From: Clostridia bacterium
GTDB lineage: Bacteria; Bacillota; Clostridia; UMGS1883
DNA: 64,000 nucleotides
Reading direction: 5' to 3'
Assembly: GCA_045615705.1 (NCBI GenBank)
Contig: JAZLFH010000059.1
Span: 1,499 to 65,498 of the forward strand
The position numbers were made by a program, and so were the translations under genes. Shown one piece after another: positions 1 to 64,000 of the stretch. The notes under the pieces are model-generated. The model made no database searches and was not told where the DNA came from. It worked only from the letters and a program-made list of their open reading frames with translations. Positions within the stretch are counted from its first letter, which is position 1, and the number at the start of each line of letters is the position of its first letter.

Positions 1-716
1 AGCACCTCACTGTCGCTTGTATTTTTTTTGTCCTTTACAAACTTTATCTCGAAATTTTTCTCCATGCCACTGATGAAAAATTCGTCTATCGTGCCGTCAA
101 ATGATATTTTCCCTTCACTGAGCATCAAAACTCTGTCAAAAATCGGAAGAACATCTTTTATGTTGTGGATTGAAATAACTATCGTTTTCCCGCTTTTTTT
201 CAGTTTGGAAATAATCTCTGAAAGTTCTTCTTTCGTCCCTTTATCGAGTTCTGTAAAAGGCTCATCAAAAATGAATATGTCGGGGTCTGCGATTATTTCT
301 CCCAAAAGAGAAACCAGTTGCTTTTCTCCTCCTGAAATATTTAAAGCATCTTTTTTTAAAAGTGTTTCTTTTTTAAATCTGATTAACGAATTATCTAAGT
401 TTTCTTTGATTTTTGCACTTGAAAGTCCCGAGTTTTCTGCGTGAAAAACCAAATTATTTAAAACACTTCTCTTTAAAAATGCCATATTGGGGTTTTGAAA
501 AACAAATCCGCTCCTTTTAAAATTGCTGATTTTTATTCCTTCACTGCTTCCTTTGGGGAAAATCGTATCTGTCATACACCTTAAAAGTGTACTTTTCCCG
601 CTTCCGGACTTTCCGACTATTAAAACACACTCGCCTTTTTCTATTTTCAGATTTATATTTTTTAAAATCTTATCGCTGTCCGGGTACGAAAACGAAAAAT
701 CTTTAAATTCAATCAT
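1..716 (-). CDS. ecfA: ABC transporter ATP-binding protein, ECF/CbiO-type energy-coupling ATPase (N-terminal part; gene continues past window start)
   Basis: Minus-strand translation from the ATG at 716 gives MIEFKDFSFSYPDSDKILKNINLKIEKGECVLIVGKSGSGKSTLLRCM, with Walker A GKSGSGKST. Further in are the LSGGEKQ ABC signature and the IFIFDEP Walker B. The start overlaps the upstream gene's stop as ATGA. It is absent from the ORF track because it runs off the window edge. Confidence 0.8.
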   Translation of the reverse strand, partial: MIEFKDFSFSYPDSDKILKNINLKIEKGECVLIVGKSGSGKSTLLRCMTDTIFPKGSSEGIKISNFKRSGFVFQNPNMAFLKRSVLNNLVFHAENSGLSSAKIKENLDNSLIRFKKETLLKKDALNISGGEKQLVSLLGEIIADPDIFIFDEPFTELDKGTKEELSEIISKLKKSGKTIVISIHNIKDVLPIFDRVLMLSEGKISFDGTIDEFFISGMEKNFEIKFVKDKKNTSDSEV

Positions 717-1525
717 TCCTTCACCCCCAAAATCAGAGGAAGTGCATACAAAATTGCGGATAAAAACAGGCATAAAGCGTCAAATATCGAAAGGCTTATA
801 CTTTTTAAAACAAAAACATTATATTTAAGGCAAGAAAAACTAAACACAAATAATGTTACGGTCAAAAGTACGCTTAAACTTATAACGGCAATATCTTTTT
901 TACCGATATTGTAACCTATATAGTGCGTTTTTTTGTCATTCAGGTAGTCTTTGCTTCTTAAAACCACGCACATCTCCATTGCGTCCTCAATGGTCTTTGA
1001 CGAAAACGGTATTGCAAGACTGATTGCAAATATAAACCCTTTCTTTTTCTTTTTCAGGCTCATCAAATTGTAGTATTGTGAAGCATTTTTAATTATGGTT
1101 TGAAAAAACGAAAATGTTATATCAAAAAGAAGCGATACATTCGGAAACCTCTTTGAAAAAATATACGAAAGCCGTCCTTCTTCACTCATTTTTCCGATAA
1201 AAGAGAATACTTCTATTGATAAAAATACCAAAACTGCATTTTTTATTCCGTACAGTATTCCTTCAAGAGTTATCCTTCTTGAAAATATCTTAAAAAGTAC
1301 ATACCTCCCTCTCTCCACAAAAAAGGGCGTAAGAACTAAAAACATTACAAACAAAGGCAACGAAAAAACGAGCGATTCTCTAACCTTTTCTTTATAACAA
1401 CGAAGCCCTGTAAGAATTACCATAAAAATTGACATCAAAATAAATATCGGGCTGTCAAAAAAGAACAAAACCAAAAAGCACGATACTAAATATAAAAGTT
1501 CTGTTGTCGGATGCAGGTTTTTCAA
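713..1525 (-). CDS. ecfT: ECF transporter transmembrane (T) component, CbiQ/EcfT family
   Basis: The 270-aa polytopic membrane protein begins HPTTELLYLV..., like the DPRTKLL start of EcfT/CbiQ proteins. It is translationally coupled (ATGA) to the downstream ABC ATPase and overlaps the upstream lipoprotein gene's stop. Confidence 0.7.
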   Translation of the reverse strand: MKNLHPTTELLYLVSCFLVLFFFDSPIFILMSIFMVILTGLRCYKEKVRESLVFSLPLFVMFLVLTPFFVERGRYVLFKIFSRRITLEGILYGIKNAVLVFLSIEVFSFIGKMSEEGRLSYIFSKRFPNVSLLFDITFSFFQTIIKNASQYYNLMSLKKKKKGFIFAISLAIPFSSKTIEDAMEMCVVLRSKDYLNDKKTHYIGYNIGKKDIAVISLSVLLTVTLFVFSFSCLKYNVFVLKSISLSIFDALCLFLSAILYALPLILGVKE

Positions 1526-2064
1526 GGCTTGATTCCCTCTTCAAAGCAGTTTTCATAATAATGCCAGGTAAGTTTATCTTCTTTTTGCAATACGATTTCT
1601 CCGCAAGAGCGGTCAGAAGGTTTCTCATTTACAAAAAACAGCCATCCGCTCATCGGCCCCAAATCCATTTCATAAAAATCCCCTATTCCCTTTATGTACG
1701 GATTTTTTTCTCCTCCCGAATATTCAAAGAAAATGTTTTCTTTTTCAAGCACGATTTTTGTCAGTTCAAACGCCGTCATACCCTCTTTAAATTCCAAGTC
1801 CGTTTCAAGCATTACGCCATCGGGCGTTATAAACTTTATATAAACGCAGTTTTTATTTTCTTCTCGTTTTTCTTCTTCGGCAACTTCTCCTGCTTTTTGG
1901 GTGAATTCTTCCGTTTTTTCTTTAACACTTTCCTGTGAGTCTTCTGTTTTTACATCAAGTACTGTTTCTTCATTTATGAATTCTTTTTCTTCTGTCTTTA
2001 TTTGTTTTGCCGTGCAACCTGATAAAAGAAAAACTATCATTAAAAATGCTGCTAACCTTTTCAT
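1522..2064 (-). CDS. DUF4430 (transcobalamin-like beta-domain) lipoprotein
   Basis: The lipoprotein signal MKRLAAFLMIVFLLSGC has a GGAGGT ribosome-binding site 8 nt upstream. The C-terminal GPMSGWLFFVNEKP...GEIVLQKEDKLTWHYY segment matches the DUF4430 hallmark GW.y.VNG...dGD.v.w.Y. Confidence 0.75.
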   Translation of the reverse strand: MKRLAAFLMIVFLLSGCTAKQIKTEEKEFINEETVLDVKTEDSQESVKEKTEEFTQKAGEVAEEEKREENKNCVYIKFITPDGVMLETDLEFKEGMTAFELTKIVLEKENIFFEYSGGEKNPYIKGIGDFYEMDLGPMSGWLFFVNEKPSDRSCGEIVLQKEDKLTWHYYENCFEEGIKP

Positions 2065-4151
2065 CTTTCTAATACCTCCAAAGTTCTTATCAAAACCGTT
2101 ACGCACATTTCCCTGCTGACATTTTCAAGCGGTAAAAATTCTTTGTTATCTCCTTGCATTAATCTTAGTGAGTAAACAGTTTTTACGCTATCTTTTGCCC
2201 ACGATGAAACAATATCAAAATCTTTGATTATGTTTTCACCCTCAGACTTTAAGTTATATGCTCTGCAAATAATTACCGCCATCTGTTCACGAGTGATATA
2301 ACTTAAAGCCTCAAACTTGTTTTCTCCTACACCATCCATTATGCCGTATTTCTTGACTTTTTGCACGCTGTCATAATACCAGTCTGTTTTTTTCACATCG
2401 TCAAAAGGCTCTGTTTCTTCCTCCTCCAATTCAAGAACTCTGCACATTACAGTAGCAAATTCCGCTCTCGTCATTTTGCTTTTGGGGTTAAACTTTTGAT
2501 GGTCGCCCTCAATTAAGTTTCTTTCTTGTGCCTTTTTTACACTGTCTTTTGCCCAATCAGACACTTCGTTTTCGTCCAAAAAAGGCTCTGCTTCTTTTTT
2601 ATTTGTTCCTGTTATTTCTTTTTGTTCTTCCTTTACCTCCGTCCGGAAGCCTCCGCTTTGAGGACTGCTCTGTTTTTCAACGCTTATATAAAACGGCTCA
2701 CTCCTGACTATTGACGGATAAGACGATATGTTGTTTTTATAAACTTTTATTTCATAATCACCGGGTGTTAAAACAGAAATCTCGGCTTCTCCGTTTTTGT
2801 CGGTACTATATTTTTCACCGTTTATCTCTACTGTGGCATTTTCTATAAAAACTTCTTTTTCGGCATTGTCGTTCCAATCGTAATATGATGACGAAACCTT
2901 TACTGTAAACCTCTTTCCTGCTTTTACGGTATTCGGTGCCGAAATTTTAGGTATTAAAGTGTCCGGTTCAAACATTCCGTAATAAAGAAGAATGTAATCT
3001 CCGTCATTTACTTTTATAGAGTCTGCACTCTCAGATGCAGAAATGCCATTTACCAAGAACAGCCATCCGTCCCAACCTCCGAACTTTCCTGCAACTTCTC
3101 CGTTTATGCCCTTTATGTATGCTCCGTACTGACTTTTTTCTATATTGTATGATATATTTTCTCTGTCAAGTGCTTTTTTAATTGCATTTAAAACATTTAG
3201 TGAACCTTTAACTGTTACTTCCTCATTTAAAATGTTATCTTCTATACCCTCAATTCTGACTTTTACGGTTGCTTTTTCGCATTCAAACTGAGATTTCAGT
3301 CTTAAAAAGACACTTTTACCGCTTATTACATCTCCAAGTGCTATTAAACCTTGCTGTGTTGCCATCAAGTTGTTTTCTCCGCCCAACGCATAAGAAAATG
3401 AGCCGTCTTGTAATCTATATTCATACAATTTGTCCAGCAGTGTTTTTCCACCTTTTATAAAGTCAGGATCATCTAACTTACCGTAAGTAGAAAGAGCAGA
3501 AATTACCGTTTCAAGCGTATTTGAGTTTTCAACTCCCCAACTTTCAAATCCGCCGTCTTGCAGTTGGACTGATTTCAAGTAGTCTATTGCTCTATATACT
3601 ACATCGGTATACGGAGAGTCATAAAGTGCTAAAATAACCATTGCAGTCAGGTCTGTATCGGCACTGTCTTTGGTGTAGCCAAACCCACCGCCTTCTGCCT
3701 CAAACGACACTAAGTAAGAAAGTGCTTTTTCTCTTTGATACTCCTCTTTCGATGCATCAAGTGCCAGAATTGAGTATGCCTGGATATTTGGATATGCTCC
3801 GAACGCTCCTGTTTCTCTGTCCTGCTTTAACGAAAGTTCGTGTGCTAAATCTCTTTGCCAAATATCATGAACATTTTTTCCCTGTGCGATGAGCGAAAAG
3901 ATTGCTCCTGCATAATCTGTCGCACTTGAATTTTCGTTTATACTATCGCTTGTAAGCGTTGGAAGAGTATAGTTTTTAATATCTTTTTCCGCACCCCAAA
4001 GGGCTACTACATCCCACCAAGAAGTTAAGTCTGAATTTGTATCATAATAATTCAGTACATCTTGTATGAAGGTTGTTTCCTCGGCAAATGCGACAGTAGA
4101 GATTACCGTTACAATTATGATGAGTAGTGAGAGAACTCTTTTTAATTTCAT
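2061..4151 (-). CDS. S-layer-anchored transcobalamin-like cobalamin-binding surface protein (prenyltransferase-like alpha/alpha toroid + DUF4430 + Ig-like + SLH repeats)
   Basis: A signal peptide MKLKRVLSLLIIIVTVISTVAFA leads the protein. The N-terminal half has terpenoid-cyclase/prenyltransferase-like repeats (WWDVVALWG..., QRDLAHELSLKQDRETGAFGAYPNIQAYSILAL). The middle is a DUF4430 segment (GGWDGWLFLVNG...VNDGDYILLYYG). The C-terminus has SLH-type repeats (DVKKTDWYYDSVQKVKKYGIMDG...). It is the first gene after the putative B12 riboswitch. Confidence 0.75.
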   Translation of the reverse strand: MKLKRVLSLLIIIVTVISTVAFAEETTFIQDVLNYYDTNSDLTSWWDVVALWGAEKDIKNYTLPTLTSDSINENSSATDYAGAIFSLIAQGKNVHDIWQRDLAHELSLKQDRETGAFGAYPNIQAYSILALDASKEEYQREKALSYLVSFEAEGGGFGYTKDSADTDLTAMVILALYDSPYTDVVYRAIDYLKSVQLQDGGFESWGVENSNTLETVISALSTYGKLDDPDFIKGGKTLLDKLYEYRLQDGSFSYALGGENNLMATQQGLIALGDVISGKSVFLRLKSQFECEKATVKVRIEGIEDNILNEEVTVKGSLNVLNAIKKALDRENISYNIEKSQYGAYIKGINGEVAGKFGGWDGWLFLVNGISASESADSIKVNDGDYILLYYGMFEPDTLIPKISAPNTVKAGKRFTVKVSSSYYDWNDNAEKEVFIENATVEINGEKYSTDKNGEAEISVLTPGDYEIKVYKNNISSYPSIVRSEPFYISVEKQSSPQSGGFRTEVKEEQKEITGTNKKEAEPFLDENEVSDWAKDSVKKAQERNLIEGDHQKFNPKSKMTRAEFATVMCRVLELEEEETEPFDDVKKTDWYYDSVQKVKKYGIMDGVGENKFEALSYITREQMAVIICRAYNLKSEGENIIKDFDIVSSWAKDSVKTVYSLRLMQGDNKEFLPLENVSREMCVTVLIRTLEVLER

Positions 4152-4165
4152 AAAACCACATCCTC

Positions 4166-4335
4166 AAAAAAAATTAGCCGTCCCAAAGGCATGGAACGGC
4201 ATAAATGCAATAACTCTATTGCAAAAAACCACTCCGTCTCTCGCAGAGTATAAGGTCTTACTGTACAAAAAAGGCATTCCGACTATAACGGCAGCGGGAC
4301 TGTGTAGGATTTTCACCATTCTTTCCCTTTTTTGC
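4166..4335 (-). ncRNA. putative cobalamin (B12) riboswitch with intrinsic-terminator expression platform
   Basis: The minus-strand leader reads ...GGTGAAAATCCTACACAGTCCCGCTGCCGTTATAGTCGGAATGCC..., with GGTGAAAATCC and a B12-box-like AGTCGGAATGCC (plus 4273..4284). Next comes the hairpin GCCGUUCCAUGCCUUUGGGACGGC (plus 4177..4200) followed by CUAAUUUUUUUU, immediately 5' of the ATG at 4151. The B12-binding genes downstream fit this context. Confidence 0.5.
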
Positions 4336-4358
4336 AATACAATATTGACTTGTCCTTC

Positions 4359-4386
4359 ATTTTACCACTTAACTTTATTTTGTCAA
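4359..4386 (-). promoter_or_regulatory. sigma-A-type promoter for the riboswitch-controlled operon (TTGACA-16-TAAAAT)
   Basis: The minus strand reads TTGACAaaataaagttaagtggTAAAAT just upstream of the riboswitch-like leader. Confidence 0.4.
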
Positions 4387-4524
4387 GGTCTTTTTTTGTT
4401 TTTAGAAAGAATAAGAGATTTTAAAAAAAACTTGACTTTACTGTGGTAAAGTCCTAATATAATGTTACAATTTACAAACGAATTGATTTAATAAATAAAA
4501 ATGCCTCGAAATTTTTATTTATAA

Positions 4525-4923
4525 TTATTCCGAAGTATTTTTATTTAATTGATTATTGAAAACCAGTTTTATTTTTACCGGCTTGTTAAATTCTCTCGCA
4601 CTTTGTATCATATTTTTTGTCCCGGGGCTTTTCCCGTCCCAAAAACATATTACAAGGTCGCACTCCCGTGCCATTTTGCGATTTCTGATAGGTCCTGCAC
4701 TCTTTCCGAGCAGTTTCCAGTTGGCGTTATGCCTTATGATTTTTAAGTCATGCTCTTTTGCATACCTCTCACCGAGCATATCGGCTCCCGTACAGCCGCC
4801 CGAAAGTATCGTAATTGTATCGTCTTTGTAATCAGATAAAACTTCATCAATAAAATTCTTTGCACTGCTGTAATTATTGTAATTTCTAAGTCCTGCAACA
4901 ACCACTTTTATTTCCATACACAT
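4525..4923 (-). CDS. SLOG-superfamily (DprA/LOG-like Rossmann, DUF2493-like) protein
   Basis: The 132-aa protein has ILSGGCTGADMLGERYA...GPIRNRKMARECDLVICFWDGKSPGTKNMIQSAREFNKPV. A glycine-rich loop, the RNR motif and a C-terminal GT(K/S) segment are typical of DprA/Smf-like SLOG domains. It is a stand-alone gene. Confidence 0.5.
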   Translation of the reverse strand: MCMEIKVVVAGLRNYNNYSSAKNFIDEVLSDYKDDTITILSGGCTGADMLGERYAKEHDLKIIRHNANWKLLGKSAGPIRNRKMARECDLVICFWDGKSPGTKNMIQSAREFNKPVKIKLVFNNQLNKNTSE

Positions 4924-4989
4924 CTCCCGAAAAGATTATATCATTTAAAGGATACAAACGCAACAAAATTCACAAAAGGAGAATTTTAA

Positions 4990-5937
4990 ATGAACATCTC
5001 TCTTCTTGACAAAAACACTGTAACAATAGGTGATGTTGACCTTTCAATATTTGAAAGGTTGGGAAATGTTACCTACTATGATGCGGATTCAAATGACAGA
5101 CTGATAGAAAAAATTAAGTACAGCGATGCTATTTTAATAAACAAAGCAATAATAACAAAAGATGTCATTGATGCGTGCGAAAACTTGAAATTTATCGGGC
5201 TTTTTGCAACCGGTTACAACAATGTTGACTTAAAATACGCTAAAGAAAAAGGCATAGTTGTTTGCAATGCCCCAAACTACTCAACAGATTCTGTCGTTCA
5301 GCACATTTTTGCACTGCTTTTAGAACTTTCTACAAGTTGTCGCTTGTATGACAATTCAGTAAGAAACGGTGATTGGGTATTGAGTCCCACATTTTCATAC
5401 TTCCCGTTTCCCATAATTGAACTTTCACACAAAACCATGGGTGTGATAGGTTTCGGAAATATCGGTAAAAAAGTTTCATCTGTTGCAAAAGCCTTCGGAA
5501 TGAATGTTGTAATTTCCACAAGAACTGTCCCGAAAAACAGCGAATACACCTTTTTAAGCCGTGAAGAACTTTTTAAAGTAAGCGATGTTGTCGTTTTATG
5601 CTGTCCGTTAAACGATGACACAAAAAAACTAATTAACAAAAATACTCTTTCTCTTATGAAAAAAAGTGCTGTCCTCATCAATACATCAAGAGGTGGTGTA
5701 GTTGATGAAAACGCACTTTGTGATGCTTTAAAAAATAATAAAATTTTCGGTGCCGGTCTTGATGTTTTACAAGAAGAACCCATGAAGTCAAATTGCGTGT
5801 TAAAAGGACTTAAAAACTGCATCATAACTCCTCACACCGCATGGGCATCAAAAGAAGCAAGAGAAAGACTTGTAAAATTAGTTTACGATAACCTTTTAGG
5901 GTTTATCTCGGGAAACATTCAAAACCAAGTTAACTGA
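4990..5937 (+). CDS. D-isomer-specific 2-hydroxyacid dehydrogenase (glycerate/D-lactate dehydrogenase family)
   Basis: It has the NAD-binding GVIGFGNIGKKV motif, the family catalytic region (RGGVVDENAL...ITPHTAW) and 315 aa, with an AAAGGAG ribosome-binding site. Confidence 0.85.
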   Translation: MNISLLDKNTVTIGDVDLSIFERLGNVTYYDADSNDRLIEKIKYSDAILINKAIITKDVIDACENLKFIGLFATGYNNVDLKYAKEKGIVVCNAPNYSTDSVVQHIFALLLELSTSCRLYDNSVRNGDWVLSPTFSYFPFPIIELSHKTMGVIGFGNIGKKVSSVAKAFGMNVVISTRTVPKNSEYTFLSREELFKVSDVVVLCCPLNDDTKKLINKNTLSLMKKSAVLINTSRGGVVDENALCDALKNNKIFGAGLDVLQEEPMKSNCVLKGLKNCIITPHTAWASKEARERLVKLVYDNLLGFISGNIQNQVN

Positions 5938-5938
5938 C

Positions 5939-7507
5939 TTATTTTTCGACAATACAATGCACAAGGTAAGGCGATTGGGTATCCATCGCCTCTTTTGTTA
6001 CTTTAAAAAGAGTATCTAAGTCAAAAACTTTTTTTGATTCAACCCCAAACGCCTTTGAAACAAGAGAAAAGTCAGGGTTATCCAAAAGGTCAAAACCGCC
6101 ATCGTACTTGTCATCATACCTTTTAACATCACGAAGCATTTCAAAGCCTTTGTTATCTATCAAAAATATCTTCAAATCAAGACCGAGCGATTTTAATGTT
6201 GCCATCTCCTGCACGGTCATTTGAAATCCTCCGTCTCCCGTTATCAAAATAACTCTTTTATTAGTTGCCAAAGATACTCCTATGGCACACGGAAGACCAA
6301 ATCCCATCGTCCCGAGTCCGCCCGATGAGATAAAACTTCTCGGTTTTTCTACCTTTAAAAGCCTTGCAGCGTACATTTGATGCATCCCGACATCGGTTAC
6401 GATTATAGAATCTTTATTATATTTTGCAATTTCGTAAATTATTGCTTCCGTGCAGTAGTCCTTTTGCACATCATCTTTTTTTCTTTTTATAATTGATTTT
6501 GTAAAGTCTTCCCACGCATTTTCTTTTACGAGCGGTAAAAGTTCTTTTATAAATTCCTCTGTGTCTGCTAAAACGCCGAGTGTTACCGGCATATTCTTTT
6601 CAAGTTCCGCATCGTCAATATCAACATGAATTATATTTCTTCCTTTTGCGTATTCTTTCGGATTTTCAAAAACTCTTTCGCTGAATCTTGTGCCGAAAGC
6701 AATTAATGTATCGCACTCAAAAATGGCTTCGTTTGAAACGCTTCTGCCCCTGATTCCTGCCATTTGAACGGAATACGGAAGATTTTCGTCAACTGCACCT
6801 TTCCCCATAAGAGTTGTTGCTACCGGAACATTCATTTTATCAAGGAATTCTTTTAACACTCCGCTTAAAGATGCTTCAAGCGTTCCCCCGCCCAAAAGAA
6901 TACACGGTCTTTTTGAACTGTTGATAATCTTTGCAGCTTTTTTTGCCATGTCTGAAATGTCGCAAGATGTTGTTGTTTTATCATAGTTTTGAATTTTTTG
7001 ACTTTTTACTTCATCAACAAGTGCATTTTTTGTAATATCTATCAAAACAGGACCTTTTCTCCCGCTTGAAGCAATTTTAAAAGCCTGAGTCAATGCATTT
7101 TCTATCTCATCTGCACTTTTTACCAAAAATGTTGCCTTCGTAACAGGCGAAACAATCCCGGTAATGTCCGCTTCCTGGAATGCGTCTGTGCCGATATTTT
7201 TTGCTTCGGTCTGCCCCGTTATCGCAACAATCGGCGTAGAATCTATAAAGGCATCTGTAATCCCCGTTACAAGATTAGTAGCACCCGGTCCTGATGTAGC
7301 AATAACTACGCCGGTCTTTCCGGTAGCACGGGCATATCCTTGTGCCATGTGGATACATCCCTGCTCATGTCGTGCCAAAATGTGTTTTATCGCAGATTTA
7401 TGTATGCAATCGTAAAGAGGCATAACGGCATTACCCGGATATCCGAAAATTATATCCGAATTGTTTTTTAACAAAAATTGAATTATGCAGTCAGAACCTC
7501 TCACAAA
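5939..7507 (-). CDS. thiamine-diphosphate-dependent acetolactate synthase large-subunit-like enzyme
   Basis: It carries the TPP-enzyme N-terminal motif IFGYPGNAVMPLYD, the GPGATNL segment and a C-terminal GDGGFQM TPP-binding motif. The start is likely the GTG at 7507, which has a GGAGG ribosome-binding site 7 nt upstream. Confidence 0.8.
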   Translation of the reverse strand, partial: FVRGSDCIIQFLLKNNSDIIFGYPGNAVMPLYDCIHKSAIKHILARHEQGCIHMAQGYARATGKTGVVIATSGPGATNLVTGITDAFIDSTPIVAITGQTEAKNIGTDAFQEADITGIVSPVTKATFLVKSADEIENALTQAFKIASSGRKGPVLIDITKNALVDEVKSQKIQNYDKTTTSCDISDMAKKAAKIINSSKRPCILLGGGTLEASLSGVLKEFLDKMNVPVATTLMGKGAVDENLPYSVQMAGIRGRSVSNEAIFECDTLIAFGTRFSERVFENPKEYAKGRNIIHVDIDDAELEKNMPVTLGVLADTEEFIKELLPLVKENAWEDFTKSIIKRKKDDVQKDYCTEAIIYEIAKYNKDSIIVTDVGMHQMYAARLLKVEKPRSFISSGGLGTMGFGLPCAIGVSLATNKRVILITGDGGFQMTVQEMATLKSLGLDLKIFLIDNKGFEMLRDVKRYDDKYDGGFDLLDNPDFSLVSKAFGVESKKVFDLDTLFKVTKEAMDTQSPYLVHCIVEK

Positions 7508-7612
7508 ATCGCCTCCACACATTTTTTATTATATCAGTTTTTTTGTTTCAGTCAATAAAAAACTCTTTTATTGTCGCTTTAAGTGTGCTATAATTTTTAA
7601 GGAGGCGTTTAT

Positions 7613-8647
7613 ATGAAAAAAATACTTACAGCATTTATTATTACTCTATTGGTTGTCGCAATAATTATAGGCGGATTTTTCTTTGGCAGAAATATGTGGC
7701 ACAAAAGCAGTACAACAACGGAAGTTTTTAATCCTGCTGAAGAAATTGAAGCAGAAGAGACGGAAAAAGAGCCGACATGGTCTGACAACAGAATCATCGC
7801 CGTTATGATAGATAACGATAACAAAGACTCTCGCCCCCACGCAGGAATTGAAGATGCATTTTTATTATACGAAATGTATGTCGAAGGTTCTGCAACCCGT
7901 ATTATGGCACTGTTTAAGGATGCAAATACCGAAAAAATCGGCCCCGTCCGTTCGTGCCGTCATTACTTTTTAGACTATGCAATGGATAACGGTGCAATCT
8001 ATGCTCACTGCGGACAAAGTCCCAACGGGCAAAAGGATTTGACGGCGTTTCAAATAAATAACATAAACGGTCTTTACTATGACGGAACAGTATTTTGGAG
8101 AGAACGAAAGTATAAAGGCGATTGGCATTCTCTCTATACGAGTATCAAAAACCTTACAAAGTGTGCCGAGGATAAAGGGTATAATTTAAAAAGCAGCGAC
8201 AGAGCGTTTTCTTACTACTTCCCCGAAAAGAAATTTGAAGGTCGCTCTGCAACAGAAATTGTTCTTCCCTATGCAAGTTTTTATGCCGTCAGTTACAAAT
8301 ACAACGAAGAAACAAACCTGTACGAAAGATACATAAATTCCGAAAAACACACAACACAAGCCGGAAAAGATTTAAAAGCAAGACAAATTATTATTCAGTT
8401 TGCAAAGAGTTACCCGATAGCGGGCGATACAAGTAACAGAATTCAACTTGAAACAGTAGGAAGCGGAGACGGATTCTTTATCTCGGACGGCGTTTGTGTT
8501 CCTATCAAGTGGCAAAGACAGTCAAGAACAAGCAAACTCAAATTCACCTTTGAAAACGGTGAGGAAGTTAAATTAAACTACGGCGGACAAACCTATGTAA
8601 ATGTCGTTTCGCCTTCGATGAATGTTTCAATTAAAGGCGAAGAATAA
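7613..8647 (+). CDS. DUF3048 family membrane-anchored protein (YerB-like)
   Basis: An N-terminal signal anchor is followed by the conserved block IIAVMIDNDNKDSRPHAGIEDAFLLYEMYVEGSATRIMALF, which is typical of DUF3048. Confidence 0.65.
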   Translation: MKKILTAFIITLLVVAIIIGGFFFGRNMWHKSSTTTEVFNPAEEIEAEETEKEPTWSDNRIIAVMIDNDNKDSRPHAGIEDAFLLYEMYVEGSATRIMALFKDANTEKIGPVRSCRHYFLDYAMDNGAIYAHCGQSPNGQKDLTAFQINNINGLYYDGTVFWRERKYKGDWHSLYTSIKNLTKCAEDKGYNLKSSDRAFSYYFPEKKFEGRSATEIVLPYASFYAVSYKYNEETNLYERYINSEKHTTQAGKDLKARQIIIQFAKSYPIAGDTSNRIQLETVGSGDGFFISDGVCVPIKWQRQSRTSKLKFTFENGEEVKLNYGGQTYVNVVSPSMNVSIKGEE

Positions 8648-8658
8648 ACCCTAAATTA

Positions 8659-8698
8659 AAAGGGATGTAAAAACAGTCGTTTTTACATCCCTTTTTTT
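8659..8698. terminator. intrinsic terminator between convergent genes
   Basis: AAAGGGATGTAAAAAC-AGTC-GTTTTTACATCCCTTT is followed by a T-run. Confidence 0.6.
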
Positions 8699-10530
8699 GT
8701 GTGAAAAAAGTCATATACTTTTTCTGCCGTGTCTTTTCCTATATCTTCTGCTTCTTTAAGTTCTTCAACTGTTGCATTTTTAATCTTTTCAATGCTCTTA
8801 AAGTGTTTAAGAAGTGCTTCTTTTCGTTTTTTCCCTATTCCTTCTATATCGTCAAGCACACTTTTCATACTCTTTTTTGCTCTCAGTTTCCTATGGTACT
8901 CTATTGCAAAGCGGTGTGCCTCATCTTGAATGTTTGTTATCAAATTAAAAACGCTTTTGACAGGGTTTATCGCAATTTCGCCATCTAAAGAAACCAACGC
9001 TCTCGTGCGGTGGCGGTCATCTTTTATCATTGAATACACGGGAATGTCTATATTTAATTCTTCAAGAACCTTTTTTGCGGCGTTTAACTGATTTAATCCT
9101 CCGTCAATAAGAAGTAGGTCCGGAAGGTTTAAAAAGTGTGAATCTTTCTTTCTCTCTTCGTGGGTAAAACGCCTGTATATAGTCTCCCTCATACACCCTA
9201 CATCGTCCGCTCCCACGGTTTCCATTTTAAAATGTCGGTACTCCTTTTTTGCACTTTTTCCGTTCTCAAAAACAACCATAGATGCAACATTTTCGCTTCC
9301 TGCGGTATTTGAAATGTCATAGGCTTCTATCCTGTCAGGTATAACTTCAAGTCCCAAAAGTGATGCAAGTTCTATAAGAGAGTTTTTTTCTAATTTTCTT
9401 TTTATCTGTTCCGTCTTTTTTTGCTCAATAAAGTTTTTCGCATTTATTTGAGCCATATTAACAAGTTCTTTTTTTACGCCTCTTTTAGGGACGCTGACGA
9501 TAACCTTATTTCCTCGTTCTCTTTCAAGGTATTCGCAAAGTGCTTCCATTCCCTCAATCTCATGCGACAAAAGTATATTTTTCGGAATAAATGAGCCGTT
9601 TGTATAATACTGAGTAACAAATTCTTCAAGCGACCGGGCTTCATCCAAAACATCATAGTTTGAAATGTCAAACGAATTTCTTCCAAGCATCTTCCCGCCT
9701 CGAATAAAAAACACCTCAACACACGAAAGCGAATCCACAGCACAAATCGAAAATACATCGGTATCATCGTCTTTTGCCGAGATTACCTTTTGACTTTCGT
9801 TCAAATGCTTAACCGACAGGTACTTGTCCCTTAAATCCGCTGCTGTTTCAAAATCTTCACGAGAAGATGCTTCAAGCATCTTTCTTTCAAGTTCTTTTGA
9901 AAGTGCTGCCCCATCACCGCTTAAAAACTTATCTATATCCAAAAACAGTTTTCTATACTCTTTAGGGTCAATTTTTCCCGTACACGGTGCTATACACTTT
10001 CCCATATAGTGATAAAGACACGGACGACTTTTTCCTATATCTCTCGGGAAAGTTTTGTTACAATGCTGAATTCTGAAAATGTTTTTCAAAAGCTCCATTG
10101 TGCCTTTTACCGAAAATCCGCTCGGATAAGGTCCGAAATACTTTGCTCCGTCCTTTTCAATCTTTCTCACATACTGCATTTTCGGATACTCTTCATTCAG
10201 CGTAAGTTTCACATACGGATAATTTTTATCGTCTTTGAGCATTATGTTGTACTTCGGGCGGTGCTTTTTTATTAAATTGCATTCCAAAACCAATGCTTCA
10301 AGTTCACTTTGACATATTATATACTCAAATGAATCTATACAGGATACCATTTTTAATGTCTTTAAATTGTGATTTTTAGGTGAGTGAAAATACTGCCTTA
10401 CACGGTTTTTCAGTGATTTTGCCTTGCCTACATAAATTATTACTCCATCCTTATCGTGCATTATATACACTCCGGGCTTGGACGGAAGTTTTTTAAGTTG
10501 TTCTTCAAAATTTTTCATATAATTCTCCAA
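8683..10530 (-). CDS. uvrC: excinuclease ABC subunit C
   Basis: A GIY-YIG N-terminus (PGVYIMHDKDGVIIYVGKAKSLKNRVRQYF), a UvrBC-interaction region, and a C-terminal RNaseH-like/HhH region (EGIGKKRKEALLKHF), in 615 aa. Confidence 0.9.
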   Translation of the reverse strand: MENYMKNFEEQLKKLPSKPGVYIMHDKDGVIIYVGKAKSLKNRVRQYFHSPKNHNLKTLKMVSCIDSFEYIICQSELEALVLECNLIKKHRPKYNIMLKDDKNYPYVKLTLNEEYPKMQYVRKIEKDGAKYFGPYPSGFSVKGTMELLKNIFRIQHCNKTFPRDIGKSRPCLYHYMGKCIAPCTGKIDPKEYRKLFLDIDKFLSGDGAALSKELERKMLEASSREDFETAADLRDKYLSVKHLNESQKVISAKDDDTDVFSICAVDSLSCVEVFFIRGGKMLGRNSFDISNYDVLDEARSLEEFVTQYYTNGSFIPKNILLSHEIEGMEALCEYLERERGNKVIVSVPKRGVKKELVNMAQINAKNFIEQKKTEQIKRKLEKNSLIELASLLGLEVIPDRIEAYDISNTAGSENVASMVVFENGKSAKKEYRHFKMETVGADDVGCMRETIYRRFTHEERKKDSHFLNLPDLLLIDGGLNQLNAAKKVLEELNIDIPVYSMIKDDRHRTRALVSLDGEIAINPVKSVFNLITNIQDEAHRFAIEYHRKLRAKKSMKSVLDDIEGIGKKRKEALLKHFKSIEKIKNATVEELKEAEDIGKDTAEKVYDFFHTKKGM

Positions 10531-10574
10531 TTAGTTTAAAGAAATGTGATATCTATATAAATGATAACAAAAAA

Positions 10575-10594
10575 AGGACTGTTTTAACAGTCCT
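10575..10594 (-). terminator. intrinsic terminator downstream of ptsH
   Basis: AGGACTGTTTTAACAGTCCT is flanked by an A-run on the plus strand, which reads as a T-run on the minus strand. Confidence 0.5.
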
Positions 10595-10608
10595 TATAAA
10601 GAATACAA

Positions 10609-10872
10609 TTACTCAGAAAAATCAGACTCTACAAGGTCTGTCAATTCATTAACTGCACTTTCCTCGTCCTCGCCTTCTGCGATAAGACTGATTGATGTCC
10701 CCCGTGTAACTCCGAGTGAAAGAACACCCAAAAGGCTTTTTGCGTTAACGCGTCTGCCGTCCTTTTCCACCCATATGTTGGATTTGAACTCATTGGCTTT
10801 CTGTATAAAAAATGTTGCGGGTCTTGAATGAAGACCTACTTGATTTAAAACGGCAATCTCTTTGGAAATCAT
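10609..10872 (-). CDS. ptsH: phosphocarrier protein HPr
   Basis: The 87-aa protein has the His15 motif GLHSRPA and the Ser46 region KSLLGVLSLG. Confidence 0.9.
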   Translation of the reverse strand: MISKEIAVLNQVGLHSRPATFFIQKANEFKSNIWVEKDGRRVNAKSLLGVLSLGVTRGTSISLIAEGEDEESAVNELTDLVESDFSE

Positions 10873-11037
10873 AACGCTTCCTCCACAAAATTATATTCTA
10901 ACAATTACTCTATATATAATAATACAAATATTTCTATTCGTCAACTATATATTTTATGAAAAACGCCTTGTAATGTTAATAAATTTTGTGCAAAATCACA
11001 ACAAATATTTATTTTTTCTTTCTTTTTTGCCATCTGA

Positions 11038-11565
11038 TTACATATTTCCAAAGAATATCCTTGTAAAAAAGCAAGACAAAACTATACAGGTAAAATCTGC
11101 GCAAAGTGCCGAAAAAAGTGTATATCGTGTGTTTTTTACATGAGTTGCCCCATAGTAAAGCCCCATAGTATAAAGGGTTGTTTCACTGCTCCCCATAATT
11201 ACTGATGCAATTTTACCGACAAGCCCGTCCGGTCCATGATTTTCAAAAATGCTTCGTGCTACCGCACTTGCCGCTCCGCCCGATACGGGTCGCATAATTG
11301 CTAACGGTATAATTTCCTTCGGGATATTTAAAATTCTTCCGACAGGTTCCAAAAAATTTGAAAACGCTTCAAGCACTCCCGATGCACGAAGCATTTCAAT
11401 AGACACGATAAGCCCTATTAACGAAGGAAATATTTCAATCATATTGTACAGTGCGTTTTTCCCGCCTTTTGTAAAAGTTTCAAACACCGAAACTTTTTTT
11501 ACGAGTGCCGTAATTACTATTGCAGCCAAAAAGACAGGTATCGCAAAGACCGAAAGGTTATTCAT
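11038..11565 (-). CDS. spmB: spore maturation protein B (nucleoside-transporter/FeoB gate-domain membrane protein)
   Basis: A 175-aa membrane protein that overlaps spmA; the family motif GLYYGATHVK is visible. Confidence 0.75.
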   Translation of the reverse strand: MNNLSVFAIPVFLAAIVITALVKKVSVFETFTKGGKNALYNMIEIFPSLIGLIVSIEMLRASGVLEAFSNFLEPVGRILNIPKEIIPLAIMRPVSGGAASAVARSIFENHGPDGLVGKIASVIMGSSETTLYTMGLYYGATHVKNTRYTLFSALCADFTCIVLSCFFTRIFFGNM

Positions 11566-12136
11566 TTCTTGCCCCCAACACTTTTGATAGTATTATTGCC
11601 ACAAGTATTGCACAAATGCTCGTAAGCCATACAACCGAAAGAATTTCCGTGGGATTTTTGCTGTTAAACTCCGAGCGAAGTGCAAAAACATTTGTCGGAA
11701 TGAGTTGTATTGATGCGGTGTTTATCACAACAAACATACACATATCCTTTGAGGCGGTTTTGCTTTGCTTGTTTTGTCTGTCCAGTTCTCTCATTGCCGA
11801 AATTCCGAGCGGCGTTGCAGCATTGCCCATTCCGAAAATATTGGCAGTGATATTTGCCACTATGTACTCCATCGCTTTTTTGTCTTTTTGTGCCTCTTTA
11901 AATAAAAGTTTTGTAACAGGAGAAATAATTCTGCCTACAAAGTCAATTATTCCCGAACTTTTTGCTATTTCCATAATCCCCGACCAAAAGCACATTACCC
12001 CCAATAGTACAAGAGATAACTCAACTCCGCTTTTTGCCCCGTTCATAACGGCATCACTGACTGCTTTTGCACCGCCTGTAACAAACGAATACAATACAGA
12101 CACAACAATAAATCCCGACCAAATATAATTTATCAT
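11558..12136 (-). CDS. spmA: spore maturation protein A
   Basis: A 192-aa membrane protein with a gate-domain (ELSLVLLGVMCFWSGIMEIA) and the typical spmA-spmB tandem. Confidence 0.75.
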   Translation of the reverse strand: MINYIWSGFIVVSVLYSFVTGGAKAVSDAVMNGAKSGVELSLVLLGVMCFWSGIMEIAKSSGIIDFVGRIISPVTKLLFKEAQKDKKAMEYIVANITANIFGMGNAATPLGISAMRELDRQNKQSKTASKDMCMFVVINTASIQLIPTNVFALRSEFNSKNPTEILSVVWLTSICAILVAIILSKVLGARNE

Positions 12137-12192
12137 TTTTGACCTCTTTTTGTTAAATATTTATATTTTTTGTCATTTTTTTCAAATTTTTG

Positions 12193-12221
12193 TTGACTTA
12201 ATAGGTGCATAATGGTAAAAT
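12193..12221 (+). promoter_or_regulatory. sigma-A promoter (TTGACT-17-TAAAAT) upstream of the abrB-like gene
   Basis: ttgacttaataggtgcataatggtaaaat, 27 nt upstream of the start. Confidence 0.4.
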
Positions 12222-12248
12222 CTTGTAAGGCAAAGGAGGGTAAGACTA

Positions 12249-12488
12249 ATGAAAGCAACGGGCATGGTTCGTAAAGTTGACGAACTGGGAAGAGTTGTTC
12301 TTCCGATTGAACTTCGCAGGACTCTTGATATTGATGTTAAAGATCCATTAGAAATCTATGTTGACGATGATTGTATTATACTTAAAAAGTATGAACCGGC
12401 ATGCATTTTCTGTGGTCGTGCAGATGATGTCCATATCTTTAAAGGCAAGAATATTTGTCGTTCTTGCATAAATGAACTGGGTAAGTAA
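12249..12488 (+). CDS. AbrB/SpoVT-family transition-state regulator with an N-terminal swapped-hairpin domain and a C-terminal CxxC...CxxC zinc-ribbon tail
   Basis: MKATGMVRKVDELGRVVLPIELRRTLDI..LEIYVDD..IILKKY is near-identical to the AbrB N-domain. The C-terminal 25 aa contain CIFCG...CRSC. Confidence 0.75.
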   Translation: MKATGMVRKVDELGRVVLPIELRRTLDIDVKDPLEIYVDDDCIILKKYEPACIFCGRADDVHIFKGKNICRSCINELGK

Positions 12489-12498
12489 TATAAAATAT

Positions 12499-12540
12499 GA
12501 TGTAATATGCTGTTTTTCTAGTTTATTACATCTTTTTTTT
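12499..12540 (+). terminator. intrinsic terminator
   Basis: GATGTAATATGCTGTTTTTCTAGTTTATTACATC followed by TTTTTTTT. Confidence 0.6.
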
Positions 12541-12595
12541 TAAGAAATTTATTGCAATGCATAAATTATTATTATATAATAATAACATTATTTTT

Positions 12596-16191
<3,596 letters not shown>

Positions 16192-16215
16192 GGTTGTAAC
16201 TTAAAAAAGAGTAAG

Positions 16216-16266
16216 AAGCCGAGAGATGTTTTCGTTTTTGAAAGTTTCTCTCGGCTTATGTTTACC
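16216..16266 (+). terminator. intrinsic terminator after gdhA
   Basis: AAGCCGAGAGA...TCTCTCGGCTT is a long inverted repeat. Confidence 0.5.
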
Positions 16267-16333
16267 TTTCGATAAAAAAGGCAAGGTTTTGTTTTACTTT
16301 TTGATATACTTTTTTCAGTTCCTTTTTATCAAG

Positions 16334-16362
16334 TTGACACAAGTAAACTTTTTTGGTATAAT
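16334..16362 (+). promoter_or_regulatory. consensus sigma-A promoter (TTGACA-17-TATAAT)
   Basis: ttgacacaagtaaacttttttggtataat is a perfect -35/-10 with a 17-nt spacer. Confidence 0.5.
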
Positions 16363-16467
16363 TTAAGCAACCTGACATAAAGAGCAATCTGATTGAAAGG
16401 GCATATTTTATTTAGTTTTACGATGAAATTGTGCCCTTCTGCACAATTTTTTTATATTAAGGAGAAA

Positions 16468-16722
16468 AAGTTTTATATGGAAACAAAAGTAGCGGTAATA
16501 AGTATCATTTTAAGTGAGAGCAGTTATGCCGACAAACTAAACAGTTTGCTTCACAGTTATCGAGATTACATAATAGGTCGAATGGGTCTTCCGTATTCAA
16601 AAAAAGATGTCAATATTATTTGCATTGCACTTGATGCTCCGCAGGATGTAATCTCTGCTTTGGCAGGAAAACTCGGAAACATTTCAAGTGCAACTGTTAA
16701 AACCTCAATTATTAATGCATAA
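16468..16722 (+). CDS. TM1266-type small regulator (putative iron-only hydrogenase system regulator family)
   Basis: The roughly 84-aa protein reads METKVAVISIILSESSYADKLNSLLHSYRDYIIGRMGLPYSKKDVNIICIALDAPQDVISALAGKLGNI. This matches the YxDYIIGRMG(I/L)PY...DAPQDVISAL(S/A)GKLG pattern of that family. Confidence 0.6.
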   Translation, partial: KFYMETKVAVISIILSESSYADKLNSLLHSYRDYIIGRMGLPYSKKDVNIICIALDAPQDVISALAGKLGNISSATVKTSIINA

Positions 16723-16903
16723 AAATTCTCGCAAAACAAGTTAATTCTTCTTTTGTGAGTTTTAAAAATTAAATTTCTGACGGGGAAGTTTTTCTGACTC
16801 GCAAGAAAGGAGGCATTTTTATGAAAGAAATGCTTATTTTTAAACCTACCGGTTAATTTCCCTTTTATGTACATATCATAATTAAGATAAGGTGGTTTAT
16901 AAA

Positions 16904-17446
16904 ATGAAAATCAAAACTTCAAAAATAGCCTTGGGCGGACTTTTGTACGCAATAATAATTATCATGCAACTTTTAAAAAACATATCTGCATTTATCTCAG
17001 GTCCTGTTATAAATGCGGCACTTGTAATTGCTGCTCTTGAACTTGGTTTAGTTTGCGGAATATCTTATTGTGTTTTAGTTCCGCTTACATCACTTTTGTT
17101 CGCTCCCGCATCACCAATGACTGCACTTACAAGCCTTACAAACGGTTTTACCCTTCCCGTAATCATTATCGGAAATATTATTTTTGTGCTTTCGGCATAC
17201 TTAGGGAAAAAACACGGATATAAGTTTTTTGTACCAAGTCTTCTCCTGGGTTCGGTTTTAAAGTGGCTCTTTATGTGGGGCTGTGCAGACCTTGTGATAA
17301 AACCTCTGTTTTCGGAAAACTTAGGGAAAATGGTAGCCGTAGTAAACAAGATTTTCTCTACATTACAACTTTATTCGGGACTTTTGAGCATTATCCTTAT
17401 CATACCGCTTGTAAAAATGCTTGATAAAATGAGTAAAAAAGAATAA
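16904..17446 (+). CDS. small polytopic membrane protein (ECF S-component-like, about 5 TM helices)
   Basis: MKIKTSKIALGGLLYAIIIIMQL... is a hydrophobic 180-aa protein with a GGTGG-type ribosome-binding site. No diagnostic motif was recognised. Confidence 0.45.
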   Translation: MKIKTSKIALGGLLYAIIIIMQLLKNISAFISGPVINAALVIAALELGLVCGISYCVLVPLTSLLFAPASPMTALTSLTNGFTLPVIIIGNIIFVLSAYLGKKHGYKFFVPSLLLGSVLKWLFMWGCADLVIKPLFSENLGKMVAVVNKIFSTLQLYSGLLSIILIIPLVKMLDKMSKKE

Positions 17447-17485
17447 CTTTTGTCCTTCAAAAAATACTTAAATTCACTATCAAAA

Positions 17486-17506
17486 AAGACTTCCTTTCGG
17501 AAGTCT
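17486..17506. terminator. bidirectional intrinsic terminator
   Basis: AAAAAAGACTTCC-TTTC-GGAAGTCTTTTTT has an A-run on the left and a T-run on the right. Confidence 0.6.
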
Positions 17507-17523
17507 TTTTTGATGCATATATA

Positions 17524-18522
17524 TTATTTCATTGCTTCTTCAACCGCAACTGCAACCGCAACCGTGGCACCTACCATTGGGTTGTTGCCCATACCGATAA
17601 GTCCCATCATTTCAACATGAGCCGGAACCGAAGATGAACCTGCAAACTGAGCATCGCTGTGCATTCTGCCCATTGTGTCTGTCATACCGTAAGAAGCCGG
17701 ACCTGCACCCATATTATCCGGGTGAAGTGTTCTTCCCGTACCGCCTCCGGATGCAACCGAGAAGTATTTCTTTCCTTGCTCTATGCACTCTTTTTTATAT
17801 GTGCCTGCAACAGGATGCTGGAAACGAGTCGGGTTTGTTGAATTACCCGTGATGGATACATCAACGCCTTCATGATGCATAATTGCTACACCTTCACGAA
17901 CATCGTCCGCACCAAAGCAACGAACCTTTGCTCTCTCGCCGTCAGAGTACGCTGTTTCACTTACTACTTCGAGTTTGCTTGTAAGGTAATCAAACTTTGT
18001 TTCAACAAATGTAAATCCGTTTATACGAGAAATAATCTGTGCCGCATCTTTTCCAAGACCGTTTAATATAACCTGCAAAGGCTGTTTTCTGACACGGTTT
18101 GCACTCTTTGCAATACCGATAGCACCTTCTGCTGCTGCAAATGACTCATGTCCTGCCAAAAATGCAAAGCACTTTGTTTCTTCACGCAAAAGCATTGCCG
18201 CAAGATTTCCGTGTCCCAGTCCAACCTTACGGTCATCTGCAACAGAACCGGGAATACAGAATGACTGCAAGCCTTCCCCGATTGCTTCCGCTGCATCTGC
18301 GGCGGTCTTTGTTCCCTTCTTTATTGCTATTGCCGCTCCTACTGTGTATGCCCAGCAAGCATTTTCAAAGCAAATAGGCTGAATGTCTTTTACCATCTTA
18401 TATACATCAATGCCCTTTTCATCGCAAACTTTCTTTGCATCTTCGCAAGATGCCATACCATACTTTTTAAGCACATCTTCTATTTGCTTTATTCTTCTTT
18501 CATAACTTTCAAATAATGCCAT
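17524..18522 (-). CDS. GGGtGRT-family protein (uncharacterised conserved family)
   Basis: The 332-aa protein contains the family-defining motif SGGGTGRT (..KYFSVASGGGTGRTLHPDNMGAGP..). Confidence 0.8.
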   Translation of the reverse strand: MALFESYERRIKQIEDVLKKYGMASCEDAKKVCDEKGIDVYKMVKDIQPICFENACWAYTVGAAIAIKKGTKTAADAAEAIGEGLQSFCIPGSVADDRKVGLGHGNLAAMLLREETKCFAFLAGHESFAAAEGAIGIAKSANRVRKQPLQVILNGLGKDAAQIISRINGFTFVETKFDYLTSKLEVVSETAYSDGERAKVRCFGADDVREGVAIMHHEGVDVSITGNSTNPTRFQHPVAGTYKKECIEQGKKYFSVASGGGTGRTLHPDNMGAGPASYGMTDTMGRMHSDAQFAGSSSVPAHVEMMGLIGMGNNPMVGATVAVAVAVEEAMK

Positions 18523-18534
18523 GATAAAACCTCC

Positions 18535-19227
18535 CTACTCGTTACGCGGATCAATAACTTTGACCGCATCGCTGAATCTGCCGTACTGTCCGCTTGCTTT
18601 TGAAAGAGCTTCGTTAGCGTCCATACCCTTCTTTATCATGTCCATCATCTTTCCGAGATGTACAAACTTGTAACCGATAATAAGGTCGTCCTTGTCAAGG
18701 GCAATTTCCGTGATATATCCTTCCGCAAGTTCAAGATATCTCGGTCCCTTTGCCTTTGTGCTGTAAAGAGTACCTATCTGACTTCTGAGCCCTTTTCCCA
18801 AATCTTCAAGTCCTGCTCCGATAGGAAGTCCGTTTTCGGAAAATGCCGTCTGCGTTCTGCCGTAAACAATCTGTAAGAAAAGTTCACGCATTGCCGTATT
18901 TATAGCATCGCAAACAAGGTCTGTGTTTAATGCTTCAAGAATAGTCTTTCCTGTAAGAATTTCTGCAGCCATTGCAGCAGAATGTGTCATTCCCGAACAA
19001 CCACAGGTTTCTATAAGTGCCTCTTCAATAATACCGTTTTTTACATTAAGTGTGAGTTTGCACATACCCTGTTGAGGTGCACACCAACCAACACCGTGAG
19101 TTAATCCGTTAATATCGGTTATCTCTTTTGCATTTGTCCATGTGCCTTCCTGCGGAATAGGTGCACAGTTGTGCTTTACACCCTTCTTGACAATGCACAT
19201 GTTTTCAACTTCATGTGAATAAATCAT
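18535..19227 (-). CDS. NifU/IscU-like Fe-S cluster scaffold-domain protein with a C-terminal extension
   Basis: GVGWCAPQQGMCKL and IETCGCSGMTHSAAMAAEIL align with the IscU Cys motifs (G.P.CGDVMKL / GCGSAIASSS). It has 230 aa and sits 12 nt upstream of the GGGtGRT gene, in operon-like arrangement. Confidence 0.65.
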   Translation of the reverse strand: MIYSHEVENMCIVKKGVKHNCAPIPQEGTWTNAKEITDINGLTHGVGWCAPQQGMCKLTLNVKNGIIEEALIETCGCSGMTHSAAMAAEILTGKTILEALNTDLVCDAINTAMRELFLQIVYGRTQTAFSENGLPIGAGLEDLGKGLRSQIGTLYSTKAKGPRYLELAEGYITEIALDKDDLIIGYKFVHLGKMMDMIKKGMDANEALSKASGQYGRFSDAVKVIDPRNE

Positions 19228-19393
19228 TTATTCTTCTCCTTTCAAAAACCATCTGTAATATATTATCACTACTTTTTATAAATTTCAACACTTTTTCTTC
19301 GGTATGTACTCATTTTATACAAAGACACAAAAAATTGAAAAATTTTTTCAAAAAACTATTGCATTTTCAAAAACAAAGTGTTATATTGTTGAT

Positions 19394-19416
19394 AGTCAAA
19401 GAAAGTCAAAGTCAAA
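19394..19416 (+). promoter_or_regulatory. CtsR operator (direct heptad repeats AGTCAAA-GAA-AGTCAAA-GTCAAA)
   Basis: agtcaaagaaagtcaaagtcaaa lies 27 nt upstream of the ctsR start and matches the GGTCAAA-NAN-GGTCAAA consensus. Confidence 0.75.
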
Positions 19417-19442
19417 TTATAGGCAAAAAAGAGGTAATTAAA

Positions 19443-19886
19443 ATGAGTATGTCTGATATTATCGAAAAAATGCTCTTGGAGATGTTTGATAACTCGGATG
19501 GAAGCATTGAAATACGCCGCAACACATTAGCCGAGCGTATGAACTGCGTACCATCACAAATAAACTATGTTATTCAAACTCGATTTACTCCCGAGCGTGG
19601 TTACACCATCGAAAGTCGGCGTGGTGGTGGCGGAAGCGTAAAAATCAAAAAGGTAAACATTGACCGTGCAAGTTACATTATGCACATTATTAACACAATA
19701 GGAAGCGAAATTGACTTTCAGACGGCACGAGTATTTATCAAAAACTTTTTGGGCTATTCACTCATAACGGAGCGAGAGGCAAGACTTATGGCATCGGCAC
19801 TTTCAGATAAGTCTATCGGTGTAAGACCTGATATTGACAAAATCAGAGCCGGCATCTTCAAAAATATGCTTATAACACTCGTGTGA
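19443..19886 (+). CDS. ctsR: class III stress-gene repressor CtsR
   Basis: MSMSDIIEKMLLEMF...ERGYTIESRRGGGGSVKI has the glycine-rich CtsR loop. It is the first gene of the ctsR-mcsA-mcsB-clpC operon. Confidence 0.85.
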   Translation: MSMSDIIEKMLLEMFDNSDGSIEIRRNTLAERMNCVPSQINYVIQTRFTPERGYTIESRRGGGGSVKIKKVNIDRASYIMHIINTIGSEIDFQTARVFIKNFLGYSLITEREARLMASALSDKSIGVRPDIDKIRAGIFKNMLITLV

Positions 19887-19913
19887 AGTAAATGTTTTTA
19901 AGGAGGAATTAAT

Positions 19914-20390
19914 ATGTTATGTGAAAAATGCGGAATGAATGAGGCAACCGTTAAAGTTACACAAATAATTAACGGGCATAAGACTTTAAAACATCTTTGT
20001 CATGATTGTGCCCAAGCAGATGATGTTTTTAAAGGAATTACGCTTGGTTTTGGGGGAATGTTCCCCGAATTTTCTTCGCTTCACGAATCGGTCGAAGAAA
20101 AGGAATGTCCGCTTTGCAAAATGAAGTTAAGCACATTTTTAAAGACTTCAAAACCCGGTTGCGGTGAGTGTTACAGTGCTTTCGAAAAGGAGATGGCTCC
20201 TCTTTTAAAGAAAATTCATGCTACTAATATCCACTCGGGCAAAGTTGCAAAAAGCGGTGATGAAAAAGTAATTGCAAAAAGAAAAATTGACCTTTTAAAA
20301 GCTAAACTCCAAGATGCCGTAAAAAAGGAACAATACGAAGAAGCCGCCAAACTTCGTGATGAAATTAAGGAAATGGAGGGAGAAGTATGA
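19914..20390 (+). CDS. mcsA: McsA (zinc-finger activator of McsB with a UVR motif)
   Basis: Cys pairs (CEKCG, CHDC, CPLC, CGEC) and a C-terminal UVR-like EQYEEAAKLRDEIKEMEG. Confidence 0.8.
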   Translation: MLCEKCGMNEATVKVTQIINGHKTLKHLCHDCAQADDVFKGITLGFGGMFPEFSSLHESVEEKECPLCKMKLSTFLKTSKPGCGECYSAFEKEMAPLLKKIHATNIHSGKVAKSGDEKVIAKRKIDLLKAKLQDAVKKEQYEEAAKLRDEIKEMEGEV

Positions 20391-21409
20391 CCTGGTATTC
20401 ACAAAAAGGTAACAGCAATGACATCTCACTTTCTACAAGAGTCAGACTTGCAAGAAATCTTAAAGGCTACCCCTTCCCCGTTAAACTTGACCGAAAAAGC
20501 GGAGAAGAAATAATAGAAAAAGTGTGGGCTGCATTTGAAAACTTTCCCGAAAAAGACAGCCTTCGTCTTATAAAAATGGGCGACATCTCCCCTACTGAGA
20601 GAATTGCACTTGCCGAAAGGCACTTAATCAGTATGGAAATGGCAAAAAGCGATTTTCCTTCTGCCGTTATTTTAGACTCAGACGAGGATATCTCCGTAAT
20701 GATAAACGAAGAAGACCATTTGAGAATTCAGGCATTTGCTCCGGGGTTTGATATTGATAAAGCGTACAACATTGCAAATAAACTTGATATATTTCTTTCT
20801 GAAAATCTTGAGTTTTCTTTTCATGAACGGTTTGGATTTTTGACAGCTTGTCCCACAAATGTCGGGACGGGGCTGAGAGCATCTGTTATGCTTCATCTCC
20901 CTGCCCTCACGGCTACAAAAAATTTAAACAATATTCTTTCGTGGTCGGGAAAACTCGGGCTTACCCTGAGAGGGCTTTTCGGAGAAGGTACGCAAGGTGC
21001 CGGAAGAATATATCAATTATCAAATCAAATAACCCTCGGGCCTTCCGAGGAGGACATCTTGACAAGGCTAAAAAGTGCTGCTTCGGAATTAATGAATCAA
21101 GAAAGACTGCTTCAAGCAAAAATGTTTGAAGCAAAAAGAGTTCAAATTACAGATTCATGTATGCGTGCTTACGGAATACTCTCAAACGCCTACACTCTTT
21201 CCAGCAATGAAATGATGACTCTTATTTCCGATGTTCATTTGGGAATAAATTTAGGTATTATAAAAAATGTAACTCAGGAGTCTTTGACAAGTTCAATCTT
21301 TTTAACGATGCCCGCTAACATTGCCGTCAAAACAGGGAATGTTAACTCACCCATTATGCGTGATATAAAAAGGGCAGAATTTATTAAAAACACAATCACA
21401 AAGGAGTGA
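20387..21409 (+). CDS. mcsB: protein-arginine kinase McsB
   Basis: ATP:guanido phosphotransferase fold ([18 protein letters not shown]); it overlaps mcsA and clpC. Confidence 0.85.
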
Positions 21410-23850
21410 TAATTATGCCATTTGAAAACAGATTCAGTGACGGAGCACAAAGAACCCTTCAAATCGCACAGGACTGTGCAAAAGATACCGGGTGTAACTT
21501 CGTTGGAAGTGAGCATCTTCTTCTTTCGATTTTGCGTGAAGGTAGCGGACTTGCTTCAAAATATTTAGAAGAAAACTCCATAACAGAAGATGCTTTAATA
21601 GAAAAAATCACGGAGTACAATGATACTCCGTCAGGCAGCGGTGCTTTTGCGGGATTTACTCCAAGAACTGTCCGGTGCCTTCAAAACAGTGCTATGGAGG
21701 CACATCGCCTTGGAAGTAATATAATAGGAACCGAGCATATTTTATTGGCACTTTTCCGTGAAACGGACAGTGTTGCGTGCAGAATTTTGTCTGAACTCGG
21801 TATGGGACAAGATTCTTATAAAAACTTCTCCGACTACCTTTTAGGAGAAAACAAAGATTCCGGAGGTAAAAGAAAGGACACCAAAACTCCTACGCTTGAT
21901 AAATTCGGCAGGGATTTAACCGAATTTGCAAGAATAGGAAAACTTGACCCGGTAATAGGACGAGAAAACGAAATTGAAAGAGTTATTCAGATTCTTTCAA
22001 GAAGGACAAAAAACAATCCCGTTCTTTTAGGCGAACCCGGTGTAGGTAAAACCGCTGTTGCAGAGGGCCTTGCAGAGCAAATTGTATCGGGAAATGTTCC
22101 TGAACTTTTAAAAAACAAAAGAGTATTCACTCTTGATTTATCATCTATGGTCGCAGGTGCAAAATACCGTGGTGAATTTGAAGAACGCCTCAAAAAAGCG
22201 ATGGATGAAGTAATAAACGCCGGTAATGTAATTCTGTTTATTGACGAAATGCACACTATTATCGGTGCCGGTGCCGCAGAAGGCTCTATTGATGCATCTA
22301 ATATCTTAAAACCTTCCCTTGCCCGTGGCGAACTGCAATTAATAGGTGCAACAACTTTTTCCGAATACAGAAAGTATATTGAAAAGGATTCCGCACTTGA
22401 AAGGCGTTTCCAACCTGTAACTGTCGGAGAACCCACAGTTGATGAAACAATCGAAATTCTTAAAGGAATAAGAGAGAAATATGAGGCTCATCACGGAATT
22501 AAAATTACCGATGAAGCATTAATAAGTGCTTCTAAGTTATCAGCCCGTTATATTACAGACAGGTTCTTGCCCGACAAGGCGATAGACCTTATTGATGAGG
22601 CAGCAAGCCGTGCAAAGTTAAAAACGCTTACAGTTCCGCCTGAAATCAAGGAAATAGAGGAAAAACTCACCAAAACGCTCCACGAAAAGGAAGAAGCAAT
22701 AAAACTTCAAGACTTTGAAAAAGCTGCCAAACTTCGTGATGAAGAAAAAGCACTTAAAGAACAGATTGAAAAAGAACGCACCGAATGGAACAAATCGCAT
22801 TCCGACAGTGTCGGTGAAATAGGTGAAGAAGAAATCGCAGAAATAATTTCAAACTGGACAAAAATCCCCGTCAAAAAACTCGCCGAGGAAGAGTCCGAAA
22901 GACTTCGCCACCTTGAAGATGTGCTTCATTCAAGAGTTGTAGGTCAAGATGAGGCGGTTAAAACCGTTTCCCGTGCAATAAGGCGTGGCAGAGTGGGGCT
23001 TAAAGATCCAAAGCGTCCGGTTGGTTCGTTCATATTTTTAGGACCTACCGGCGTTGGTAAAACCGAACTGTCAAAGGCTCTTGCAGAAGCAATTTTCGGC
23101 AATGAAGATTCAATGATAAGGATTGATATGAGTGAATATATGGAAAAGCACTCCGTATCAAAACTTGTCGGTTCGCCTCCCGGATATGTAGGCTTTGACG
23201 AAGGCGGTCAACTTACCGAAAAAATACGCAAGAAGCCGTACAGTGTAGTCCTGTTTGATGAAATAGAAAAAGCACATCCCGATGTCTTTAACATACTGCT
23301 TCAAATACTTGAAGACGGAATTTTAACAGACTCACAAGGCAGAAGAGTTGATTTTAGAAACACTGTAATCATTATGACATCAAACCTCGGTGCAAGAAAT
23401 ATTGTCGAGCCTAAAAACTTGGGGTTCGGTGATAACAAGGACGCTAAAAAGGCACATGAGGATATAAGAAGAAATGTTATGGACGAACTGAAAAAAGCGT
23501 TCCGCCCCGAGTTTTTAAACAGAATTGACGACATTATTGTTTTCAATCAGTTGACCGAAGACGAAATCAAATCTATTGCCTCGCTTATGCTTAATTCACT
23601 TAAAGACAGATTAATTGCAAACGATATTAATGCAGTATTTGACGACAGTGCAATATCGCTTTTGGCAAAAGAAGGATTTGACCCTGTGTATGGTGCAAGA
23701 CCGCTCAGACGGGCTATTGTTTCTAAGGTCGAGGACTTATTCGCCGAAGAAATGCTTTCGGGAAATGTCAAAAAAGGAGATAATGTAACAGTTGTCGCCG
23801 AGGGTGAAAAAATACTAATAAAAAATGCAGTTAACAAAAAAAGTGATTAA
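21406..23850 (+). CDS. clpC: ATP-dependent Clp protease ATP-binding subunit ClpC
   Basis: Clp N-domain repeats, two AAA+ modules ([18 protein letters not shown]), a UVR linker ([17 protein letters not shown]), and 814 aa. Confidence 0.9.
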
Positions 23851-23874
23851 TTTATTAAAAAAATCACTCAAAAA

Positions 23875-23901
23875 GGGGGTGTCGCAAAATGCGACATCCC
23901 C
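23875..23901. terminator. palindromic terminator and dispersed repeat unit P (GGGGGTGTCGCA-AAA-TGCGACATCCCC)
   Basis: A perfect hairpin followed by TTTTGG. The same 23-nt core recurs at 39269 and 42638. Confidence 0.6.
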
Positions 23902-23905
23902 TTTT

Positions 23906-24160
23906 GGGGCTGGAAGCAAAATAGTGCAGATTGGACAAACTGAGGCAAAAAGCCACGGCTTTTTGCGTACCCGAAGGCGTACGAAGGTACTCCGAGAGGC
24001 GAAGTTTGTTCAAAAAGCAAAGCACATTATTTAGAAATTCGTTGCATAAACGAATTTCTACCTTAATTTTTGCCTCATTTCATCATTTGTACAACTTAAA
24101 AATGGCGGTATTGCGGTTTTTACTGTGCTTTGCGTGGTCTGTGCATTTTGAAACAGCCCC
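23906..24160. repeat. repeat unit Q half-sites (ggggctggaagcaaaatagtgca ... tgcattttgaaacagcccc) in inverted orientation flanking a roughly 213-bp insert
   Basis: The two halves are contiguous as a single hairpin at 42567..42603. Here they are separated by unrelated sequence. Confidence 0.45.
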
Positions 24161-24168
24161 TTTTATGT

Positions 24169-25347
24169 TTATACGATTTCACAAGCACCGTCTGTTATAT
24201 CTGATATGTAAAATGTTGCCTCGCAACCGATTCTTTCACGATAGTTATTCCCCACAGTTTTAATAAACTCTTCCACATTTTCTTCTTTCACAATTGAAAC
24301 CGTGCATCCGCCGAATCCACCGCCCGTCATTCTTGACCCTATACAGCCTTCTGTTTTAAGTGCTTCTTCAACAAGTATATCAAGTTCAGTTGAACTTACT
24401 TCGTATAAATCACGAAGAGAATTGTGGCTCTGTGACATAAGACGCCCGAAAAGGAATATCCCACCGCCTTTAAGTGCCGTAACAGAACGCTTAACTCTGT
24501 CGCACTCATAGACAACATGTTCCGTTCTTTTTCTTATAACATCGTTTGTCATAAGAATTTTTAATTTCTCAAACTGCTCCGGTGTAACTTTCCCAAGTGA
24601 ACTCGCTCCGGCTCCCTTTAAAAACTCAAACCCCGCATCGCATTCACTTTTTCTCTCGTTGTACTTAATGTTTGCAAGTTCATTTTTTTTGTTGGTGTTT
24701 GAGATAACAATCTTATATCCGCTGATATTTATCGGAACATAAGTAAATGATAAATCTTCACAATCAAGGAAAATCGCATTGTTTTTTTTACCCATTGCAG
24801 AAGCGAACTGGTCCATAATCCCACAGTTAACTCCGCAGTAGTTACTCTCCGAACCCTGACCGCAAAGTGCCATCTCTACCATGTTTATATCGTCTTTTAT
24901 TCCTCTTTTTTCATTTGAAAGTGTCGCCAATAAAAGTGCTGTTGCAACTTCAATTGCCGCAGATGATGAAAGCCCTGCTCCGTGCGGTAGTTCATCATGA
25001 TACAGCATCTGGCATCCGACAATCTCATAACCCCGTCTTTCAAGTTCATAAGCAACTCCGACTTGGTAATTTCCCCATTTTAAATCACGATAATCGTTTA
25101 AGTGCTTGATATCTACATCAACGCAATCGTCAATGTCAGTCGCTCTCATCCTTATAAAGCCGTCATTGGTAGTCCTGCAAGCGATAAAAGTCTTCATAGA
25201 AATTGCAATCGGCAAAACATATCCGCCGTTATAGTCGGTATGGTCACCGATAAGATTAACTCTGCCGGGGGCTGTAAAAACCCTTACATCTTCTGCCGTT
25301 CCGCCAAACACCTTAACAAATTCTTGTTTAAGTTCAAAAACCGTCAT
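24169..25347 (-). CDS. galK: galactokinase
   Basis: N-terminal galactokinase signature (GRVNLIGDHTDYNGG), the GHMP ATP-binding motif (PHGAGLSSSAA), and a GGGAG ribosome-binding site before the ATG at 25347. Confidence 0.85.
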   Translation of the reverse strand: MTVFELKQEFVKVFGGTAEDVRVFTAPGRVNLIGDHTDYNGGYVLPIAISMKTFIACRTTNDGFIRMRATDIDDCVDVDIKHLNDYRDLKWGNYQVGVAYELERRGYEIVGCQMLYHDELPHGAGLSSSAAIEVATALLLATLSNEKRGIKDDINMVEMALCGQGSESNYCGVNCGIMDQFASAMGKKNNAIFLDCEDLSFTYVPINISGYKIVISNTNKKNELANIKYNERKSECDAGFEFLKGAGASSLGKVTPEQFEKLKILMTNDVIRKRTEHVVYECDRVKRSVTALKGGGIFLFGRLMSQSHNSLRDLYEVSSTELDILVEEALKTEGCIGSRMTGGGFGGCTVSIVKEENVEEFIKTVGNNYRERIGCEATFYISDITDGACEIV

Positions 25348-25369
25348 AAACTTCTCCCATTTTACCATA

Positions 25370-25900
25370 TTACTTATCTTCAAGTAATACAGAAATCAGT
25401 TTCGAGTATATCTCATTAGGCTCTTTTTTAAACTTTTTGCATATATCTTCTGCAACGCCTTTGTCCCCCACATTAAATGTGAGTTCAAAAATAGGGTAAC
25501 CGCCTTCTGAAATTTTAAGTTTTGATGCGTACTCAATCTCATTCACTTTTTCCGCAACAGCACTTACATTAAGTGCGTTTTTCATTGCCCGAATTTTTCC
25601 CTTTGCACTGAGCCTTATTCTTTCCCTTACGGAAAGCGGAATATTGCTTTTGAAAAAGTCAAGCGTTTCTTTTCCCTTATCGGTAATAGAATAAAGTTTT
25701 AATCCGTTTTCCTCATGTGCAACAACCAATTTTTTCTGTTCGATATCGTCAAGTGCCTCTTGGAACTCAAAAAAGTCAACAAAAGGATACACTAAAACAG
25801 TATCAAGTACAAACTGATTTGTTATAGACATCTTAAATGCATCTATCGTGTAGAGTGCCAACAGCCTGATGTCCATTTTTTCATTAAAATGATAATCCAT
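25370..25900 (-). CDS. DUF4364-family protein
   Basis: A 176-aa soluble protein resembling the DUF4364 family conserved in Clostridia; recognised by overall pattern only. Confidence 0.45.
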   Translation of the reverse strand: MDYHFNEKMDIRLLALYTIDAFKMSITNQFVLDTVLVYPFVDFFEFQEALDDIEQKKLVVAHEENGLKLYSITDKGKETLDFFKSNIPLSVRERIRLSAKGKIRAMKNALNVSAVAEKVNEIEYASKLKISEGGYPIFELTFNVGDKGVAEDICKKFKKEPNEIYSKLISVLLEDK

Positions 25901-25911
25901 AATTCTCTCCG

Positions 25912-26715
25912 TTAATTTTTTATTTCTCCCGTAACGGCATCAACTTCAATATATTCTTCGTATTTTGATTCTTGGCTTTCAACCTTTATTTTTGAAAAAA
26001 CTACCGAATTTTTTTCTTTTTTATACTCCACCTTGTAAAGGTATCTGATGCCGTCAAGGATTTTTTCCTTAGTGCCGACAAAGTTGGGATACTCGCCTAA
26101 ATCTTTATTTGTACAAATTTTGTTTGAAGCCTCAACCGATACGCCCAAATCCGTCAACAAAATATGCTCGAAATCTCCGTAATCTCCTACCTGTGCGGTT
26201 CTTCCGATTGACTTTAAATATTCATTTGCCTGATTGACCTCTTGTTCCTTTAAATTCCTTTCGTCCTCTTCGTGTATAGTCAAAACTCTGGAATGAAGTT
26301 CTTTCGGAAAAAGTTTTTTTGTAGATTCAATGTTTCTGCTTCCGTCTTCCGGCACTTCGTAACTTTCTAAAACTTTTTTGTCGTCAGTCGTTTTAAATGT
26401 AAGTTTGGTCGGGATAACTCCGCTGCCCGAAACCTTTACAAAATTACCGTTTTCAAATCCATACTCGCCGTACATAACAAGAGCATATAAAGTTATTTTT
26501 CCGTCATTTCCGCTTTCGGTAGAAAGCACTGTATTTCCTTCGCAAAGTGCTTCGCCGTCAAGGTACATACCGGCGTTTTGTTCTATAATTGCATTATGTA
26601 CATCTTCATCTTTAATCTGCGATTCCGTTTGAGGTTGCCGCATACTTTTGTTATCAACACAAGAGCAGGTAAAAAGCATTACCGAAAGTGTTAAAAGAAG
26701 GAATAATTTTTTCAT
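25912..26715 (-). CDS. lipoprotein of unknown function
   Basis: MKKLFLLLTLSVMLFTCSC is a lipobox, and the mature protein is hydrophilic. Confidence 0.5.
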   Translation of the reverse strand: MKKLFLLLTLSVMLFTCSCVDNKSMRQPQTESQIKDEDVHNAIIEQNAGMYLDGEALCEGNTVLSTESGNDGKITLYALVMYGEYGFENGNFVKVSGSGVIPTKLTFKTTDDKKVLESYEVPEDGSRNIESTKKLFPKELHSRVLTIHEEDERNLKEQEVNQANEYLKSIGRTAQVGDYGDFEHILLTDLGVSVEASNKICTNKDLGEYPNFVGTKEKILDGIRYLYKVEYKKEKNSVVFSKIKVESQESKYEEYIEVDAVTGEIKN

Positions 26716-26867
26716 AAAAACACAACCTTTCACAACCCTTATTTTAGCAGAAATATATAAAAAAGTCAACTCATAGGAAGTTTGTTAAAGGTTTTTTTAA
26801 AAAATATATTGATTTTTGAAATTTCTTCTTGTAATTTTACAAATTTCGAGATATAATATTGGGGTCC

Positions 26868-26958
26868 GGAGAGATGGCTGAGTTGGTCTAAGGCGCACGA
26901 CTGGAAATCGTGTAACGGTTAACCCCGTTCAAGGGTTCGAATCCCTTTCTCTCCGCCA
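26868..26958 (+). tRNA. tRNA-Ser (anticodon GGA), CCA encoded
   Basis: GGAGAGA acceptor stem, anticodon stem CACGA/UCGUG with loop CUGGAAA, a long variable arm (AACGG/CCGUU), T-arm GGTTCGAATCC, and a 3' end of UCUCUCC-G-CCA. A TTGTAA-17-TATAAT promoter lies upstream. Confidence 0.85.
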
Positions 26959-27046
26959 AAAATCCTCGTTCGTAAGAACGGGGATTTTTACTTATTCACT
27001 ATTCCTTCTTCACTCTTACTTCAAAAAGTATCGAACGAGGATTTTT
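26958..27046. repeat. tRNA terminator hairpin plus a 15-bp perfect inverted repeat (aaaaatcctcgttcg / cgaacgaggattttt) separated by 59 bp
   Basis: Seen directly. An inner hairpin aatcctcgttcg-taa-gaacggggatt followed by a T-run serves as the tRNA terminator. Confidence 0.5.
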
Positions 27047-27414
27047 GGAAGTAAAAAGTAATATGGAAGAAGGAAAAAGTAAGGTAAAAAATCGCAGGCG
27101 ATTTTGTTTTGAATATATGATTTTTCACCAAATTTCAGCATCAATTTCGTATCTGCTCCACCTGTTTTCAAACATTGCATCTAGCACATCATCAATAAAT
27201 CATCAATTTTTAATTTTGATTTCCGTTTGTGAGTAATTGCTTTTGCACTTTTTCACTTCCTTTGTCGATAGTATTTTTTGTAACACACAATACTCCAAAC
27301 CGTTTCATAAATTAAGTGAAAAAATGAATAAAAGCAAAAGGCGATAGATTTTACTCTACCGCCTTTTTTGTTATGTATGGTATGTTTTTCTTTTTACTTA
27401 CGGTGTTGTGATTT

Positions 27415-30400
27415 TTAATCTTCTCCTTTTGCTTTGCAAAGAGGAGTTATATCGGAAAGCGATGACCACCAAAAAGCTTTTACATATCCGCTTTGGGTAA
27501 ATTTGCCTGTCAGGTCATCTGTTTTCGTCAGGTCAAAAGTTTTCACATCAAGTAATTGATTCAAATTTTCATTATCATAAAGTGCAACAATCACAATGCC
27601 CTTGTTTGTATTCTCGCCGTTTGGTGTTACGGTGAAGGTATTCCATGTGGTGTCAAGGGCAAGGCTATCTTTTTCGACGATTTTCACATACGGCATTGTG
27701 CTGTCAAAACTGACACGGTTTTCGTTTTTGTCGTAAACCGCCATATTTTCGCCGATTGTGATTACATCGGCGCCGATGGCTGTTTCGGACACTGAACCCG
27801 TTGCGGTAACTTTGCCGCCGTAAATCGCAACGCCGGTCAAGTCGCCGTTAGTAGTGTTGCCGTGACCGATTCCTTGTGCGGAGAGCAGTCCGGTTGCCGT
27901 GACATCGCCGCCGTAGACTGTCACGCTTCCACCATTGCCGCCGAACATTCCCGTGCCGATGCCTGCACCGTTCGAACTGCTGTTTGCGACTATCTCGCCG
28001 CCGTGAATCGTGATATTGCCGCAGCTTGCGCTCATACCTCCGCCGATGCCGGCAGAGTATGTACCGCCGTTTGCAATAAGCTTACCGGTGCCGCCCTTTT
28101 GCGCATGGACCGTCAGGCTGTTTTCGCCTTCGACCTTGATGCCGCCGACCGTCAGCTCACAGCCGTCCATCAAAATAAGGCTGACATCGCCCGTCACCGT
28201 GACGCTGCTTAAATTTACCGTACCGTCTGCGATGTAAAATCCGCCATTCCATGCGGTTTCATCCGAAAGAACGGTCGCACCTGCGGGAATTTCCAAAAGC
28301 TGCTCTGTGACCTTTTGATTTTGCTCGTCCAGGCTCCGGGCGATATAACAACAGCTCGGATCTTTCGCACCGCAAACGGAGCAGTAGCCATTTACATAAG
28401 TACAGCTTTCGGTTTTGGTCGGTTCGTAACATTCGCCTCCTTGATTGGTATAACAGGTATCACAGAGAAAAGTATGAGTTCCGTTTGTGCCGGCGTCGAT
28501 GATCTTGCCGTACGAATGTATATGTTGTGTCCATTTTGCATAAAGCGTAATATCCTCTGCACAGTTCGCACTGACAGAGGTGACCGGACTGCCCGAACAG
28601 TCAGATTTCTTGAACCAGCCGAGAAAAATATAGTCTGCTTTGACTGCTCTCTTCAACGCTGTCACAGAACCGTAGGTATGTGTTGTCGGATAACCGATTT
28701 CATGTTCACCCGTGAAATCGCATCCGTCTTCATCCTCATCCTCATCCTCATCTTCATCTTCATCCTCGGCTTTGTCCTTGGCTTTATCCTTATAAATTAT
28801 GTTGTAAGCAGCGTTCTTCCAATGTGCGTACAGCGTAAAATCACTCTTCCTGTCGCAGTTTCTTACGCTTTCTCCGCTTGCGTTGTAGTAAGCATTTCCA
28901 AACTTATCATAATAACCCTCGAATGTATAACCGGTCTTTGTCGGAACAGTTATTTCGGGCATCGCATAAGTATAGCGTGCCTCGGCGGCTTCGCTTCCGT
29001 CTCCGCCTCCCTGCATATCAAAGAAGGTAACCGTCACGCTGATATTCGGAGCGTCTGCAAGCTCCAAATAGCCTCCATCGGCGGTTTCGTGCCTTATGTA
29101 TTTACCTTCTGCATCAGAGAAGAAATAATTCGCATCTGCTCCGTTTGTTGTAAATCTGCCGTTGCCGGCTTTTGAAATGCCGATTTGAGCGCCCTGCTTA
29201 AATCCATCGGGGCTATTGCAAACGGTTATGCATTTTGAATCCTGCAAATAGAGATTGTTGTCAGAAGTTCCGTCTTTTGACAAGTTACCGTAAATTTTAG
29301 CTGTTCCGCCGACTGTAAGTTCTCCTCCGTCAGCAACATAAACTCCGCCGCCAAGGTCTGCCGAATTTCCCGTAACAGTGCCGCCTGTCATCGTCAGCTT
29401 GCCTTTGACCAGCACGCCGCCGCCATATAGCTTAGAATCACCTGTGCCTAAGGTCTGACCGGTGCCGCCCGTGATTGTTCCGCACGACGACTGACTGCTG
29501 TCCGTAATTGTCAGATTTGTGCCCTCTTTAACCACGATTGCGCTTCCTTTTGCCTGAGAGAAGTCCATACTGTGTCCGTTGAGGTCAAGAATTACTTTTG
29601 TATGATCTTCCGATGTGTCTACACAGAACGGCTCATCATGGCTGCCGGCTTTGATATCATTCAACAGTTTAATTGTTACAATATACGGAGTACTGTCCAC
29701 CACGCTGACCTCAAGGTCACCGTCGAGCGCCTCACGTGTACACAGTCTGTCCCATGGGCTTGCCGCAATATAGTCAAATAATTTATGCGTGTGATAATAT
29801 GCAACCTCGGTTGCATCATTATGTTTCCATATATTTTCACGGTTTTCCTCAGCGTCTTCACCAATATATGAAGGCCAGTCCGGGTTTTCTCCTATATAGC
29901 TCTCAAGATTTATATTCTTAAGTGTTGATACCGGATTTGAGCCGGCTGCATAGGACTCCACCGGAATTGCGTCCGCAAGCAGCTGCGCTTTGAGAGCAAA
30001 CGCCGCAAACGCCTCACTGCTTGAAATAAACGGCTCTTCTTCACATGCCATACGCTCATCAATAAACGGTGTGAATCTTGTATTTGCCGGACTGATGTCT
30101 CCGGGGTCATAGTTTTCGTTTATGCCCCAGCCGCCTTCGTAATTCATCTGTAATGTGGCATCAAGACCAAGGATATTATACATGACATTATTGATTACTT
30201 TTATATAATCCGTTCCTTTGATTTTTTCGGTAAATGCCCAGTAACCATCATATTTCAATAATTCATGGCCTTCTTTATATTCACTTTTTCGGGTGTACAA
30301 TTTGTTGAAAAATATATCTCTTATTTCCTCTTCACTCGCTTCACGGTCCACATCGTCCGGACAATTTGCAAGGAATTCATCGCTTGGTGAATACAAATTG

Positions 30401-31731
30401 ACAACATTCTTTTTTACATCCTCAAAGCGACCCTTCCAGGTCAAGGTGCTGCGAAAATCCGATTGCCCGAAATTATCATACCAATGCGAAGCCCGCTTTT
30501 GAGCCGGGATATTATTTTCCCAGTAATCATCAACCATTCCGTCATCAACGGCATTTTTGTCGAATGCCTCCGCGGCAATTGATGCATTGAGCATAAAATA
30601 CTTTTCATATTCAAGTCCGAAGTCTTGTATTGCAGAACAAATCAGCATATTGCCGAGTGAATGACCGACCAGATATTTTCTGCCCGGAAGCCGTTCACAT
30701 AAATTTTTAAAATCCTGTGCCGCGGCAAAAGCATTTTCAACATTTGCGTAATAATTCAATGTGAGATTAATAGTACCAAGGAACTTTATCATTGATTCAT
30801 CGCTGTCCCATTCTACTGCCGTAAACATCGAATCCGAGCCGGACTGCCAAAGCCTCTTGTAAAATTCTGACGCTTCTCCTCTCGCTTCATCATGCGTTAC
30901 ATTGTATCCGTGGACAAAGACGAACTGCCTGCCGTCCGAATCCGCATCCTTTCTCGCCGTCGGCTCGTCAGGTACGGATGAATCACCTTGACGAAGATTG
31001 ATTGTGCGGTACATATCCTCAACCTTCGCTACCTTGATAGGCAAATTTAAACTTACCGGATCACGGTCGTCTTTATAACCCGTAAGAACAATATTCCCTT
31101 CACCGAGACCGCTGCCTTCGATCAGTAAAACACCTCTGCCTTCTTGCAAAAAACCATCCGGCAGTTGTGGTTCATCACGGAGAGAAGTGACAGAAGCTTC
31201 ATATACCGGAGTTTCACCATCGAACTCTTTTACATCTATTTTTGTATGAAAATCGCCGGCTTTATCTGCGTTTAGTTTTGTAAACACAACATTTACATTT
31301 GCATCACCTGTGGATTTAAGTTCCCATGTATAATTTTCCCATTCGGGAACCCCGGTCACATCAACCAAAACAGGGAAAAAATCGAGCAGGTCGCAGCGCC
31401 CGTTTACTTTATCGTCATCATAATCCATTTTGTTTCTTTCGTCTGCCGGAGTATCATGTCCGGCAGTATCATGTCCGGCAGTATTTGTATCTCCGGCTGT
31501 TTCGCCGTCACTTGTTCCTTCGGCATCATCGTCATCATTCAGCCAAATGGTAAATACGCCGGTTCCGGATATGGATTTATCATAGTCATATTCGTCAATC
31601 TTGCCATCCCTGTTTAAATCGGGAACCAGTTTCGGCCCCCGTCCGGCCGCAAAGACAGGGATAGTCCCAAGCGGAAGCATTGAGACGATCACAAAAACCG
31701 CAAGTAATAAACTGATAATCTTCTTTTTCAT
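27415..31731 (-). CDS. giant secreted modular surface protein (EF-hand/dockerin-like Ca motif, alpha/beta-hydrolase GHSLG domain, Gly-rich parallel beta-helix repeats, Listeria-Bacteroides (Flg_new) repeats, acidic (D/E)n linker, Cys-rich modules, conserved C-terminal module)
   Basis: The likely start is MKKKIISLLLAVFVIVSMLPLG at 31731, with GGAGGT 9 nt upstream, followed by a signal peptide. It contains DLNRDGKIDEYD, FVFVHGYN...LVGHSLGNMLI, the repeat GGxVTAxG..GAGIGGG, and GYTFEGYYDKFGN. The last 70 aa are near-identical to the paralogue at 32100..36008. Confidence 0.8.
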   Translation of the reverse strand: MKKKIISLLLAVFVIVSMLPLGTIPVFAAGRGPKLVPDLNRDGKIDEYDYDKSISGTGVFTIWLNDDDDAEGTSDGETAGDTNTAGHDTAGHDTPADERNKMDYDDDKVNGRCDLLDFFPVLVDVTGVPEWENYTWELKSTGDANVNVVFTKLNADKAGDFHTKIDVKEFDGETPVYEASVTSLRDEPQLPDGFLQEGRGVLLIEGSGLGEGNIVLTGYKDDRDPVSLNLPIKVAKVEDMYRTINLRQGDSSVPDEPTARKDADSDGRQFVFVHGYNVTHDEARGEASEFYKRLWQSGSDSMFTAVEWDSDESMIKFLGTINLTLNYYANVENAFAAAQDFKNLCERLPGRKYLVGHSLGNMLICSAIQDFGLEYEKYFMLNASIAAEAFDKNAVDDGMVDDYWENNIPAQKRASHWYDNFGQSDFRSTLTWKGRFEDVKKNVVNLYSPSDEFLANCPDDVDREASEEEIRDIFFNKLYTRKSEYKEGHELLKYDGYWAFTEKIKGTDYIKVINNVMYNILGLDATLQMNYEGGWGINENYDPGDISPANTRFTPFIDERMACEEEPFISSSEAFAAFALKAQLLADAIPVESYAAGSNPVSTLKNINLESYIGENPDWPSYIGEDAEENRENIWKHNDATEVAYYHTHKLFDYIAASPWDRLCTREALDGDLEVSVVDSTPYIVTIKLLNDIKAGSHDEPFCVDTSEDHTKVILDLNGHSMDFSQAKGSAIVVKEGTNLTITDSSQSSCGTITGGTGQTLGTGDSKLYGGGVLVKGKLTMTGGTVTGNSADLGGGVYVADGGELTVGGTAKIYGNLSKDGTSDNNLYLQDSKCITVCNSPDGFKQGAQIGISKAGNGRFTTNGADANYFFSDAEGKYIRHETADGGYLELADAPNISVTVTFFDMQGGGDGSEAAEARYTYAMPEITVPTKTGYTFEGYYDKFGNAYYNASGESVRNCDRKSDFTLYAHWKNAAYNIIYKDKAKDKAEDEDEDEDEDEDEDGCDFTGEHEIGYPTTHTYGSVTALKRAVKADYIFLGWFKKSDCSGSPVTSVSANCAEDITLYAKWTQHIHSYGKIIDAGTNGTHTFLCDTCYTNQGGECYEPTKTESCTYVNGYCSVCGAKDPSCCYIARSLDEQNQKVTEQLLEIPAGATVLSDETAWNGGFYIADGTVNLSSVTVTGDVSLILMDGCELTVGGIKVEGENSLTVHAQKGGTGKLIANGGTYSAGIGGGMSASCGNITIHGGEIVANSSSNGAGIGTGMFGGNGGSVTVYGGDVTATGLLSAQGIGHGNTTNGDLTGVAIYGGKVTATGSVSETAIGADVITIGENMAVYDKNENRVSFDSTMPYVKIVEKDSLALDTTWNTFTVTPNGENTNKGIVIVALYDNENLNQLLDVKTFDLTKTDDLTGKFTQSGYVKAFWWSSLSDITPLCKAKGED

Positions 31732-32009
31732 ACTCTTGTACCTCCTGAAATTGCTTTTCATATTCTACTTTACACTATCAATTGCTTCTATTATTGAAAT
31801 TTTTATAAAAATTTAACTGTGTTTTTCTTGTGTATGTAATAAAATGACACAACAAAACCAATTATACATTTTAATTATAGCACTTTTGATTGTGACTTTC
31901 AAGATGCCAAAGCCATTTTCTCTCTTTGCAAGTTTTCCACAAAATTAACAAAATGCTTTGAATTTTATCTTACTAAACTCTCTTATGCAAACTTGTGTCA
32001 AATAAAGAC

Positions 32010-32052
32010 AAAAAAGATAATGGATACTTTTGAGTATTCATTATCTTTTTTT
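32010..32052. terminator. bidirectional intrinsic terminator between the two giant genes
   Basis: aaaaagataatggatacttttgagtattcattatcttttttt. Confidence 0.5.
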
Positions 32053-32099
32053 ATAATATTTAATTTATATTGTGCCTGAATTTTAATCTGCTGTGATTT

Positions 32100-35000
32100 T
32101 TAATCTTCTCCTTTTGCTTTGCAAAGAGGAGTTATATCGGAAAGCGATGACCACCAAAAAGCTTTAACATATCCGCTTTGGGTAAATTTACCTTCCGGCT
32201 TATCTGTTTTCGTAAGGTCAAAAGTTTTCACATCAAGAAGTCTTGTCATATATTCGCTGTCATAAAGTGCAACAATGACAACACCCTTGTTTGTATCCTC
32301 GCCGTTTGGCGTTACCTTGAAGTCATTGCCCGAAATGTCAAGGGTAAGGGAATCCGGCACAAATGTTTTTGTTATCTTTGCAAACCGGTAATCGCTTACG
32401 CTTTTGCCGCTTGGAAGCGGAATAAACTCGTCGGTTTCATTCGCCCTGACCTGAACCGTGCCGTCAATCACGCCGCCCTCGTTAAGTATAACACTTGCAC
32501 CGGTTGCGCCGTCAGAACGGTAGCCTCCTTCATTATCTTTTCCTCCGGCACCGCCGTTGCCGCCGGTCGCATTGACCGAACCTTCATTTATTACAAGGCT
32601 TAAGCATTTTATTCCGGAGCCGCCGTCGCCTCCGGAATGAGCTGTTCCCCAAGAGGCGCCGGCACTAAAACCTTTGCCGCCGACACCGCCGACAGCTGTG
32701 ACGGTCGCATTGTTCACGGTAAGGATTGAAACATCAATTGCGTTGCCGCCTTTAAGTGATTTGCCGTAGCCGCCATTACCGCCTTTTACCGATACCGAAA
32801 CGCCGATGATTGTAAGAGCGGAAACGGTTATCGCATTACCGCCTTCAACCTTCTCCGGCCCGTTCGGACCGTAACAATTCAGCTGACCTGCCTTGCTGCC
32901 TGTACTTTGCGAATGTAGATACAAATGTGCGTCCTCGCCGGAAATAGTGTCTTTTATAAAAATGGGATTTTCATTTGTCTGAATCATAAGTGTGCTTTCG
33001 TCCGTCAAAATCAAATGCACATCACCCGAAACCGACACATTACCCGTTATTCCTACGCCATCCTTTACAACATACCATTTGCCGGCTTCCCATTCGGTCG
33101 GCTTGTGGTTTTCGTCAATCACTTCATAATCTAAACAGACCGATTGTTTTAGTTCCTTGCTTACTTCATCATAGTATAGGTACGGCACGACGGAACTTTC
33201 CGCTACGAGTCGGTAATAGGTGTCGGTGAGGATTTGTGCCCAATATAATCCCCCAACTTGTCTGACAACTTCCTCGTTTGCCCGGTTGTAAACTTTCACA
33301 GTATCTCTTCCGTTATAGTAAATTTCAATACCATTCGGGTCGCTGACCGAAAAAGCCTTTTCCCCGCCCTGCACGGTTACATTGGCGGGGCGAAGGATTC
33401 CGGTGCTGTTACTGAACTTCGACGTTTTTGTCTGAATGCCATATTTACTTCCCGTGACGGAAAGATTACCGCCGGTAACTTCAAGGTGATTTGCCAAAAT
33501 TCCTACTTCACCTTCCGTCGTTACAGTCACATTTGCGTTCTCGCTGATTGTAATTGTATGAAATTTAGCGTAAATGCCGTTATACCCTCCTGTTACGGTT
33601 ACGGTGCCGCCTTTGATAGAAAGGTCGCCGTCGTTTATGATAATAACTTCATGAACATTGGCTACATTATTTACGGTCACGGTACCGCCGGAGACATGCA
33701 TTCCATCGTCTACTATAATAGAATATATGGAGAAGCCTGTCGGAACGACACCGCTCACGGTCAAAGCTCCGTTGCTAATCTCCAGGTGACAACATTTAAT
33801 GAAACCTGCTGTTATGTTTCCGCCGAGGATGGAAATGTCCAATCTCCAGCTGTCAAAAGAATCAACATTCAGGCAGCCCTTGGTGCTCCCGTCCGACTGG
33901 GCATAAACCTTAATATGGCCGCCTTCGCTCGTTATATTTCCGTTTACCGTCAGCGTTTTGCCGTCGCACAGGATCAGGCAGACAGTGCCGGAAAGCGAAA
34001 TGTCTCCGTCTATCGTTATGTTCTCGTTTACCACATACCAGCCGGCGTTTTCTTCATCCGCCCCGCCTGTCCATGTTGTGGTGTCCTGCATCACAGGGGT
34101 ATAGCTCTTGCACTCGGCATAGGCATTACCGGACATCCAATATTTCACCGCAGGCAATGTACCATCTGCAATATGGATTGCTTTATATCCCGACAGAGAA
34201 TTGTATAAATCCTTTTCTTCCGTTACGGGAGAGACAGAAAGCTCTGTGCCGCTTAAATCCTTTACGGTAAATTTTTTGTCCGCATTGGCATAAACCTTAA
34301 CCGAATAAGCAATTACGGCATCTTTGGTGCTTTTGCTGTCGGCAATAATATCGCCGCCGTAAATGGAAATTTTGTTTCTGTAAATACCCCTCGAACCGCC
34401 GCCGAGTGCCATACTGCCGTTGCCGTACGCTTTCACGGTGCCGCCGTATACGGTAATACTGCCGCCGTTGCCTTCATAGCCGTTGCCGATGCCGGCACCT
34501 AGGTTGCCGCCGGTAGCAGTCACCGTGCCACCGTATATCGTTATATCGCCGCAGTCGCGTTCATGACCGCCGCCGATACCGGCTCCGTCATTACCGCCGT
34601 AAGCCGTAACAATACCTCCGTTGATGGTAAGTGTGCCGCTGTCTTCCTTGTCATAACTGCCAATACCTGCCGCACTTGAGCCGCCGTATGCAACGATGCT
34701 GCCGGTATCGTTTTTCTGACCGTAAATTGTCAGAGAATCACTTGCACCGAAAGTACCGCCATCAGTCAATTCTATTGCGGCGTGCACATTCCCGGGCGAA
34801 GGGATTTTCAGCTCGCAATCGTCGCAAAGAACAAGATTTACATCGCCGTTCACAGTGATATGTTTGCCCTCCGGCAGCGTAACGCTTTCCGAAAGAACAT
34901 ACCAGCCGCTTTCAAGTTCTCTTGTGTCCGCCGTGATTTTTTGGGCTGTTTCCGGGATATCTTCCTCCGTGGAAACAACCTGCTTTTTGTCGCTGTCCCA

Positions 35001-36008
35001 GCTCCGGGCGATATATTTGCCCAAGTTGTGTGCACCGCATGCGCATACGCCGTCTTCATATGTATGTGCTTCGGGAGTGCCAAATTCCTCACACCCCGTG
35101 CATTTGTATGCGTGCGTGCCGTCGCCGTTGTTCACACAGTCCCCGGTGAAATTGTGGCTGTGCGGAGGATAGATAATGGATACATAGTGGTATCTGTATT
35201 TTCTGTAATCTTCGACTGTAACGGGCTTACTGTCATCAGCTGTGTCACCCGCTCGGATCTCCAGACCGTTCGCCACGGTAAATTCGCCCTCACCTATGTG
35301 ATTGCCTGCGCCGATGCCCGAGTTTCTGGCCGATGTAGCCGTGACGGTACCGCCATACACGGTCACTTTGCTGCCGCTTCCCCAATGACCGCCGCCGATG
35401 CCTGCACCGTATGTGGATGTAGCCACGATGGTGCCGCCGTACACGGTAACTGCACCGGCACTGATGAAGTCATCATTGTAGCCGTCGTCGCCGATGCCTG
35501 CACCGTATTTGGATGCAGCCACGATGGTGCCGCCGAATATGTTCACTGTGCCGGTGTTGGTGTTGTGGTCGCCTGCTCCGATGGCGGCAGAATACTCGTT
35601 AGGATAACTGTCGCAGTGTGCTTCGATTACGCCTATATTCTTTTGCTGACCGTAAATATTCAGCGTATAACCTTCGGCAACCTCTATACCGGCTGCCGCA
35701 GTAAGCGTAAAACCATCAAGCAGAACGATATTGGTTGGGTTGTTGGTTGTGCCTTTTACCACGATCCGGTTCCCGTTTGTAACGGTTTTGCGGACAACAT
35801 ACCAGCCGCCGGAAAGTTCGGTGGTGTCCGCCGTGATTTCTCCGGCGTATGTAGGAATATCCTTTGCCGTGGAAACGACCTGCTTTTTTGTTTCGTCCCA
35901 GCTCCGGGCGATGTATTTACCGCCCGTTTCCGCCGAAACCGTTACCGGCAAAAGCGATACCACCATCGCCAGCACAATTATTATGCTTAGTAATTTTTTT
36001 GTTTTCAT
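32100..36008 (-). CDS. giant secreted Gly-rich beta-helix surface protein, paralogue of 27415..31731
   Basis: Signal peptide MKTKKLLSIIIVLAMVVSLLPVTVSA. The (K/C)YIARSWD...GWYVV...LVL.DG module is repeated (aa 31 and 330). It has AGIGGG/GAGIG beta-helix repeats and a Cys-rich insert. Its C-terminal 70 aa and 3' flank match the first giant gene at the nucleotide level. Confidence 0.8.
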   Translation of the reverse strand: MKTKKLLSIIIVLAMVVSLLPVTVSAETGGKYIARSWDETKKQVVSTAKDIPTYAGEITADTTELSGGWYVVRKTVTNGNRIVVKGTTNNPTNIVLLDGFTLTAAAGIEVAEGYTLNIYGQQKNIGVIEAHCDSYPNEYSAAIGAGDHNTNTGTVNIFGGTIVAASKYGAGIGDDGYNDDFISAGAVTVYGGTIVATSTYGAGIGGGHWGSGSKVTVYGGTVTATSARNSGIGAGNHIGEGEFTVANGLEIRAGDTADDSKPVTVEDYRKYRYHYVSIIYPPHSHNFTGDCVNNGDGTHAYKCTGCEEFGTPEAHTYEDGVCACGAHNLGKYIARSWDSDKKQVVSTEEDIPETAQKITADTRELESGWYVLSESVTLPEGKHITVNGDVNLVLCDDCELKIPSPGNVHAAIELTDGGTFGASDSLTIYGQKNDTGSIVAYGGSSAAGIGSYDKEDSGTLTINGGIVTAYGGNDGAGIGGGHERDCGDITIYGGTVTATGGNLGAGIGNGYEGNGGSITVYGGTVKAYGNGSMALGGGSRGIYRNKISIYGGDIIADSKSTKDAVIAYSVKVYANADKKFTVKDLSGTELSVSPVTEEKDLYNSLSGYKAIHIADGTLPAVKYWMSGNAYAECKSYTPVMQDTTTWTGGADEENAGWYVVNENITIDGDISLSGTVCLILCDGKTLTVNGNITSEGGHIKVYAQSDGSTKGCLNVDSFDSWRLDISILGGNITAGFIKCCHLEISNGALTVSGVVPTGFSIYSIIVDDGMHVSGGTVTVNNVANVHEVIIINDGDLSIKGGTVTVTGGYNGIYAKFHTITISENANVTVTTEGEVGILANHLEVTGGNLSVTGSKYGIQTKTSKFSNSTGILRPANVTVQGGEKAFSVSDPNGIEIYYNGRDTVKVYNRANEEVVRQVGGLYWAQILTDTYYRLVAESSVVPYLYYDEVSKELKQSVCLDYEVIDENHKPTEWEAGKWYVVKDGVGITGNVSVSGDVHLILTDESTLMIQTNENPIFIKDTISGEDAHLYLHSQSTGSKAGQLNCYGPNGPEKVEGGNAITVSALTIIGVSVSVKGGNGGYGKSLKGGNAIDVSILTVNNATVTAVGGVGGKGFSAGASWGTAHSGGDGGSGIKCLSLVINEGSVNATGGNGGAGGKDNEGGYRSDGATGASVILNEGGVIDGTVQVRANETDEFIPLPSGKSVSDYRFAKITKTFVPDSLTLDISGNDFKVTPNGEDTNKGVVIVALYDSEYMTRLLDVKTFDLTKTDKPEGKFTQSGYVKAFWWSSLSDITPLCKAKGED

Positions 36009-36169
36009 AATGAAAACCTCACTTTCCCTAAATTGCTTCTATGTTTTTGAAATTTTTATGCAAATTTAACTGTGTTTTTCTTGTATATATAATCAAATGA
36101 CACAACAAACCTAACTATTCATCTTAATTATAGCACTTTAAAAGAAAATTTTCAAGATGCCAAAGCCGT

Positions 36170-36290
36170 TTTCTCTCTTTTTTACAGGAAAATTTTTTCT
36201 TGTACAAAGTTTTCCTTAAAAGTGGCGAAAGCCTTCTGTTTTATTAAACAAAAGGCTTTGAATTTTATCTTATTATACGAAAAAACTCGA
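36170..36290 (-). promoter_or_regulatory. conserved roughly 110-nt leader/promoter cassette (copy A), shared upstream element of three consecutive minus-strand genes
   Basis: Near-identical copies sit at 37598..37720 (upstream of the decarboxylase gene) and partially at 31900..31985 (upstream of the first giant gene). Each copy contains the hairpin AAAGCCTT...AAGGCTTT, the 8-bp palindrome TTGTACAA, and a -10-like TAAAAT at its edge. Confidence 0.55.
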
Positions 36291-36330
36291 AAATGGCTAC
36301 TGTTTTTATTTTTTTCGCCTTGTGTACATA

Positions 36331-37476
36331 TCAACGATTTAAGTCTTCGATAAACTCGTCAATGATATTTTTCTTCACATGCTGCATCACGACTATATGG
36401 GAAAGTTCCCCGCCGTATTCCGGGAGAAAGCCGTTTGCAAGTGAATATTTCTTCCGTATCCACTCCGGCGGACGCTTGAAAAACACCGTGTTGCTATACG
36501 GCATATGCCATGCGGGATAACCGATTTCGTCAAATTTTTCCTGAAGATATCTCGTGTTTTCGAGCATGGACTCGGCTTCTTTTTCAAAAGCATCATATCC
36601 CATATGATGTAAAATCCAATAAAATTTAAGCGGTGCAACAGCACTTCTTGAACAGCTGATCAGCGGCATATCATTATTGAGATACTCCACCTTTGCTGCC
36701 CTTTGTGCCGCCAAAACATCTTTTCGGCTCAAAAACAAGCCACACGGTTCATCAATGCCGAAAAACTTATGACCGCTGATGGCAATCGAATCGTATCCCT
36801 GCTTTTCCATGCTTACAATATCTTTATATTCCGTAAATGGGAAATAACCGCCGAACAAAGCGGCATCAAGATGCTTATAAACGCCGACCGGTTTTACTTC
36901 TTCCAATACTTTTCCGATTGAGGCTTGGTCATCTGTGGCTCCCATAAATGTGGACCCGATGGCAAAAACGATCAATGCCGGTCTTGTCGGGTCAAGGTTT
37001 TCTCTGAATGAATCCGGATCCATGCGTCCCAGATTATCATAATCAATCATTCGGTTTTCAAGATTCTGGACATCACACAAACGGGATGAAGAATAATGCG
37101 CTTCTTTGGAAATATAGACAATCGGAAGCATTCCGGTTTCTTTTTGAAGTTTCTTTGCACCGAAATAAATTCCGTGCATATTTCCGTCTGTTCCGCTGTT
37201 AGTAACAAAGCCCCATTCCTCGCCTTTCGGGATACCGTAGAGCGGTGCAAAAGTCTGAATGACTTCTCTTTCGATCAAAGTGGCGCTCAACAGGTACTGT
37301 TCATCGTCAAACGGATTTCCTACATTGTTAGTCGCAATATCACACAGCCCGGTTTTGGCGTACCATTCACCAAACCCTGCCATATTAGGATATTGACAAA
37401 CGGGATACCCAATACTGTAATCTACATTTTTATAGAATTCTTTTACAAGATTAATCAGGCGTTCTTCAACTTCCAT
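36331..37476 (-). CDS. PLP-dependent group II amino-acid decarboxylase, histidine-decarboxylase-like (HdcA-type fold)
   Basis: The 381-aa protein has GYPVCQYP, WGFVTNSGTDGNMHG, the PLP-lysine motif SGHKFFGIDEPCG and HxD. These align with Gram-negative PLP histidine decarboxylases. A GGAGG ribosome-binding site is present. Confidence 0.7.
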   Translation of the reverse strand: MEVEERLINLVKEFYKNVDYSIGYPVCQYPNMAGFGEWYAKTGLCDIATNNVGNPFDDEQYLLSATLIEREVIQTFAPLYGIPKGEEWGFVTNSGTDGNMHGIYFGAKKLQKETGMLPIVYISKEAHYSSSRLCDVQNLENRMIDYDNLGRMDPDSFRENLDPTRPALIVFAIGSTFMGATDDQASIGKVLEEVKPVGVYKHLDAALFGGYFPFTEYKDIVSMEKQGYDSIAISGHKFFGIDEPCGLFLSRKDVLAAQRAAKVEYLNNDMPLISCSRSAVAPLKFYWILHHMGYDAFEKEAESMLENTRYLQEKFDEIGYPAWHMPYSNTVFFKRPPEWIRKKYSLANGFLPEYGGELSHIVVMQHVKKNIIDEFIEDLNR

Positions 37477-37597
37477 TTTCGCTTCCTCCGTTATTTCAGT
37501 TGTTTTTTTATTCAGAGTTTTCGTCTTTTTGTGTATAACTTAATAAGGAATTATAGCATATTTTTCCTTTGGTTACAAGGTTTTTGTCATATTTTTG

Positions 37598-37720
37598 GGT
37601 TTTCACCGTTTTCTCTCTTTTTTACAGGATTTTTTCTTGTACAAAGTTTTTCCGTAAAAGTGGCGAAAGCCTTCTGTTTTATTAAACAAAAGGCTTTAAA
37701 TTTTATCTTACCAAACTTTC
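37598..37720 (-). promoter_or_regulatory. conserved leader/promoter cassette (copy B) upstream of the decarboxylase gene
   Basis: About 95% identical to 36170..36290. Its edge carries TTTACA-18-TAAAAT on the minus strand. Confidence 0.5.
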
Positions 37721-37881
37721 ATATGTAAACATTATAACTAATATATCAGGTGTTCTCACATGATTTTTTTATTTCATAATTAAATACCGAGTTTTATAAT
37801 TTCTGCTGTCTTTTAGCATTCCTTAACTTTTTCTTGCAATATATACTATTTGTTGGTAAAATCATATAAGTAACTGAAAGG

Positions 37882-39252
37882 ATGATGAAAATGAGGATTG
37901 TTAAATCTGTTCCGAAAGAAAATATATATTTTAAAAGTGAAGAAACAGCAAAAGGAAACGCCAAAAGCGACACGGAACTTAATGTAGTTAACATTTTTGA
38001 TGATGTGAAGTATCAGTCCGTTCTCGGTTTCGGTGGTGCTTTTACCGAATCTTCCGCTTATAACTATTCGCTTATGGATGATGATACAAAAAAGGCATTT
38101 TTGACCGCATACTTTGACGAGGAAAACGGAATCGGCTATAATTTCGGAAGAACTCACATTAATTCGTGCGACTTCTCGCTTGATTTGTACTCGTACATAG
38201 ATGAAGGTGATACGGAACTTAAAACATTTTCTGTTGACCGAGATAAAAAGTACATACTTCCGTTTTTGAAAGATTGTTTGGCTTATACAAAGCAGGAAAT
38301 GATACTTTTTTCCTCGCCGTGGAGTCCTCCCGCATTTATGAAGGAAAACAATTCCCGAATAAAAGGCGGAAAACTTTTAGAAAAGTTTTATGACACTTGG
38401 GCAGAATTTATTGTAAAATTCATTCTCGCCTACAAAAACGAGGGAATTAACATTTCCGCAATTTCCGTCCAGAACGAACCTAAGGCAATTCAGCCTTGGG
38501 AAAGTTGCTTTTACAGTGCCGAAGACGAAAAGAAATTTATTAAAAAGAGTTTGATTCCTGCACTTGACAGAGCAAATCTTGATACAAAAATTATCATTTG
38601 GGATCACAACAAAGAGCGTGTTTACGACCGCTCCCGCACAATCTTTTCGGACGAAGAAGTTAAAAACAGAGTTTGGGCAGTCGGTTATCACTGGTACACA
38701 GGCGACCACTTTGAAGGATTAAGGCTTGTTCACGAGCAATTTAACAAACCTCTCATCTGTACGGAATTTTGCAGCACTATGGAGTATGACTTGCTTGAAC
38801 TTGCCGAGCGTTACGGCACCGATATGTGCGAAAACTTCAACAATTTCCAAACCGCTTCTTGTGATTGGAATTTACTTCTTGACGAGTTGGGCGGTCCTTA
38901 TCACAACAGAATTTCTGCCGATATTTCAAAAGAAGCCGAACTCTTGGACCCCAAAAACGGCGGTTGCTACGCACCCATTTTATACGATAAAACTGCTAAA
39001 AAGATGGAACTTACACCTATTTACTACTATATAGGTCATTTTTCAAAATTTGTTAAGCGTGGTGCTGTAAGGATTGCCACAACGAAGTTTACTTCAAAGA
39101 TTAATACCTGTGCCTTTGTAAATCCAAACGGCGAAATCGTTACGGTTTTAATTAACCCTCAAAACGAAGATACCAATGTCGTGCTTCGCCATAACGACAT
39201 TTGCACAGAGGTTTGTTTAAAAGCACATTCAATCGCAACCGTAATAGACTGA
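37882..39252 (+). CDS. glycoside hydrolase family 30 (glucosylceramidase/xylanase-like O-glycosyl hydrolase)
   Basis: A GH30 TIM-barrel plus beta-sandwich pattern (GFGGAFTESSAYN, SPWSPPAFMK, NEP acid/base, CTEFC nucleophile region), 456 aa. Confidence 0.75.
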   Translation: MMKMRIVKSVPKENIYFKSEETAKGNAKSDTELNVVNIFDDVKYQSVLGFGGAFTESSAYNYSLMDDDTKKAFLTAYFDEENGIGYNFGRTHINSCDFSLDLYSYIDEGDTELKTFSVDRDKKYILPFLKDCLAYTKQEMILFSSPWSPPAFMKENNSRIKGGKLLEKFYDTWAEFIVKFILAYKNEGINISAISVQNEPKAIQPWESCFYSAEDEKKFIKKSLIPALDRANLDTKIIIWDHNKERVYDRSRTIFSDEEVKNRVWAVGYHWYTGDHFEGLRLVHEQFNKPLICTEFCSTMEYDLLELAERYGTDMCENFNNFQTASCDWNLLLDELGGPYHNRISADISKEAELLDPKNGGCYAPILYDKTAKKMELTPIYYYIGHFSKFVKRGAVRIATTKFTSKINTCAFVNPNGEIVTVLINPQNEDTNVVLRHNDICTEVCLKAHSIATVID

Positions 39253-39268
39253 TTATAACAGGGTTAAA

Positions 39269-39294
39269 GGGGGTGTCGCAAAATGCGACACCCC
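39269..39294. terminator. palindromic terminator and dispersed repeat unit P (GGGGGTGTCGCA-AAA-TGCGACACCCC)
   Basis: A perfect 12-bp-stem hairpin followed by ACTTTTTT. Confidence 0.6.
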
Positions 39295-39369
39295 ACTTTT
39301 TTCGTAAGTCTCCCTTTTTGCTTGATTTTAACTGTTTTTTGTGCTAATTTATATGTAGGAAGTGATTTT

Positions 39370-39612
39370 ATGATTAAAACTACGGTTTTAATTGACGGAA
39401 TGGATTGCAAACTGTGTGCCTCATTGGTTAACAAGGCTATAAAAAGCAATTTTAAAACAAGGAAAGTTTCTTCTTCATGCGTGAAAAAAACTTCTGTAAT
39501 AAAAAGCGAGCATTCCCTTGATAAAGATAAAATAAAAAAAGTTATCGTGGATTTGGGTTTTGATGTGAAATCTATTGACGAAAAGGAAATAAAGGGTTTG
39601 TTTCGTAAGTGA
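39370..39612 (+). CDS. heavy-metal-associated (HMA) domain metallochaperone, CopZ-like
   Basis: MIKTTVLIDGMDCKLCASLVNKAI carries the GMxCxxC metal-binding motif; 80 aa. Confidence 0.7.
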   Translation: MIKTTVLIDGMDCKLCASLVNKAIKSNFKTRKVSSSCVKKTSVIKSEHSLDKDKIKKVIVDLGFDVKSIDEKEIKGLFRK

Positions 39613-39717
39613 AGATAAAAAATAAAATATTATTCTGTCTTTTGGGAAGTTTTATCTTTGCATAACGGGTATATCTCTTTTTTAAAGCGATAATCCGATT
39701 TAAAGAAAGGTCAAAAT

Positions 39718-40950
39718 ATGGAATACGCACTTATCGGCGAAAGCCTGTCGCACAGTTATTCTCGTGAAATTCACAATAAAATATCAAACTACTCTTACGA
39801 ACTAAAAAGCATCAAAAAAGACGAACTGCCCGCCTTTTTTAATGAGCGTAAATTCAAAGGATTAAATGTAACTATTCCGTACAAAGAAGAAGTCATAAAA
39901 TATCTTGACTTTATTGACCCTTTGGCAGAAAGCATAGGTTCGGTCAACACCATTGTAAATGACGGCGGTAAACTTTTCGGCTATAACACTGACTTTTTCG
40001 GTTTTAAAAGTCTTATTTTAAAAAGCGGTTTTAATTTAGAATCCAAGAAAGTTTTAATATTGGGCAGCGGAGGTACGGCAAAAACCGTTTGTTCTGTTTT
40101 AAAGCATTTAAACGCAAAAGAAACAGTATTTGTTTCTCGTTCTCACGGAAACGGAAAAATTTTATATGATGAAGTATATGATTATTTGGATTTTGATTTT
40201 TTAATAAACACCACTCCCGTGGGAATGTATCCCGATTTTGATATGGTAAATATTGCTCTTTGCAAATTCAAAAATTTAGAGGGCGTTATTGATGTTATTT
40301 ATAACCCAATTTCTTCACCTTTAATTCTTGAAGCAAAAAGGCTTGGCATAAAATGTGCTTCGGGACTTTTTATGTTGATTTCCCAGGCGGTAAAATCTTC
40401 GGAACTGTTTTTGAATACCAAGTTTGAAGACTCGTTTTGCGAAAAAATATACAAAGAGATTAAAAGCGAAAAGGAAAACATAGTTTTAATCGGTATGCCG
40501 TCTTGCGGAAAGACTACTGTCGGGAAAATGCTTTCTTCGGATTTGAAGAAGAAATTTATTGATACAGACGAAGAAATATCAAAATCGGAAGGTCTTACGG
40601 TTCCTGAAATCTTTAACTTAAAGGGAGAAGATTATTTCAGAAAAAAGGAATCCGGTTTAATAGATAACATTTCCCAAAAAGGCGGATTTGTAATTGCTAC
40701 GGGTGGTGGCAGTATCCTTTCGGATAAAAATGTTTTAAATCTCAAAAGAAACGGTGTTCTTATATTTATAGACACTCACAAAGAAAAACTTTTTGCTTCA
40801 AATGACAGACCTCTTTCTTCGAGCAAAGAGGCATTAGATGCCTTATATAAAAAAAGAATTCCCATATATGAAAATGTCTGTGATTACAAAGTTATTCCAA
40901 GCGATGAACTAAAAGAAACCATAGCCTTAATAAAGGAGGTTTTAAGGTGA
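39718..40950 (+). CDS. bifunctional shikimate dehydrogenase (N-terminal) / shikimate kinase (C-terminal) fusion
   Basis: An AroE-like N-terminus (YALIGESLSHSYSREIHN, LGSGGTAK) is fused to an AroK-like Walker A region (NIVLIGMPSCGKTTVGKML...DTDEEI). It is translationally coupled to aroQ. Confidence 0.8.
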   Translation: MEYALIGESLSHSYSREIHNKISNYSYELKSIKKDELPAFFNERKFKGLNVTIPYKEEVIKYLDFIDPLAESIGSVNTIVNDGGKLFGYNTDFFGFKSLILKSGFNLESKKVLILGSGGTAKTVCSVLKHLNAKETVFVSRSHGNGKILYDEVYDYLDFDFLINTTPVGMYPDFDMVNIALCKFKNLEGVIDVIYNPISSPLILEAKRLGIKCASGLFMLISQAVKSSELFLNTKFEDSFCEKIYKEIKSEKENIVLIGMPSCGKTTVGKMLSSDLKKKFIDTDEEISKSEGLTVPEIFNLKGEDYFRKKESGLIDNISQKGGFVIATGGGSILSDKNVLNLKRNGVLIFIDTHKEKLFASNDRPLSSSKEALDALYKKRIPIYENVCDYKVIPSDELKETIALIKEVLR

Positions 40951-41396
40951 AATTTCTTATTTTAAACGGTCCCAATATGAATTTTTTAGGTATCAGAGAA
41001 AAAGAAATATACGGAGAAAAAACCTATGACGATTTAATTTCGTTCATATCGTCTTTTGCAAAAGAAAAAGGCGTAGAAGTTGAGTTTTTTCAGTCAAACT
41101 GTGAAGGTTCAATTATAGATGCCATACAAAATGCGTATTTTTCGCACATTGACGGCATTGTGTTTAACCCTGCCGGTTACACTCACACAAGCATTTCTAT
41201 TTTTGATGCTTTAAAGTCTGTTTCCATACCGACAGTTGAGGTTCATATCAGCGATTTGGAAAAAAGAGAAGATTTTAGAAAAGTTAACTTCATCAAAAAA
41301 GCCTGTGTTCATTCTGTTTGCGGTAAAGGGTTTTTGGGATACACGGAAGCAATAGATTTTTTGATGAACTATCTCGGAGGGAACAATGCAAGTTGA
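40947..41396 (+). CDS. aroQ: type II 3-dehydroquinate dehydratase
   Basis: MKFLILNGPNMNFLGIREKEIYG...HISD...H, 149 aa. Confidence 0.85.
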   Translation: MKFLILNGPNMNFLGIREKEIYGEKTYDDLISFISSFAKEKGVEVEFFQSNCEGSIIDAIQNAYFSHIDGIVFNPAGYTHTSISIFDALKSVSIPTVEVHISDLEKREDFRKVNFIKKACVHSVCGKGFLGYTEAIDFLMNYLGGNNAS

Positions 41397-42564
41397 ATTT
41401 TCACCTTCAAAAGCAGTCGGCGAAGTTTTAGCACCGCCCTCAAAAAGTTATGCAATACGCCTTATATTGGCAAGTGCTTTATCCGATGAAAAATGCACGA
41501 TTAAAGGCTATGCTCCGTGCGATGATATTGATGCTTCTTTATTATGTGCAAAGGCACTCGGCTCCGACATAGAAATTAAAGGCGATACAATCGTTATTTC
41601 AAGAGGCATTCCATCTAAGATTTTTCCCTGCAATGAAAGTGCAAGCGTACTTCGGCTCTATCTCCCTGCATCTGTAATAAAATGCGGCGGTGGTGATTTT
41701 TTGCTTTCAAACAGGCTTTTTGAAAGAGGAATTTCAATATATGAAGATGTTTTAAACGATTGCACCTTTAAAAAGTTCGATAATCACATTTTAGTAAACG
41801 GTAACATCTCATCTAAAAAGTATTTTGTTTTAGGAGATGTCAGCAGTCAGTACATTTCGGGGCTTCTGTTTGCCCTTCCGCTTTTAAAAGACGACAGCGA
41901 AATTATTGTTACAACGCCACTTGTGAGTTATCCGTATGTTAATATTACCTTAGATGTGTTAAAGACTTTCGGCATAAAAACAGAAACATCGGGCAATCGT
42001 TTTTATGTCTGCGGCAATCAAAAATTCAAATCGACAGACACAGAAATTGAAAAAGACTTTTCCAATGCGTCTTGCCTTTATGCATTTAACCATATCGGAG
42101 GGAATGTAAGCGTAAAAGGTCTTAAAGAAAACAGTAAGCAAGGCGATAGTGCGTTTTTTAAATACTTTGACATTTTAAACGGCGAAAATGCGGTAATTGA
42201 TATCTCAAACACGCCCGATTTGGCACCGATTCTTTTTGCTCTGGCATCTTTAAAAAACGGCGGTGAATTTTTGGGCGTGAAAAGGCTTAGAGAAAAAGAG
42301 AGCGACCGATGTCTTTCAATGCAAAAAGTCCTGTCGCAATTTGGAATTTCATCAATCGTGTCCGATGACAAAATGATAATAAAAAAAGGTAAAATAAAAA
42401 AGCCCGATTTACCTGTTTTTTCATACAATGACCATCGAATTGCAATGGCGGTTTCTCTTCTTTTAAGTGTAACGGGAGGATTCTTAGACGGCATTGAAGC
42501 CGTAAACAAGAGTTATCCCAGCTTTTTTAAAGACCTTATATCCCTCGGAATTGATATTAAGTAA
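41386..42564 (+). CDS. aroA: 3-phosphoshikimate 1-carboxyvinyltransferase (EPSP synthase), short form
   Basis: PPSKSYAIRLILASALSD aligns with the PGSKSxxNR EPSP motif. A C-terminal DHRIAMA motif is present. It has 392 aa and lies in the shikimate operon. Confidence 0.7.
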   Translation: MQVEFSPSKAVGEVLAPPSKSYAIRLILASALSDEKCTIKGYAPCDDIDASLLCAKALGSDIEIKGDTIVISRGIPSKIFPCNESASVLRLYLPASVIKCGGGDFLLSNRLFERGISIYEDVLNDCTFKKFDNHILVNGNISSKKYFVLGDVSSQYISGLLFALPLLKDDSEIIVTTPLVSYPYVNITLDVLKTFGIKTETSGNRFYVCGNQKFKSTDTEIEKDFSNASCLYAFNHIGGNVSVKGLKENSKQGDSAFFKYFDILNGENAVIDISNTPDLAPILFALASLKNGGEFLGVKRLREKESDRCLSMQKVLSQFGISSIVSDDKMIIKKGKIKKPDLPVFSYNDHRIAMAVSLLLSVTGGFLDGIEAVNKSYPSFFKDLISLGIDIK

Positions 42565-42566
42565 AA

Positions 42567-42664
42567 GGGGCTGTTTCAAAATGCACTATTTTGCTTCCAG
42601 CCCAAATGTGGGTGTCGCATTTTGCTTTCAGCCAAAAGTGGGTGTCGCAAAATGCGACACCCAC
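42567..42664. repeat. composite palindromic repeat block: unit Q hairpin (42567..42603), degenerate P half (42608..42625), and full unit P terminator (42638..42664)
   Basis: ggggctgtttcaaaatgcactattttgcttccagccc ... gtgggtgtcgcattttgc ... GTGGGTGTCGCA-AAA-TGCGACACCCAC followed by TTTTT. It sits between the convergent aroA and kdgK genes. Confidence 0.55.
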
Positions 42665-42686
42665 TTTTTAGTTAAATTAACAAATT

Positions 42687-43709
42687 TTATCTTTGTACTC
42701 TGCCGGAGCCGTCGCCCTTCATAAGAGTTTCAACTTCCTTAACGCTTACCAAGTTAAAGTCGCCCTCGATGGAGTGCTTTAAGCAACTTGCTGCAACCGC
42801 AAACTCTATAGTTGACTGCATATCGTATCCGCTTAACAACGAATAGATAAGTCCGCCGCCAAAACTGTCGCCGCCGCCTACACGGTCAACGATAGTAATG
42901 TTGTACTTCTTGGACTTGTAAAAGTCTTTTGTATCATAAAGAATTGCCGCCCAGTTATTTTCACTTGCACTTATGCTTTCACGAAGCGTAATTGCAACTT
43001 TCTTAAATCCGAACTTTTCAACGAGTTTTTTGCAAACTTCCTTGTATCCTTCATCGCTTATTTCACCTGCGGTAACATTGGTGCCTTCTGCCTTAATTCC
43101 GAACACTTTTTCCGCATCTTCTTCATTTGCTATGCAAACATCAACATACTGCATAAGTTCGCCCATAACTTTTCCTGCTTTTTCGCTTGTCCAAAGTTTT
43201 TTACGGAAGTTAAGGTCGCAAGAAATTGTGATGTTTCTCTTTTTTGCAGCTTTACATGCTTCAAGCGAAATCTCTGCACAGGAATCTGAAAGTGCAGGTG
43301 TAATTCCCGTAAAGTGGAACCAATCTGCTCCGTCAAAAATCTTGTCCCAATCAAAGTCATCTTTTGTAGCAGTAGCGATTGACGAAAATGCTCTGTCATA
43401 GATAACATTTGATGCTCTCTGAGATGCACCTTTTTCAACAAAGTAAATTCCCACTCTGTCGCCGCCACGAGTGATGTTTTTCGTATCAACGCCGTTCTTT
43501 CTGAGTTCTGCTATGCAAGCATCACCGATAGGATTTTGCGGAAGTTTTGTTACGAAAGATGCATCCATTCCATAGTTTGCCAAAGATACAGCTACATTTG
43601 CTTCCCCGCCGCCAAAAGTTGCATCGTAAGACTGTGCCTGAATAACCCTTTGGTAATTTGGGGTTTGAAGTCTAAGCATAATCTCGCCGAATGTGATAAT
43701 TTTTTTCAT
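42687..43709 (-). CDS. kdgK: PfkB-family sugar kinase, 2-dehydro-3-deoxygluconokinase-like
   Basis: MKKIITFGEIMLRL N-terminus, the GG/ATxxxGAGDxF-type C-terminal motif (VDRVGGGDSFGGGLIY), and 340 aa. Confidence 0.7.
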   Translation of the reverse strand: MKKIITFGEIMLRLQTPNYQRVIQAQSYDATFGGGEANVAVSLANYGMDASFVTKLPQNPIGDACIAELRKNGVDTKNITRGGDRVGIYFVEKGASQRASNVIYDRAFSSIATATKDDFDWDKIFDGADWFHFTGITPALSDSCAEISLEACKAAKKRNITISCDLNFRKKLWTSEKAGKVMGELMQYVDVCIANEEDAEKVFGIKAEGTNVTAGEISDEGYKEVCKKLVEKFGFKKVAITLRESISASENNWAAILYDTKDFYKSKKYNITIVDRVGGGDSFGGGLIYSLLSGYDMQSTIEFAVAASCLKHSIEGDFNLVSVKEVETLMKGDGSGRVQR

Positions 43710-43735
43710 TGTGTTTTCTCCTTTGTATATAATTT

Positions 43736-44002
43736 TTAAATTAAACTCAATAAAATTAAAAGTATAACGCCCGGAAGTCCTAAAATTCCCACAATCAGAG
43801 CCGTTAAATAATTTATTCCTATTGCAATTTTAAATCCGGCTCCGAGTGTGTTAATGATTAAAAGTACAATTCCTCCCAAAAAAGTATTGATTGCAATTTT
43901 TATCAAAAACTTAATAGGTTTTCCGAAAATTTTTAATACAAACAGTACCAAAACAAGTCCCAAAATGAAATAAAGAACATTTAACATATTTATCCTCCCC
44001 AT
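43736..44002 (-). CDS. BofA-like small membrane protein (pro-sigma-K processing inhibitor family)
   Basis: An 88-aa protein with two TM helices; ILGLPGVILLILL resembles the BofA LLGIPGVLAL motif. Confidence 0.45.
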   Translation of the reverse strand: MGRINMLNVLYFILGLVLVLFVLKIFGKPIKFLIKIAINTFLGGIVLLIINTLGAGFKIAIGINYLTALIVGILGLPGVILLILLSLI

Positions 44003-44019
44003 ACATCATACGCTAAAAA

Positions 44020-44634
44020 TTACTCATAAATTCTAAGTATTTTAATCCATTCTTCCATTTCTTTGCTTTCTCTGTACAGGTTCTCTTTCAAATATGCGAT
44101 TATTTCCCGCTTGTTTTCTCTTATATTTCCGTATTCTTTGAAAAACTCAAAAAGAAAACTGTCCAATATTTCTTTTTTATCGTATTCTTTTTTAGTTATT
44201 TCAAAAACGGATGTTGCAATGCTTGGCAAATTCTCTTTTTTTGTTAAAACATTAAGCCCTACGCCTACTATTACATCTTCTTTTATTCTCTCGGTTAAAA
44301 TTCCGCAAAGTTTTTTATTCTTAAAATAGATGTCGTTTGGCCACTTTATTTTAGAGTCTACCGAAATCTTTTTAAGCGTTTTATGTATTGAATTCCCCGC
44401 AATTACAGTAACAAGAGGCAGTATTTCAAGTTCTATATGGGGTTTTAGAAGAATTGAAAAATAAAGTCCGCCTTTCGGTGAATCAAATGTGTGTCCCACT
44501 CTTCCTCTTCCGGCTGTTTGCGTTTTTGCCACGATTACCGTGCCTTCATCAAACTCATCTTTTTTTTCTTTTAGAAATGTGTTTGTTGAGGGAATCTCAT
44601 CTTTATATATAATTCTTTTTTTTATCATAACCAA
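44020..44634 (-). CDS. birA: biotin--[acetyl-CoA-carboxylase] ligase (group I, no HTH)
   Basis: The GRGRVGHTF...GGLYFSILLKP biotin-binding loop (GRGRxGRxW consensus); 204 aa. Confidence 0.75.
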   Translation of the reverse strand: MVMIKKRIIYKDEIPSTNTFLKEKKDEFDEGTVIVAKTQTAGRGRVGHTFDSPKGGLYFSILLKPHIELEILPLVTVIAGNSIHKTLKKISVDSKIKWPNDIYFKNKKLCGILTERIKEDVIVGVGLNVLTKKENLPSIATSVFEITKKEYDKKEILDSFLFEFFKEYGNIRENKREIIAYLKENLYRESKEMEEWIKILRIYE

Positions 44635-45098
44635 TCAACTATAACACAACTCGGTATGTTATTTTCCGTTTCTATAACCGCAAAACTCCTTTTTGTGCCG
44701 CCTCTCGGAAGTGTAGCAGAACCCGGGTTTACCGTAAGTATTCCGTCATAAGTGTTGATTGACGAAATGTGAGTATGCCCGAAAAGGGCTACCGTGCAAC
44801 CAAAACTCTCGGCTCTTTTCGATGCCGTCTTTTCTCTGTAAAGATGTCCGTGTGTATAATATATCTTCACACCGTCAAATTCTACCTTATCTTCGAATTT
44901 TCCGATAGGTCCATCACAGTTTCCGCATATTGAATGTACGGGAATATCAGGGTAAAGGCACGAGAGGTCATCGGCATCTCTTAATAAATCTCCCAAGTGA
45001 ATTATTGCATCAACTTTTCCCATACTTTTGAGTGCTTTTATGCACAAATTAATGTCATTATGAGTGTCAGAAAAAACCAATACTCGCACAAAAATCAC
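44625..45098 (-). CDS. YfcE/MJ0936-family metallophosphoesterase
   Basis: The VLVFSDTHND and HLGDL metal-binding motifs and a GHTH motif; 157 aa. Confidence 0.75.
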   Translation of the reverse strand: MIFVRVLVFSDTHNDINLCIKALKSMGKVDAIIHLGDLLRDADDLSCLYPDIPVHSICGNCDGPIGKFEDKVEFDGVKIYYTHGHLYREKTASKRAESFGCTVALFGHTHISSINTYDGILTVNPGSATLPRGGTKRSFAVIETENNIPSCVIVDWL

Positions 45099-45179
45099 CT
45101 AATATATTGTACACCTTTTTGAAGTTTGTGTCAACAAATGGATTTTAAGAATATAATAATTTAGAAAGGATTGATTTTT

Positions 45180-45440
45180 GTGAATTCTTTATATGATTTT
45201 CTTAAAAATGCAAAAAAAGAGGACATTGCTCTTGCCATTAACTCGGCGAAAGACTTTTTTTCCACCGACAAGGGTAAAAGTGTGCTAAAAAAGGCACAAA
45301 GCGGAACTATAAATCCATCTGACTTATCCTCTCTTGCCCCAAGTGATATAACTAACGACAAAAAGCAAGAAATAATAAAAGAACTTGAAAAAAATCCCGA
45401 ACTTTTAAAAAAACTATCTTCATTTTTTAAACAGGGGTGA
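45180..45440 (+). CDS. hypothetical small hydrophilic protein
   Basis: An ORF with an AAAGGA ribosome-binding site and a GTG start. The region is compact and coding on the plus strand, with no recognisable domain. Confidence 0.35.
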   Translation: MNSLYDFLKNAKKEDIALAINSAKDFFSTDKGKSVLKKAQSGTINPSDLSSLAPSDITNDKKQEIIKELEKNPELLKKLSSFFKQG

Positions 45441-45444
45441 TAGT

Positions 45445-45747
45445 GTGAACTTTGACGAACAACTGCAAAAGGTCTTAAATGACCCCGAAACCATGAATAA
45501 ACTTATGGGTGTGGCAAAAGAACTCGGCGTTGGCGAAAACAATACGCAAGAAAGCGGAGAAAACAGTGCATTAAATTCTATTTTGCCCGCAATTTCCTCT
45601 GTTGGTTCAGATGATAACAGGATAAAGTTGATTTCAGCATTAAGACCGTTTTTGAGCGAAAAAAGAGCACCATACGCCGACAGTGCCGTAACCATTCTTA
45701 AAATGGCAAAACTTTCGGGACTCGGAAAGGACTTGAAACTGTTTTGA
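45445..45747 (+). CDS. hypothetical small protein
   Basis: A 100-aa ORF placed immediately after the previous one; no recognisable domain. Confidence 0.35.
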   Translation: MNFDEQLQKVLNDPETMNKLMGVAKELGVGENNTQESGENSALNSILPAISSVGSDDNRIKLISALRPFLSEKRAPYADSAVTILKMAKLSGLGKDLKLF

Positions 45748-45980
45748 AATTAGTGAGAATGAACCCTGTAATTTCAAGTCGCACTCCAAAATCACCTCCT
45801 CGCCCCATTGATACGCAAAAGACATTTAACTCACTTTTGGATTCATTTAAAGAAGACGACTGGATACTGATTGCAATAATTTTAGTGTTGTTTTTTGAGG
45901 GCACAGACGATTACATTATGCTTGCGGTACTCGGTTATTTATTTGTAATGGGATTAGTTCAAAAAGACGATGCTAAATAG
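45744..45980 (+). CDS. hypothetical small protein with a C-terminal TM helix
   Basis: A 78-aa ORF overlapping the previous stop (ATGA). It ends in the hydrophobic segment WILIAIILVLFFEG...LGYLFVMGLV. Confidence 0.3.
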   Translation: MKLVRMNPVISSRTPKSPPRPIDTQKTFNSLLDSFKEDDWILIAIILVLFFEGTDDYIMLAVLGYLFVMGLVQKDDAK

Positions 45981-47694
45981 CATCGTCTTTTACTGTAAAT
46001 CTTGTTGTAAATTCAGTTGTTCCTTTTTTAATCTCTATAATTACCGAAGGAATTTTTGTTTTGGGGTGCAAAAGGTTTGTGTTGGGTGATGCAGTTATCA
46101 AAAACGGCTTTCCTCCCTCAACTTTACAATAAGAAAAGTTGTTTCTTACTTCAATACAGTTATCCCCATTCGTTGCTGATATTTTTTCGTCTTTCAGTGC
46201 AAACCCGCAATCATACGCCTTGCAGTCATACTCCGATGTAATCTTATGTTTTCTTTCATGCCCCCAAGGTTTGGGAGTTATTTTTGTTTCGACATCAATT
46301 CCTTTAAATGGTGTCCACTTAATAACTATGCTGTTATTATCTGTTTTAGATTCGATAATGCGTCTGTTTTGCATTATAATTCCGTCAATATCAAACACCA
46401 ACATACTGTCGGGCGATGCTTCTTGAATATCGTAGTTTGAAAATGTTACATTAAATCCGAAGAGGGTTGAATAGCAGAATTTATAGTATTTGGGAATCAT
46501 CTGCCCTAAATCTCCGAGTGCAAAAGGTGTCGGATAAGCAAAAACTTGCCCATCTATTCTTTGAGTAATCATTTCCATGTGTTTTATGTATTTTTGCTCG
46601 TCAAGATTAGGCATTTTTTCTGCTTTCACCTTGAAAAACTCGTGATTTTCGTCAAGTGCCAAAAATGCAAATGTTTTTAACGCCCAATACGGTGAACCCG
46701 GAGCGTTATAATGCTCCGACATTATCAAGTTTTGATACTTATAACCTACCGTCAAAATATCAGCATTATCAAATATATCATCATTTTGAAACCAATACTT
46801 TAAGTTCCGGACAATAATTCCCTTCATTACCGAAACAGGATACGGCTTTACATCTGCCAATACGCACATACTCCAAAATGCACATTGGGCAAATCTGTAA
46901 GTCAGTGAGCGACCGTAAGGAATCGCTTCTCCGTTGTCGGAAAACCAATATATAAAGTCTTTCCCGAAGATTTCCGCTCTTTCTTTAAACTTTTTAGAAT
47001 TTACCGGGTCGTCATTTTCCATAACCTTTGCATACAAAAGCGAATAAAAATGCATGGCAAACGCTATGTAGTAGTCTTTTCTTCCGCCTTTCCCGTCCTC
47101 GTACCATCCGTTTCCGAGATACCACGAATCAATAAGTTTTAAATTTTCATCAATTTTGGTTTGGTCATACTTTCTTCCCAATTTTTTTAATGTAATATTG
47201 GTAATTATGTTAAAAAACAACCAATTTATCTTTGGTACTTGCTTTTCGTTGATTTGATACAGCCAAGATGCCACATTATCCTTTTCTTCATCCGAAAGCG
47301 GTTCCCAAAGGATTTTCGGTGCAAGGAGTAATCCGTAACAAATTCCCGCCATTTCGACAAACCTTTGGTCAAAATCATGGCAATCGCCCCAATATTCGTT
47401 ATTCTTTTTATCGGTACCCGAAGCCAATCCCTTTACATACATTTTCGAAAATCCGCCATCTTCACAGTTGCACTTCCAAAGCGGTGCAAGTCCCCATAGC
47501 GGTCTTCCCCACGCTTCAAGTTGTGATGCTTCTGTATCATAGTGTGCGGAAAAATCACCAAGGTCCACTCTTGCGTAGTTATCTGAAAACTTTTCTTTTA
47601 AAGGCTCCAAGAGATACAGCAATAAATCACAAAAATCTTTTTTACTCTCTAATTTCATAAAATTTTCTCTGTTAATCCGACTCATTATAATCAC
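45973..47694 (-). CDS. DUF2264-domain protein (carbohydrate-utilisation-associated, glycoside-hydrolase-like)
   Basis: The 573-aa protein contains WYLGNGWYEDG and the W-rich pattern of DUF2264. The start is uncertain (47694 or 47658). Confidence 0.55.
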   Translation of the reverse strand: MIIMSRINRENFMKLESKKDFCDLLLYLLEPLKEKFSDNYARVDLGDFSAHYDTEASQLEAWGRPLWGLAPLWKCNCEDGGFSKMYVKGLASGTDKKNNEYWGDCHDFDQRFVEMAGICYGLLLAPKILWEPLSDEEKDNVASWLYQINEKQVPKINWLFFNIITNITLKKLGRKYDQTKIDENLKLIDSWYLGNGWYEDGKGGRKDYYIAFAMHFYSLLYAKVMENDDPVNSKKFKERAEIFGKDFIYWFSDNGEAIPYGRSLTYRFAQCAFWSMCVLADVKPYPVSVMKGIIVRNLKYWFQNDDIFDNADILTVGYKYQNLIMSEHYNAPGSPYWALKTFAFLALDENHEFFKVKAEKMPNLDEQKYIKHMEMITQRIDGQVFAYPTPFALGDLGQMIPKYYKFCYSTLFGFNVTFSNYDIQEASPDSMLVFDIDGIIMQNRRIIESKTDNNSIVIKWTPFKGIDVETKITPKPWGHERKHKITSEYDCKAYDCGFALKDEKISATNGDNCIEVRNNFSYCKVEGGKPFLITASPNTNLLHPKTKIPSVIIEIKKGTTEFTTRFTVKDDAI

Positions 47695-47748
47695 CGTTTT
47701 TTATTATAGACTTGGTCGTATCGTTTGTCAACAATTTATAAATTTGCA

Positions 47749-47790
47749 CAAAAAAAAGCAGGCTTTATTATATAAAGCCTGCTTTTAAAG
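47749..47790. terminator. bidirectional intrinsic terminator downstream of tuf
   Basis: AAAAAAA-AAGCAGGCTTTATTATATAAAGCCTGCTT-TT. Confidence 0.65.
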
Positions 47791-47796
47791 TTTTTA

Positions 47797-48999
47797 TTAC
47801 TGTGCAATAGATGCAACAACGCCGGAACCGACTGTTCTTCCGCCTTCACGGATAGCGAAGCGAAGACCTTCTTCAATAGCGATAGGTGTAATAAGTTCAA
47901 CATTGATTGTAACATTATCGCCGGGCATACACATTTCAACACCCTGAGGAAGTTCGATAACACCTGTAACATCTGTTGTTCTGAAATAGAACTGAGGACG
48001 ATAGTTGTTAAAGAATGGAGTATGACGGCCACCTTCGTCTTTGGTAAGAACATAAACCTCACCCTTAAACTTTGTATGAGGATTGATTGTTCCCGGTTTT
48101 GCAAGAACCTGACCTCTTTCGATTTCAGATCTCTGTACACCACGAAGAAGTGCACCGATGTTATCTCCTGCTTCTGCACTGTCAAGAAGCTTTCTGAACA
48201 TTTCGATACCTGTTACAACAACCTTTCTTCTTTCCTCTGTAAGTCCAACGATTTCAACTTCTTCAGAAAGTGTAAGGCTACCTCTTTCAACTCTACCTGT
48301 TGCAACTGTACCACGACCTGTGATTGTAAATACATCTTCAACCGGCATAAGGAACGGAAGGTCTGACTTACGCTCAGGTGTAGGAATGTATGCATCAACC
48401 TGCTCCATAAGGTCAAGGATTGGCTTATAAACAGGATCGTTGACATCTGTAGATGCAGATTCAAGAACCTGAAGAGCACTACCCTTTACAATCGGAATAT
48501 CATCTCCGGGGAATTCATATTCTGTAAGAAGTTCTCTGATTTCCATTTCAACGAGTTCCAAAAGTTCAGGATCATCAACTTGGTCAGTCTTGTTCATAAA
48601 TACAACAATGTAAGGAACACCAACCTGACGAGCAAGAAGGATATGCTCACGAGTCTGAGGCATAACACCATCAGCAGATGAAACAACCAAGATAGCACCG
48701 TCCATCTGAGCAGCACCTGTGATCATGTTCTTAACATAATCAGCGTGTCCGGGGCAGTCAACATGTGCATAGTGGCGTGTATCTGTCTGATACTCAACAT
48801 GTGCTGTGGAAATCGTGATTCCTCTTGCTTTTTCCTCGGGAGCCTTATCAATCTGGTCATAAGCTGTGAAATCTGCTTGGCCTTTCATACCAAGAACTTT
48901 TGTAATAGCTGCGGTAAGAGATGTCTTACCATGATCAACGTGCCCGATTGTACCAATGTTTACATGGGGCTTACTTCTGTCAAATTTTTCTTTTGCCAT
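47797..48999 (-). CDS. tuf: elongation factor Tu
   Basis: [26 protein letters not shown]... Confidence 0.97.
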
Positions 49000-49074
49000 T
49001 TTAAATTCCTCCTTATATGAGTAAAAATAATTAATTCTGTGTACATTGTACTACACTTGTCTTAAAAAAGCAAC

Positions 49075-51150
49075 TTATTTTTTAATAAGTCCTTCTGCAA
49101 TGTTTTTGGGTACCAAATCATAGTGGCTCGGACTCATACTGTATGATGCACGACCCTGAGTCTTGCTTCGAAGGTCTGTTGCATAACCGAACATTTCGCT
49201 GAGCGGAACATAAGCACTGATTGCCTGTGCTCCTCCCTGTGCTTCCATACCCAAAATCTTACCACGGCGTGAGTTAAGATCTCCTATTACATCACCCATG
49301 TATTCTTCAGGCACAGATACATCAACCTTCATAATAGGTTCTTTCAAAACGGGGTCTGCCTTACGGCAACCTTCTTTAAATGCCATAGAACCTGCAATCT
49401 TGAATGCCATTTCGGAAGAGTCAACCTCGTGATAAGAACCGTCATAAAGAGTTACACGGACATCAACAACATTGTATCCTGCCAAAACACCGCTTTGCAT
49501 TGCTCCCTGAACACCCGCATCAACCGCAGGAATGTATTCCTTGGGAACAGCACCGCCGACAATCTTATTAACAAATTCATATCCCTTACCTGCTTCAAGT
49601 GGTTCAAGTTCCAAGAATACATGACCGTACTGTCCTTTACCACCTGACTGACGAGCATATTTATGCTCAATCTTAACAGACTTTGTGATTGTTTCTTTAT
49701 AAGATACCTGCGGCTTACCTACATTTGCTTCAACCTTAAATTCACGAAGCAATCTGTCTACGATAATTTCAAGATGCAACTCGCCCATACCTGCAATGAT
49801 CGTCTGACCCGTTTCTTCATCCGTGTAAGTTTTAAATGTCGGGTCTTCTTCAGCAAGTTTTGCCAAAGCGATACTCATCTTTTCCTGTCCTGCTTTTGTC
49901 TTAGGTTCAATAGCAACACGAATAACAGGATCCGGGAACTCCATTGATTCAAGAATAATCGGATTGTCAACATCACAAAGCGTATCACCTGTTGTGGTGT
50001 TTTTAAGTCCGACTGCTGCTGCAATATCACCGGAGTGTACTTCTTCAATGTCTTCACGGTGGTTAGCATGCATCTTTAAAATTCTTCCGAGTCTTTCACG
50101 GTTGTCCTTTGTGCTGTTAAGAACATAAGAACCGCTTGTTACTGTACCGGAGTAAACTCTGAAGAAACAAAGTTTTCCTACAAACGGATCAGTAACTATC
50201 TTGAATGCAAGTGCAGAAAAAGGTGCATTGTCATCTGCATGACGCTCTGCTTCCTCGTCAGTCTTGGGGTCTGTACCCTTAATTGCGGGAATATCAAGTG
50301 GGGACGGCATATACTCAACAACTGCGTCAAGAAGTTTCTGCACGCCCTTGTTACGATATGAAGTACCGCAAAGAACGGGAATCATCTCAACCGATGTTGT
50401 AGCCTTTCTGATACCACGCTTAATTTCTTCTTCTGTAAGTTCTTCGCCTTCAAGATATTTTTCCATCAAATCTTCATTGCATTCTGCAATAGATTCAATC
50501 ATATTAAAGCGGTATTCCTCTGCTTTTTCACGCATATCTTCGGGAATTTCTTCAACACGAACATCGTTTCCGAGTTCATCGTAGTAGACATACGCCTTCA
50601 TTTCAATAAGGTCGATTAAACCTTTAAAGGATTCTTCTGCTCCAATAGGAAGTTGAATCGGAACTGCATTGCAGTGAAGTCTGTCGTGCATCATTTTTAC
50701 AACATTGTAAAAATCTGCACCCATAATATCCATTTTGTTTACATAAGCCATTCTGGGAACGCCGTACTTATCAGCCTGACGCCACACAGTTTCGCTCTGA
50801 GGCTCAACGCCACCTTTTGCACAAAATACAGTAACACTGCCGTCAAGTACACGAAGTGAACGCTCAACCTCAACGGTAAAGTCAACATGGCCGGGTGTAT
50901 CAATGATATTGATAAGATGACCTTTCCATTGAGCTGTTGTAGCAGCAGATGTGATTGTAATACCACGCTCTTGTTCCTGCTCCATCCAGTCCATCTGTGC
51001 CGCACCCTCGTGAGTTTCGCCGATTTTGTGGATACGACCTGTATAGAACAAGATACGCTCAGTAGTTGTTGTCTTACCTGCATCGATATGAGCCATGATG
51101 CCTATATTTCTTGTTTTTTCAAGTGGGAACTGTCTGCTCAAAATACTCAC
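49075..51150 (-). CDS. fusA: elongation factor G
   Basis: [26 protein letters not shown]..., 691 aa. Confidence 0.97.
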
Positions 51151-51171
51151 CCTACTTTCTGTCTTGTAATT

Positions 51172-51642
51172 TTACCATCTGTAATGTGCAAAAGCTCTGT
51201 TTGCTTCTGCCATCTTGTGAGTTTCTTCTCTCTTCTTGACAGATCCGCCAAGTCCGTTGACGGCATCAAGAATTTCGCCTGCCAAACGCTCTCTCATTGT
51301 CTTTTCGCTTCTCGCTCTTGAGTAAGTTGTGAGCCAACGAAGACCAAGCGTTTGTCTTCTCTCTGGGCGAACCTCCATAGGAACCTGGTAAGTTGCACCA
51401 CCAACTCTGCGAGCTTTAACTTCAAGCAAAGGCATAATATTGTCCATTGCCTGACGGAAAACTTCAAGTGCATCCTTGCCGGTCTTTTCTTTTATGATTT
51501 CAAATGCATCATAAACAATTTTTTGTGCTACACCCTTCTTACCGTCAAGCATTATATTGTTGATAAGACGAGTAACAACCTTATCGTTGTACACCGGATC
51601 GGGTAACACATCTCTTTTGGGAATAAAACCTCTTCTCGGCAC
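51172..51642 (-). CDS. rpsG: 30S ribosomal protein S7
   Basis: [19 protein letters not shown]... after a GTG start at 51642, with an AGGAGGG ribosome-binding site. Confidence 0.9.
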
Positions 51643-51766
51643 TATTCTTCCCTCCTTCATAAAATTTTAATGAATTCACAGGTACTCTGCGATTTCTCGC
51701 AGTCAGTGCAACAGCAGTATATAAAATCCGCACATCGCACTATTATACTTCGCACGGAGTAGTAAA

Positions 51767-52177
51767 TTACTTAGGTCTCTTTGCGCCGTACTTGGATCTG
51801 CCCTGTTTTCTCGTTGCTACACCTGCTGTATCAAGCGTACCGCGAATAACATGGTATCTGACACCGGGCAAGTCCTTAACTCTTCCTCCACGAATAAGAA
51901 CAACGCTATGCTCCTGAAGGTTATGTCCTACTCCCGGAATGTAACTTGTAACTTCCATTCCGTTTGAAAGTCTTACTCTTGCTACTTTACGAAGTGCAGA
52001 GTTAGGCTTTTTGGGAGTTCTTGTCATAACATTAGTGCAAACGCCTCTCTTTTGAGGAGAACTCTGGTCAGTCGGGCTCTTTTTTAAGGAGTTAAGTCCT
52101 TTTTGAAGAGCGGGAGCAGTTGACTTATAAATAGCTGTTTCCCTGCCTTTTCTGACTAACTGATTAAATGTCGGCAT
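51767..52177 (-). CDS. rpsL: 30S ribosomal protein S12
   Basis: [13 protein letters not shown]...[11 protein letters not shown]... Confidence 0.92.
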
Positions 52178-52305
52178 GTATTTTTTCACCTCCAAACACA
52201 AAATTTTTCCGCACCTTTCGGCACGAATAGTTATTATATATGACAAATTGCACATTGTCAAGGCAAAATGTAATTTTGGCATTTTGCCTTGACTTTACAA
52301 TTTTA

Positions 52306-55300
52306 TCAATAAACGAAATCTTTTGCAAAATCTGCAAAATAACTGTCCGGAAGTCTTGTTTCGACTTCTACATCGCTGTATATCGGAACGCCTGTTCCTG
52401 CCGGAATAAGTTTACCGATAATAACATTTTCTTTAAGACCGACAAGCGGGTCAACCTTACCCTTTATGGCAGCATCTGTAAGAACTCTTGTTGTTTCCTG
52501 GAACGATGCCGCTGAAAGGAATGAATCTGTTGCAAGTGCCGCCTTTGTGATACCTAAGAGCATTTCTTTTCCTACCGGCGGATTTTTGCCCTCTGCATTG
52601 CACTTATCAATCGCTTCATTGTAGTCAACTCTGTCTACTGTATCACTCTTTAAGAATGATGAATCGCCCGGGTCCTCGATCCTGATTTTTCTCATCATCT
52701 GGCGAACGATAACTTCGATATGCTTATCCGAAATATCAACAGCCTGTGAACGATAAACTCTTTGAACTTCCTTTACGAGATACTGCTGAACTGCAACAGG
52801 TCCCTTAATTCTGAGTATATCATGCGGATTTATGCTACCGACAGTCAAAGGATCGCCTGCTTCAACCGTTTTAACCGTTCCTTCCGAAATTTCCGGACGA
52901 ATAACCGAGCCAAACGGAATAAGATATGTCATTGATTCCTTTGTTTCTTCGTCTGTTACGACTATTTCTGTCTTGTTTTGTGTAGTATTAATGTCAACAG
53001 TACCTGAAATTTCGGTAACGATTGCCTGACCTTTTGGCTTTCTCGATTCAAAAAGTTCTTCAACACGAGGAAGACCCTGAGTAATATCGTCTCCTGCAAC
53101 ACCACCGGTGTGGAATGTTCTCATTGTAAGCTGTGTACCGGGTTCACCGATTGACTGAGCCGCAATAATTCCGACTGCTTCGCCGATATTGACGGGAACA
53201 TTACCGTATGCAAGGTTTGCTCCGTAACAATGGGCACAAACACCGACTTTTGAACGGCAACGAAGCACACTTCTGATTTTTACTTTTTCAATTCCGGCAT
53301 CGCAGATGGCTTTTGCATCGGCATCGCTCATGAGTTTGTTCTTGGGAACAATAACATTTCCTTTTGAATCCAAAACATCTACTGCGGTAGTTCTTCCTAC
53401 CAAACGGTCGTAAAGATTTTCAATAACTTCTTTACCGTCCCTGATTTCCTCAACATCTATACCGTCTTCTGTTCCGCAATCAATTTCACGAATAATAACA
53501 TCTTGCGAAACATCAACCAATCTTCTCGTAAGATAACCCGAGTCGGCAGTACGAAGAGCGGTATCTGCAAGACCTTTTCTTGCACCGTGGGTAGAAATGA
53601 AATATTCAAGTATGTTAAGACCTTCACGGAATGAAGCCCTGATGGGAATCTCAATCGTTTTACCCTGAGTATTCGCCATAAGTCCACGCATACCTGCAAG
53701 CTGTCTTATCTGATTTATGCTACCACGAGCACCGGAGTTTGCCATCATGTAGATAGGATTAAAGCGGTCAAGGTTTTCCATAAGTGCATTTGTAACCTTT
53801 TCGTTTGCCTGTTGCCAAATTCCTATAACTTGTTTGTATCTTTCTTCATCAGTCAAGAAGCCCATTTGATAACTGTCATTAACAACTTCGATTTCTTCTT
53901 CTGCCTCTTGCAGGAATTGTTTCTTGGATGCCGGAATTTCCATGTCGGATACGCTGATTGTAATTGCCCCTCTTGTTGAATACTTAAAGCCCAATGACTT
54001 AATGCTGTCCAAAACTTCTGCCGTCTTTGTTGTGCCGTGGATTCTTATGCAATTATCAACAATTTTTCCGAGTTTTTTCTTGTCAACCAAGAACATAACT
54101 TCCAAATCAAAGAAATTATCGGGATTGCTTCTGTCAACAAATCCGAGGTCCTGCGGAATCTTTTCGTTGAAAATAAGGCGTCCGACTGTTGCATCAATAA
54201 GTTTTTTCTCTATCTTTCCGTTTCGCTCTTTTTCAACTATTACCTTAATCGGAGCGTGAAGTCCTACATCTTTATTTTCGTAAGCTAAAATTGCTTCTGT
54301 TACACTTGAAAACTGCTTTCCTACTCCGGGTTCATCATCACGGTCAATTGTAAGGTAGTAACTTCCCAAAACCATATCCTGTGTAGGAACCGTTACGGGA
54401 CGACCGTCCTGAGGTTTTAACAAGTTGTTTGCACTGAGCATCAAAAATCTTGCTTCACTCTGTGCCTCGGGAGAAAGCGGTACATGAACAGCCATCTGAT
54501 CGCCATCGAAGTCAGCATTATAAGCCGTACATACAAGCGGATGCAAACGAAGTGCTCTTCCTTCGACCAAAATAGGCTCAAATGCCTGAATGCCAAGACG
54601 GTGAAGCGTAGGTGCACGGTTTAAAAGAACCGGATGTTCTTTTATAACATCATCCAATACATCCCAAACCTCTGTTCTCGCTCTTTCAACCATACGCTTT
54701 GCACTCTTAATATTGTGAGCACTCTGGCGTTCAACAAGTTTTTTCATTACGAAAGGCTTGAAAAGTTCAAGTGCCATTTCCTTGGGAAGACCGCACTGAT
54801 AAATTTTAAGTTCGGGTCCTACAACGATAACGCTACGACCTGAATAGTCAACACGCTTACCCAAAAGGTTCTGACGGAATCTTCCCTGCTTACCTTTAAG
54901 CATATCGGAAAGTGATTTTAAAGCACGATTTCCGGGGCCTGTAACAGGTCTTCCTCTTCTGCCGTTATCAATAAGTGCGTCAACCGCTTCTTGGAGCATT
55001 CTTTTCTCGTTACGAACGATAATTTCGGGAGCAGAAAGTTCCAAAAGTCTTTTTAAGCGGTTATTTCTGTTTATTACTCGTCTGTAAAGGTCGTTTAAGT
55101 CGCTCGTGGCAAATCTTCCGCCATCAAGTTGTACCATAGGGCGAATTTCGGGCGGAATTACCGGAATTGCTTCAAGAATCATCCACTCGGGACGATTGTT
55201 TGACTTACGAAATGCTTCCGCAACTTCAAGTCTTTTTGCAATCTTAGTTTCCTTCTGACCCGATGACTCCTGAAGTTCTTGATGAAGTTCATCGCAAAGT

Positions 55301-55857
55301 TTATCAAGGTCAATTTCCTCTAAAAGTTCCTTTATTGCCTCTGCACCCATACCTGCACGGAATCTGTCGCCGTACTTTTCACGAGCCTGGGTATATTCAA
55401 GTTCCGTAAGAGTTTGATATTTTTCAAGATCTCGTGCCGAACCCGGGTCAATAACTATATACTGTGCAAAGTAGAGGACTTTTTCCAAAACCTTGGGCGA
55501 AATATTAAGCATAAGACCGATTCTGCTCGGAATACCTTTAAAATACCATATATGCGACACAGGAGCTGCAAGTTCAATGTGTCCCATTCTCTCTCTTCTG
55601 ACCTTTGCTCTTGTAACTTCAACACCGCAACGGTCACAGATTACACCCTTATAGCGTATTCTTTTATATTTTCCGCAATGACATTCCCAGTCCTTCTGCG
55701 GTCCGAAAATCTTTTCACAAAAAAGTCCGTCCCGCTCAGGTTTAAGTGTTCTGTAATTGATTGTTTCGGGTTTCTTTACTTCGCCGTATGACCATTCCCT
55801 AATCTTTTCGGGAGAAGCAAGTCCGATTTGGATAGATTCAAAAGTATTAAATTCCAT
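52306..55857 (-). CDS. rpoC: DNA-directed RNA polymerase subunit beta'
   Basis: Zn-finger [20 protein letters not shown] and the catalytic [12 protein letters not shown]; 1183 aa. Confidence 0.97.
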
Positions 55858-55859
55858 AA

Positions 55860-58800
55860 TTACTCATCCTCCCCTTCATCCGAAAAATCGCCGTCAAAAT
55901 CAACATCTGTAAAATCTTCATCAATATAATCGTCTTGTTCTTCATTTTCCGATGGTTCTTCAAAAAGGTCTCTCATGATTGCATCTTCATCGCCCTCCGG
56001 TGTAACTTCCGTGTAGCCGTTAGGTGCTCCATCGTTTACTACGAACATATCATCTTTGTAATCGTCCATTGTCGGCTCATCATCATCAAATGTTTCTTTA
56101 AGTTCTATTACATTGTTATCGCCGTCTAAAACATTTACATCAAGAGCCAAAGATTGAAGTTCTTTAATCAAAACCTTAAACGATTCGGGAATTCCGGGTT
56201 TAGGAACATTCTCACCTTTTACAATTGCTTCGTATGTCTTAACACGACCGACAACATCGTCCGACTTAACCGTAAGAATTTCTTGAAGTGTATAAGCAGC
56301 ACCGTACGCTTCAAGAGCCCAAACTTCCATTTCACCGAAACGCTGACCGCCAAACTGTGCTTTACCGCCGAGCGGCTGTTGAGTTACAAGCGAGTAAGGT
56401 CCTGTTGAACGAGCGTGAATTTTATCATCAACCAAGTGATGGAGTTTTAAGAAATACATATATCCAACCGTTACTCTGTTGTCAAACGGTTCGCCGGTTC
56501 TTCCGTCATAAAGAACAGTCTTTCCGTCTTCCGAAAGTCCTGCGTCTTTAAGAAGTGTGGCAATATCTTCTTCATTTGCTCCGTCAAAAACAGGAGTTGC
56601 AACCTTAAAGCCAAGTTGTTTTGCCGCCATTCCGAGGTGAACCTCCAAAACCTGACCGATGTTCATACGAGACGGAACACCAAGCGGATTTAATACGAGG
56701 TCAAGCGTTCTGCCATCAGGAAGGAAAGGCATATCTTCTTCGGGAAGTATTCTCGAAACTACACCCTTGTTTCCATGACGACCTGCCATCTTATCACCGA
56801 CAGAAATCTTACGCTTCTGTGCTATATAGCATCTTACAACCTGATTTACTCCCGGAGAAAGTTCGTCTCCGTTTTCGCGAGTAAACACCTTAACATCAAC
56901 TATGATACCCGCTTCGCCGTGAGGGACTCGAAGAGATGTATCTCTAACCTCTCGTGCTTTCTCTCCGAAAATTGCACGAAGAAGTCTTTCTTCGGGTGTG
57001 AGTTCGGTTTCTCCCTTGGGAGTTACTTTACCTACCAATATGTCGCCCGAACGAACCTCGGCACCGACTCTTATGATACCTCTCTCATCAAGGTCTTTTA
57101 ATGCATCTTCGCCGACATTCGGAATATCTCTTGTGATTTCCTCGGGTCCGAGTTTTGTATCTCTTGATTCCGATTCATATTCTTCAATATGAACAGATGT
57201 GAATACATCATCTCTTACAAGACGCTCGTTAATAAGGATAGCGTCTTCGTAGTTGTAACCTTCCCATGTAACAAATCCTATTAATACATTCTTACCGAGA
57301 GCAAGTTCTCCGTTTGCCGTTGCCGGACCGTCTGCGATAATATCGCCTGCCTTAACCTTTTCCCCTGTTTCAACAATGGGACGCTGGTTTACACAAGTAC
57401 CCTGGTTAGAACGGTTAAATTTATGAACGAGATATGAATCTCTCTTTCCGTCTTTTGTCTTAATCGTAATGTTGTCTGCACTGACCTTTTCAACAACGCC
57501 GTCATGCTTTGCGGTAATCGTAACACCGGAATCCTTGGCAGCCGTATATTCAATACCGGTACCGATAATAGGTGATTCGGTCTTTAAAAGCGGAACTGCC
57601 TGACGCTGCATGTTTGAACCCATAAGTGCTCGGTTAGCGTCATCGTTTTCAAGGAAAGGAATCATAGCCGTTGCAACGGACACAACCTGACGAGGAGATA
57701 CATCCATATAGTCAACATCTCCTGCCGGAACTTCTAAGATTTCCTCTTTATATCTTGCGGCAACCTTTTTCTTTTCAAACTTGCCGTTTTTGTCCATTGG
57801 CTCGTTAGCCTGAGCAATGATGTATTCATCTTCAATATCTGCTGTCATATATTCTATTTCATCGGTTACAATTCCCTTGCCTTTTATAACCTTACGATAA
57901 GGCGACTCAATAAAGCCGTACTCATTTATCTTTGCAAAGGTTGAAAGTGAACTGATAAGACCGATGTTCGGACCTTCGGGAGTTTCTATGGGACACATTC
58001 TTCCATAGTGAGTGTAGTGAACATCTCGAACCTGGAAACCTGCTCTTTCTCTTGAAAGACCGCCGGGTCCCAAAGCAGAAAGTCTTCTTTTATGAGTAAG
58101 TTCTCCCAACGGGTTTGTTTGATCCATAAACTGAGAAAGTTGTGATGAACCGAAAAATTCTTTAATTGTTGCAACTACCGGTCGGGTGTTGATGAGTGTC
58201 TGAGGCATTACAACATCAAGTTCCTGAACGCTCATTCTTTCTCTTACGCCACGCTCCATACGAGCAAGACCGATTCTGAACTGGTTCTGTAAGAGTTCTC
58301 CTACTCCGCGAAGGCGTCTGTTTCCCAGATGGTCAATATCATCATCACTGCCGATACCGTAAGAAAGGTTACAGCAATAGTTGATTGATGAAAAAATATC
58401 GTCAATGGTGATATGTTTCGGAACAAGTTCATCTATGCGAAGGCGAACTGCTCTTCTTATATCTTCTTCGCTTTCGTTCTGTGCTAAAATTTCTTCCAAT
58501 ACGCTTCTTGAAACCTTTTCATTTACCGTATCCGAAAAATCCAATCCGGTAAACACATTAATGTCAACCATATTATTGGAAAATACAACTACTTCTTTGT
58601 CTTCAACCGAGAGAACAACACGATTAACGCCTGCTTTTTCGATTGCCAAAGCAGTTTCTCTGTCTATAACTTCGCCTTTTTTAGCCAAGATTTCACCGGT
58701 TGACTCGTCAACAATATTTTTAGCAGGTATTTGACCCTCTATGCGGGAAGCAATGGCAAGTTTCTTGTTGTACTTGTATCTTCCCACTTTTGCAAGGTCA

Positions 58801-59603
58801 TAACGCTTGGGGTCAAACAAAAGACCGCAAAGAAGCGAGTTTGCACTGTCAAATGTCGGAGGATCTCCCGGACGCAAACGCTTGTAAATTTCAAAAAGTG
58901 CCTCTTCCTGGTTCTTTGTAATATCTTTTTCAAATGTTGCCAAAAGTTTTGGTTCATCGCCGAAAAGTTCTAAAATCTCGTGTTCAAACTGAATACCCAA
59001 CGCTTTGATTAATACGGTAACGGGTACTTTTCTTGTACGGTCTATGCGTACATAAAAAACATCGTTTGAATCTGTTTCATACTCAAGCCATGCTCCACGG
59101 TTTGGAATAACTGTGGAATTTATGAGTTTTTTGGCAAACTTGTCAAACTTCTGTTCGTAATAGATACCGGGTGAACGAACAAGCTGTGTAACAATAACAC
59201 GCTCGGCACCGTTTATGATGAAAGTGCCTTGGTCTGTCATTATAGGAAACTCACCCATGAAAATTTCCTGTTCTTTAATTTCGCCTGTTTCTTGATTAAT
59301 GAGTCTGACTCTGCAACGAAGAGGAGCGGCGTAGTTTGTATCACGCTCTTTACACTCTTCAATAGTGTATTTAGGCTCTTCGTCCATTCTGTAATCAATA
59401 AATTCAAGTACAAGTTTTCCCGAATAATCGGTAATCGGAGAAACATCATGGAATACTTCCATTATGCCCTTTTCCAAAAACCACTTGTATGAATCTTTCT
59501 GCAATGCTATCAAATTGGGCATTTCCAAGACTTCGTCAATCTTGGCAAATGTCATACGCTCATTTTTGCCGAGTTTTATCGGATGCGGACGCAAAAAAAT
59601 CAC
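55860..59603 (-). CDS. rpoB: DNA-directed RNA polymerase subunit beta
   Basis: 1247 aa; the start codon is uncertain (GTG/TTG near 59594..59603). Confidence 0.95.
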
Positions 59604-59796
59604 CTCGTAAAAAATTTTTGTGCATTCGAGAGTGTGCTATTTCAGTCCCTCTATCAAGTATATACCGTTATAGAATGTACGGTATATGTCATGTACGCAC
59701 AGTATAGAATGTACTGTACATAAGGGAATAAGCGACAAAAACGGAGCTTCTTATATAAATAAGAAGACACACGCTCCCACTATGATGCAGGTTATC

Positions 59797-59825
59797 ATAT
59801 TAACATACATTTTTTGGCTTGTCAA
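59797..59825 (-). promoter_or_regulatory. candidate sigma-A promoter (TTGACA-17-TAATAT) for the rpoB leader
   Basis: The minus strand reads TTGACAagccaaaaaatgtatgtTAATAT, just downstream of the ogg terminator hairpin. Confidence 0.35.
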
Positions 59826-59893
59826 CTTTTATTTTGAAATTTTGTAAAAATCGGATAAAAAAAATAAAGGTTTCAATCTTAACCTTTATTTTT

Positions 59894-60712
59894 TTACTTT
59901 GCTTTAAGATTTTTTCGCCAATAAAAGAGGTATTGCTGAGCAAAACCGCTGTACTTACCGAACATTTTTTCGCCGGTTTCTTTGGCAAATTCGGTATCAA
60001 AATTTTCTTTCATGACCCTTTTTATCCACACATCGCTTGGAAAAAGGTCGTATTTTCCAAGTGAAAACAAAAGAATGCAATCGCAGACTTTATCGCCTAC
60101 TCCGAAAAGTTTCAGGAGCCTTTTTCTCGCATCTTGAACGCTCATTTTCAAAAGTTCATCTTCATCAAGACTTTTATTTATAACTTCATCCACCGCTTTA
60201 ACTATATATTTTGCCCTATATCCCGCTCCCAAGTCCATAAGGTCTTTCTCGGTGGCTTTTTTTAAACTTTCGGGAGTTGGAAACGCATAGTAAGTTTTAT
60301 TCTCAAAAAGAATTTCTTCGCCGTATGCTTTTGAAACGGAATTTACTATTTTTTTTATTCTTGAAATATTATTTTGTTGGGAAATAATAAAAGATATAAG
60401 TGCTTCAAAAAAATCCTGTTTTAAAATTCGTATTCCTTTACCGTACTCTACCGCTTCTTCCATCATTTTATTTATACTGACCGCTTTTTTTATTTCTTCG
60501 TAATTTCTTTTTAAATCAAAGTACTCTTCCCATATTTTTTCATCTTTTTCATCACATTCTATTATTATTTTATTTTTTTCTTCTTTTACTCGTATAACCT
60601 TTGAATGTGCAATTCCAATGTATGAATTTTCGCTTTCTTTTTCCCAACGGAAACACTGTCCGCACTCAAAAGTATCTTTTAAATTAAAACTGTTTTTATC
60701 CAACAAAAGCAT
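59894..60712 (-). CDS. 8-oxoguanine DNA glycosylase / DNA lyase (Ogg, HhH-GPD superfamily)
   Basis: MLLLDKNSFNLKDTFECGQCFRW is an OGG N-domain start. The HhH-GPD region is LFGVGDKVCDCILLFSLGKYDLFPSDVW. The start is the ATG at 60712 with an AAGGAGGTGA ribosome-binding site, so the 5' extension in the ORF track is spurious. Confidence 0.75.
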   Translation of the reverse strand: MLLLDKNSFNLKDTFECGQCFRWEKESENSYIGIAHSKVIRVKEEKNKIIIECDEKDEKIWEEYFDLKRNYEEIKKAVSINKMMEEAVEYGKGIRILKQDFFEALISFIISQQNNISRIKKIVNSVSKAYGEEILFENKTYYAFPTPESLKKATEKDLMDLGAGYRAKYIVKAVDEVINKSLDEDELLKMSVQDARKRLLKLFGVGDKVCDCILLFSLGKYDLFPSDVWIKRVMKENFDTEFAKETGEKMFGKYSGFAQQYLFYWRKNLKAK

Positions 60713-60809
60713 AAAATCACCTCCTTTTATATTAGCATATATGAAGGGATAAATCAATGGTTTAAAAATTACATATCGGCACATAATAGAGCATGAAGGA
60801 GTGATTTTT

Positions 60810-63224
60810 TTGAAAGCGATTATCATGGCAGGCGGAGAAGGCACTCGGCTTCGCCCGCTTACCTGTGATATGCCGAAACCAATGCTTCGTGTTATGAATG
60901 TTCCTGTTTTGGAGCATATTATTGAACTTTTAAAGAAGCATGGTATTAAAGATATTGCAATTACACTGGGGTATCTTCCCGAGAAAATAACCGAATACTT
61001 TGACGACGGCTCAAAATGGGGCGTCAATATAAATTATTATACCGAACAAGAGCCTTTGGGCACGGCAGGAAGTATAAAAAACGCATCACGGTTTGTAGAT
61101 TCCGACTTTTTGGTAATAAGCGGTGATGCCTTAACAGACATCAACCTTAGCGAAGCCTTTACCTTCCACGAACAAGCAAACTCTTTGGTAACTATTATTC
61201 TTTCAAAGGTTTCAGAACCTCTTGACTACGGAATAGTTTTGACTGACAGAATGGGAAAAATCAAAAAATTTGCCGAAAAGCCTATGTGGAGCGAAACAAT
61301 TACGGATACCGTAAACACGGGAATTTATATTATGAAAAAAGAAGTTTTAGACTTAATTCCGGACGGATTTTGCGATTTTTCAAGAGATGTTTTCCCGACT
61401 CTTTTAGAGCGAGGCAAAGATATTTACGGATTTCTTTCAACAGGATATTGGTGTGATATAGGCGATATAAGTGCATATCGAAAATGCCAAGCAGATTGCC
61501 TTGACAAAAAGGTAAAAGTTAAAACTTCCGCAAAAGAAGTTTCAAGGGGAATCTTTCTTGAAGACGGTGCAGTTGCTTACTGTGGTGCAATGTTGTCGCC
61601 GCCGGTATATCTCGGACACGGTGCAACGGTAAAGCGTGGTGCAAAAGTTGACTCATACTCAATTATCGGCGACTACTCAACCGTTCAGGGTGGTGCAAGC
61701 GTTAAAAGAAGTACAATTTTAAGCGGTGTAACTGTGGGTAAAAATGCAAGCATAAGAGGTGCTTTAATCGGTTCGAATTGTCAAATCGGAATGGGTTCAA
61801 GTATCTACGAGCAAGCAGTCATAGGCAGTGAATGTAAAATTGAAAGCAATGCAGTAATTAAACCCAATGTCAAAATATGGTGCAAAAAAACCATACCCGA
61901 AGGTTCAGTAGTTGACTCAAATGTAGTATGGGGTAACCTTCCGAAAGACGGGATTTTTTCTTCCGAAGGAATTATAGGAACGGTAAACGGAGAAATTACC
62001 CCCGAATTTTGTGCAAGGCTCGGTGCAAGCATCGGCTCGATTTTTGCAAAGAAAAGACTTGCGGTCTGCTTTGACGGAAAAGGCGACATTCAAATGCTTG
62101 AAAACGCATTTATCTCCGGTGCTCAGTCGGTAGGGTGTATATTGTATGATTTTTCAACACTCCTTCCATCTGTTTTAAGAAGTGCGATACTGCATTACGG
62201 ATTTTCGGGCGGTGTTTCTTTTTCGGTATTTGAAAAAGATGACGAAAACTATGTAAATATAAGGGTGTATGATGAACGAGGTATTGACATTGACCGAAAA
62301 AAGGAAAAGGAAGTTGAAAATCTTTTTTCACACGGAGATTACAGACGATATGAAGACATCAGCGGAGTCAGCCTTTATTACGATTACAAACTTTTATTTT
62401 TAAAGGGGCTTATAAACAGATTTGATAAAAAAATACCTTTTAAAATTTCAGTGGGCTGTCCGTCAATCGCCGGTAAAGAACTTTTAAATGCACTTTTTTT
62501 GAATCTTGGAGTAAATGTAAAAATTCACGAGCATCTTTCTGTTGAAGATGCAAAAAATGACGGCTCGGACATTGCATTCGTGCTTGACAGAAACGGCGAA
62601 GATGTTGCCATATACGATATTGTGGGGGAACGGACAATAGCAAATGACGAATTTTTTTATCTGAGTGTCCTTTTAAGCCTTAAAGAGCATCCGGCACAAA
62701 AACTGTATGTTCCCGTTTCCGCTTCAAGTTCAATTGAAAGTCTGGCAAGAGAGTACAATTCTTCAATAACTCGCACAAAGGACATCAAAAGGGATTTTCT
62801 TTCATCTCTTTTTGAAGAAAACAACAAAGCGTGTCAGTGCCTTTTGGAGTTTAGTTGTAACGGAGTTTTATCAATTGTTAAAATCTTAAAATATTTAATT
62901 GATAACAATCTTAGTGTTTCGGCTCTTTCAAATTTGGTTCCGAAATCAAAAACCGTCAGATACGAACTCGAATGTCCCAAAGAGAAAAAAAGTACCGTCA
63001 TCAATGATGTCTTGGAGGAAAACAGAGAATATGACCTTGATTTGACGGACGGAATAAAAATAAACTTTGAAAACGGCTGGGTGCTTGTTCTTCCCGACAA
63101 TTCACGACCGATTTGCAAAATTATTGCCGAAGGCTACACCGAGGAGTTTTCACAAGAACTCGTTGATGACTTCAAAAACCGTATTGAAAAAAACATCAAG
63201 AACAATGACGAAGGAAGAGTTTAA
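60810..63224 (+). CDS. mannose-1-phosphate guanylyltransferase-like nucleotidyltransferase + left-handed beta-helix + phosphomannomutase-like C-terminal domains (about 800-aa fusion)
   Basis: MKAIIMAGGEGTRLRPLT nucleotidyl-transferase motif, hexapeptide repeats around aa 270..380, and a C-terminal alpha-D-phosphohexomutase-like fold. The start is probably the TTG at 60810. Confidence 0.7.
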   Translation: MKAIIMAGGEGTRLRPLTCDMPKPMLRVMNVPVLEHIIELLKKHGIKDIAITLGYLPEKITEYFDDGSKWGVNINYYTEQEPLGTAGSIKNASRFVDSDFLVISGDALTDINLSEAFTFHEQANSLVTIILSKVSEPLDYGIVLTDRMGKIKKFAEKPMWSETITDTVNTGIYIMKKEVLDLIPDGFCDFSRDVFPTLLERGKDIYGFLSTGYWCDIGDISAYRKCQADCLDKKVKVKTSAKEVSRGIFLEDGAVAYCGAMLSPPVYLGHGATVKRGAKVDSYSIIGDYSTVQGGASVKRSTILSGVTVGKNASIRGALIGSNCQIGMGSSIYEQAVIGSECKIESNAVIKPNVKIWCKKTIPEGSVVDSNVVWGNLPKDGIFSSEGIIGTVNGEITPEFCARLGASIGSIFAKKRLAVCFDGKGDIQMLENAFISGAQSVGCILYDFSTLLPSVLRSAILHYGFSGGVSFSVFEKDDENYVNIRVYDERGIDIDRKKEKEVENLFSHGDYRRYEDISGVSLYYDYKLLFLKGLINRFDKKIPFKISVGCPSIAGKELLNALFLNLGVNVKIHEHLSVEDAKNDGSDIAFVLDRNGEDVAIYDIVGERTIANDEFFYLSVLLSLKEHPAQKLYVPVSASSSIESLAREYNSSITRTKDIKRDFLSSLFEENNKACQCLLEFSCNGVLSIVKILKYLIDNNLSVSALSNLVPKSKTVRYELECPKEKKSTVINDVLEENREYDLDLTDGIKINFENGWVLVLPDNSRPICKIIAEGYTEEFSQELVDDFKNRIEKNIKNNDEGRV

Positions 63225-63300
63225 AAAAACTCTTCCTTTTTATGTTATTTTAGTGTATAATAATTTTAGTTTATTATAATTTTAAAGAGGTGGGCAGGTT

Positions 63301-64000
63301 ATGAGCACTTTTTTATCGTCAGTTTTAAATTTCATATCCACTGTGGGAATTTCCGACATTTTAGATATTTTTGTTGTGTCTTATGCTTTTTATAAAATTG
63401 CGTGCTACATAAAAGGCTCCAGAGCAATGTTTCTTATCAAGGGTATCGGACTTCTGTTGATTGTTTTATGGGCAAGTCAACTGCTCCAATTAAATACCGT
63501 TAACTTTATTTTGAGAAACACCATGCAAGTAGGACTTGTTGCAGTCTTGGTTGTTTTCCAACCGGAACTCCGAAGAGCTTTGGAGCAGGTCGGAAGAACA
63601 AGTATAAGTAAATTCTTTCAATCCGATGCCGATATTGAGCAAACTTTGGCTCAGGAGATTAGTTCTGCCGCCAAAGAAATGTCTAAAACCAAAACCGGTG
63701 CATTAATAGTTTTGGAGAGAAATACAAAACTCAGTGAAATTGCAAAAACAGGAATCGCCCTTGACTCTCTCGTAAGTCAGGAACTGTTGTTAAATATTTT
63801 TTCTCCACGCACTCCCCTGCATGACGGTGCAGTTCTAATCAGTGATAACCGCATTGCGGCAGCGGGATGCTTGCTTCCTCTTACCGATAATTCATCTCTT
63901 GGTACGGAACTCGGAACAAGACACCGTGCCGCACTCGGTATCAGCGAAAATTCCGATGCCGTCGTCATTGTTGTAAGTGAAGAAACCGGAAATATAAGCA
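63301..64000 (+). CDS. cdaA: diadenylate cyclase CdaA (DisA_N domain); 3' end beyond window
   Basis: Three N-terminal TM helices, then LHDGAVLI...GTRHRAALGISENSDAVVIVVSEETG. Absent from the ORF track because it runs off the window end. Confidence 0.85.
   Translation, partial: MSTFLSSVLNFISTVGISDILDIFVVSYAFYKIACYIKGSRAMFLIKGIGLLLIVLWASQLLQLNTVNFILRNTMQVGLVAVLVVFQPELRRALEQVGRTSISKFFQSDADIEQTLAQEISSAAKEMSKTKTGALIVLERNTKLSEIAKTGIALDSLVSQELLLNIFSPRTPLHDGAVLISDNRIAAAGCLLPLTDNSSLGTELGTRHRAALGISENSDAVVIVVSEETGNIS

What the first reader, a model, noticed from the sequence alone, without database searches (positions are those of the whole stretch)
16334..19227. Conserved 'dark' neighbourhood: TM1266-type regulator + membrane protein converging on NifU-like + GGGtGRT operon
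Four poorly characterised genes cluster here. A roughly 84-aa TM1266-family regulator (YRDYIIGRMGLPY...DAPQDVISALAGKLG) is driven by a perfect TTGACA-17-TATAAT promoter and a structured leader. It is followed by a 5-TM ECF-S-like membrane protein. On the other strand an IscU/NifU-like scaffold domain protein is operon-linked (12-nt gap) to a GGGtGRT-family protein, which carries the literal SGGGTGRT motif. TM1266-type regulators are usually described next to [FeFe]-hydrogenase maturases, but none are present here. The co-occurrence with an Fe-S scaffold paralogue and GGGtGRT suggests a metal-cofactor assembly or trafficking system of unknown target.
Basis: partly seen in the sequence, partly recalled or inferred. 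Interest (0 to 1): 0.6.

Follow-up and report, generated by a model that had tools for sequence, protein, structure and literature searches.

The report
Two unrelated gene pairs, one new RNA leader
The four "dark" genes are two unrelated pairs that merely sit back to back: a NifU-like/GGGtGRT pair kept almost unchanged across many phyla, mostly anaerobes, and a small TM1266-type protein plus vitamin-type transporter subunit controlled by an RNA leader element absent from the Rfam RNA-family database.

Summary
The genes, the perfect promoter, the 12-nt gap and the SGGGTGRT motif are all real. The proposed four-gene conserved neighbourhood is not.

**NifU-like + GGGtGRT pair**
- In 80 GGGtGRT loci from at least 8 phyla, the NifU-like gene lies directly upstream in 75 of 75 loci that hold upstream DNA.
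- No TM1266-like gene occurs within 10 kb in any of the 80, and the membrane protein appears once, weakly.
- No third gene recurs, so this is a self-contained bicistron.
- It is 78-89% identical across phyla while synonymous sites are saturated.
- Literature shows it is abundant, switched off under iron limitation, and has a mild glucose-signalling phenotype in Bacteroides.
- Its fold has no PDB match.

**TM1266-like + ECF-S pair**
- In 80 TM1266-like loci the usual partners are HydE, HydG and HydF. None has GGGtGRT.
- Only the window's subclade (three genomes, three different flanks) pairs it with an ECF S-component.

**New RNA hairpin**
- A conserved hairpin, absent from Rfam, occurs in two forms.
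- Class A sits in the leader and is followed by a terminator in 28 of 28 distinct cases.
- Class B overlaps the hydG ribosome-binding site. In the window it overlaps the ribosome-binding site of a 10-codon uORF before the transporter gene.
- I infer that the TM1266-like protein is a PyrR/TRAP-style RNA-binding attenuator. This is untested.

The parts
16334..16362 (+). Sigma-70 promoter TTGACA-17-TATAAT with a TG-extended -10, for the TM1266-like/ECF-S unit
   Evidence: 12 of 12 matches. A promoter lies at the equivalent place in L167.
16363..16406 (+). Class A copy of the TM1266-associated RNA hairpin. Layout: CCUGACAUAAAG, then P2 AGA/UCU, then CUGAUUGAAAGG. It sits at the 5' end of the transcript.
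   Evidence: Model R1 scores it 47.3 bits and R2 41.3 bits. Covariation is shown. Rfam has no match.
16395..16457 (+). Expression platform. An antiterminator (GAAAGGGCA at 16395-16403 pairing with UGCCCUUC at 16433-16440) competes with an intrinsic terminator (AAUUGUGC-CCUUCU-GCACAAUU plus U7, about 16425-16457).
   Evidence: Terminator found. L167 has a compensatory change, UUGUAC/GUACAA. All 28 distinct class A copies are followed by a terminator-like hairpin. The antiterminator pairing was read directly from the sequence.
16477..16722 (+). TM1266-like protein, 81 aa. It is a small protein homologous to PDB 2nzc (ACT/NikR-C-like fold from memory, not tested) and is too short to carry a separate DNA-binding domain.
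16774..16816 (+). Class-B-like copy of the same RNA element (UUUCUGACGGGGAAGUUUUUCUGACUCGCAAGAAAGGAGG). Its 3' tail is the Shine-Dalgarno sequence of the uORF.
   Evidence: The gap is 78% identical across window, L006 and L167. It aligns with the element before hydG in canonical operons. The covariance-model score is weak, 13.1 bits.
16820..16852 (+). Upstream ORF of 10 codons (MKEMLIFKPTG*). Its 3' end (AAACCUACC) can pair with the Shine-Dalgarno sequence of the ECF-S gene.
   Evidence: L006 has MLTANNNAPPN* and L167 has (TTG)LNKYCDKPPD* at the same place. The minimum-free-energy fold pairs the uORF 3' end with the Shine-Dalgarno sequence in all three, but the z-scores are not significant.
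16904..17446 (+). ECF-type S-component-like membrane protein, 180 aa, substrate unknown
17478..17515 (.). Bidirectional intrinsic terminator shared by the two convergent units
17524..18522 (-). GGGtGRT protein (PF14057), 332 aa
18523..18534 (-). 12-nt intercistronic gap carrying the Shine-Dalgarno sequence GGAGG
18535..19227 (-). NifU/IscU-like protein, 230 aa. An IscU-like core with invariant C49, C56, C77, C106 and H44 (H82 in 72 of 73) is followed by a C-terminal domain of about 110 aa with no known relative.
19260..19288 (-). Promoter-like site TTGAAA-17-TAATAT with TG, and a short 5' UTR, for the nifU-like/GGGtGRT operon

Best explanation
The interval holds two independent transcription units that converge on one bidirectional terminator.

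**Unit 1: nifU-like and GGGtGRT (minus strand)**
- It is a self-contained, strongly expressed bicistron found with the same gene order across many phyla, most of them anaerobes.
- I read it as a two-subunit, iron-dependent protein complex and most likely an Fe-S enzyme. The IscU-fold subunit would hold a permanent cluster on its four invariant cysteines.
- The GGGtGRT subunit would bind a small, possibly phosphorylated, metabolite with its invariant Gly/His-rich loops (residues 258-315).
- I do not read it as a cluster-assembly scaffold.

**Unit 2: TM1266-like, uORF and ECF-S (plus strand)**
- It is a variant of the TM1266-hydE-hydG-hydF operon in which the maturase genes are replaced by an ECF S-component.
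- It keeps the operon's regulatory RNA. A class A hairpin at the 5' end competes with an antiterminator. When the hairpin is stabilised, the terminator forms and transcription stops before the TM1266-like gene.
- A class-B-like copy overlaps the Shine-Dalgarno sequence of a 10-codon uORF. In canonical operons that same position is the hydG start.
- Translation of the uORF would unmask the transporter's Shine-Dalgarno sequence.
- I infer that the factor stabilising both hairpins is the TM1266-like protein itself, loaded with a small ligand. It would act like PyrR, TRAP or HutP.

**Shown versus inferred**
- Shown: gene families, gene-order conservation or its absence, the RNA motif with its positions and covariation, and the terminators.
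- Inferred: who binds the RNA, the ligand, the uORF relay, and the chemistry of unit 1.
For: **Independence of the two units**
- None of 80 GGGtGRT loci has a TM1266-like gene, and one has a weak ECF-S hit.
- None of 80 TM1266-like loci has GGGtGRT, the NifU-like gene or this ECF-S.
- The TM1266-like/ECF-S pair recurs in L006 and L167-169 with different flanks and no GGGtGRT.

**Unit 1**
- The NifU-like gene is directly upstream in 75 of 75 loci, from Clostridia, Bacteroidota, Verrucomicrobiota, Myxococcota, Desulfobacterota, Acidobacteriota, Actinomycetota and Lentisphaerota.
- No third family recurs. The next most common neighbour is a generic ABC ATPase in 11 loci.
- Amino-acid identity is 80-89% while third-codon identity is 32-50% and GC3 ranges from 0.18 to 0.90.
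- The family collapses into essentially one cluster at 50% identity.
- Invariant residues are C49, C56, C77, C106 and H44 (H82 in 72 of 73) in the NifU-like protein, and H104 (79 of 80, the other a gap), H125, H236, H267, H288 and H302 in GGGtGRT.
- The operon falls 11- to 12.8-fold under iron depletion in B. thetaiotaomicron (PMC10434189). The listed fold-change values (up to 7.1) in a C. pasteurianum study of varied iron availability show it responds to growth condition; the columns were not resolved (PMC5395762).
- It is highly expressed in vivo in distant taxa (PMC11204068).
- Transposon insertions in BT0173-4 double the Cur read-out in glucose (bioRxiv 10.64898/2026.04.10.717545).

**Unit 2**
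- Canonical order is TM1266-like, HydE (551 bits), HydG (915 bits), HydF (547 bits).
- Model R2 gives 57 hits at E < 1e-3, all on the coding strand of TM1266 loci. It gives none at E <= 1 in 1.18 Mb of control loci.
- 92% of pair cells are standard pairs, against 34-53% when partners are slid. P1 is CG in 25 and UA in 14; P1b is AU in 21 and GC in 11; P2 is AU in 20 and GC in 11.
- 28 of 28 distinct class A copies precede a terminator-like hairpin. All 13 canonical class B copies end 5-12 nt before the HydG AUG.
- ECF-S homologues without a TM1266-like neighbour have no confident copy of the motif.
Against: **Unit 1**
- No chemistry is shown.
- The GGGtGRT model has low confidence exactly in its most conserved loop (residues 258-299, pLDDT below 50). 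There is no PDB fold or profile match.
- The third IscU cluster cysteine cannot be aligned.
- The Bacteroides mutants grow normally in glucose medium, which fits poorly with a core enzyme.

**Unit 2**
- RNA binding by the TM1266-like protein is untested. The protein is only about +1 in net charge (counted by eye from the sequence).
- Only about half of the TM1266 loci have a detectable motif.
- A small metabolite-binding riboswitch would give the same genomic picture.
- The window's class-B-like copy scores only 13 bits, and RNAalifold finds no consensus fold for the class B alignment.
- The uORF relay rests on three sequences, and the folds are not better than shuffles.
- The covariation counts come from alignments fitted to the model.
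Confidence: 0.6

Rival explanations
1. One reading: all four genes form one conserved metal-cofactor assembly or trafficking system. The TM1266-like protein would regulate the NifU-like/GGGtGRT pair, and the membrane protein would import the metal or precursor.
For: The genes are physically adjacent in this window. All four are poorly characterised. The NifU-like/GGGtGRT pair responds to iron.
Against: None of 80 GGGtGRT loci and none of 80 TM1266-like loci shows the co-occurrence. The units are convergent with their own promoters and a shared terminator. The same TM1266-like/ECF-S pair sits elsewhere in relatives. The RNA motif linked to TM1266 is absent from 1.18 Mb of GGGtGRT loci.
Confidence: 0.04
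2. The conserved RNA hairpin is a metabolite-binding riboswitch, with a ligand related both to H-cluster maturation and to the transporter's substrate. The TM1266-like protein would then be a separate ligand-binding accessory and not the RNA's partner.
For: The element is a compact, conserved hairpin with invariant unpaired purines, followed by a terminator or overlapping a Shine-Dalgarno sequence. Both are classic riboswitch expression platforms. ECF S-component genes are commonly riboswitch-controlled (established knowledge). L001 has a weak class-B-like sequence before an ECF-S gene that lacks a TM1266-like neighbour.
Against: Every confident copy lies in an operon whose first gene is TM1266-like, once in the leader and once between cistrons. 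That is the PyrR/HutP layout. The motif is one irregular helix without a junction or pseudoknot. ECF-S homologues without a TM1266-like neighbour lack confident copies.
Confidence: 0.3
3. The NifU-like/GGGtGRT pair is an alternative Fe-S (or other metallocluster) scaffold and carrier system, not an enzyme. The IscU-like subunit would assemble a transient cluster, and GGGtGRT would be its chaperone or donor.
For: The protein has an IscU-like core with conserved cysteines. Its expression depends on iron. The conserved Gly-rich loops are predicted to be disordered without a partner or cofactor.
Against: No cysteine desulfurase or any other recurrent neighbour occurs in 80 loci. The IscU, NifU and SufU equivalog models fail by a wide margin. 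There are four invariant cysteines rather than three; by general knowledge a fourth ligand suggests a stable cluster. The proteins rank among highly expressed proteins in vivo. They are repressed, not induced, when iron is scarce. The mutant phenotype touches glucose signalling.
Confidence: 0.25

Closest known systems
TM1266 family (TIGR03959 / PF21699; PDB 2nzc), the 'iron-only hydrogenase system putative regulator'
   Same: The window protein is a full-length match above curated cut-offs. It has the same 81-aa size and the conserved IIGRMGLPY and DAPxDxISALxGKLG motifs. It carries the same class A leader RNA as the hydEGF-linked members.
   Different: It is followed by a uORF and an ECF S-component instead of HydE, HydG and HydF. 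No maturase or HydA lies in the 64 kb window. It belongs to a small subclade, 63-77% identical, with this arrangement.
PyrR, TRAP (MtrB) and HutP: small RNA-binding attenuation proteins of Firmicutes
   Same: The regulator is a small protein, and PyrR and HutP are likewise encoded first in the operon they control (established knowledge). Its presumed RNA target occurs once in the leader, overlapping an antiterminator/terminator switch. It occurs again between cistrons or at a ribosome-binding site.
   Different: There is no sequence relationship. RNA binding by TM1266-like proteins has never been shown and was not testable here. The target is one irregular hairpin with tandem purine internal loops, not triplet repeats.
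GGGtGRT family (PF14057) with its NifU-like partner, for example B. thetaiotaomicron BT0173-BT0174
   Same: Same two genes in the same order with a short gap. The match is 660 bits and the motif is literal.
   Different: Nothing differs apart from the host. This is an ordinary member of an uncharacterised family.
IscU / NifU N-terminal / SufU Fe-S scaffolds (PF01592)
   Same: The central segment, residues 49-113, aligns with IscU around the first two cluster cysteines. The Pfam score just clears the cut-off.
   Different: The IscU, NifU and SufU equivalog models fail, scoring 20-30 bits against cut-offs of 92-192. The protein has an extra invariant Cys and two His, plus an unrelated C-terminal domain of about 110 aa. 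It is never next to a cysteine desulfurase.
ECF transporter S components (PF12822; RibU, ThiT, FolT, and 6fnp chain A)
   Same: The family matches PF12822 in 30 of 36 members. The AF2 model is closest to TmRibU (probability 1.0, TM 0.62-0.67), ThiT and FolT. The family profile hits 6fnp_A at E = 0.0036.
   Different: The window protein itself is below Pfam and NCBIfam detection. The family is narrow, with 61 homologues found. The substrate is unknown. No known vitamin riboswitch lies upstream.

Membership tests
TM1266 family (TIGR03959 / PF21699) | Full-length HMM match above the curated cut-off | tested here: met
   TIGR03959 scores 99.8 bits against 60.8. PF21699 scores 97.7 bits against 27.
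TM1266 family (TIGR03959 / PF21699) | Sequence similarity to the solved structure of TM1266 (2nzc) | tested here: met
   E = 3.2e-10 over residues 1-77.
TM1266 family (TIGR03959 / PF21699) | Genomic linkage to the HydE, HydG and HydF maturases, which is the basis of the 'hydrogenase system regulator' name | tested here: not met
   No HydE or HydF homologue (one radical-SAM probe also served for HydG) and no HydA motif in the 64 kb window. The linkage holds in 48 of the 80 other loci. The rest of the genome is not visible.
GGGtGRT (PF14057) | Full-length HMM match and the literal GGGTGRT motif | tested here: met
   660.4 bits covering positions 1-327 of 327. The SGGGTGRT motif is found.
GGGtGRT (PF14057) | NifU-like partner gene immediately upstream on the same strand | tested here: met
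   12-nt gap in the window. Present in 75 of 75 informative loci.
IscU / NifU_N Fe-S scaffold (PF01592; TIGR01999, TIGR03419, TIGR01994) | HMM match above the curated cut-off | tested here: inconclusive
   Pfam scores 23.7 bits against 22 and the match is partial, positions 39-95 of 127. All three NCBIfam equivalogs fail, at 20-30 bits against 92-192.
IscU / NifU_N Fe-S scaffold (PF01592; TIGR01999, TIGR03419, TIGR01994) | Three conserved cluster-ligand cysteines | tested here: inconclusive
   C56 and C77 align with the first two IscU cysteines. The third is outside the alignable region. C49 and C106 are also invariant.
IscU / NifU_N Fe-S scaffold (PF01592; TIGR01999, TIGR03419, TIGR01994) | Operon partner is a cysteine desulfurase (IscS, NifS or SufS) | tested here: not met
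   No recurrent neighbour other than GGGtGRT in 80 loci.
ECF transporter S component (PF12822) | HMM match | tested here: inconclusive
   The window protein has no hit at E <= 0.01. 30 of 36 homologues do, with a best E of 7e-12.
ECF transporter S component (PF12822) | S-component fold: small, all-helical, about six membrane helices | tested here: met
   AF2 pLDDT is 90.2. The top Foldseek PDB hits are TmRibU (TM 0.62-0.67), ThiT and FolT.
ECF transporter S component (PF12822) | An EcfA/A'/T energising module in the same genome | not tested
   Only 64 kb is visible and it was not searched.
Any Rfam family (riboswitch or leader) | Covariance-model match to the leader or intercistronic RNA | tested here: not met
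   There is no match at E <= 5 in window 16100-19500. There is none at E <= 1 in the canonical loci L107, L113, L132 and L167.
Terminator/antiterminator transcription attenuators | Intrinsic terminator between promoter and start codon, with a mutually exclusive alternative helix | tested here: met
   The terminator is at 16425-16450 with a U-run. It is present after 28 of 28 distinct class A copies. The alternative pairing 16395-16403/16433-16440 was read from the sequence. L167 has a compensatory change in the terminator stem.
RNA-binding attenuation proteins (PyrR / TRAP / HutP type) | Regulator gene in the regulated operon, with RNA sites in the leader and between cistrons | tested here: met
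RNA-binding attenuation proteins (PyrR / TRAP / HutP type) | Direct, ligand-dependent binding of the protein to the RNA | not testable with these tools
   This needs EMSA or ITC with purified protein.

The most novel reading that the evidence does not exclude
TM1266-family proteins have been annotated for nearly two decades as 'putative regulators' without a DNA-binding domain. They may instead be ligand-gated RNA-binding attenuators. Their target would be an undescribed conserved hairpin, in a class A leader copy and a class B ribosome-binding-site copy. Through it they would control [FeFe]-hydrogenase maturase synthesis and, in a subclade, an ECF transporter through a uORF relay. This would add a new protein/RNA pair to the PyrR/TRAP/HutP class and give the first regulatory handle on H-cluster maturation.
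Probability: 0.4. Interest if true: 0.75.

Novelty: new variant of a known kind. Interest (0 to 1): 0.6.

Why it matters
**Against guilt by association**
- Physical adjacency here is accidental. Linking GGGtGRT to TM1266 or to hydrogenase biology would mislead annotation.

**GGGtGRT and its NifU-like partner**
- They are among the most conserved and most abundant proteins of unknown function in gut and sediment anaerobes.
- They form an autonomous two-gene unit under extreme purifying selection and need no third partner. That tells experimenters exactly what to co-express and purify.

**The RNA element**
- It gives a concrete, cheap test for what TM1266-type proteins do.
- It suggests how cells throttle hydE, hydG and hydF expression, which matters for engineering hydrogen production.
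- It also flags an orphan ECF S-component whose substrate may be tied to the same signal.

Tried and rejected
**Structure and homology searches that found nothing**
- Sequence and profile searches of GGGtGRT against PDB gave no hit.
- Foldseek of the AF2 model gave nothing significant. A few corrinoid-binding Rossmann domains appeared at probability 0.13-0.25, which I treat as noise.
- Pfam scans of GGGtGRT sub-domains and of the NifU-like C-terminal domain at E <= 10 found nothing new.

**Leads that did not hold**
- 'Long' GGGtGRT proteins looked like possible natural fusions but are assembly chimeras with internal duplications.
- A search for a shared regulatory motif or palindrome upstream of the nifU-like gene in 70 loci found none. 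The palindrome TTGAAAAAATTTTTCAA is specific to this window.
- Recent horizontal transfer was rejected as the cause of the high identity, because synonymous sites are saturated and GC3 follows the host.

**RNA analyses that were weak or negative**
- Rfam has no family for either RNA region.
- RNAalifold on the MAFFT alignment of class B copies predicted no pairs.
- The covariance model scores the window's intercistronic copy only weakly.
- Literature searches for any function of TM1266 found none.

Full report
**1. Observation**

ORF listing and HMM scans confirm four genes.

- The TM1266-like protein is at 16477-16722 (+) and is 81 aa. It scores 97.7 bits against PF21699 and 99.8 bits against TIGR03959 (cut-off 60.8). 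It matches PDB 2nzc at 3e-10.
- A 180-aa membrane protein is at 16904-17446 (+).
- GGGtGRT is at 17524-18522 (-), with 660 bits against PF14057.
- A 230-aa NifU-like protein is at 18535-19227 (-). Its PF01592 score is only 23.7 bits against a cut-off of 22, and the IscU, NifU and SufU equivalogs fail.

The promoter TTGACA-17-TATAAT at 16334-16362 is a 12/12 match with a TG extension. A terminator-like hairpin with a U-run lies in the leader at 16425-16450. A bidirectional terminator at 17478-17515 sits between the convergent genes. The nifU-like/GGGtGRT gap is 12 nt and holds GGAGG.

**2. Is the four-gene neighbourhood conserved? No.**

An alignment-based scan of GTDB species genomes returned 80 GGGtGRT loci with flanks of up to 10 kb. 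They come from Clostridia, Bacteroidales, Akkermansia, Myxococcales, Polyangiaceae, Syntrophorhabdus, Desulfobacteraceae, Geobacter, Holophaga, Eggerthellaceae and Lentisphaeria.

- phmmer with the window proteins found the NifU-like gene directly upstream on the same strand in all 75 loci that include upstream DNA.
- It found no TM1266-like gene at all, and a single weak ECF-S hit 7.6 kb away.
- Clustering all neighbouring ORFs showed no third recurrent family. The next most common is a generic ABC ATPase in 11 loci.

The converse scan gave 80 metagenome loci around TM1266-like genes. A HydE/HydG radical-SAM cluster lies immediately downstream in 48 loci and HydF in 35. None has GGGtGRT, the NifU-like gene or this ECF-S. 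Curated models confirm the order TM1266-like, HydE, HydG, HydF in L107.

**3. The nifU-like/GGGtGRT module**

The family is remarkably uniform.

- A search of 1.84 billion representatives at 50% identity finds essentially one full-length cluster plus fragments and frameshifted products. Only one truly divergent member, P0208 at 53%, appears.
- Across phyla the window protein is 80-89% identical. Third-codon positions at identical residues are only 32-50% identical, and GC3 runs from 0.18 to 0.90. This is ancient purifying selection, not recent transfer.
- The partner protein is 64-85% identical.

Invariant residues:

- NifU-like: C49, C56, C77, C106 and H44 (H82 in 72 of 73). C56 and C77 align with the first two IscU ligands.
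- GGGtGRT: H104 (79 of 80, the other a gap), H125, H236, H267, H288 and H302, plus C89, C118 and C202. The cysteines C89 and C118 are lost in P0208.

AlphaFold2 gives an N-terminal helical domain and a Rossmann-like alpha/beta domain (pLDDT 78, pTM 0.83). The most conserved stretch, residues 258-299 including SGGGTGRT, has pLDDT below 50. It probably needs a cofactor or the partner protein to become ordered. Neither sequence profiles nor Foldseek find a PDB relative. The NifU-like C-terminal domain of about 110 aa has no detectable relative.

The literature offers only omics mentions and one genetic screen.

- BT0173-74 falls 11- to 12.8-fold under iron depletion (PMC10434189).
- The C. pasteurianum protein is listed with fold-change values of 2.2 to 7.1 in a study of varied iron availability; the excerpt does not show which comparison each belongs to (PMC5395762).
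- In the rumen metaproteome it is grouped (HIGH0) with PEP carboxykinase, and the discussion also lists PPDK and GAPDH in that group (PMC7035244).
- Transposon insertions in BT0173-4 came out of a screen for loss of glucose-dependent Cur inhibition, alongside pfkA. They give a two-fold effect and no growth defect (bioRxiv 10.64898/2026.04.10.717545).

Four things argue for an iron-containing enzyme complex rather than a transient scaffold:

- the proteins are abundant;
- no cysteine desulfurase partner is present;
- the NifU-like subunit has four invariant cysteines;
- the operon is repressed, not induced, when iron is scarce.

That conclusion is an inference. I put it at about 0.35-0.4, against 0.25 for an assembly or carrier role.

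**4. The TM1266-like/ECF-S module**

The membrane protein has only 61 detectable homologues. Three lines support an S-component assignment.

- 30 of 36 homologues hit PF12822.
- The family profile hits 6fnp chain A at E = 0.0036.
- An AF2 model (pLDDT 90) is closest to TmRibU (probability 1.0, TM 0.62-0.67), ThiT and FolT.

Its homologues sit in varied contexts: after an SSF symporter, after a DAP dehydrogenase, before a C_GCAxxG_C_C protein, or alone. The closest homologues behave differently. Those in L006 and L167-169 (ECF-S 65% identical) follow a TM1266-like gene that is 63-77% identical, with the same 160-180-nt gap. Their flanks differ from the window's and from each other. P0126 (66%) shares a contig length with P0334, which suggests, but does not show, a fourth pair. 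The pair is therefore a real, mobile two-gene module.

**5. A conserved RNA element**

The leader is conserved between the window and L167, with a compensatory change in the terminator stem. The intercistronic gap is 78% identical among three genomes whose proteins are 63-77% identical.

The same leader core, CCUGACAnnAAG-hairpin-CUGAYUGAAAGG, appears upstream of hydEGF-linked TM1266 genes.

- A covariance model built from seven instances (R1) found further copies in TM1266 loci, all on the coding strand. Its best score in 1.18 Mb of GGGtGRT control loci was 17 bits.
- A second model (R2) gave 57 hits at E < 1e-3 and none at E <= 1 in the control.
- On the model-fitted alignment, 92% of pair cells are standard pairs, against 34-53% when partners are slid. 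P1 is CG in 25 and UA in 14. P1b is AU in 21 and GC in 11. P2 is AU in 20 and GC in 11.
- These counts lean towards the model's structure, and the class A/class B split may represent few evolutionary events.

Two classes emerge.

- Class A lies 59-200 nt upstream of the TM1266-like start. It is followed by a terminator-like hairpin in 28 of 28 distinct cases.
- Class B has the form UCUGACGGAAAG...YCUGACCGnAAGAAAGGA. It lies after hydE and ends 5-12 nt before the HydG AUG in all 13 canonical cases.
- The window's intercistronic element (16774-16816) aligns with class B, although R2 scores it at only 13 bits.

In the window, the class B Shine-Dalgarno sequence serves a 10-codon uORF in place of hydG. 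L006 and L167 have 11- and 10-codon uORFs at the same place. In all three, the minimum-free-energy fold pairs the uORF 3' end with the transporter's Shine-Dalgarno sequence, but the energies are not significant.

Rfam 15 has no match to either region, in the window or in canonical loci. No paper assigns a function to TM1266.

**6. Mechanism (inferred)**

The P1 3' strand (AGG within GAAAGGGCA, 16395-16403) can instead pair with UGCCCUUC (16433-16440), which is part of the terminator. Stabilising the hairpin should therefore allow the terminator to form and switch expression off. Stabilising class B should hide a Shine-Dalgarno sequence.

The layout has three parts: a small regulator gene placed first, one site in the leader, and a second site between cistrons. 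That is the PyrR/HutP/TRAP arrangement. From memory, not tested here, the 2nzc fold is ACT/NikR-C-like and shares the beta-alpha-beta-beta-alpha-beta topology of RRM domains. ECF-S homologues without a TM1266-like neighbour lack confident copies of the motif.

I therefore favour the TM1266-like protein as the RNA's ligand-gated partner, at about 0.4-0.5. The alternative is a small riboswitch, at about 0.3.

**7. Verdict**

What remains is an ordinary member of a strikingly conserved but still unexplained two-gene module. Next to it lies a variant TM1266 operon that exposes an RNA element absent from Rfam 15 and from the papers searched, and a testable function for the TM1266 family.

Noticed in passing
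window 4264-4336 (-): AdoCbl-II (cobalamin) riboswitch aptamer, 43.4 bits against a gathering score of 36.5. It is unrelated to the finding.
   Followed up: no
window 19437-23850 (+), operator about 19393-19415: A ctsR-mcsA-mcsB-clpC stress operon is transcribed divergently from the nifU-like gene. A CtsR-box-like repeat, AGTCAAA-GAA-AGTCAAA-GTCAAA, lies in the shared intergenic region.
   Followed up: partly
window about 19335-19351: A perfect 17-nt palindrome, TTGAAAAAATTTTTCAA, lies upstream of the nifU-like promoter. No equivalent is conserved upstream of the nifU-like gene in 70 other loci.
   Followed up: yes
window 28000-36000: A stretch with clearly higher G+C (0.46-0.52, against about 0.38 elsewhere). 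Its content was not examined.
   Followed up: no
window 12557-16191 (+): A glutamate-synthase-like oxidoreductase pair and an NADP-type glutamate dehydrogenase lie directly upstream of the TM1266-like promoter. A hairpin follows gdhA at about 16217-16260.
   Followed up: no
window 26868-26955 (+): A long-arm tRNA gene of 88 nt.
   Followed up: no
database proteins P0001, P0002, P0004, P0005, P0182: 'Long' GGGtGRT proteins of 379-494 aa carry internal duplications of 50-170 residues. They look like metagenome assembly chimeras caused by the near-identity of the gene between species.
   Followed up: yes
L001 7789-8000: An ECF-S homologue without a TM1266-like neighbour has its own promoter and a long-range helix (CUUAGCAGAAA pairing with UUUCUGCUAAG). 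It also has a terminator and a weak class-B-like core, GAAAGAAUUUUCUGACUGCGAAGAAAG, which R1 scores at 13.6 bits.
   Followed up: partly
L171-L176: In one lineage the ECF-S homologue starts 13 nt after a sodium:solute symporter (SSF) gene, which suggests a two-gene uptake unit.
   Followed up: no
L167 1-358: This locus begins with the 3' end of 23S rRNA and a 5S rRNA gene.
   Followed up: no

Follow-up and report, generated by a model that had tools for sequence, protein, structure and literature searches.

As genes A and B, two large neighbours on the minus strand, end in almost the same DNA, we were interested whether they are paralogues that have recently exchanged their 3' ends, as had been proposed from the sequence alone, and what kind of proteins they encode. 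The window analysed here (64,000 nt) is part of a contig of 65.7 kb from an NCBI assembly of metagenome type. Its EF-Tu is 88-90% identical to EF-Tu of Clostridia and Oscillospiraceae metagenome-assembled genomes, which places the host in the Clostridia, apparently as an uncultured gut-type bacterium. Both tandem ORFs of the sequence-only reading (1438 and 1302 aa) were found as described, and each protein starts with a Sec-type signal peptide (Table 1). For gene A the ATG at 31731, with GGAGG 9 nt before it, agrees with the start of the homologue P0159; a longer alternative ORF of 1448 aa starts at 31761. The explanation developed below, which we consider probable as a whole, is that A and B lie next to each other but are transcribed separately, each encoding a large, secreted protein of modular build. 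A GH30 gene is located near the locus.

Table 1. Coordinates of genes A and B and of the associated features in the window (CTD, C-terminal domain).
Feature	Position	Strand	Remarks
Gene A	27415..31731	-	ORF, 1438 aa; part order: signal peptide; conserved N-terminal unit with DUF900 hydrolase core (GHSLGN); beta-helix-like stretch; two Flg_new repeats with (ED)n insert; Cys/His linker; one PF18889-type module; CTD
Gene B	32100..36008	-	ORF, 1302 aa; signal peptide; modules at residues 29-285, 330-584, 631 to ~890 and 945 to ~1180; Cys/His linker between modules 1 and 2; CTD
CTD of A	27418..27669	-	84 residues, predicted Ig/FN3-like beta-sandwich; 81% amino-acid and 85% nucleotide identity to CTD of B
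CTD of B	32103..32354	-	84 residues; AlphaFold2 pLDDT 92.6, seven predicted strands
Recently homogenised tract, A copy	27407..27504	-	last 29 codons, TAA stop, 8 nt flank; 97/98 identical to B copy
Recently homogenised tract, B copy	32092..32189	-	97/98 identical to A copy
Terminator-like hairpin 3' of A	27336..27367	-	13-bp stem, then T-run
Terminator-like hairpin 3' of B	32010..32051	-	19-bp stem; separates A and B transcription units
Shared promoter and 5' leader, A copy	31780..31927	-	85% over 150 nt to 36031-36180; -35 TTGAAA / 17 nt / TGCTATAAT at 31902-31874
Shared promoter and 5' leader, B copy	36031..36180	-	promoter-like site 36155-36127
Upstream element, copy beside B	36166..36272	-	hairpin AAAGCCTTCTGTTT/AAACAAAAGGCTTT; repeat families D5, D6
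Upstream element, second copy	37606..37710	-	upstream of decarboxylase gene

The bodies show no DNA similarity in blastn of the two genes, and Pfam and jackhmmer gave unlike architectures, confirming that signal peptides and bodies differ. Protein A has a conserved N-terminal unit of ~650 aa with an alpha/beta-hydrolase core, DUF900 (PF05990), at residues 264-377 (29.5 bits; Pfam cut-off 20.5). Its GHSLGN sequence, a GXSXG nucleophile motif, is conserved among homologues, with H357, L359, G360 and N361 invariant in the homologue alignment. Pfam further detected two Flg_new repeats but no direct PF18889 match in A; residues 1129-1335 nevertheless represent one PF18889-type module when compared with the profile of the B modules (jackhmmer, E=3.9e-62). 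Judged by its domains, A belongs to another family than B, characterised by the DUF900-type hydrolase unit and Flg_new, to which one PF18889-type module and the shared CTD have been appended. The term paralogues is thus only partly appropriate and does not apply to the whole genes, and the mosaic structure noticed before is supported.

Protein B matches PF18889 (Beta_helix_3) with 36.6 bits, and module 1 alone with 31.3 (gathering cut-off 27 bits). Three module copies had been counted from the letters, and the literal motif YIARS(W/L)D is indeed present in three places, at residues 32 and 332 of B and at residue 1129 of A, whereas the jackhmmer profile gives five modules, all but one of them in B. 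Similarly, the Gly-rich repeats are real, reflecting PF18889 in B, but with a period of 29-32 residues instead of ~20; the corresponding DNA periods are 87 and 96 nt. The AlphaFold2 model of B residues 28-335 (pLDDT 85.4, pTM 0.83) contains beta-structure only, with strand pairs that recur at regular intervals, and its PDB matches in Foldseek are weak and exclusively beta-solenoids. Modelling of one repeat block therefore agrees with the beta-helix proposed earlier, and a beta-solenoid fold is predicted for the B modules. The module consensus Y..R.WD...GWYVV...LIL.DG..LT...GAGIGGG is common to >5,900 homologues, its conserved positions being mostly Gly and hydrophobic framework residues. PDB sequence searches with A, B, the module profile and the CTD profile led to no significant match. 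PF18889 is thus a very large family (>5,900 matches here), abundant in gut and rumen anaerobes, apparently with no characterised member; the one literature mention that we found lists it among the 'stalk' domains of fibrillar-adhesin-like proteins, never combined with a known adhesive domain (PMC8286594).

The CTD is unannotated, with no match in Pfam or NCBIfam. With the model of the B domain, Foldseek returned FN3/Ig-like sandwiches only (probability 0.96-0.99, E ~0.04, TM ~0.5), and the predicted fold is most simply a generic Ig/FN3-like sandwich with no significant specific match. The domain is rare: 1.84 billion representative proteins yielded just 42 clusters with it, in most of which it ends <=11 residues from the C-terminus, and the passengers across these clusters have Beta_helix_3, LRR_5, Flg_new, DUF285 or GLUG bodies. 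When contigs were searched with the CTD alignment, a single spurious locus turned up among genome contigs and a single weak one among metagenome contigs, the domain being essentially absent from both. Proteins A and B both end with ...PLCKAKGED, and the CTD occupies the position at which the closest homologues of B (P0004, P0007 and P0010) have a dockerin at the extreme C-terminus. Neither SLH (PF00395) nor type I dockerin (PF00404) was detected in A or B by Pfam, although SLH is present in some homologues, and an LPXTG-like motif, as in sortase substrates, is absent near both C-termini. The earlier suggestion of S-layer-associated proteins thus found no support, as A and B have no SLH, LPXTG or dockerin.

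The 3' ends of A and B (27404-27664 and 32089-32349) are 86% identical over 261 nt without a gap, which is the sole long stretch shared by the two genes (blastn; repeat family D1). Near identity had been claimed for ~210 coding and ~15 flanking nucleotides. It holds for the last 98 nt (97/98), consisting of 87 coding nt, TAA and 8 nt of flank with a single, synonymous mismatch, but not for the remainder, where identity is patchy (50-97% per segment) and stops at the first CTD residue (27669/32354). None of 100,000 permutations of the 36 mismatches produced a 98-nt run with <=1 mismatch. Codons for the same residue are identical in 59 of 68 cases, whereas the codon usage of the two genes predicts 27.5 (0 of 200,000 simulations reached 59); of the last 29 codons 28 agree, compared to 12.4 expected (P ~6e-11). 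The nucleotide identity hence exceeds what amino-acid conservation requires; a lack of such an excess had been named beforehand as the result that would speak against gene conversion. Third-codon-position identity is 0.82 between the CTDs of A and B, but 0.24-0.52 for all other CTD pairs compared. As judged from the DNA, the CTD-coding parts of A and B share a recent common ancestry.

A comparison with P0159 (locus L004), the closest homologue of A elsewhere, allowed the exchanged part to be located. From 80% DNA identity over 2.9 kb of body and the identical architecture, P0159 is probably the orthologue of A. Its last 29 codons are 0.60 identical to those of A, compared to 0.99 between A and B; as the tail differs while the body is 80% identical, the tail of A changed after the split of A and P0159. 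Informative sites in CTD codons 1-55 group A with B 31 times, A with P0159 10 times and B with P0159 17 times, whereas all 36 in the last 29 codons group A with B (36/0/0; Fisher p=1.6e-7 against the first 55 codons), indicating a breakpoint at ~27505/32190. A recombination or gene-conversion breakpoint at this position is well supported on the DNA level, mainly due to this three-way comparison; the contrast in synonymous differences of same-residue codons (8/39 in the upstream part of the CTD, 1/29 in the last part) is modest alone. In variable patches of the CTD, A retains residues of its homologue (ENLN, LTG). All features of a gene-conversion tract were observed: silent sites are identical in excess, the breakpoint is significant, and inside the tract the paralogue is more similar than the orthologue. 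The recent 3'-end conversion proposed in the sequence-only reading is thus supported as recombination of the tail, i.e. the last 98 nt. This tail was the part exchanged last, through homologous recombination or gene conversion between the two direct repeats, which are separated by 4.7 kb, and most parsimoniously a B-type tail of the upstream gene would have replaced the original tail of A.

The stop codon adds to this history. Both A and B have TAA in place of the Leu codon of the ancestral tail ...GKD-LKVTAE-stop, which is seen in the relic at L004 and in other family members. TAA is thus a shared derived stop, and the identical nucleotides after it are former coding sequence. The 3' flank of A (27327-27453, including its hairpin) is 75% identical over 131 nt to L004 156-285, a relic CTD tail with terminator upstream of the A homologue, whereas B's own flank is unlike it. 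Since the relic is matched by the flank of A but not by that of B, more than one event or another order of events is needed, and the history of the tract is only partly reconstructable. A comparable CTD relic was found beside the A homologue in three independent samples (L004, L005 and L006). No synteny was detected from P0160 and P0161, whose contexts are unrelated and which both have neither CTD nor leader, or from the tRNA fragment with which L004 begins, which is not the same as tRNA-Ser of the window.

Both ends of ~85% identity and the arrangement as adjacent direct repeats may also be explained by a simple recent tandem duplication of a whole gene, of which the middle diverged or was replaced without later conversion. 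We regard this as unlikely, as the bodies differ in architecture and are dissimilar at the DNA level, and as P0159 combines a body 80% DNA-identical to that of A with its own, different CTD tail, so that an A-type gene with a non-B-type tail has already been seen once; moreover, the identity leaps from mixed to 99% at codon 56, which uniform divergence would not give. That identity extends 8 nt beyond the stop might instead point to purifying selection at the nucleotide level on a functional RNA or DNA element in the 3' 98 nt (a 3' UTR signal, an antisense RNA or a terminator component). The silent sites of this segment are, however, unconserved in other CTD genes (third-position identity 0.24-0.52 as above), the identity after the stop is accounted for as former coding sequence, and an RNA element was ruled out by the absence of Rfam matches at E<=1 and an ordinary folding energy of the 3' tract (z = -0.84), making such selection highly improbable. 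Hardly more credible is an assembly artefact, in which two strains or loci were collapsed or joined at a short repeat: repeats of ~100 nt are known to cause misjoins and the contig is from a metagenome-type assembly, but both copies lie in intact long ORFs with a separate terminator and promoter each, the similarity upstream is graded and not abrupt, and the relic by the A homologue recurs in the three independent samples. Recombination at the 3' ends therefore remains the preferred reading, and the locus is a clean, statistically supported case of end-restricted recombination between non-paralogous neighbours.

Concerning the function of the modules, A and B could also be secreted carbohydrate-active enzymes with polysaccharide lyase- or glycosidase-like beta-helices. 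Cthe_2159 (PDB 4peu), a polysaccharide-lyase-like carbohydrate-binding protein, was the top match by two independent methods (Foldseek E=0.17, profile search E=0.24), and A has the alpha/beta-hydrolase core with GHSLGN and a GH30 gene nearby. Both matches to Cthe_2159 are non-significant, with TM 0.21-0.25, catalytic families were not matched in Pfam or NCBIfam, and framework residues dominate the conserved module positions, all of which makes an enzymatic role of the modules rather unlikely. Cthe_2159 nevertheless shares the beta-solenoid predicted for the B modules; beta-solenoid binding regions of the pectate-lyase superfamily have been discussed (PMC9210967), and no PF14262 match was found.

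The sharing between A and B is not restricted to their 3' ends, as both genes are preceded by a related promoter and 5' leader (Table 1), which had been overlooked before, together with the combination of leader and CTD in other organisms and the position of the CTD in place of a dockerin. The promoter-like site of A matches at 11 of 12 positions, and the 5' leader is roughly 105-120 nt long and contains an AAATTT-N6-AAATTT motif. Homologous leaders with 71-88% identity precede CTD genes in L009, L011, L014 and L015, and leader and CTD frame unrelated bodies in >=4 other organisms. As a structured RNA the leader gave one weak helix with no compensatory pairs among five sequences. Its conservation across organisms along with the CTD offers a handle on the regulation of these genes. 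Both genes are framed by the same two conserved ends, the promoter with 5' leader and the rare Ig/FN3-like CTD, between which A has gained one PF18889-class module and B is a chain of four.

Like A and B, PF18889 repeat proteins of gut and rumen anaerobes are large, secreted and modular, combined with Flg_new, LRR_5, dockerin or SLH; they differ in having dockerin or SLH where A and B end in the unannotated Ig-like CTD. Proteins with cellulosomal type I dockerin (PF00404) also have a small terminal module on varied passengers, but dockerin is an EF-hand pair and the CTD a predicted all-beta sandwich with no cohesin-like partner identified. The T9SS C-terminal sorting domain of Bacteroidota (TIGR04183), a beta-sandwich of ~80 residues, likewise stands at the extreme C-terminus of unrelated secreted passengers. 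Here, however, the host belongs to the Clostridia, no TIGR04183/Por_Secre_tail match was found in NCBIfam or Pfam, and the CTD is rare, with few copies per organism and not tens. As it occupies the site of a type I dockerin in the closest homologues of B, the CTD would be a tethering or assembly module and is a specific candidate for a novel means of attachment. The solenoid modules would be surface-displayed binding or spacer elements, and from position and fold we infer that A and B are secreted, tethered binding proteins. A fibrillar adhesin comprises a stalk of repeated domains, a recognised adhesive domain and a cell-surface anchor (PMC8286594); in A and B the stalk-class domain is present but neither a known adhesive domain nor a known anchor was found (Pfam, NCBIfam). 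The earlier term variable adhesin remains an inference, PF18889 being classed as a 'stalk' domain.

Concerted evolution and gene conversion among tandem surface-protein genes are a general phenomenon. With such systems A and B share direct repeats, here at a distance of 4.7 kb, an abrupt limit of the identity and, within the tract, a paralogue nearer than the orthologue; they differ in that only leader and CTD are shared. The bodies are non-homologous, so that neither a silent-cassette archive nor a programmed mechanism exists, and an invertible promoter is missing as well. The conserved ends would supply homology for the reshuffling of bodies and tails. It is conceivable, though doubtful, that leader and CTD form an undescribed 'frame' for exported proteins in this sparsely sampled Clostridia lineage, with the leader as a dedicated cis-regulatory element, the CTD as a new tethering or sorting module functionally replacing dockerin, and recombination at both ends swapping bodies and tails between loci; if true, surface diversity would arise by cassette exchange. 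What the locus shows is a familiar form of modular evolution in surface proteins with no new mechanism, overturning no current ideas but useful, if incremental, for surface proteins of uncultured Clostridia.

An invertible promoter or phase-variation switch was considered and rejected, as the inverted repeats at the locus are only AT-rich or hairpins. The upstream element beside B has a second copy, 94% identical (gapped) over 108 nt, upstream of the decarboxylase gene at 36331..37476.

A and B, two neighbouring genes for large secreted proteins, are long ORFs arranged head to tail on the minus strand, and their comparison by blastn led to one substantial common stretch at the 3' ends (27404-27664 versus 32089-32349; 86% over 261 nt, ungapped) and a second match of 75 nt between coil repeats. 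The last 98 nt of the common stretch (27407-27504 versus 32092-32189), comprising 29 codons, the TAA stop and 8 nt, contain a single, synonymous difference, and further upstream conserved blocks alternate with three patches in which almost all codons differ. Where both proteins have the same residue, 59 of 68 codons are identical (27.5 expected from codon usage); for the last 29 codons the figures are 28 and 12.4 (P about 6e-11), and none of 100,000 permutations of the 36 mismatches left 98 nt in a row with at most one of them. The DNA similarity is thus far above the need of protein conservation. The coordinates that the sequence-only reading gave for the common ends were correct and the observation is real, but the extent was overstated: near-identity had been claimed for roughly 210 coding nt and about 15 nt of 3' flank, and it is confined to the last 98 nt of the homologous stretch, reaching 8 nt past the stop.

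As an outside comparison, P0159, the closest homologue of A elsewhere, was available from three Logan samples (L004-L006). It has the same architecture as A and 80% DNA identity over 2.9 kb (31744-28818), with only 42% protein identity in module and C-terminal domain (CTD, 84 residues, common to A and B) and 63% DNA identity in the CTD. Third-position identity of the CTD is 0.82 for A and B, and the 14 other CTD pairs all lie at 0.24-0.52. In its variable CTD patches A has kept residues of the homologue (ENLN, LTG), and its tail is that of B. The simplest reading is that a B-type tail would have overwritten the original tail of A, with a breakpoint near 27505/32190, and that the 5' two-thirds of the CTD may reflect an earlier or patchier exchange. 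Gene conversion at the 3' ends, as proposed before, is therefore supported and sharpened by this breakpoint and by the distribution of three-way informative sites between codons 1-55 and 56-84 (Table; Fisher's exact test, p=1.6e-7). A plain duplication leaves both the breakpoint and the incongruence with P0159 unaccounted for, and an assembly artefact is unlikely given intact ORFs and graded similarity. That the 98-nt tract is an RNA element is not supported either: it is without Rfam match, its folding z-score is -0.84, and other CTD genes show no conservation at its silent sites.

The TAA of A and B takes the place of a Leu codon in a longer ancestral tail (GKD-LKVTAE-stop) that other family members and an L004 relic still show. 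The identity over 8 nt past the stop is thus former coding sequence, and the premature stop is a shared derived character. The relic, about 190 nt upstream of P0159 in L004-L006 (in L004 at about 150-285, between a tRNA 3' end and P0159), consists of the last 19 CTD codons (DDITPLCDAVGKDLKVTAE, then a stop) and a terminator, with 75% identity to the A 3' end and flank (27327-27453), and reveals that CTD tails and terminators were rearranged in the sister lineage too. Stop-codon replacement and relic both fit the overwriting of the A tail, though these data do not settle which event came first.

Homology of the 5' regulatory regions, missed in the sequence-only reading, was also found. The regions 31780-31927 and 36031-36180 are 85% identical over 150 nt, spanning the promoter and most of the 5' leader (about 105-120 nt), and a short homologous piece lies further upstream. 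A and B possess a promoter-like site and a terminator each and are therefore separate transcription units; the start of A is preceded by GGAGG and is the same as in P0159. At least four further organisms have the same promoter and leader (71-88% DNA identity) ahead of CTD genes whose bodies are unrelated; the leader is not universal, since P0028 and P0159 are without most of it. Because CTD silent sites are saturated between leader-bearing organisms, the leader is under selection. RNAalifold with only five sequences gave one weak helix and no compensatory pair, and the leader is without Rfam match; it may act as RNA or, through a conserved AAATTT-N6-AAATTT motif, as an operator.

Table. Positions of features in the window and at related loci, and informative sites in the CTD
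Feature	Position	Strand	Remarks
B	32100..36008	minus	ORF, 1302 aa; upstream member of pair
A	27415..31731	minus	ORF, 1438 aa; downstream member of pair
Promoter-like site of B	36155-36127	minus	TTGAAA / 17 nt / TGnTATAAT, 11/12 matches
Promoter-like site of A	31902-31874	minus	TTGAAA / 17 nt / TGnTATAAT, 11/12 matches
Terminator of B	32010-32051	minus	hairpin
Terminator of A	27336-27367	minus	hairpin
N-terminal unit of A	29692-31644		conserved, ~650 residues (30 to about 680)
Hexanucleotide repeat in A	28730-28767		in frame, 6.3 copies; codes (ED)n run inside second Flg_new repeat
15-nt repeat in A	31446-31484		in frame, 2.7 copies; codes AGHDT repeats near N-terminus
tRNA-Ser(GGA)	26868-26958		neighbour of A/B block
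PLP-dependent decarboxylase gene	36331..37476		third-position GC 0.43
108-nt direct repeat	36166-36272 and 37606-37710		14-bp hairpin; 94% identical with gaps
Partial third copy of repeat	31947-31992
EF-Tu gene	47797-48999
Leader upstream of P0129	L011 287-471		79% over 188 nt
Leader upstream of P0136 (LRR_5 protein)	L014 756-937		78% over 183 nt
Leader upstream of P0127	L009 3129-3383		71% over 273 nt
Leader upstream of P0135	L015 2943-2997		3' half only, 87.5% over 56 nt
CTD codons 1-55			informative sites: A with B 31, A with P0159 10, B with P0159 17
CTD codons 56-84			informative sites: A with B 36, A with P0159 0, B with P0159 0

The CTD is without Pfam or NCBIfam match, and when 1.84 billion representative proteins were scanned in full with HMMER, only 42 clusters contained it; in most full-length members it ends at most 11 residues from the C-terminus. 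In its consensus (L.L...G..FTV...GKD.G.GVV.VALYDSE....LLDVK.FDL.....P.G.F...GYVKAFWWS.L..M.PLC.A) a Gly and a Pro are invariant and a Val, Tyr, Trp and Cys nearly so, and its model (pLDDT 92.6) is a seven-strand sandwich with only generic matches to FN3/Ig-like domains. Passengers include Beta_helix_3 (9 of 22 scanned), LRR_5, Flg_new, DUF285, GLUG and ricin-type lectin. Whereas the closest homologues of B carry a type I dockerin at the extreme C-terminus, A and B have the CTD there; from this positional equivalence and the passenger variety, we infer that the CTD may serve as a tether or assembly module. Together with its co-conserved leader, this unannotated domain is worth follow-up. In sample SRR28771584 the CTD genes of P0127 (L009) and P0135 (L015) apparently flank one histidine-biosynthesis operon; as the organism also carries P0159, it would have at least three CTD genes plus the relic, and its CTDs are not homogenised (P0159 versus P0127, 63% identical in DNA).

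In B a Sec signal peptide is followed by four modules, in which Pfam recognised PF18889 Beta_helix_3, and by the CTD. Each module has a small cap with (K/C)YIARSWD and GWYVV motifs, followed by Gly-rich coils (GG.VTA.G..GAGIGGG) that repeat every 29-32 residues (87 and 96 nt in the DNA). AlphaFold2, given a module alignment of 18 sequences, led to a confident, all-beta model of residues 28-335 (pLDDT 85, pTM 0.83) with no significant solved relative; the weak matches were beta-solenoids, Cthe_2159 (4peu) being the top one (E 0.17 in Foldseek, 0.24 in a profile search). A Cys/His-rich linker joins modules 1 and 2. Such linkers (H.H...NGDGTH...C..C...C.CG; 35022-35153 and 28348-28524) lie ahead of YIARSWD modules, recur in homologues and look like small metal-binding knots; AlphaFold2 modelled them with low confidence.

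A starts with a signal peptide and the N-terminal unit, which combines an acidic DxNxDG/WLNDDDD region with a DUF900 alpha/beta-hydrolase core (GHSLGN). Another stretch resembling a beta-helix comes next, then two Flg_new repeats that include an (ED)n run, a Cys/His linker, one PF18889-type module (residues 1129-1335) and finally the CTD. More than 200 homologues carry the N-terminal unit joined to widely differing C-terminal regions (nucleoside hydrolase, amidohydrolase, CBAH, TSP3 repeats, RCC1). As A thus differs in layout and its N-terminal unit has homologues of its own, A and B, previously called paralogous, are not paralogues as wholes and have in common one module type and two ends; an S-layer association is likewise unsupported. 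Both microsatellites of A are potential length-variable sites. Large secreted beta-solenoid proteins of modular build, the kind to which A and B belong, are already known from gut anaerobes, and the function of A and B is inferred solely from where the parts lie and how they fold.

The pair is surrounded by housekeeping genes (mcsB/clpC, galK, DUF4364, tRNA-Ser(GGA), the decarboxylase, GH30, aroE/K), with rpoB, rpoC, fusA and tuf more distant on the contig. EF-Tu is 88-90% identical to that of uncultured Clostridia and Oscillospiraceae metagenome-assembled genomes, and among 15 billion proteins EF-Tu and RpsL form singleton clusters at 90% identity, which indicates a host from a sparsely sampled Clostridia lineage. 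The product of B is present in this collection and that of A is absent, which may reflect different annotation or annotation as a pseudogene.

Overall GC is 46-52% in the region versus 36-39% in the flanks, and at third codon positions A has a GC of 0.46, B of 0.52 and the module-coding parts of 0.5-0.63, compared with 0.29-0.36 for housekeeping genes. With the 72% identity of B module 2 to the first module of P0003, an unrelated 1870-aa protein, this points to acquisition and shuffling of module DNA. The block of raised third-position GC comprising A, B and the decarboxylase gene (27415-37476) abuts the tRNA gene and is a candidate acquired island; the neighbouring ORFs that were scanned contained no integrase domain. 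Two full copies of the 108-nt repeat flank the decarboxylase gene, which, together with its raised third-position GC, suggests that this gene entered the region upstream of B by insertion or was duplicated along with that region.

Follow-up and report, generated by a model that had tools for sequence, protein, structure and literature searches.

In Ruminococcus albus, enzymes are fixed to the cell wall by the carbohydrate-binding module CBM37 (CAZy family 37; Ezer et al. 2008, summarised in PMC4081043). That summary describes it as lineage-restricted and mostly C-terminal, replacing the dockerins of orthologues in related species, and as occasionally tandem or internal and rarely present alongside a dockerin. 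The WxL domain of Enterococcus, Lactobacillus and Listeria, likewise C-terminal and independent of LPXTG, has been proposed to bind peptidoglycan non-covalently (PMC9772566), and about half of the fibrillar-adhesin-like proteins lack a recognised anchor (PMC8286594). Here we describe, in a window of 64,000 nucleotides (the whole stretch of DNA analysed, from a Clostridia contig), a module that closes two adjacent genes for giant secreted proteins and represents a delimited, confidently foldable candidate for one of the missing retention devices in uncultured gut Clostridia. The evidence supports a real, autonomous and uncatalogued domain. Our tentative reading, with a probability of roughly 40%, is that it retains proteins on the surface non-covalently, in a role comparable to that of CBM37.

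Both the module and CBM37 are lineage-restricted, measure ~85–100 aa and sit mostly at the C-terminus of many secreted proteins; moreover, by Pfam the R. albus 7 GH11-CBM22-GH10-CBM37 xylanase ends in an FN3-like region (E=7e-4). However, no sequence relationship was detectable: hhalign returned 0.1% probability for the family alignment against one template, the last 110 aa of the pRUMAL02 xylanase, which was assigned to CBM37 solely from the architecture given in PMC4081043. No copy was found by tblastn on PLSDB plasmids, including pRUMAL01 and pRUMAL02 of R. albus 7. The passengers also differ, being beta-helix, LRR, Flg_new and lectin giants for the module and glycoside hydrolases for CBM37, and carbohydrate and cell-surface binding define CBM37 and are putative for the module. 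The likeness to WxL is that of a C-terminal Firmicutes module with a conserved Trp, but WxL domains span ~160–190 aa with two motifs, whereas the module has 84 aa and a single (F/M)WW-x-x-L; no member matched a Pfam model at E≤10.

Two adjacent genes and their common C-terminal module

Genes A and B lie side by side on the minus strand, and a module of the same type closes each.

27415..31761, minus strand: gene A, an ORF of 1448 aa plus stop
27418..27669, minus strand: module copy A, gene A residues 1365-1448, predicted as an 84-aa FN3/Ig-like seven-strand beta-sandwich
32100..36008, minus strand: gene B, an ORF of 1302 aa plus stop
32103..32354, minus strand: module copy B, gene B residues 1219-1302, 81% identical to copy A

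Translation of the ORF 3' ends bears out an earlier note on this DNA, made from the letters alone, which had placed the same module at both C-termini. On the minus strand both copies read ...VTPNGE(N/D)TNKG(I/V)VIVALYD...TQSGYVKAFWWSSLSDITPLCKAKGED*, and they are 81% identical over 84 aa (tblastn within the 64-kb window, E ~1e-43), a similarity far above chance. No third copy is present in the window, the next tblastn matches having E>0.8 with either copy as query. The length of 70 aa given in the earlier note has to be revised, as the conserved unit comprises ~84 aa and its true start lies ~13 codons further upstream, at DSL(A/T)LD (27669 in A, 32354 in B), which forms the first strand of the AlphaFold model.

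The gene A product consists of a signal peptide, a DUF900-type alpha/beta hydrolase (aa 274-387), a beta-helix region and two Flg_new (Listeria-Bacteroides) repeats at ~aa 1025-1079, followed by one Cys/His-rich linker plus beta-helix unit and the C-terminal module; the whole protein has no match in the PDB. Gene B encodes a signal peptide, repeated YIARSWD... beta-helix units (Pfam Beta_helix_3) and the module, and its product is identical to the database protein P0001 (NCBI source). The beta-helix repeat does not include the module, of which gene B has no internal copies. Outside the module the paralogues share 40% identity or less, compared with 81% within it. The two giants had been called otherwise divergent, yet they are not unrelated there: the repeated beta-helix units of gene B match the last ~370 aa of gene A at 32-40% identity.

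Similarity between the copies is concentrated at the 3' end, which supports the suggestion that the module recombines. The final 90 coding nt are 98.9% identical, as against 78.2% in the preceding 165 nt (Fisher p=1e-6), and near-identity extends 8 nt beyond the stop codon and then collapses. Judged by this pattern, the segment is probably a gene-conversion tract.

27406..27504, minus strand: near-identical 3' tract, copy A (last 90 coding nt including the stop, plus 8 nt)
32091..32189, minus strand: near-identical 3' tract, copy B (counterpart of the copy A tract)

The remaining features concern export and expression.

31648..31761, minus strand: gene A signal peptide, ~38 aa, ...IPVFA|AG (from hydropathy, cleavage site read by eye)
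35931..36008, minus strand: gene B signal peptide, 26 aa, MKTKKLLSIIIVLAMVVSLLPVTVSA|E
31780..31927, minus strand: promoter-like site and 5' leader of gene A, TTGAAA-17-TATAAT with TG
36031..36180, minus strand: promoter-like site and 5' leader of gene B, matching the gene A counterpart
27336..27367, minus strand: terminator-like hairpin 3' of gene A, absent from gene B
32010..32051, no strand assigned: terminator-like 19-bp palindromic hairpin 3' of gene B, between the genes

The signal peptide of gene A has no lipobox and is the sole hydrophobic segment of the protein; that of gene B is of an MK[TL]KK type that recurs across the module family. The promoter-like sites and 5' leaders of the two genes are ~85% identical. 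A structured regulatory RNA within the shared leader is not supported, given no Rfam match and an ordinary fold stability (z=-0.01).

The earlier note had listed LPXTG, a hydrophobic tail, SLH, dockerin and a T9SS-type CTD as absent, and regular expressions, hydropathy and Pfam/NCBIfam models agree. Neither protein contains a sortase motif of the forms LPxT[GAN], NPxTG, LAxTG, NPQTN, LPxGA or [SP]PxTG (regex), both end in KAKGED, and a C-terminal hydrophobic segment is lacking (maximum Kyte-Doolittle 19-aa value in the last 60 aa of 0.47 in A and 0.71 in B). Gram_pos_anchor does not match A or B; SLH (PF00395) is found neither in A and B at E≤1 nor in 37 modules at E≤10; and type I dockerin (PF00404) does not match the module, whose AlphaFold model is all-beta. 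Por_Secre_tail (PF18962) matched none of the 37 members, TIGR04183 matched one at E=0.083, far below cut-off, and models for LysM, GW, CW_binding_1/2, ChW and PG_binding had no match in A, B or the module family. With no sortase motif, lipobox, hydrophobic C-terminus or known anchor domain in either product, these results count in favour of the module as the retention device.

Family, fold and passengers

A family of 40 genuine 50%-identity clusters was recovered among 1.84 billion representative proteins by an exhaustive HMM search with a shallow profile. This search retrieved 41 clusters, one of which, P0029 (2104 aa), was dropped as spurious in view of its weak repeated partial matches, ankyrin-like tail and eukaryote-like sequence. 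A word-indexed protein search gave no match to the module alone, and only P0042 and P0013 with the 37-sequence alignment; given the 41 clusters of the exhaustive search, the word index evidently misses the family. As far as sampled, the module occurs only within a small range of gut-type Clostridia (Eubacteriales). The GTDB species representatives yielded one locus, in a Eubacteriales MAG, in a scan with two narrow peptide patterns that is not a census, and no copy was found in JGI metagenome contigs, phage records or plasmid records.

The module ends ≤22 aa from the C-terminus in 34 of the 40 family proteins, which counts for anchoring. Other placements occur: directly behind the signal peptide at the N-terminus of P0016, internally in P0005 and P0009, in tandem in P0040, and internally with a dockerin downstream in P0036, the last counting against the module as the anchor of that protein. 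P0013 is a stand-alone secreted version preceded by a Pro/Thr linker, which argues that the module is an independent domain. It is single-copy in most settings and acidic in nearly all members (pI ~4-5).

The family signature is VxVALYD...LLDVK.FDL...GYVKA(F/M)WW..L..(I/M)xPLC, with conserved aromatics at Y42, W78/W79 and F/M77. A single Cys near the C-terminus is mostly conserved; divergent members have I, A or F in its place, and many members carry a conserved tail after it. None of the 37 members has a significant Pfam, NCBIfam or PDB-sequence match, and a profile search of the PDB gave only non-significant hits (E≥0.19; the PLAT domain of pancreatic lipase and MG domains of complement C3). 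With the 37-sequence alignment, AlphaFold predicts a seven-strand FN3/Ig-like beta-sandwich (pLDDT 93.4, pTM 0.81) in which the extreme C-terminal residues form the last strand; the family alignment is required, as a single sequence reaches pLDDT 48. The best Foldseek matches, FN3 domains and monobodies, share this topology with TM 0.48-0.57 and a probability of up to 0.99, all at E≥0.02. Such matches are generic; for the predicted model they fit the FN3/Ig fold class without showing specific homology, and at the sequence level the module differs from the fn3 and bacterial Ig-like (Big) families, whose models do not match, and carries its own signature. An HMM search and fold prediction had been put forward as checks on the idea of a novel anchoring domain; the former delivered the 40-cluster family, with no known Pfam anchoring domain among the matches of 37 members, and the latter a confident beta-sandwich.

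Passengers are heterogeneous and bear signal peptides. They include Beta_helix_3, Flg_new, Flg_new_2, LRR_5, GLUG, RicinB_lectin_2, MBG_2, DUF6273, F5_F8_type_C, Fn3_assoc and the DUF900 hydrolase, a breadth of partners that targeting or anchoring modules typically show. The slot that the module occupies was surveyed in passenger homologues from other lineages, using the 116 best-scoring, all of which lack the module, and 87 tails picked by hand for scanning, so that the counts are not unbiased frequencies. Within the last 150 aa, Dockerin_1 was found in 12 of the 87 and SLH in three; other tails, read by eye, show xPxTGD with a hydrophobic segment and RKK, or a TM, and some Bacteroidales tails look T9SS-like. 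An anchor fills the slot in only about a quarter to a third of cases, and most homologous passengers end in uncharacterised modules, beta-rich in many of the giants, which counts against a retention role. Type I dockerin resembles the module as a C-terminal targeting module in this same slot, but its fold is a Ca-binding EF-hand pair, whereas the module is a beta-sandwich with no cohesin-like partner identified; the two coexist in P0036. Comparison of eight contexts (window; L001, L003-L006, L009, L010 and L012) brought up no conserved neighbour gene, and therefore no dedicated machinery or candidate receptor emerged from them.

Proposed surface retention and competing explanations

If the module is a retention device, the giant proteins would be exported by Sec with cleavage of the N-terminal signal peptide, and the C-terminal module would stay folded and intact and hold the protein non-covalently on the cell surface. 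It would do so by binding an envelope component, either a glycopolymer of the wall or capsule or a receptor protein at the surface, and would play the part of dockerin, SLH and sortase signals in homologues of other lineages. The data show the domain with its fold class and family, its C-terminal bias, its varied passengers and the known anchors that fill the same slot; we infer that the module binds a partner and hence retains the protein on the cell, and the case for wall anchoring is circumstantial. Conservation far above that of the passenger, together with the gene-conversion-like 3' tract, counts for retention. So does the presence of several paralogues per genome: two lie side by side here, and P0007 and P0018 come from the same sample, their contigs each carrying part of a his operon. 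Against it, this module is acidic and single-copy, unlike the majority of non-covalent wall binders with their basic, tandem domains, and the FN3/Ig sandwich is the commonest spacer and adhesion fold. The N-terminal placement in P0016, the internal one in P0036 and the failure to find a conserved neighbour gene or a candidate receptor also count against it.

Several of these properties would suit an ordinary Ig/FN3-like structural or ligand-binding domain, adhesive or CBM-like, with no part in retention on the producer cell, an explanation that we regard as only a little less probable than retention. The module would then cap or extend its passenger, or bind a host or dietary glycan or another cell, while the protein is released or otherwise held. 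The generic fold, the acidic single-copy character, the flexible position (N-terminal, internal, tandem or stand-alone), the downstream dockerin of P0036 and the many homologous giants that end in other beta-rich modules are all consistent with it, and the conserved Y42, W78/W79 and F/M77 fit a glycan- or protein-binding face. However, the extreme C-terminal bias contrasts with the adhesive domain of Gram-positive fibrillar adhesins, which is usually N-terminal (PMC8286594). The module is also common to unrelated passengers and conserved well above them, which is unusual for a mere spacer, and it stands outside the beta-helix repeat unit of gene B. A role in assembly, whereby the C-terminal sandwiches of different giants pair, either exchanging strands or using the conserved Cys, to build multimers, fibres or a surface layer, appears distinctly improbable. 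It would account for the near-identical module that different proteins of one genome share and that gene conversion probably keeps so, for the mostly conserved Cys with its conserved tail, and for the tandem and stand-alone versions. Yet the presence of I, A or F instead of this Cys in divergent members points to a place in the core and not to a cross-link; the AlphaFold monomer is confident and complete and implies no unsatisfied edge; and the anaerobic gut habitat disfavours extracellular disulfides.

Least probable, and by our estimate very unlikely, is that the module directs secretion or sorting from the C-terminus, with a dedicated machinery that recognises it and may cleave it off, in the manner of the T9SS CTD (PF18962/TIGR04183). 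The size (~80-100 aa), the beta-sandwich fold and the extreme C-terminal position on large secreted surface proteins do recall that domain, as do the T9SS-like tails read by eye in the same slot of Bacteroidales homologues. Against this, the Por_Secre_tail models give no accepted match, both proteins have normal Sec signal peptides in a Clostridia-type genomic setting, and T9SS is not known beyond the Bacteroidota/FCB group. T9SS CTDs require the extreme C-terminus, whereas the module is also N-terminal (P0016), internal (P0036, P0005, P0009), tandem (P0040) and stand-alone; its C-terminal residues lie within the fold, and no neighbour gene is conserved in the eight contexts. Of the candidate anchoring or sorting domain in the earlier note, the sorting and secretion-recognition half is accordingly not supported, while the anchoring half keeps the support of an uncatalogued module that is C-terminal in 34 of 40 proteins, follows varied passengers and occupies an anchor slot.

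Should the retention reading be true, the module would give annotation resources a new anchoring domain family, would make the surface proteome of module-bearing organisms predictable from sequence and would offer a small tag for surface display; a purely structural Ig-like cap would still be a new Pfam-type family, of routine interest. A more specific proposal, and an unlikely one, is that the module acts as a dockerin-like tag plugging interchangeable giant passengers of adhesin or enzyme type into a dedicated envelope receptor (protein or wall glycopolymer), and would thereby be one half of a previously unrecognised Gram-positive surface-display system. Cassette-like diversification of the displayed repertoire would then be possible through the shared promoter and leader, the shared MK[TL]KK signal peptide and gene conversion acting on the tag.

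Two module copies and the genes that carry them

The earlier note had proposed that two giant proteins share a C-terminal module acting as a novel wall-anchoring or sorting domain. Both of its intervals lie on the minus strand at the 3' ends of two neighbouring large ORFs, gene A and gene B, whose translations end ...VTPNGE(N/D)TNKG(I/V)VIVALYD...TQSGYVKAFWWSSLSDITPLCKAKGED* and whose C-termini are near-identical by BLASTP. Across the whole window, tblastn aligned the respective instances, copy A and copy B, at 81% identity over 84 aa (E ~1e-43); either query recovered only the other copy, with remaining matches at E>0.8 and no third copy in the window, confirming the shared module. Its length had, however, been set too short, the true start being DSL(A/T)LD, 13 codons upstream.

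Genes A and B and their shared segments
27415..31761, minus strand, gene A, ORF of 1448 aa
27418..27669, minus strand, module copy A by alignment, starting at DSL(A/T)LD
27406..27504, near-identical 3' tract of copy A, by DNA identity
32100..36008, minus strand, gene B, ORF of 1302 aa
32103..32354, minus strand, module copy B by alignment, starting at DSL(A/T)LD
32091..32189, near-identical 3' tract of copy B, by DNA identity
35931..36008, signal peptide of gene B, MK[TL]KK type

The final 90 coding nt, stop codon included, differ by one synonymous change (98.9% identity), against 78.2% identity in the preceding 165 nt (Fisher p=1e-6), and identity runs 8 nt past the stop codon before it is lost. 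Judged from sequence, this tract bears the signature of a short gene conversion; because of it, and of the identity step with its sharp end, the earlier description of the module as recombining is justified.

Gene A encodes a DUF900-type alpha/beta hydrolase, beta-helix segments and two Listeria-Bacteroides (Flg_new) repeats, and gene B repeated YIARSWD... beta-helix units (Pfam Beta_helix_3). The two had been called otherwise divergent, but some similarity extends beyond the module: over its final ~370 aa, gene A aligns with gene B units at 32–40% identity (BLASTP). Both N-termini form a typical Sec signal peptide lacking a lipobox; neither full protein contains a sortase-type motif or another hydrophobic segment, in line with the earlier note, which saw no LPXTG and no hydrophobic tail in the module. 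Behind the gene A signal peptide lie one dockerin/EF-hand-like loop, DLNRDGKIDEYD, and an acidic stretch of low complexity (residues ~38–130; 31470..31650), and a KDKAKDKAEDEDEDEDEDEDED linker (residues ~985–1010) separates the two Flg_new repeats of the protein; none of these drew a Pfam call.

Module family and predicted fold

The module matched nothing in Pfam, NCBIfam or PDB sequences. Searched exhaustively with a HMMER profile from the two copies, 1.84 billion representative proteins yielded 41 at E<=1e-3, of which 26 fell below 1e-10. P0029 (P-numbers denote database proteins, P0001 being gene B) was a spurious repeat protein, leaving 40 real members. These share the signature ...L.L...G..FTV...G...G.G.V.VALYD......LLDVK.FDL.....P.G.F...GYVKA(F/M)WW..L..(I/M).PLC.A.G..., with G35, V39, Y42, W79 and P87 near-invariant. 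No Pfam or NCBIfam model consistently matched 37 member sequences even at E<=10, which agrees with the lack of SLH, dockerin and T9SS-type CTD signatures described in the earlier note, and a family profile search of PDB sequences gave insignificant matches only. Among GTDB species representatives, scanned with two narrow peptide patterns, the single locus found encodes a protein of 1836 aa in a Eubacteriales MAG; searches of JGI metagenome contigs and of phage and plasmid records found no copies. By these searches, the family is real, uncatalogued and, as far as sampled, small. Nearly all copies are acidic (pI ~4–5). The Cys that most members share gives way to I, A or F in the divergent ones, a pattern suggestive of a place in the core and not of cross-linking.

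AlphaFold gave a pLDDT of 48 from a single sequence and 93.4 with the 37-sequence alignment (pTM 0.81), predicting seven strands and zero helices, with the extreme C-terminal residues forming the last strand. Foldseek against PDB and BFVD returned only generic FN3/Ig-like sandwiches (TM-scores 0.48–0.57, E>=0.02), including fibronectin type III, monobodies, cytokine receptors and Ig-like domains of glycosidases; given such matches, the model places the module in the commonest extracellular fold class, with no specific structural relative. It is a new sequence family with a very common fold, and probably fills a known kind of role.

Position, genomic context and candidate role

In 34 of the 40 family proteins a module copy ends <=22 residues from the C-terminus. 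The passengers upstream are strikingly diverse, comprising Beta_helix_3, Flg_new, Flg_new_2, BspA-type LRR_5, GLUG, RicinB_lectin_2, MBG_2, DUF6273, F5/8 type C, Fn3_assoc and, in gene A, the DUF900 hydrolase. A signal peptide stands at the start of most complete members, and in P0016 the module follows it at once, ahead of a beta-helix. The module is internal in P0036, with a dockerin near the C-terminus, is followed by ~196 residues in P0005 and P0009, occurs twice in tandem in P0040, and in P0013 makes up, with a signal peptide and Pro/Thr linker, an entire 151-aa gene. An MK[TL]KK(L/I)xSI(I/L)... signal peptide opens 11 of 23 long family proteins (P0001, P0005, P0007, P0009, P0012, P0015, P0018, P0019, P0020, P0023, P0030) versus 2/115 other Beta_helix_3 homologues; family proteins are thus conserved at both ends and variable in between, which may reflect either shared lineage or functional pairing of signal peptide and module.

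No neighbouring gene is common to the window and eight fetched loci carrying family genes.

Neighbours of family genes
Window: galK, DUF4364, tRNA-Ser; PLP decarboxylase, GH30
L001: nucleotide-sugar enzymes
L003, L004: short contigs, the family gene essentially the sole called gene
L005: array of dockerin-bearing giants
L006, L010: histidine biosynthesis
L009: sugar metabolism, alkaline phosphatase
L012: glucosaminidase, ABC permeases

P0018 and P0007, different module-bearing giants at L006 and L010, come from one sample (SRR28771584), and each contig carries part of a his operon. They probably flank one his operon in one genome, and at least one other organism thus probably has two such giants a few kb apart. 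A six-frame scan found no extra module copies in any fetched locus.

A full-length gene B search returned thousands of Beta_helix_3 giants, and none of the 116 best-scoring new homologues carried the module. We scanned the C-terminal 150 aa of 87 against Pfam, finding Dockerin_1 in 12 and SLH in 3; the 87 were hand-picked, and the counts are not unbiased frequencies. By inspection, P0058, P0063, P0066, P0086 and P0136 end in an xPxTGD motif, hydrophobic segment and RKK, P0081 and P0142 have membrane-spanning tails, and those of Bacteroidales P0056, P0065, P0140, P0121 and P0153 resemble T9SS sorting domains. This variety suggests that Beta_helix_3 passengers recruit differing lineage-specific anchoring or sorting devices C-terminally, a slot that the module fills; the argument is not decisive, because most tails are other uncharacterised modules.

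One recurrent Pfam-less tail, ...I(R/T)NI.A.EL.D.FTV.V.....Y SPL(T/N)YC(Y)KA....L.N.VKALY.YW..A..YF, is a second candidate slot module (P0046, P0048, P0053, P0054, P0068, P0097, P0098, P0112, P0113, P0145, P0148). Homologues source-named Kiritimatiellia/Kiritimatiellae (P0107, P0114, P0118, P0124, P0152, P0095, P0105, P0155, P0128, P0135) share a beta-rich tail ending ...(R/K)FF(K/R)V...(S/A)..QP, without Pfam identification in the tail scan.

The module's function, which we infer in its entirety, would best fit an autonomous binding domain serving mainly C-terminal surface retention. The anchoring half of the earlier proposal is circumstantial. A strictly C-terminal sorting signal, T9SS-like or otherwise, is unlikely, because the module can also sit N-terminally, internally or in tandem, its final residues are built into the fold, no sorting-domain model matches it and no conserved partner gene lies beside it in the window or the eight fetched loci. 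Nearly as likely as surface retention is that the module is purely structural or serves adhesion to external targets, and oligomerisation is possible but unsupported.

For surface retention, the nearest known parallel is Ruminococcus albus CBM37, which is species-restricted, mostly C-terminal and occasionally tandem or internal, takes the place of dockerins on R. flavefaciens orthologues and almost never shares a protein with a dockerin; its ability to attach enzymes to the bacterial cell wall has been demonstrated (PMC4081043). Encoded on plasmid pRUMAL02, the R. albus 7 GH11-CBM22-GH10-CBM37 xylanase has a C-terminal domain that is weakly FN3-like by Pfam. The likeness is functional and architectural, not one of membership, because hhalign detected no relationship to this domain (probability 0.1%) and the family is never fused to glycoside hydrolases. 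About half of fibrillar-adhesin-like proteins have no known anchor (PMC8286594), a recognised gap on which the family, small and from uncultured organisms, bears.

Expression signals and surroundings

Genes A and B each have their own terminator-like hairpin. Unexpectedly, a promoter-like site and 5' leader, ~150 nt together, are 85–90% identical between them.

Upstream and neighbouring features
31780..31927, minus strand, promoter-like site (TTGAAA-17-TATAAT with upstream TG) and 5' leader, gene A
36031..36180, minus strand, the same elements, gene B
25912..26769, minus strand, 285-aa ORF between DUF4364 and tRNA-Ser, downstream of gene A
26868..26958, tRNA-Ser(GGA) gene, just downstream of gene A
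4264..4336, minus strand, AdoCbl-II (cobalamin) riboswitch aptamer

The leader proper spans ~110 nt, and the coding regions differ right after it. No Rfam model matches it, and its predicted folding is no more stable than that of shuffled sequences (z=-0.01). The shared sequence points to joint regulation of the two genes or to duplication of an expression cassette.

G+C reaches 45–53% in the giant genes (28000..30000, 32000..36000) versus 34–41% in flanking genes, which may stem from the richness of beta-helices in Gly, Ala and Thr rather than from a foreign source. Overall, the window is an ordinary Clostridia-type chromosome (39.7% G+C) with clpC, galK, DUF4364, tRNA-Ser, GH30 and shikimate genes; long ORFs further along resemble rpoB/rpoC by placement and size only. 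The 285-aa ORF has no Pfam match. The riboswitch aptamer, which at 43.4 bits exceeds the gathering score (36.5), lies upstream of ORF 2061..4151.

Follow-up and report, generated by a model that had tools for sequence, protein, structure and literature searches.

A group II PLP-dependent decarboxylase gene of a Clostridia bacterium, probably of an orphan clade separate from histidine and serine decarboxylases

The decarboxylase gene and its surroundings

In the window (the whole 64,000-nucleotide stretch that was analysed), a decarboxylase gene lies between two genes for giant secreted repeat proteins and a divergent glycoside hydrolase gene, and is bordered on both sides by a copy of an intergenic module (Table 1). 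An earlier note on this DNA had described the same open reading frame, the same neighbours and two sequence motifs, all of which were recovered: WGFVTNSGTDGNMHG occupies residues 88-102 of the translation, and SGHKFFG residues 234-240. The product matches Pfam PF00282 above the curated threshold (E 7e-18, 64.9 bits, cutoff 27), and its top NCBIfam match is NF002748, the histidine decarboxylase (HDC) model (E 2e-78). With these two matches the reading frame is not a chance one. The dN/dS ratio between the decarboxylase and its relatives is 0.05-0.075, and the gene is therefore functional. It is also far better conserved than the nearby aro genes (compared below). The assignment to the group II PLP-dependent decarboxylases made in the earlier note is borne out by the PF00282 match and by membership of the HDC superfamily that also includes serine decarboxylases (SDC), i.e. 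the HDC/SDC-like superfamily (PRK02769). A pyruvoyl HdcA had been excluded there, rightly: the protein is of PLP fold-type I throughout and unrelated to HdcA, which is absent among its PDB sequence matches.

Table 1. Features of the decarboxylase locus (positions in the window)
Feature	Position	Strand	Description
Secreted 1448-aa protein	27415..31761	minus	DUF900 alpha/beta-hydrolase, Listeria-Bacteroides repeats, beta-helix; context
Beta-helix-repeat protein, secreted	32100..36008	minus	1302 aa; context
Promoter-like site of the next gene	36155-36127	minus	TTGAAA-17-TATAAT; preceded by the downstream module copy
Intergenic module, downstream copy	36171..36272	minus	hairpin 36228-36259
Decarboxylase CDS	36331..37476	minus	381 aa, ATG start; group II (fold-type I) PLP-dependent amino-acid decarboxylase, D-E-P clade
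Shine-Dalgarno-like GGAGG	37485..37489	minus	8 nt 5' of the decarboxylase ATG; read from sequence
Best decarboxylase promoter-like site	37550..37578	minus	TTGTAA-17-TG-extended TATAAT, 10/12 matches; consensus only
Intergenic module, upstream copy	37609..37710	minus	between the divergent decarboxylase and GH30 genes
GH30 glycoside hydrolase	37882..39252	plus	divergent; PF02055 E 1.5e-50

The two module copies, 80% identical overall, have in common an exact core of 42 nt (36218-36259 and 37656-37697), for which 0 matches are expected by chance. In the upstream copy, a hairpin with a 14-bp stem (37666-37697) is followed by CTTTGTACAAG, containing the palindrome TTGTACAA, and by AAAGAGAGAAAACGG. 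The repeat on both sides of the gene, noticed previously as a leader cassette, is thus real, but the name leader is not established, since the upstream copy sits 5' of the best decarboxylase promoter-like site. No Rfam family matches the module, none of the related loci carries it, and two metagenome scans gave 0 matches; its identification as a dispersed repeat or a known RNA was rejected on these grounds, and it is a lineage-private hairpin module. The downstream hairpin starts 72 nt past the decarboxylase stop codon and, as a folding prediction, is therefore a plausible intrinsic terminator of the gene. The decarboxylase appears to be singly transcribed from its own predicted promoter, and the transcript probably ends at this hairpin. 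A riboswitch or T-box that would name the substrate was also considered and dropped, since the search upstream of the gene, in the window as well as in 21 loci, found none.

The gene of the 1302-aa beta-helix-repeat protein and the next gene have in common a promoter, a 5'UTR and the C-terminal ~100 aa. Between this surface gene and the decarboxylase no functional link was found.

Predicted fold and catalytic residues

The AF2 model of the decarboxylase has a pLDDT of 94.9 and a pTM of 0.93, and shows the three-domain fold of the solved group II enzymes. In Foldseek it superposes on plant alanine decarboxylase (AlaDC, 8jik) with a TM score of 0.89 (rmsd 1.9 A), on HDC (7erv) with 0.87 and on plant serine decarboxylase (SerDC, 8jg7) with 0.85. 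The best PDB sequence matches (phmmer) are the plant SerDC/AlaDC enzymes (E 4e-51), followed by the Photobacterium HDC (E 8e-42).

The catalytic positions were mapped from the AtSerDC and CsAlaDC residues named in PMC11407765. The PLP phosphate is assigned to G95/T96 and S276*, stacking on the ring to H127, the contact with O3' to T176, the pyridine N1 to D204, the Schiff base to K237, and the role of proton donor in the catalytic loop to Y265. All the residues to which that paper gives a part in PLP binding or catalysis in the plant enzymes are kept in the decarboxylase and in 120/120 close homologs; the S-x-H-K motif is S234-G-H236-K237, and D204, H127 and Y265 are also invariant in the 120 homologs. 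By residue set and predicted fold, the decarboxylase is catalytically complete.

The conserved residues and the fold suggest a cytoplasmic, dimeric enzyme that would act at the alpha-carboxylate of an L-amino acid. The substrate would displace the K237 Schiff base; CO2 would then leave, and the PLP ring, stacked on H127 and held at N1 by D204, would stabilise the electron pair. The partner subunit would contribute Y265, from its catalytic loop, to protonate C-alpha, and the primary amine would be released.

The HDC of Photobacterium phosphoreum (PpHDC; 7erv/7eru; 374 vs 381 aa) agrees with the decarboxylase in fold and in the residues for PLP binding and catalysis. The differences are located elsewhere: the 'GSRNGH' loop of HDC reads 'CSRSAV' in the decarboxylase, and the Y-P-E and C-G-D-W of the HDC clade are replaced by Y-P-V and V-G-N-P-F, respectively. 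Judging from their conservation in that clade, Y-P-E and C-G-D-W are putative marks of histidine binding. AtSerDC (8jg7) and CsAlaDC (8jik/8jij) are the top matches in both sequence and structure, and all their catalytic residues are common to the decarboxylase. Plant SDC and AlaDC carry, however, a C-terminal Cys3-His zinc finger (PMC11407765) and an N-terminal extension; the decarboxylase lacks both, with no Cys in residues 320-381. More distant are the archaeal tyrosine/aspartate decarboxylase MfnA (TIGR03812; 3f9t, 6jy1), which is the second NCBIfam match (121 bits vs a cutoff of 299), and the L-methionine decarboxylase of Streptomyces (7cif), which has 557 aa with extra domains, unlike the 381-aa decarboxylase. 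Both show the same group II fold (TM 0.75-0.85) and are about 20% identical to the decarboxylase, and the match lies far below any family cutoff in both cases.

Phylogenetic placement and the specificity pocket

The tree was built by neighbour-joining, not maximum likelihood, on one MAFFT alignment with 100 bootstraps. The clade of the decarboxylase itself has a support of 100, the D-E-P clade 91 and the wider clade 96, and in 0/100 replicates is the decarboxylase sister to HDC (PpHDC and Salinivibrio) or to plant SDC. Identity amounts to 29% with PpHDC, to 34-36% with the plant enzymes and to 51% with the closest representative at the 50%-identity level. With NF002748 the decarboxylase scores 263.5 bits, below the equivalog cutoff of 305, and the clade members 261-277, whereas a bona fide Salinivibrio HDC scores 605. 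A sequence of the plant-SDC type also passes the cutoff (461 bits), and a match to NF002748 is therefore not histidine-specific. Herbivore-gut Clostridia carry close copies of the decarboxylase, about 70-94% identical, and gut Opitutales, Planctomycetes and Victivallales carry relatives at about 45-50% identity; one D-E-P member has an N-terminal extension without a Pfam domain. Fusion partners were considered as a clue to the substrate and discarded, ACT-domain fusions being confined to other subfamilies. No biochemical data on any member of the clade were found in literature searches. Altogether, we consider it probable, with good confidence, that the gene encodes a competent group II PLP-dependent L-amino-acid decarboxylase of a separate orphan clade in the HDC/SDC-like superfamily, and is an orthologue of neither HDC nor SDC.

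Three specificity positions of the family have been validated by mutagenesis, namely Tyr111/Cys174/Met321 in SDC, which are Phe/Gly/Thr in AlaDC (PMC11407765; PMC13522723). The corresponding residues are E/G/I in HDC and V26/S94/E243 in the decarboxylase (Y/C/M and F/G/T in the plant enzymes), and D242 and C275 complete its pocket signature. Among the close homologs C27, D97, F177, M178, D242 and C275 are kept in 120/120, and E243 and S94 in 118/120 each. The acidic D242-E243 pair replaces, at a pocket-lining position, the Pro-hydrophobic pair of nearly all other family members; E243 is aligned to Met321 of CsSDC, which the source paper puts near the catalytic pocket. The YP-x residue varies across the wider D-E-P clade (G, V, F, L), so that the substrates may differ within it, or the position may matter less.

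Our best guess at the substrate, possible but doubtful, is an amino acid whose side chain is positively charged (e.g. ornithine, lysine or 2,4-diaminobutyrate), which would be converted into a diamine. Its one ground is a sequence argument, namely the near-invariant acidic D242-E243 in place of the Pro-hydrophobic pair, together with a small aliphatic Val at the position that usually sets specificity. A hydrophobic or aromatic substrate is unlikely. In more general terms, the D-E-P enzymes may constitute a gut-restricted subfamily with a rebuilt pocket (V26, S94, D242-E243, C275) and a substrate new to the HDC/SDC-like family, for instance a diamino acid; this reading is a tentative one, to which we give somewhat less than even chances. 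The caution expressed in the earlier note, that the substrate is unreadable from sequence alone, was justified.

The same note had read the gene as a histidine decarboxylase making histamine. For this to hold, the imidazole-contacting Glu would have to have moved from YP-x to position Lys+6 (E243). The exchange of E/I for V/E at these two positions does keep one acidic and one aliphatic residue and could, in principle, preserve an imidazole pocket; moreover, the superfamily and the size are shared with bacterial HDC, the HDC model is the best in NCBIfam, and the model of the decarboxylase resembles PpHDC closely (the TM score given above). The database labels of clade relatives are generic, plus one automatic 'histidine decarboxylase' on a distant member (P0134). 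These likenesses are countered by the NF002748 score below the cutoff, by the bootstrap replicates, none of which joins the decarboxylase to HDC, by the loss of YP-E and of the Trp of G-D-W, marks of the HDC clade, and by the lack of an antiporter or hisS partner. In a systematic survey, PLP-type hdcA was accompanied by antiporter/hisS, and such clusters were found in Proteobacteria only (PMC8465708). A histamine-making HDC is thus improbable, and histidine as the substrate is unsupported by sequence, phylogeny or gene context; in the tree the decarboxylase groups with neither HDC nor plant SDC, in its own supported clade.

A substrate that is small and neutral, such as serine (giving ethanolamine), alanine (giving ethylamine) or threonine/2-aminobutyrate, would agree with plant SerDC and AlaDC being the top sequence and structure matches, and the Val of the decarboxylase at YP-x is among the residues found there in plant SDC-like proteins (Y, T, F, V, A, I, L; PMC11407765). 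Yet the Y111V mutant of AtSerDC lost Ser and Ala activity alike (PMC11407765), all three validated determinants differ from those of both SDC and AlaDC, the C-terminal zinc finger is absent, and the decarboxylase is never sister to the SDC clade. We give such a substrate a minor chance. An aldehyde synthase, combining decarboxylation with oxidative deamination, has a precedent in legumes, where SDC-like enzymes evolved that activity (PMC4177580), but in the related aromatic amino-acid decarboxylases this change of activity is accompanied by Phe in place of the Tyr of the catalytic loop (Y350F, cited in PMC13522723), and the Tyr-to-Phe mutants of AtSerDC and CsAlaDC lose amine formation (PMC11407765), whereas Y265 is kept in all the close homologs. 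An inactive relic is excluded by a dN/dS of about 0.05 together with the intact catalytic set. We regard an aldehyde synthase or a relic as very improbable, and retain the orphan decarboxylase clade as the preferred placement.

A motif-based or automatic reading would call the gene 'histidine decarboxylase' and its hosts histamine producers. On the present evidence this label is unsafe. Even the HDC model of NCBIfam lets a sequence of the SDC type pass. Within the family, plant 'HDC' annotations turned out to be SDCs, and members that are 57% identical can differ in substrate (PMC4177580). The substrate of the clade, if determined, would provide a function for thousands of metagenomic proteins of herbivore and human gut Clostridia and Verrucomicrobia, as well as a new specificity in a family where one or two residues switch the substrate.

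Gene context in relatives and inheritance

In 24 related loci the decarboxylase is found in unrelated contexts, and beta-helix surface genes adjoin it only in the locus whose copy is 94% identical. The nucleotide similarity between related loci ends within ~30 nt of the decarboxylase ORF. No conserved neighbour emerged from ORF clustering of 46 loci, in which the sole recurrent neighbours are generic ABC ATPases. A GNAT acetyltransferase is adjacent in two loci (L047 and L048), but was rejected as a partner, being present in only 4/115 neighbours and belonging to a very common family. In Opitutales relatives of ~44% identity, and solely there, the context is iron- or metal-linked, with a PNPOx-like protein and a TonB receptor, or DtxR/FeoA and FeoB; it was not transferred to the Clostridia clade.

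Among the 115 ORFs that lie up to 2.5 kb from the decarboxylase in the 24 related loci, a Pfam census found no amino-acid/amine antiporter family, APC-type or other, and no hisS; neither an antiporter nor hisS is present in the window, in accordance with the earlier observation that no antiporter is adjacent. As an antiporter partner is lacking in every genome examined, an intracellular use of the amine, in biosynthesis or housekeeping, is more likely than one in acid resistance or amine export.

The view of the gene as an accessory of a mobile-looking surface-protein locus does not fit the unrelated contexts of the 24 loci, and no integrase, transposase or att repeat was found in the surface-protein block. 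It could still be argued that the decarboxylase is horizontally acquired cargo and that the repeats mark its insertion into the block or its co-regulation with it. Direct repeats with an exact core do flank the gene, its ORF alone is common to the compared genomes, and tRNA genes are located directly upstream in three relatives, with a tRNA-Ser bordering the block in the window. With 87% identity, the gene is closer to its counterpart in a MAG labelled as another family than to those of several MAGs of the same family, although AroE/K, AroQ and AroA, encoded nearby, are 40-50% identical between these genomes; likewise the decarboxylase dS of 1.37 is lower than that of the aro genes, which is at least 1.9 or saturated. 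This comparison is weakened, however, by MAG taxonomy labels and possible paralogy among the neighbours. Apart from the missing mobility genes, the GC3 of the decarboxylase matches the flanks of each host across 25 loci (29% to 76%), and with synonymous sites nearly saturated any transfer must be old. Moreover, the flanking repeat, absent from related loci and metagenome contigs, does not travel with the decarboxylase. On balance, cargo status is unlikely. A recent horizontal transfer was rejected in view of the nearly saturated 4-fold sites and the ameliorated GC3, an older transfer being possible; a tRNA-integrated island was rejected for want of a repeat of the tRNA-Ser 3' end and of an integrase.

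The decarboxylase is thus of modest interest as a member of a known enzyme class in an orphan subfamily, and its link to surface proteins or mobility is unsupported. Should the tentative reading of a substrate new to the family be true, the exceptional conservation would reflect an important role of the amine in gut anaerobes, the gene possibly having been spread by old transfers. A raised GC content is seen in the two surface genes (46-50% vs about 38%), not in the decarboxylase.

Family assignment and phylogenetic place

The 381-aa decarboxylase (the query) is assigned to PF00282 by Pfam (64.9 bits, cutoff 27). Its translation contains both motif strings quoted in the earlier note, and the family-level call made there, a group II decarboxylase resembling histidine decarboxylase (HDC), is correct. 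Among NCBIfam models the protein best matches NF002748, the equivalog for histidine decarboxylase, scoring 263.5 bits where the curated cutoff is 305; the whole query clade scores 261–277 bits. The same model gives 461 bits to P0166, a homolog representing the plant serine decarboxylase (SDC) type, so it lacks specificity for histidine and can put the wrong label on SDC-type proteins. The NCBI name for the query-clade proteins is merely "aminotransferase class V-fold PLP-dependent enzyme".

Among solved structures, sequence similarity is highest to the plant serine/alanine decarboxylases 8jg7 (E 4e-51) and 8jik/8jij (E 9e-48) and next highest to Photobacterium phosphoreum HDC, PpHDC (7erv/7eru, E about 1e-41). 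The AlphaFold2 model, calculated from an alignment of 52 sequences, has very high confidence (pLDDT 94.9, pTM 0.93) and superposes on alanine decarboxylase (AlaDC) with TM 0.89 and rmsd 1.9 Å, on HDC with TM 0.87, on SerDC with TM 0.85, and on methionine decarboxylase with TM about 0.82. All the PLP-binding and catalytic residues catalogued for AtSerDC and CsAlaDC (PMC11407765) have counterparts in the query (G95/T96, H127, T176, D204, A206, H236, K237, Y265, and S276), which are invariant among 120 close homologs. Retention of the loop Tyr, Y265, argues against an aldehyde-synthase variant.

An exhaustive HMMER search found 2021 proteins at E<=1e-3 and 193 at E<=1e-30. The query was aligned with 13 close homologs, every full-length HMMER representative at 50% identity, and three structural references, and a neighbour-joining tree (100 bootstrap replicates) was calculated. 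The query clade is supported at 100%, the clade uniting it with the homologs P0121-P0124, P0126, P0128, P0134, and P0136 at 91%, and a clade wider still at 96%. The bona fide HDC clade, formed by PpHDC and a Salinivibrio protein (605 bits on NF002748), has 100% support and lies far from the query. In this comparison with characterised enzymes, which the earlier note had proposed, 0/100 replicates made the query clade a sister of HDC or plant SDC, and the query is an orthologue of neither. It is 29% identical to PpHDC, 34–36% to the plant enzymes, and 51% to the closest representative. The clade that contains it is gut-bacterial, highly conserved, and uncharacterised: the enzyme class is known, and the orphan subfamily, with its distinctive pocket, would be straightforward to de-orphanise.

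Pocket residues and candidate substrates

By mutagenesis, the residue after the conserved Y-P selects Ser in AtSerDC (Tyr111) and Ala in CsAlaDC (Phe106) (PMC11407765). Two further determinants, before G-T-(E/D)-G-N and at Lys+6, are Cys174 and Met321 in SDC, Gly168 and Thr315 in AlaDC (PMC13522723).

Residues at the substrate-determining positions
Enzyme	After Y-P	Before G-T-(E/D)-G-N	Lys+6
Query	V26	S94	E243
PpHDC	E	G	I
SDC	Y	C	M
AlaDC	F	G	T

The query clade also carries G-N-P-F (G-D-P-F in others, G-D-W in HDC), the clade-specific active-site segments S-G-T-D-G-N and I-G-S-T-F-M-G, "CSRSAV" in place of the "GSRNGH" of HDC and SDC, and D242 in place of an almost universal Pro. C27, D97, F177, M178, D242, and C275 are each found in 120/120 homologs, E243 and S94 in 118/120, and position 26 is V or I in 116/120.

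The Y111V variant of AtSerDC loses both Ser and Ala activity (PMC11407765). Family members sharing 57% identity can act on unrelated substrates, and plant proteins annotated as "HDC" proved to be SDCs (PMC4177580). Given these observations and the pocket differences, no substrate is assigned, and none of His, Ser, and Ala is favoured. The best single guess, a tentative one read from the residues, would be a substrate with a cationic side chain, because an invariant acidic pair is close to the pocket and an aliphatic Val occupies the usual determinant. Histidine itself is improbable. It keeps some probability because, relative to HDC, an acidic and an aliphatic residue have traded places at two positions of the pocket; the histamine reading of the earlier note is nevertheless unsupported, as the query falls below the NF002748 cutoff, stands apart from HDC in the tree, and lacks an antiporter partner. 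In a systematic survey of histamine clusters, PLP-type hdcA occurs with an adiC-type antiporter, sometimes with hisRS, in Proteobacteria only (PMC8465708). No antiporter-type transporter, for which the earlier note had suggested searching, lies near the gene in the window, and the Pfam families of 115 ORFs lying up to 2.5 kb from the gene at 24 loci include no antiporter family and only 4 GNATs.

Gene neighbourhood and the repeated cassette

Coordinates of the features in the window and in related loci
Feature	Position	Strand	Remark
Decarboxylase ORF	36331..37476	-	ATG start, 381 aa; GGAGG 8 nt upstream
Its best promoter-like site	37578-37550		TTGTAA-17-TG-TATAAT
Cassette copies	36171-36272, 37609-37710		80% identical, exact 42-nt core
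tRNA-Ser(GGA)	26868-26958	+	directly beside surface-protein/decarboxylase block
Surface paralogues, last ~100 codons	27364-27663, 32049-32348		82% nt identity
Surface paralogues, promoter/5'UTR	31791-31927, 36044-36180		85% identity
Ordinary chromosomal genes	17524-18522	-	
	20387-23850	+	
	45973-47694	-	
L001 repeated gene starts	2466-2563, 3680-3724, 6338-6435, 7243-7340, 8663-8760		
L014 cobalamin riboswitches	12007-12184, 12819-12991	-	tandem
L014 upstream tRNA	7836-7919		Leu-CAG
L016 upstream tRNA	7809-7884		Pro-GGG
L047 upstream tRNA	7364-7448		Tyr-GTA
Metal-related genes, L024/L025/L028	9044-11646		
Metal-related genes, L030/L036	9243-12138		
Metal-related genes, L027	9222-10142		

The neighbours named in the earlier note are present, a pair of giant secreted repeat proteins to one side and a GH30 to the other, and so is the flanking repeat. 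The two giant proteins are local paralogues, since they have in common the promoter, 5'UTR, and C-terminal ~100 codons; the GC of their genes (46–50%) is far over the ~38% of the window. The exact core of the cassette is not expected by chance. The element comprises a stable hairpin (z about -3 to -4, stem of 14 bp) and, after it, CTTTGTACAAG, within which lies the palindrome TTGTACAA, and AAAGAGAGAAAACGG. Rfam has no match for the element, and none of the related loci or metagenome contigs contains it. One copy lies upstream of the best promoter-like site of the decarboxylase, so of the "repeated leader cassette" the repeat stands and "leader" is not established; the other starts 72 nt past the stop codon, just upstream of the next gene's promoter-like site. 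The cassette is most simply read as an intergenic module private to the lineage and duplicated locally. Its copy after the decarboxylase probably serves as the terminator of that gene's transcript, and a shared regulator-binding role is possible.

Distribution, mobility, and conservation

Among 185,579 species genomes, 46 loci were found. Close relatives (72–94% identity) occur in MAGs labelled Acutalibacteraceae, Christensenellaceae, Oscillospiraceae, Lachnospiraceae, Anaerovoracaceae, and others, mostly from horse and other herbivore guts; ~44%-identity relatives occur in Opitutales, Planctomycetes, and Victivallales. ORF clustering over the 46 loci gave no conserved neighbour, the sole recurrent cluster being generic ABC ATPases, and nucleotide similarity ends no more than about 30 nt past the ORF ends, even in the closest relative, L001 (89% identical). 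A search upstream of the gene, in the window and at 21 loci, gave neither riboswitch nor T-box. Among the relatives, L001 alone also has secreted beta-helix proteins downstream, so the surface-protein linkage is lineage-specific synteny and not a conserved association.

The earlier view of an accessory gene in a mobile locus is likewise unsupported: the block holds no integrase or transposase, a search of the window for att-like repeats of the 3' end of the neighbouring tRNA-Ser gave none, and surface linkage is confined to the window and L001. The window is core chromosome (EF-Tu, EF-G, ClpC, McsB), and the GC3 of the gene follows each host genome, from 29% to 76%. The gene is nonetheless far better conserved than the genes around it. 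Between the window and the related locus L003, identity is 87% for the decarboxylase and 44, 50, and 40% for AroE/K, AroQ, and AroA, with dN of 0.07 against 0.42–0.63, dS of 1.37 against 1.9 or more (or saturated), and four-fold-site identity of 44% against 27–38% (chance, about 25%). The gene is certainly under very strong purifying selection; dN/dS is 0.05–0.075 against four relatives. Old horizontal transfer may have added to this conservation; one hint is that a Christensenellaceae-labelled MAG has a copy resembling the window's gene more closely than several from Acutalibacteraceae do.

In three relatives (L014, L016, and L047) a tRNA gene lies 82–553 nt upstream in the same orientation, more commonly than chance expects; read-through expression or old insertion hot spots may account for this. 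The two cobalamin riboswitches of L014, ~3–4 kb downstream of the decarboxylase, belong to other genes. The L001 contig carries an array of secreted proteins in which RBS and signal-peptide start are repeated 4–6 times, akin to the duplicated starts of the window. In relatives at ~44% identity from Opitutales (and one from Syntrophobacterales), metal-related genes lie directly downstream: a PNPOx-like protein overlapping the stop codon and then a TonB-dependent receptor, a DtxR/FeoA repressor and then FeoB, or a cation-efflux protein. The ordinary chromosomal genes listed in the table bear no relation to the decarboxylase; they encode a GGGtGRT-family protein (PF14057, E 5e-199), a McsB-like guanido kinase with ClpC after it, and a DUF2264 protein.
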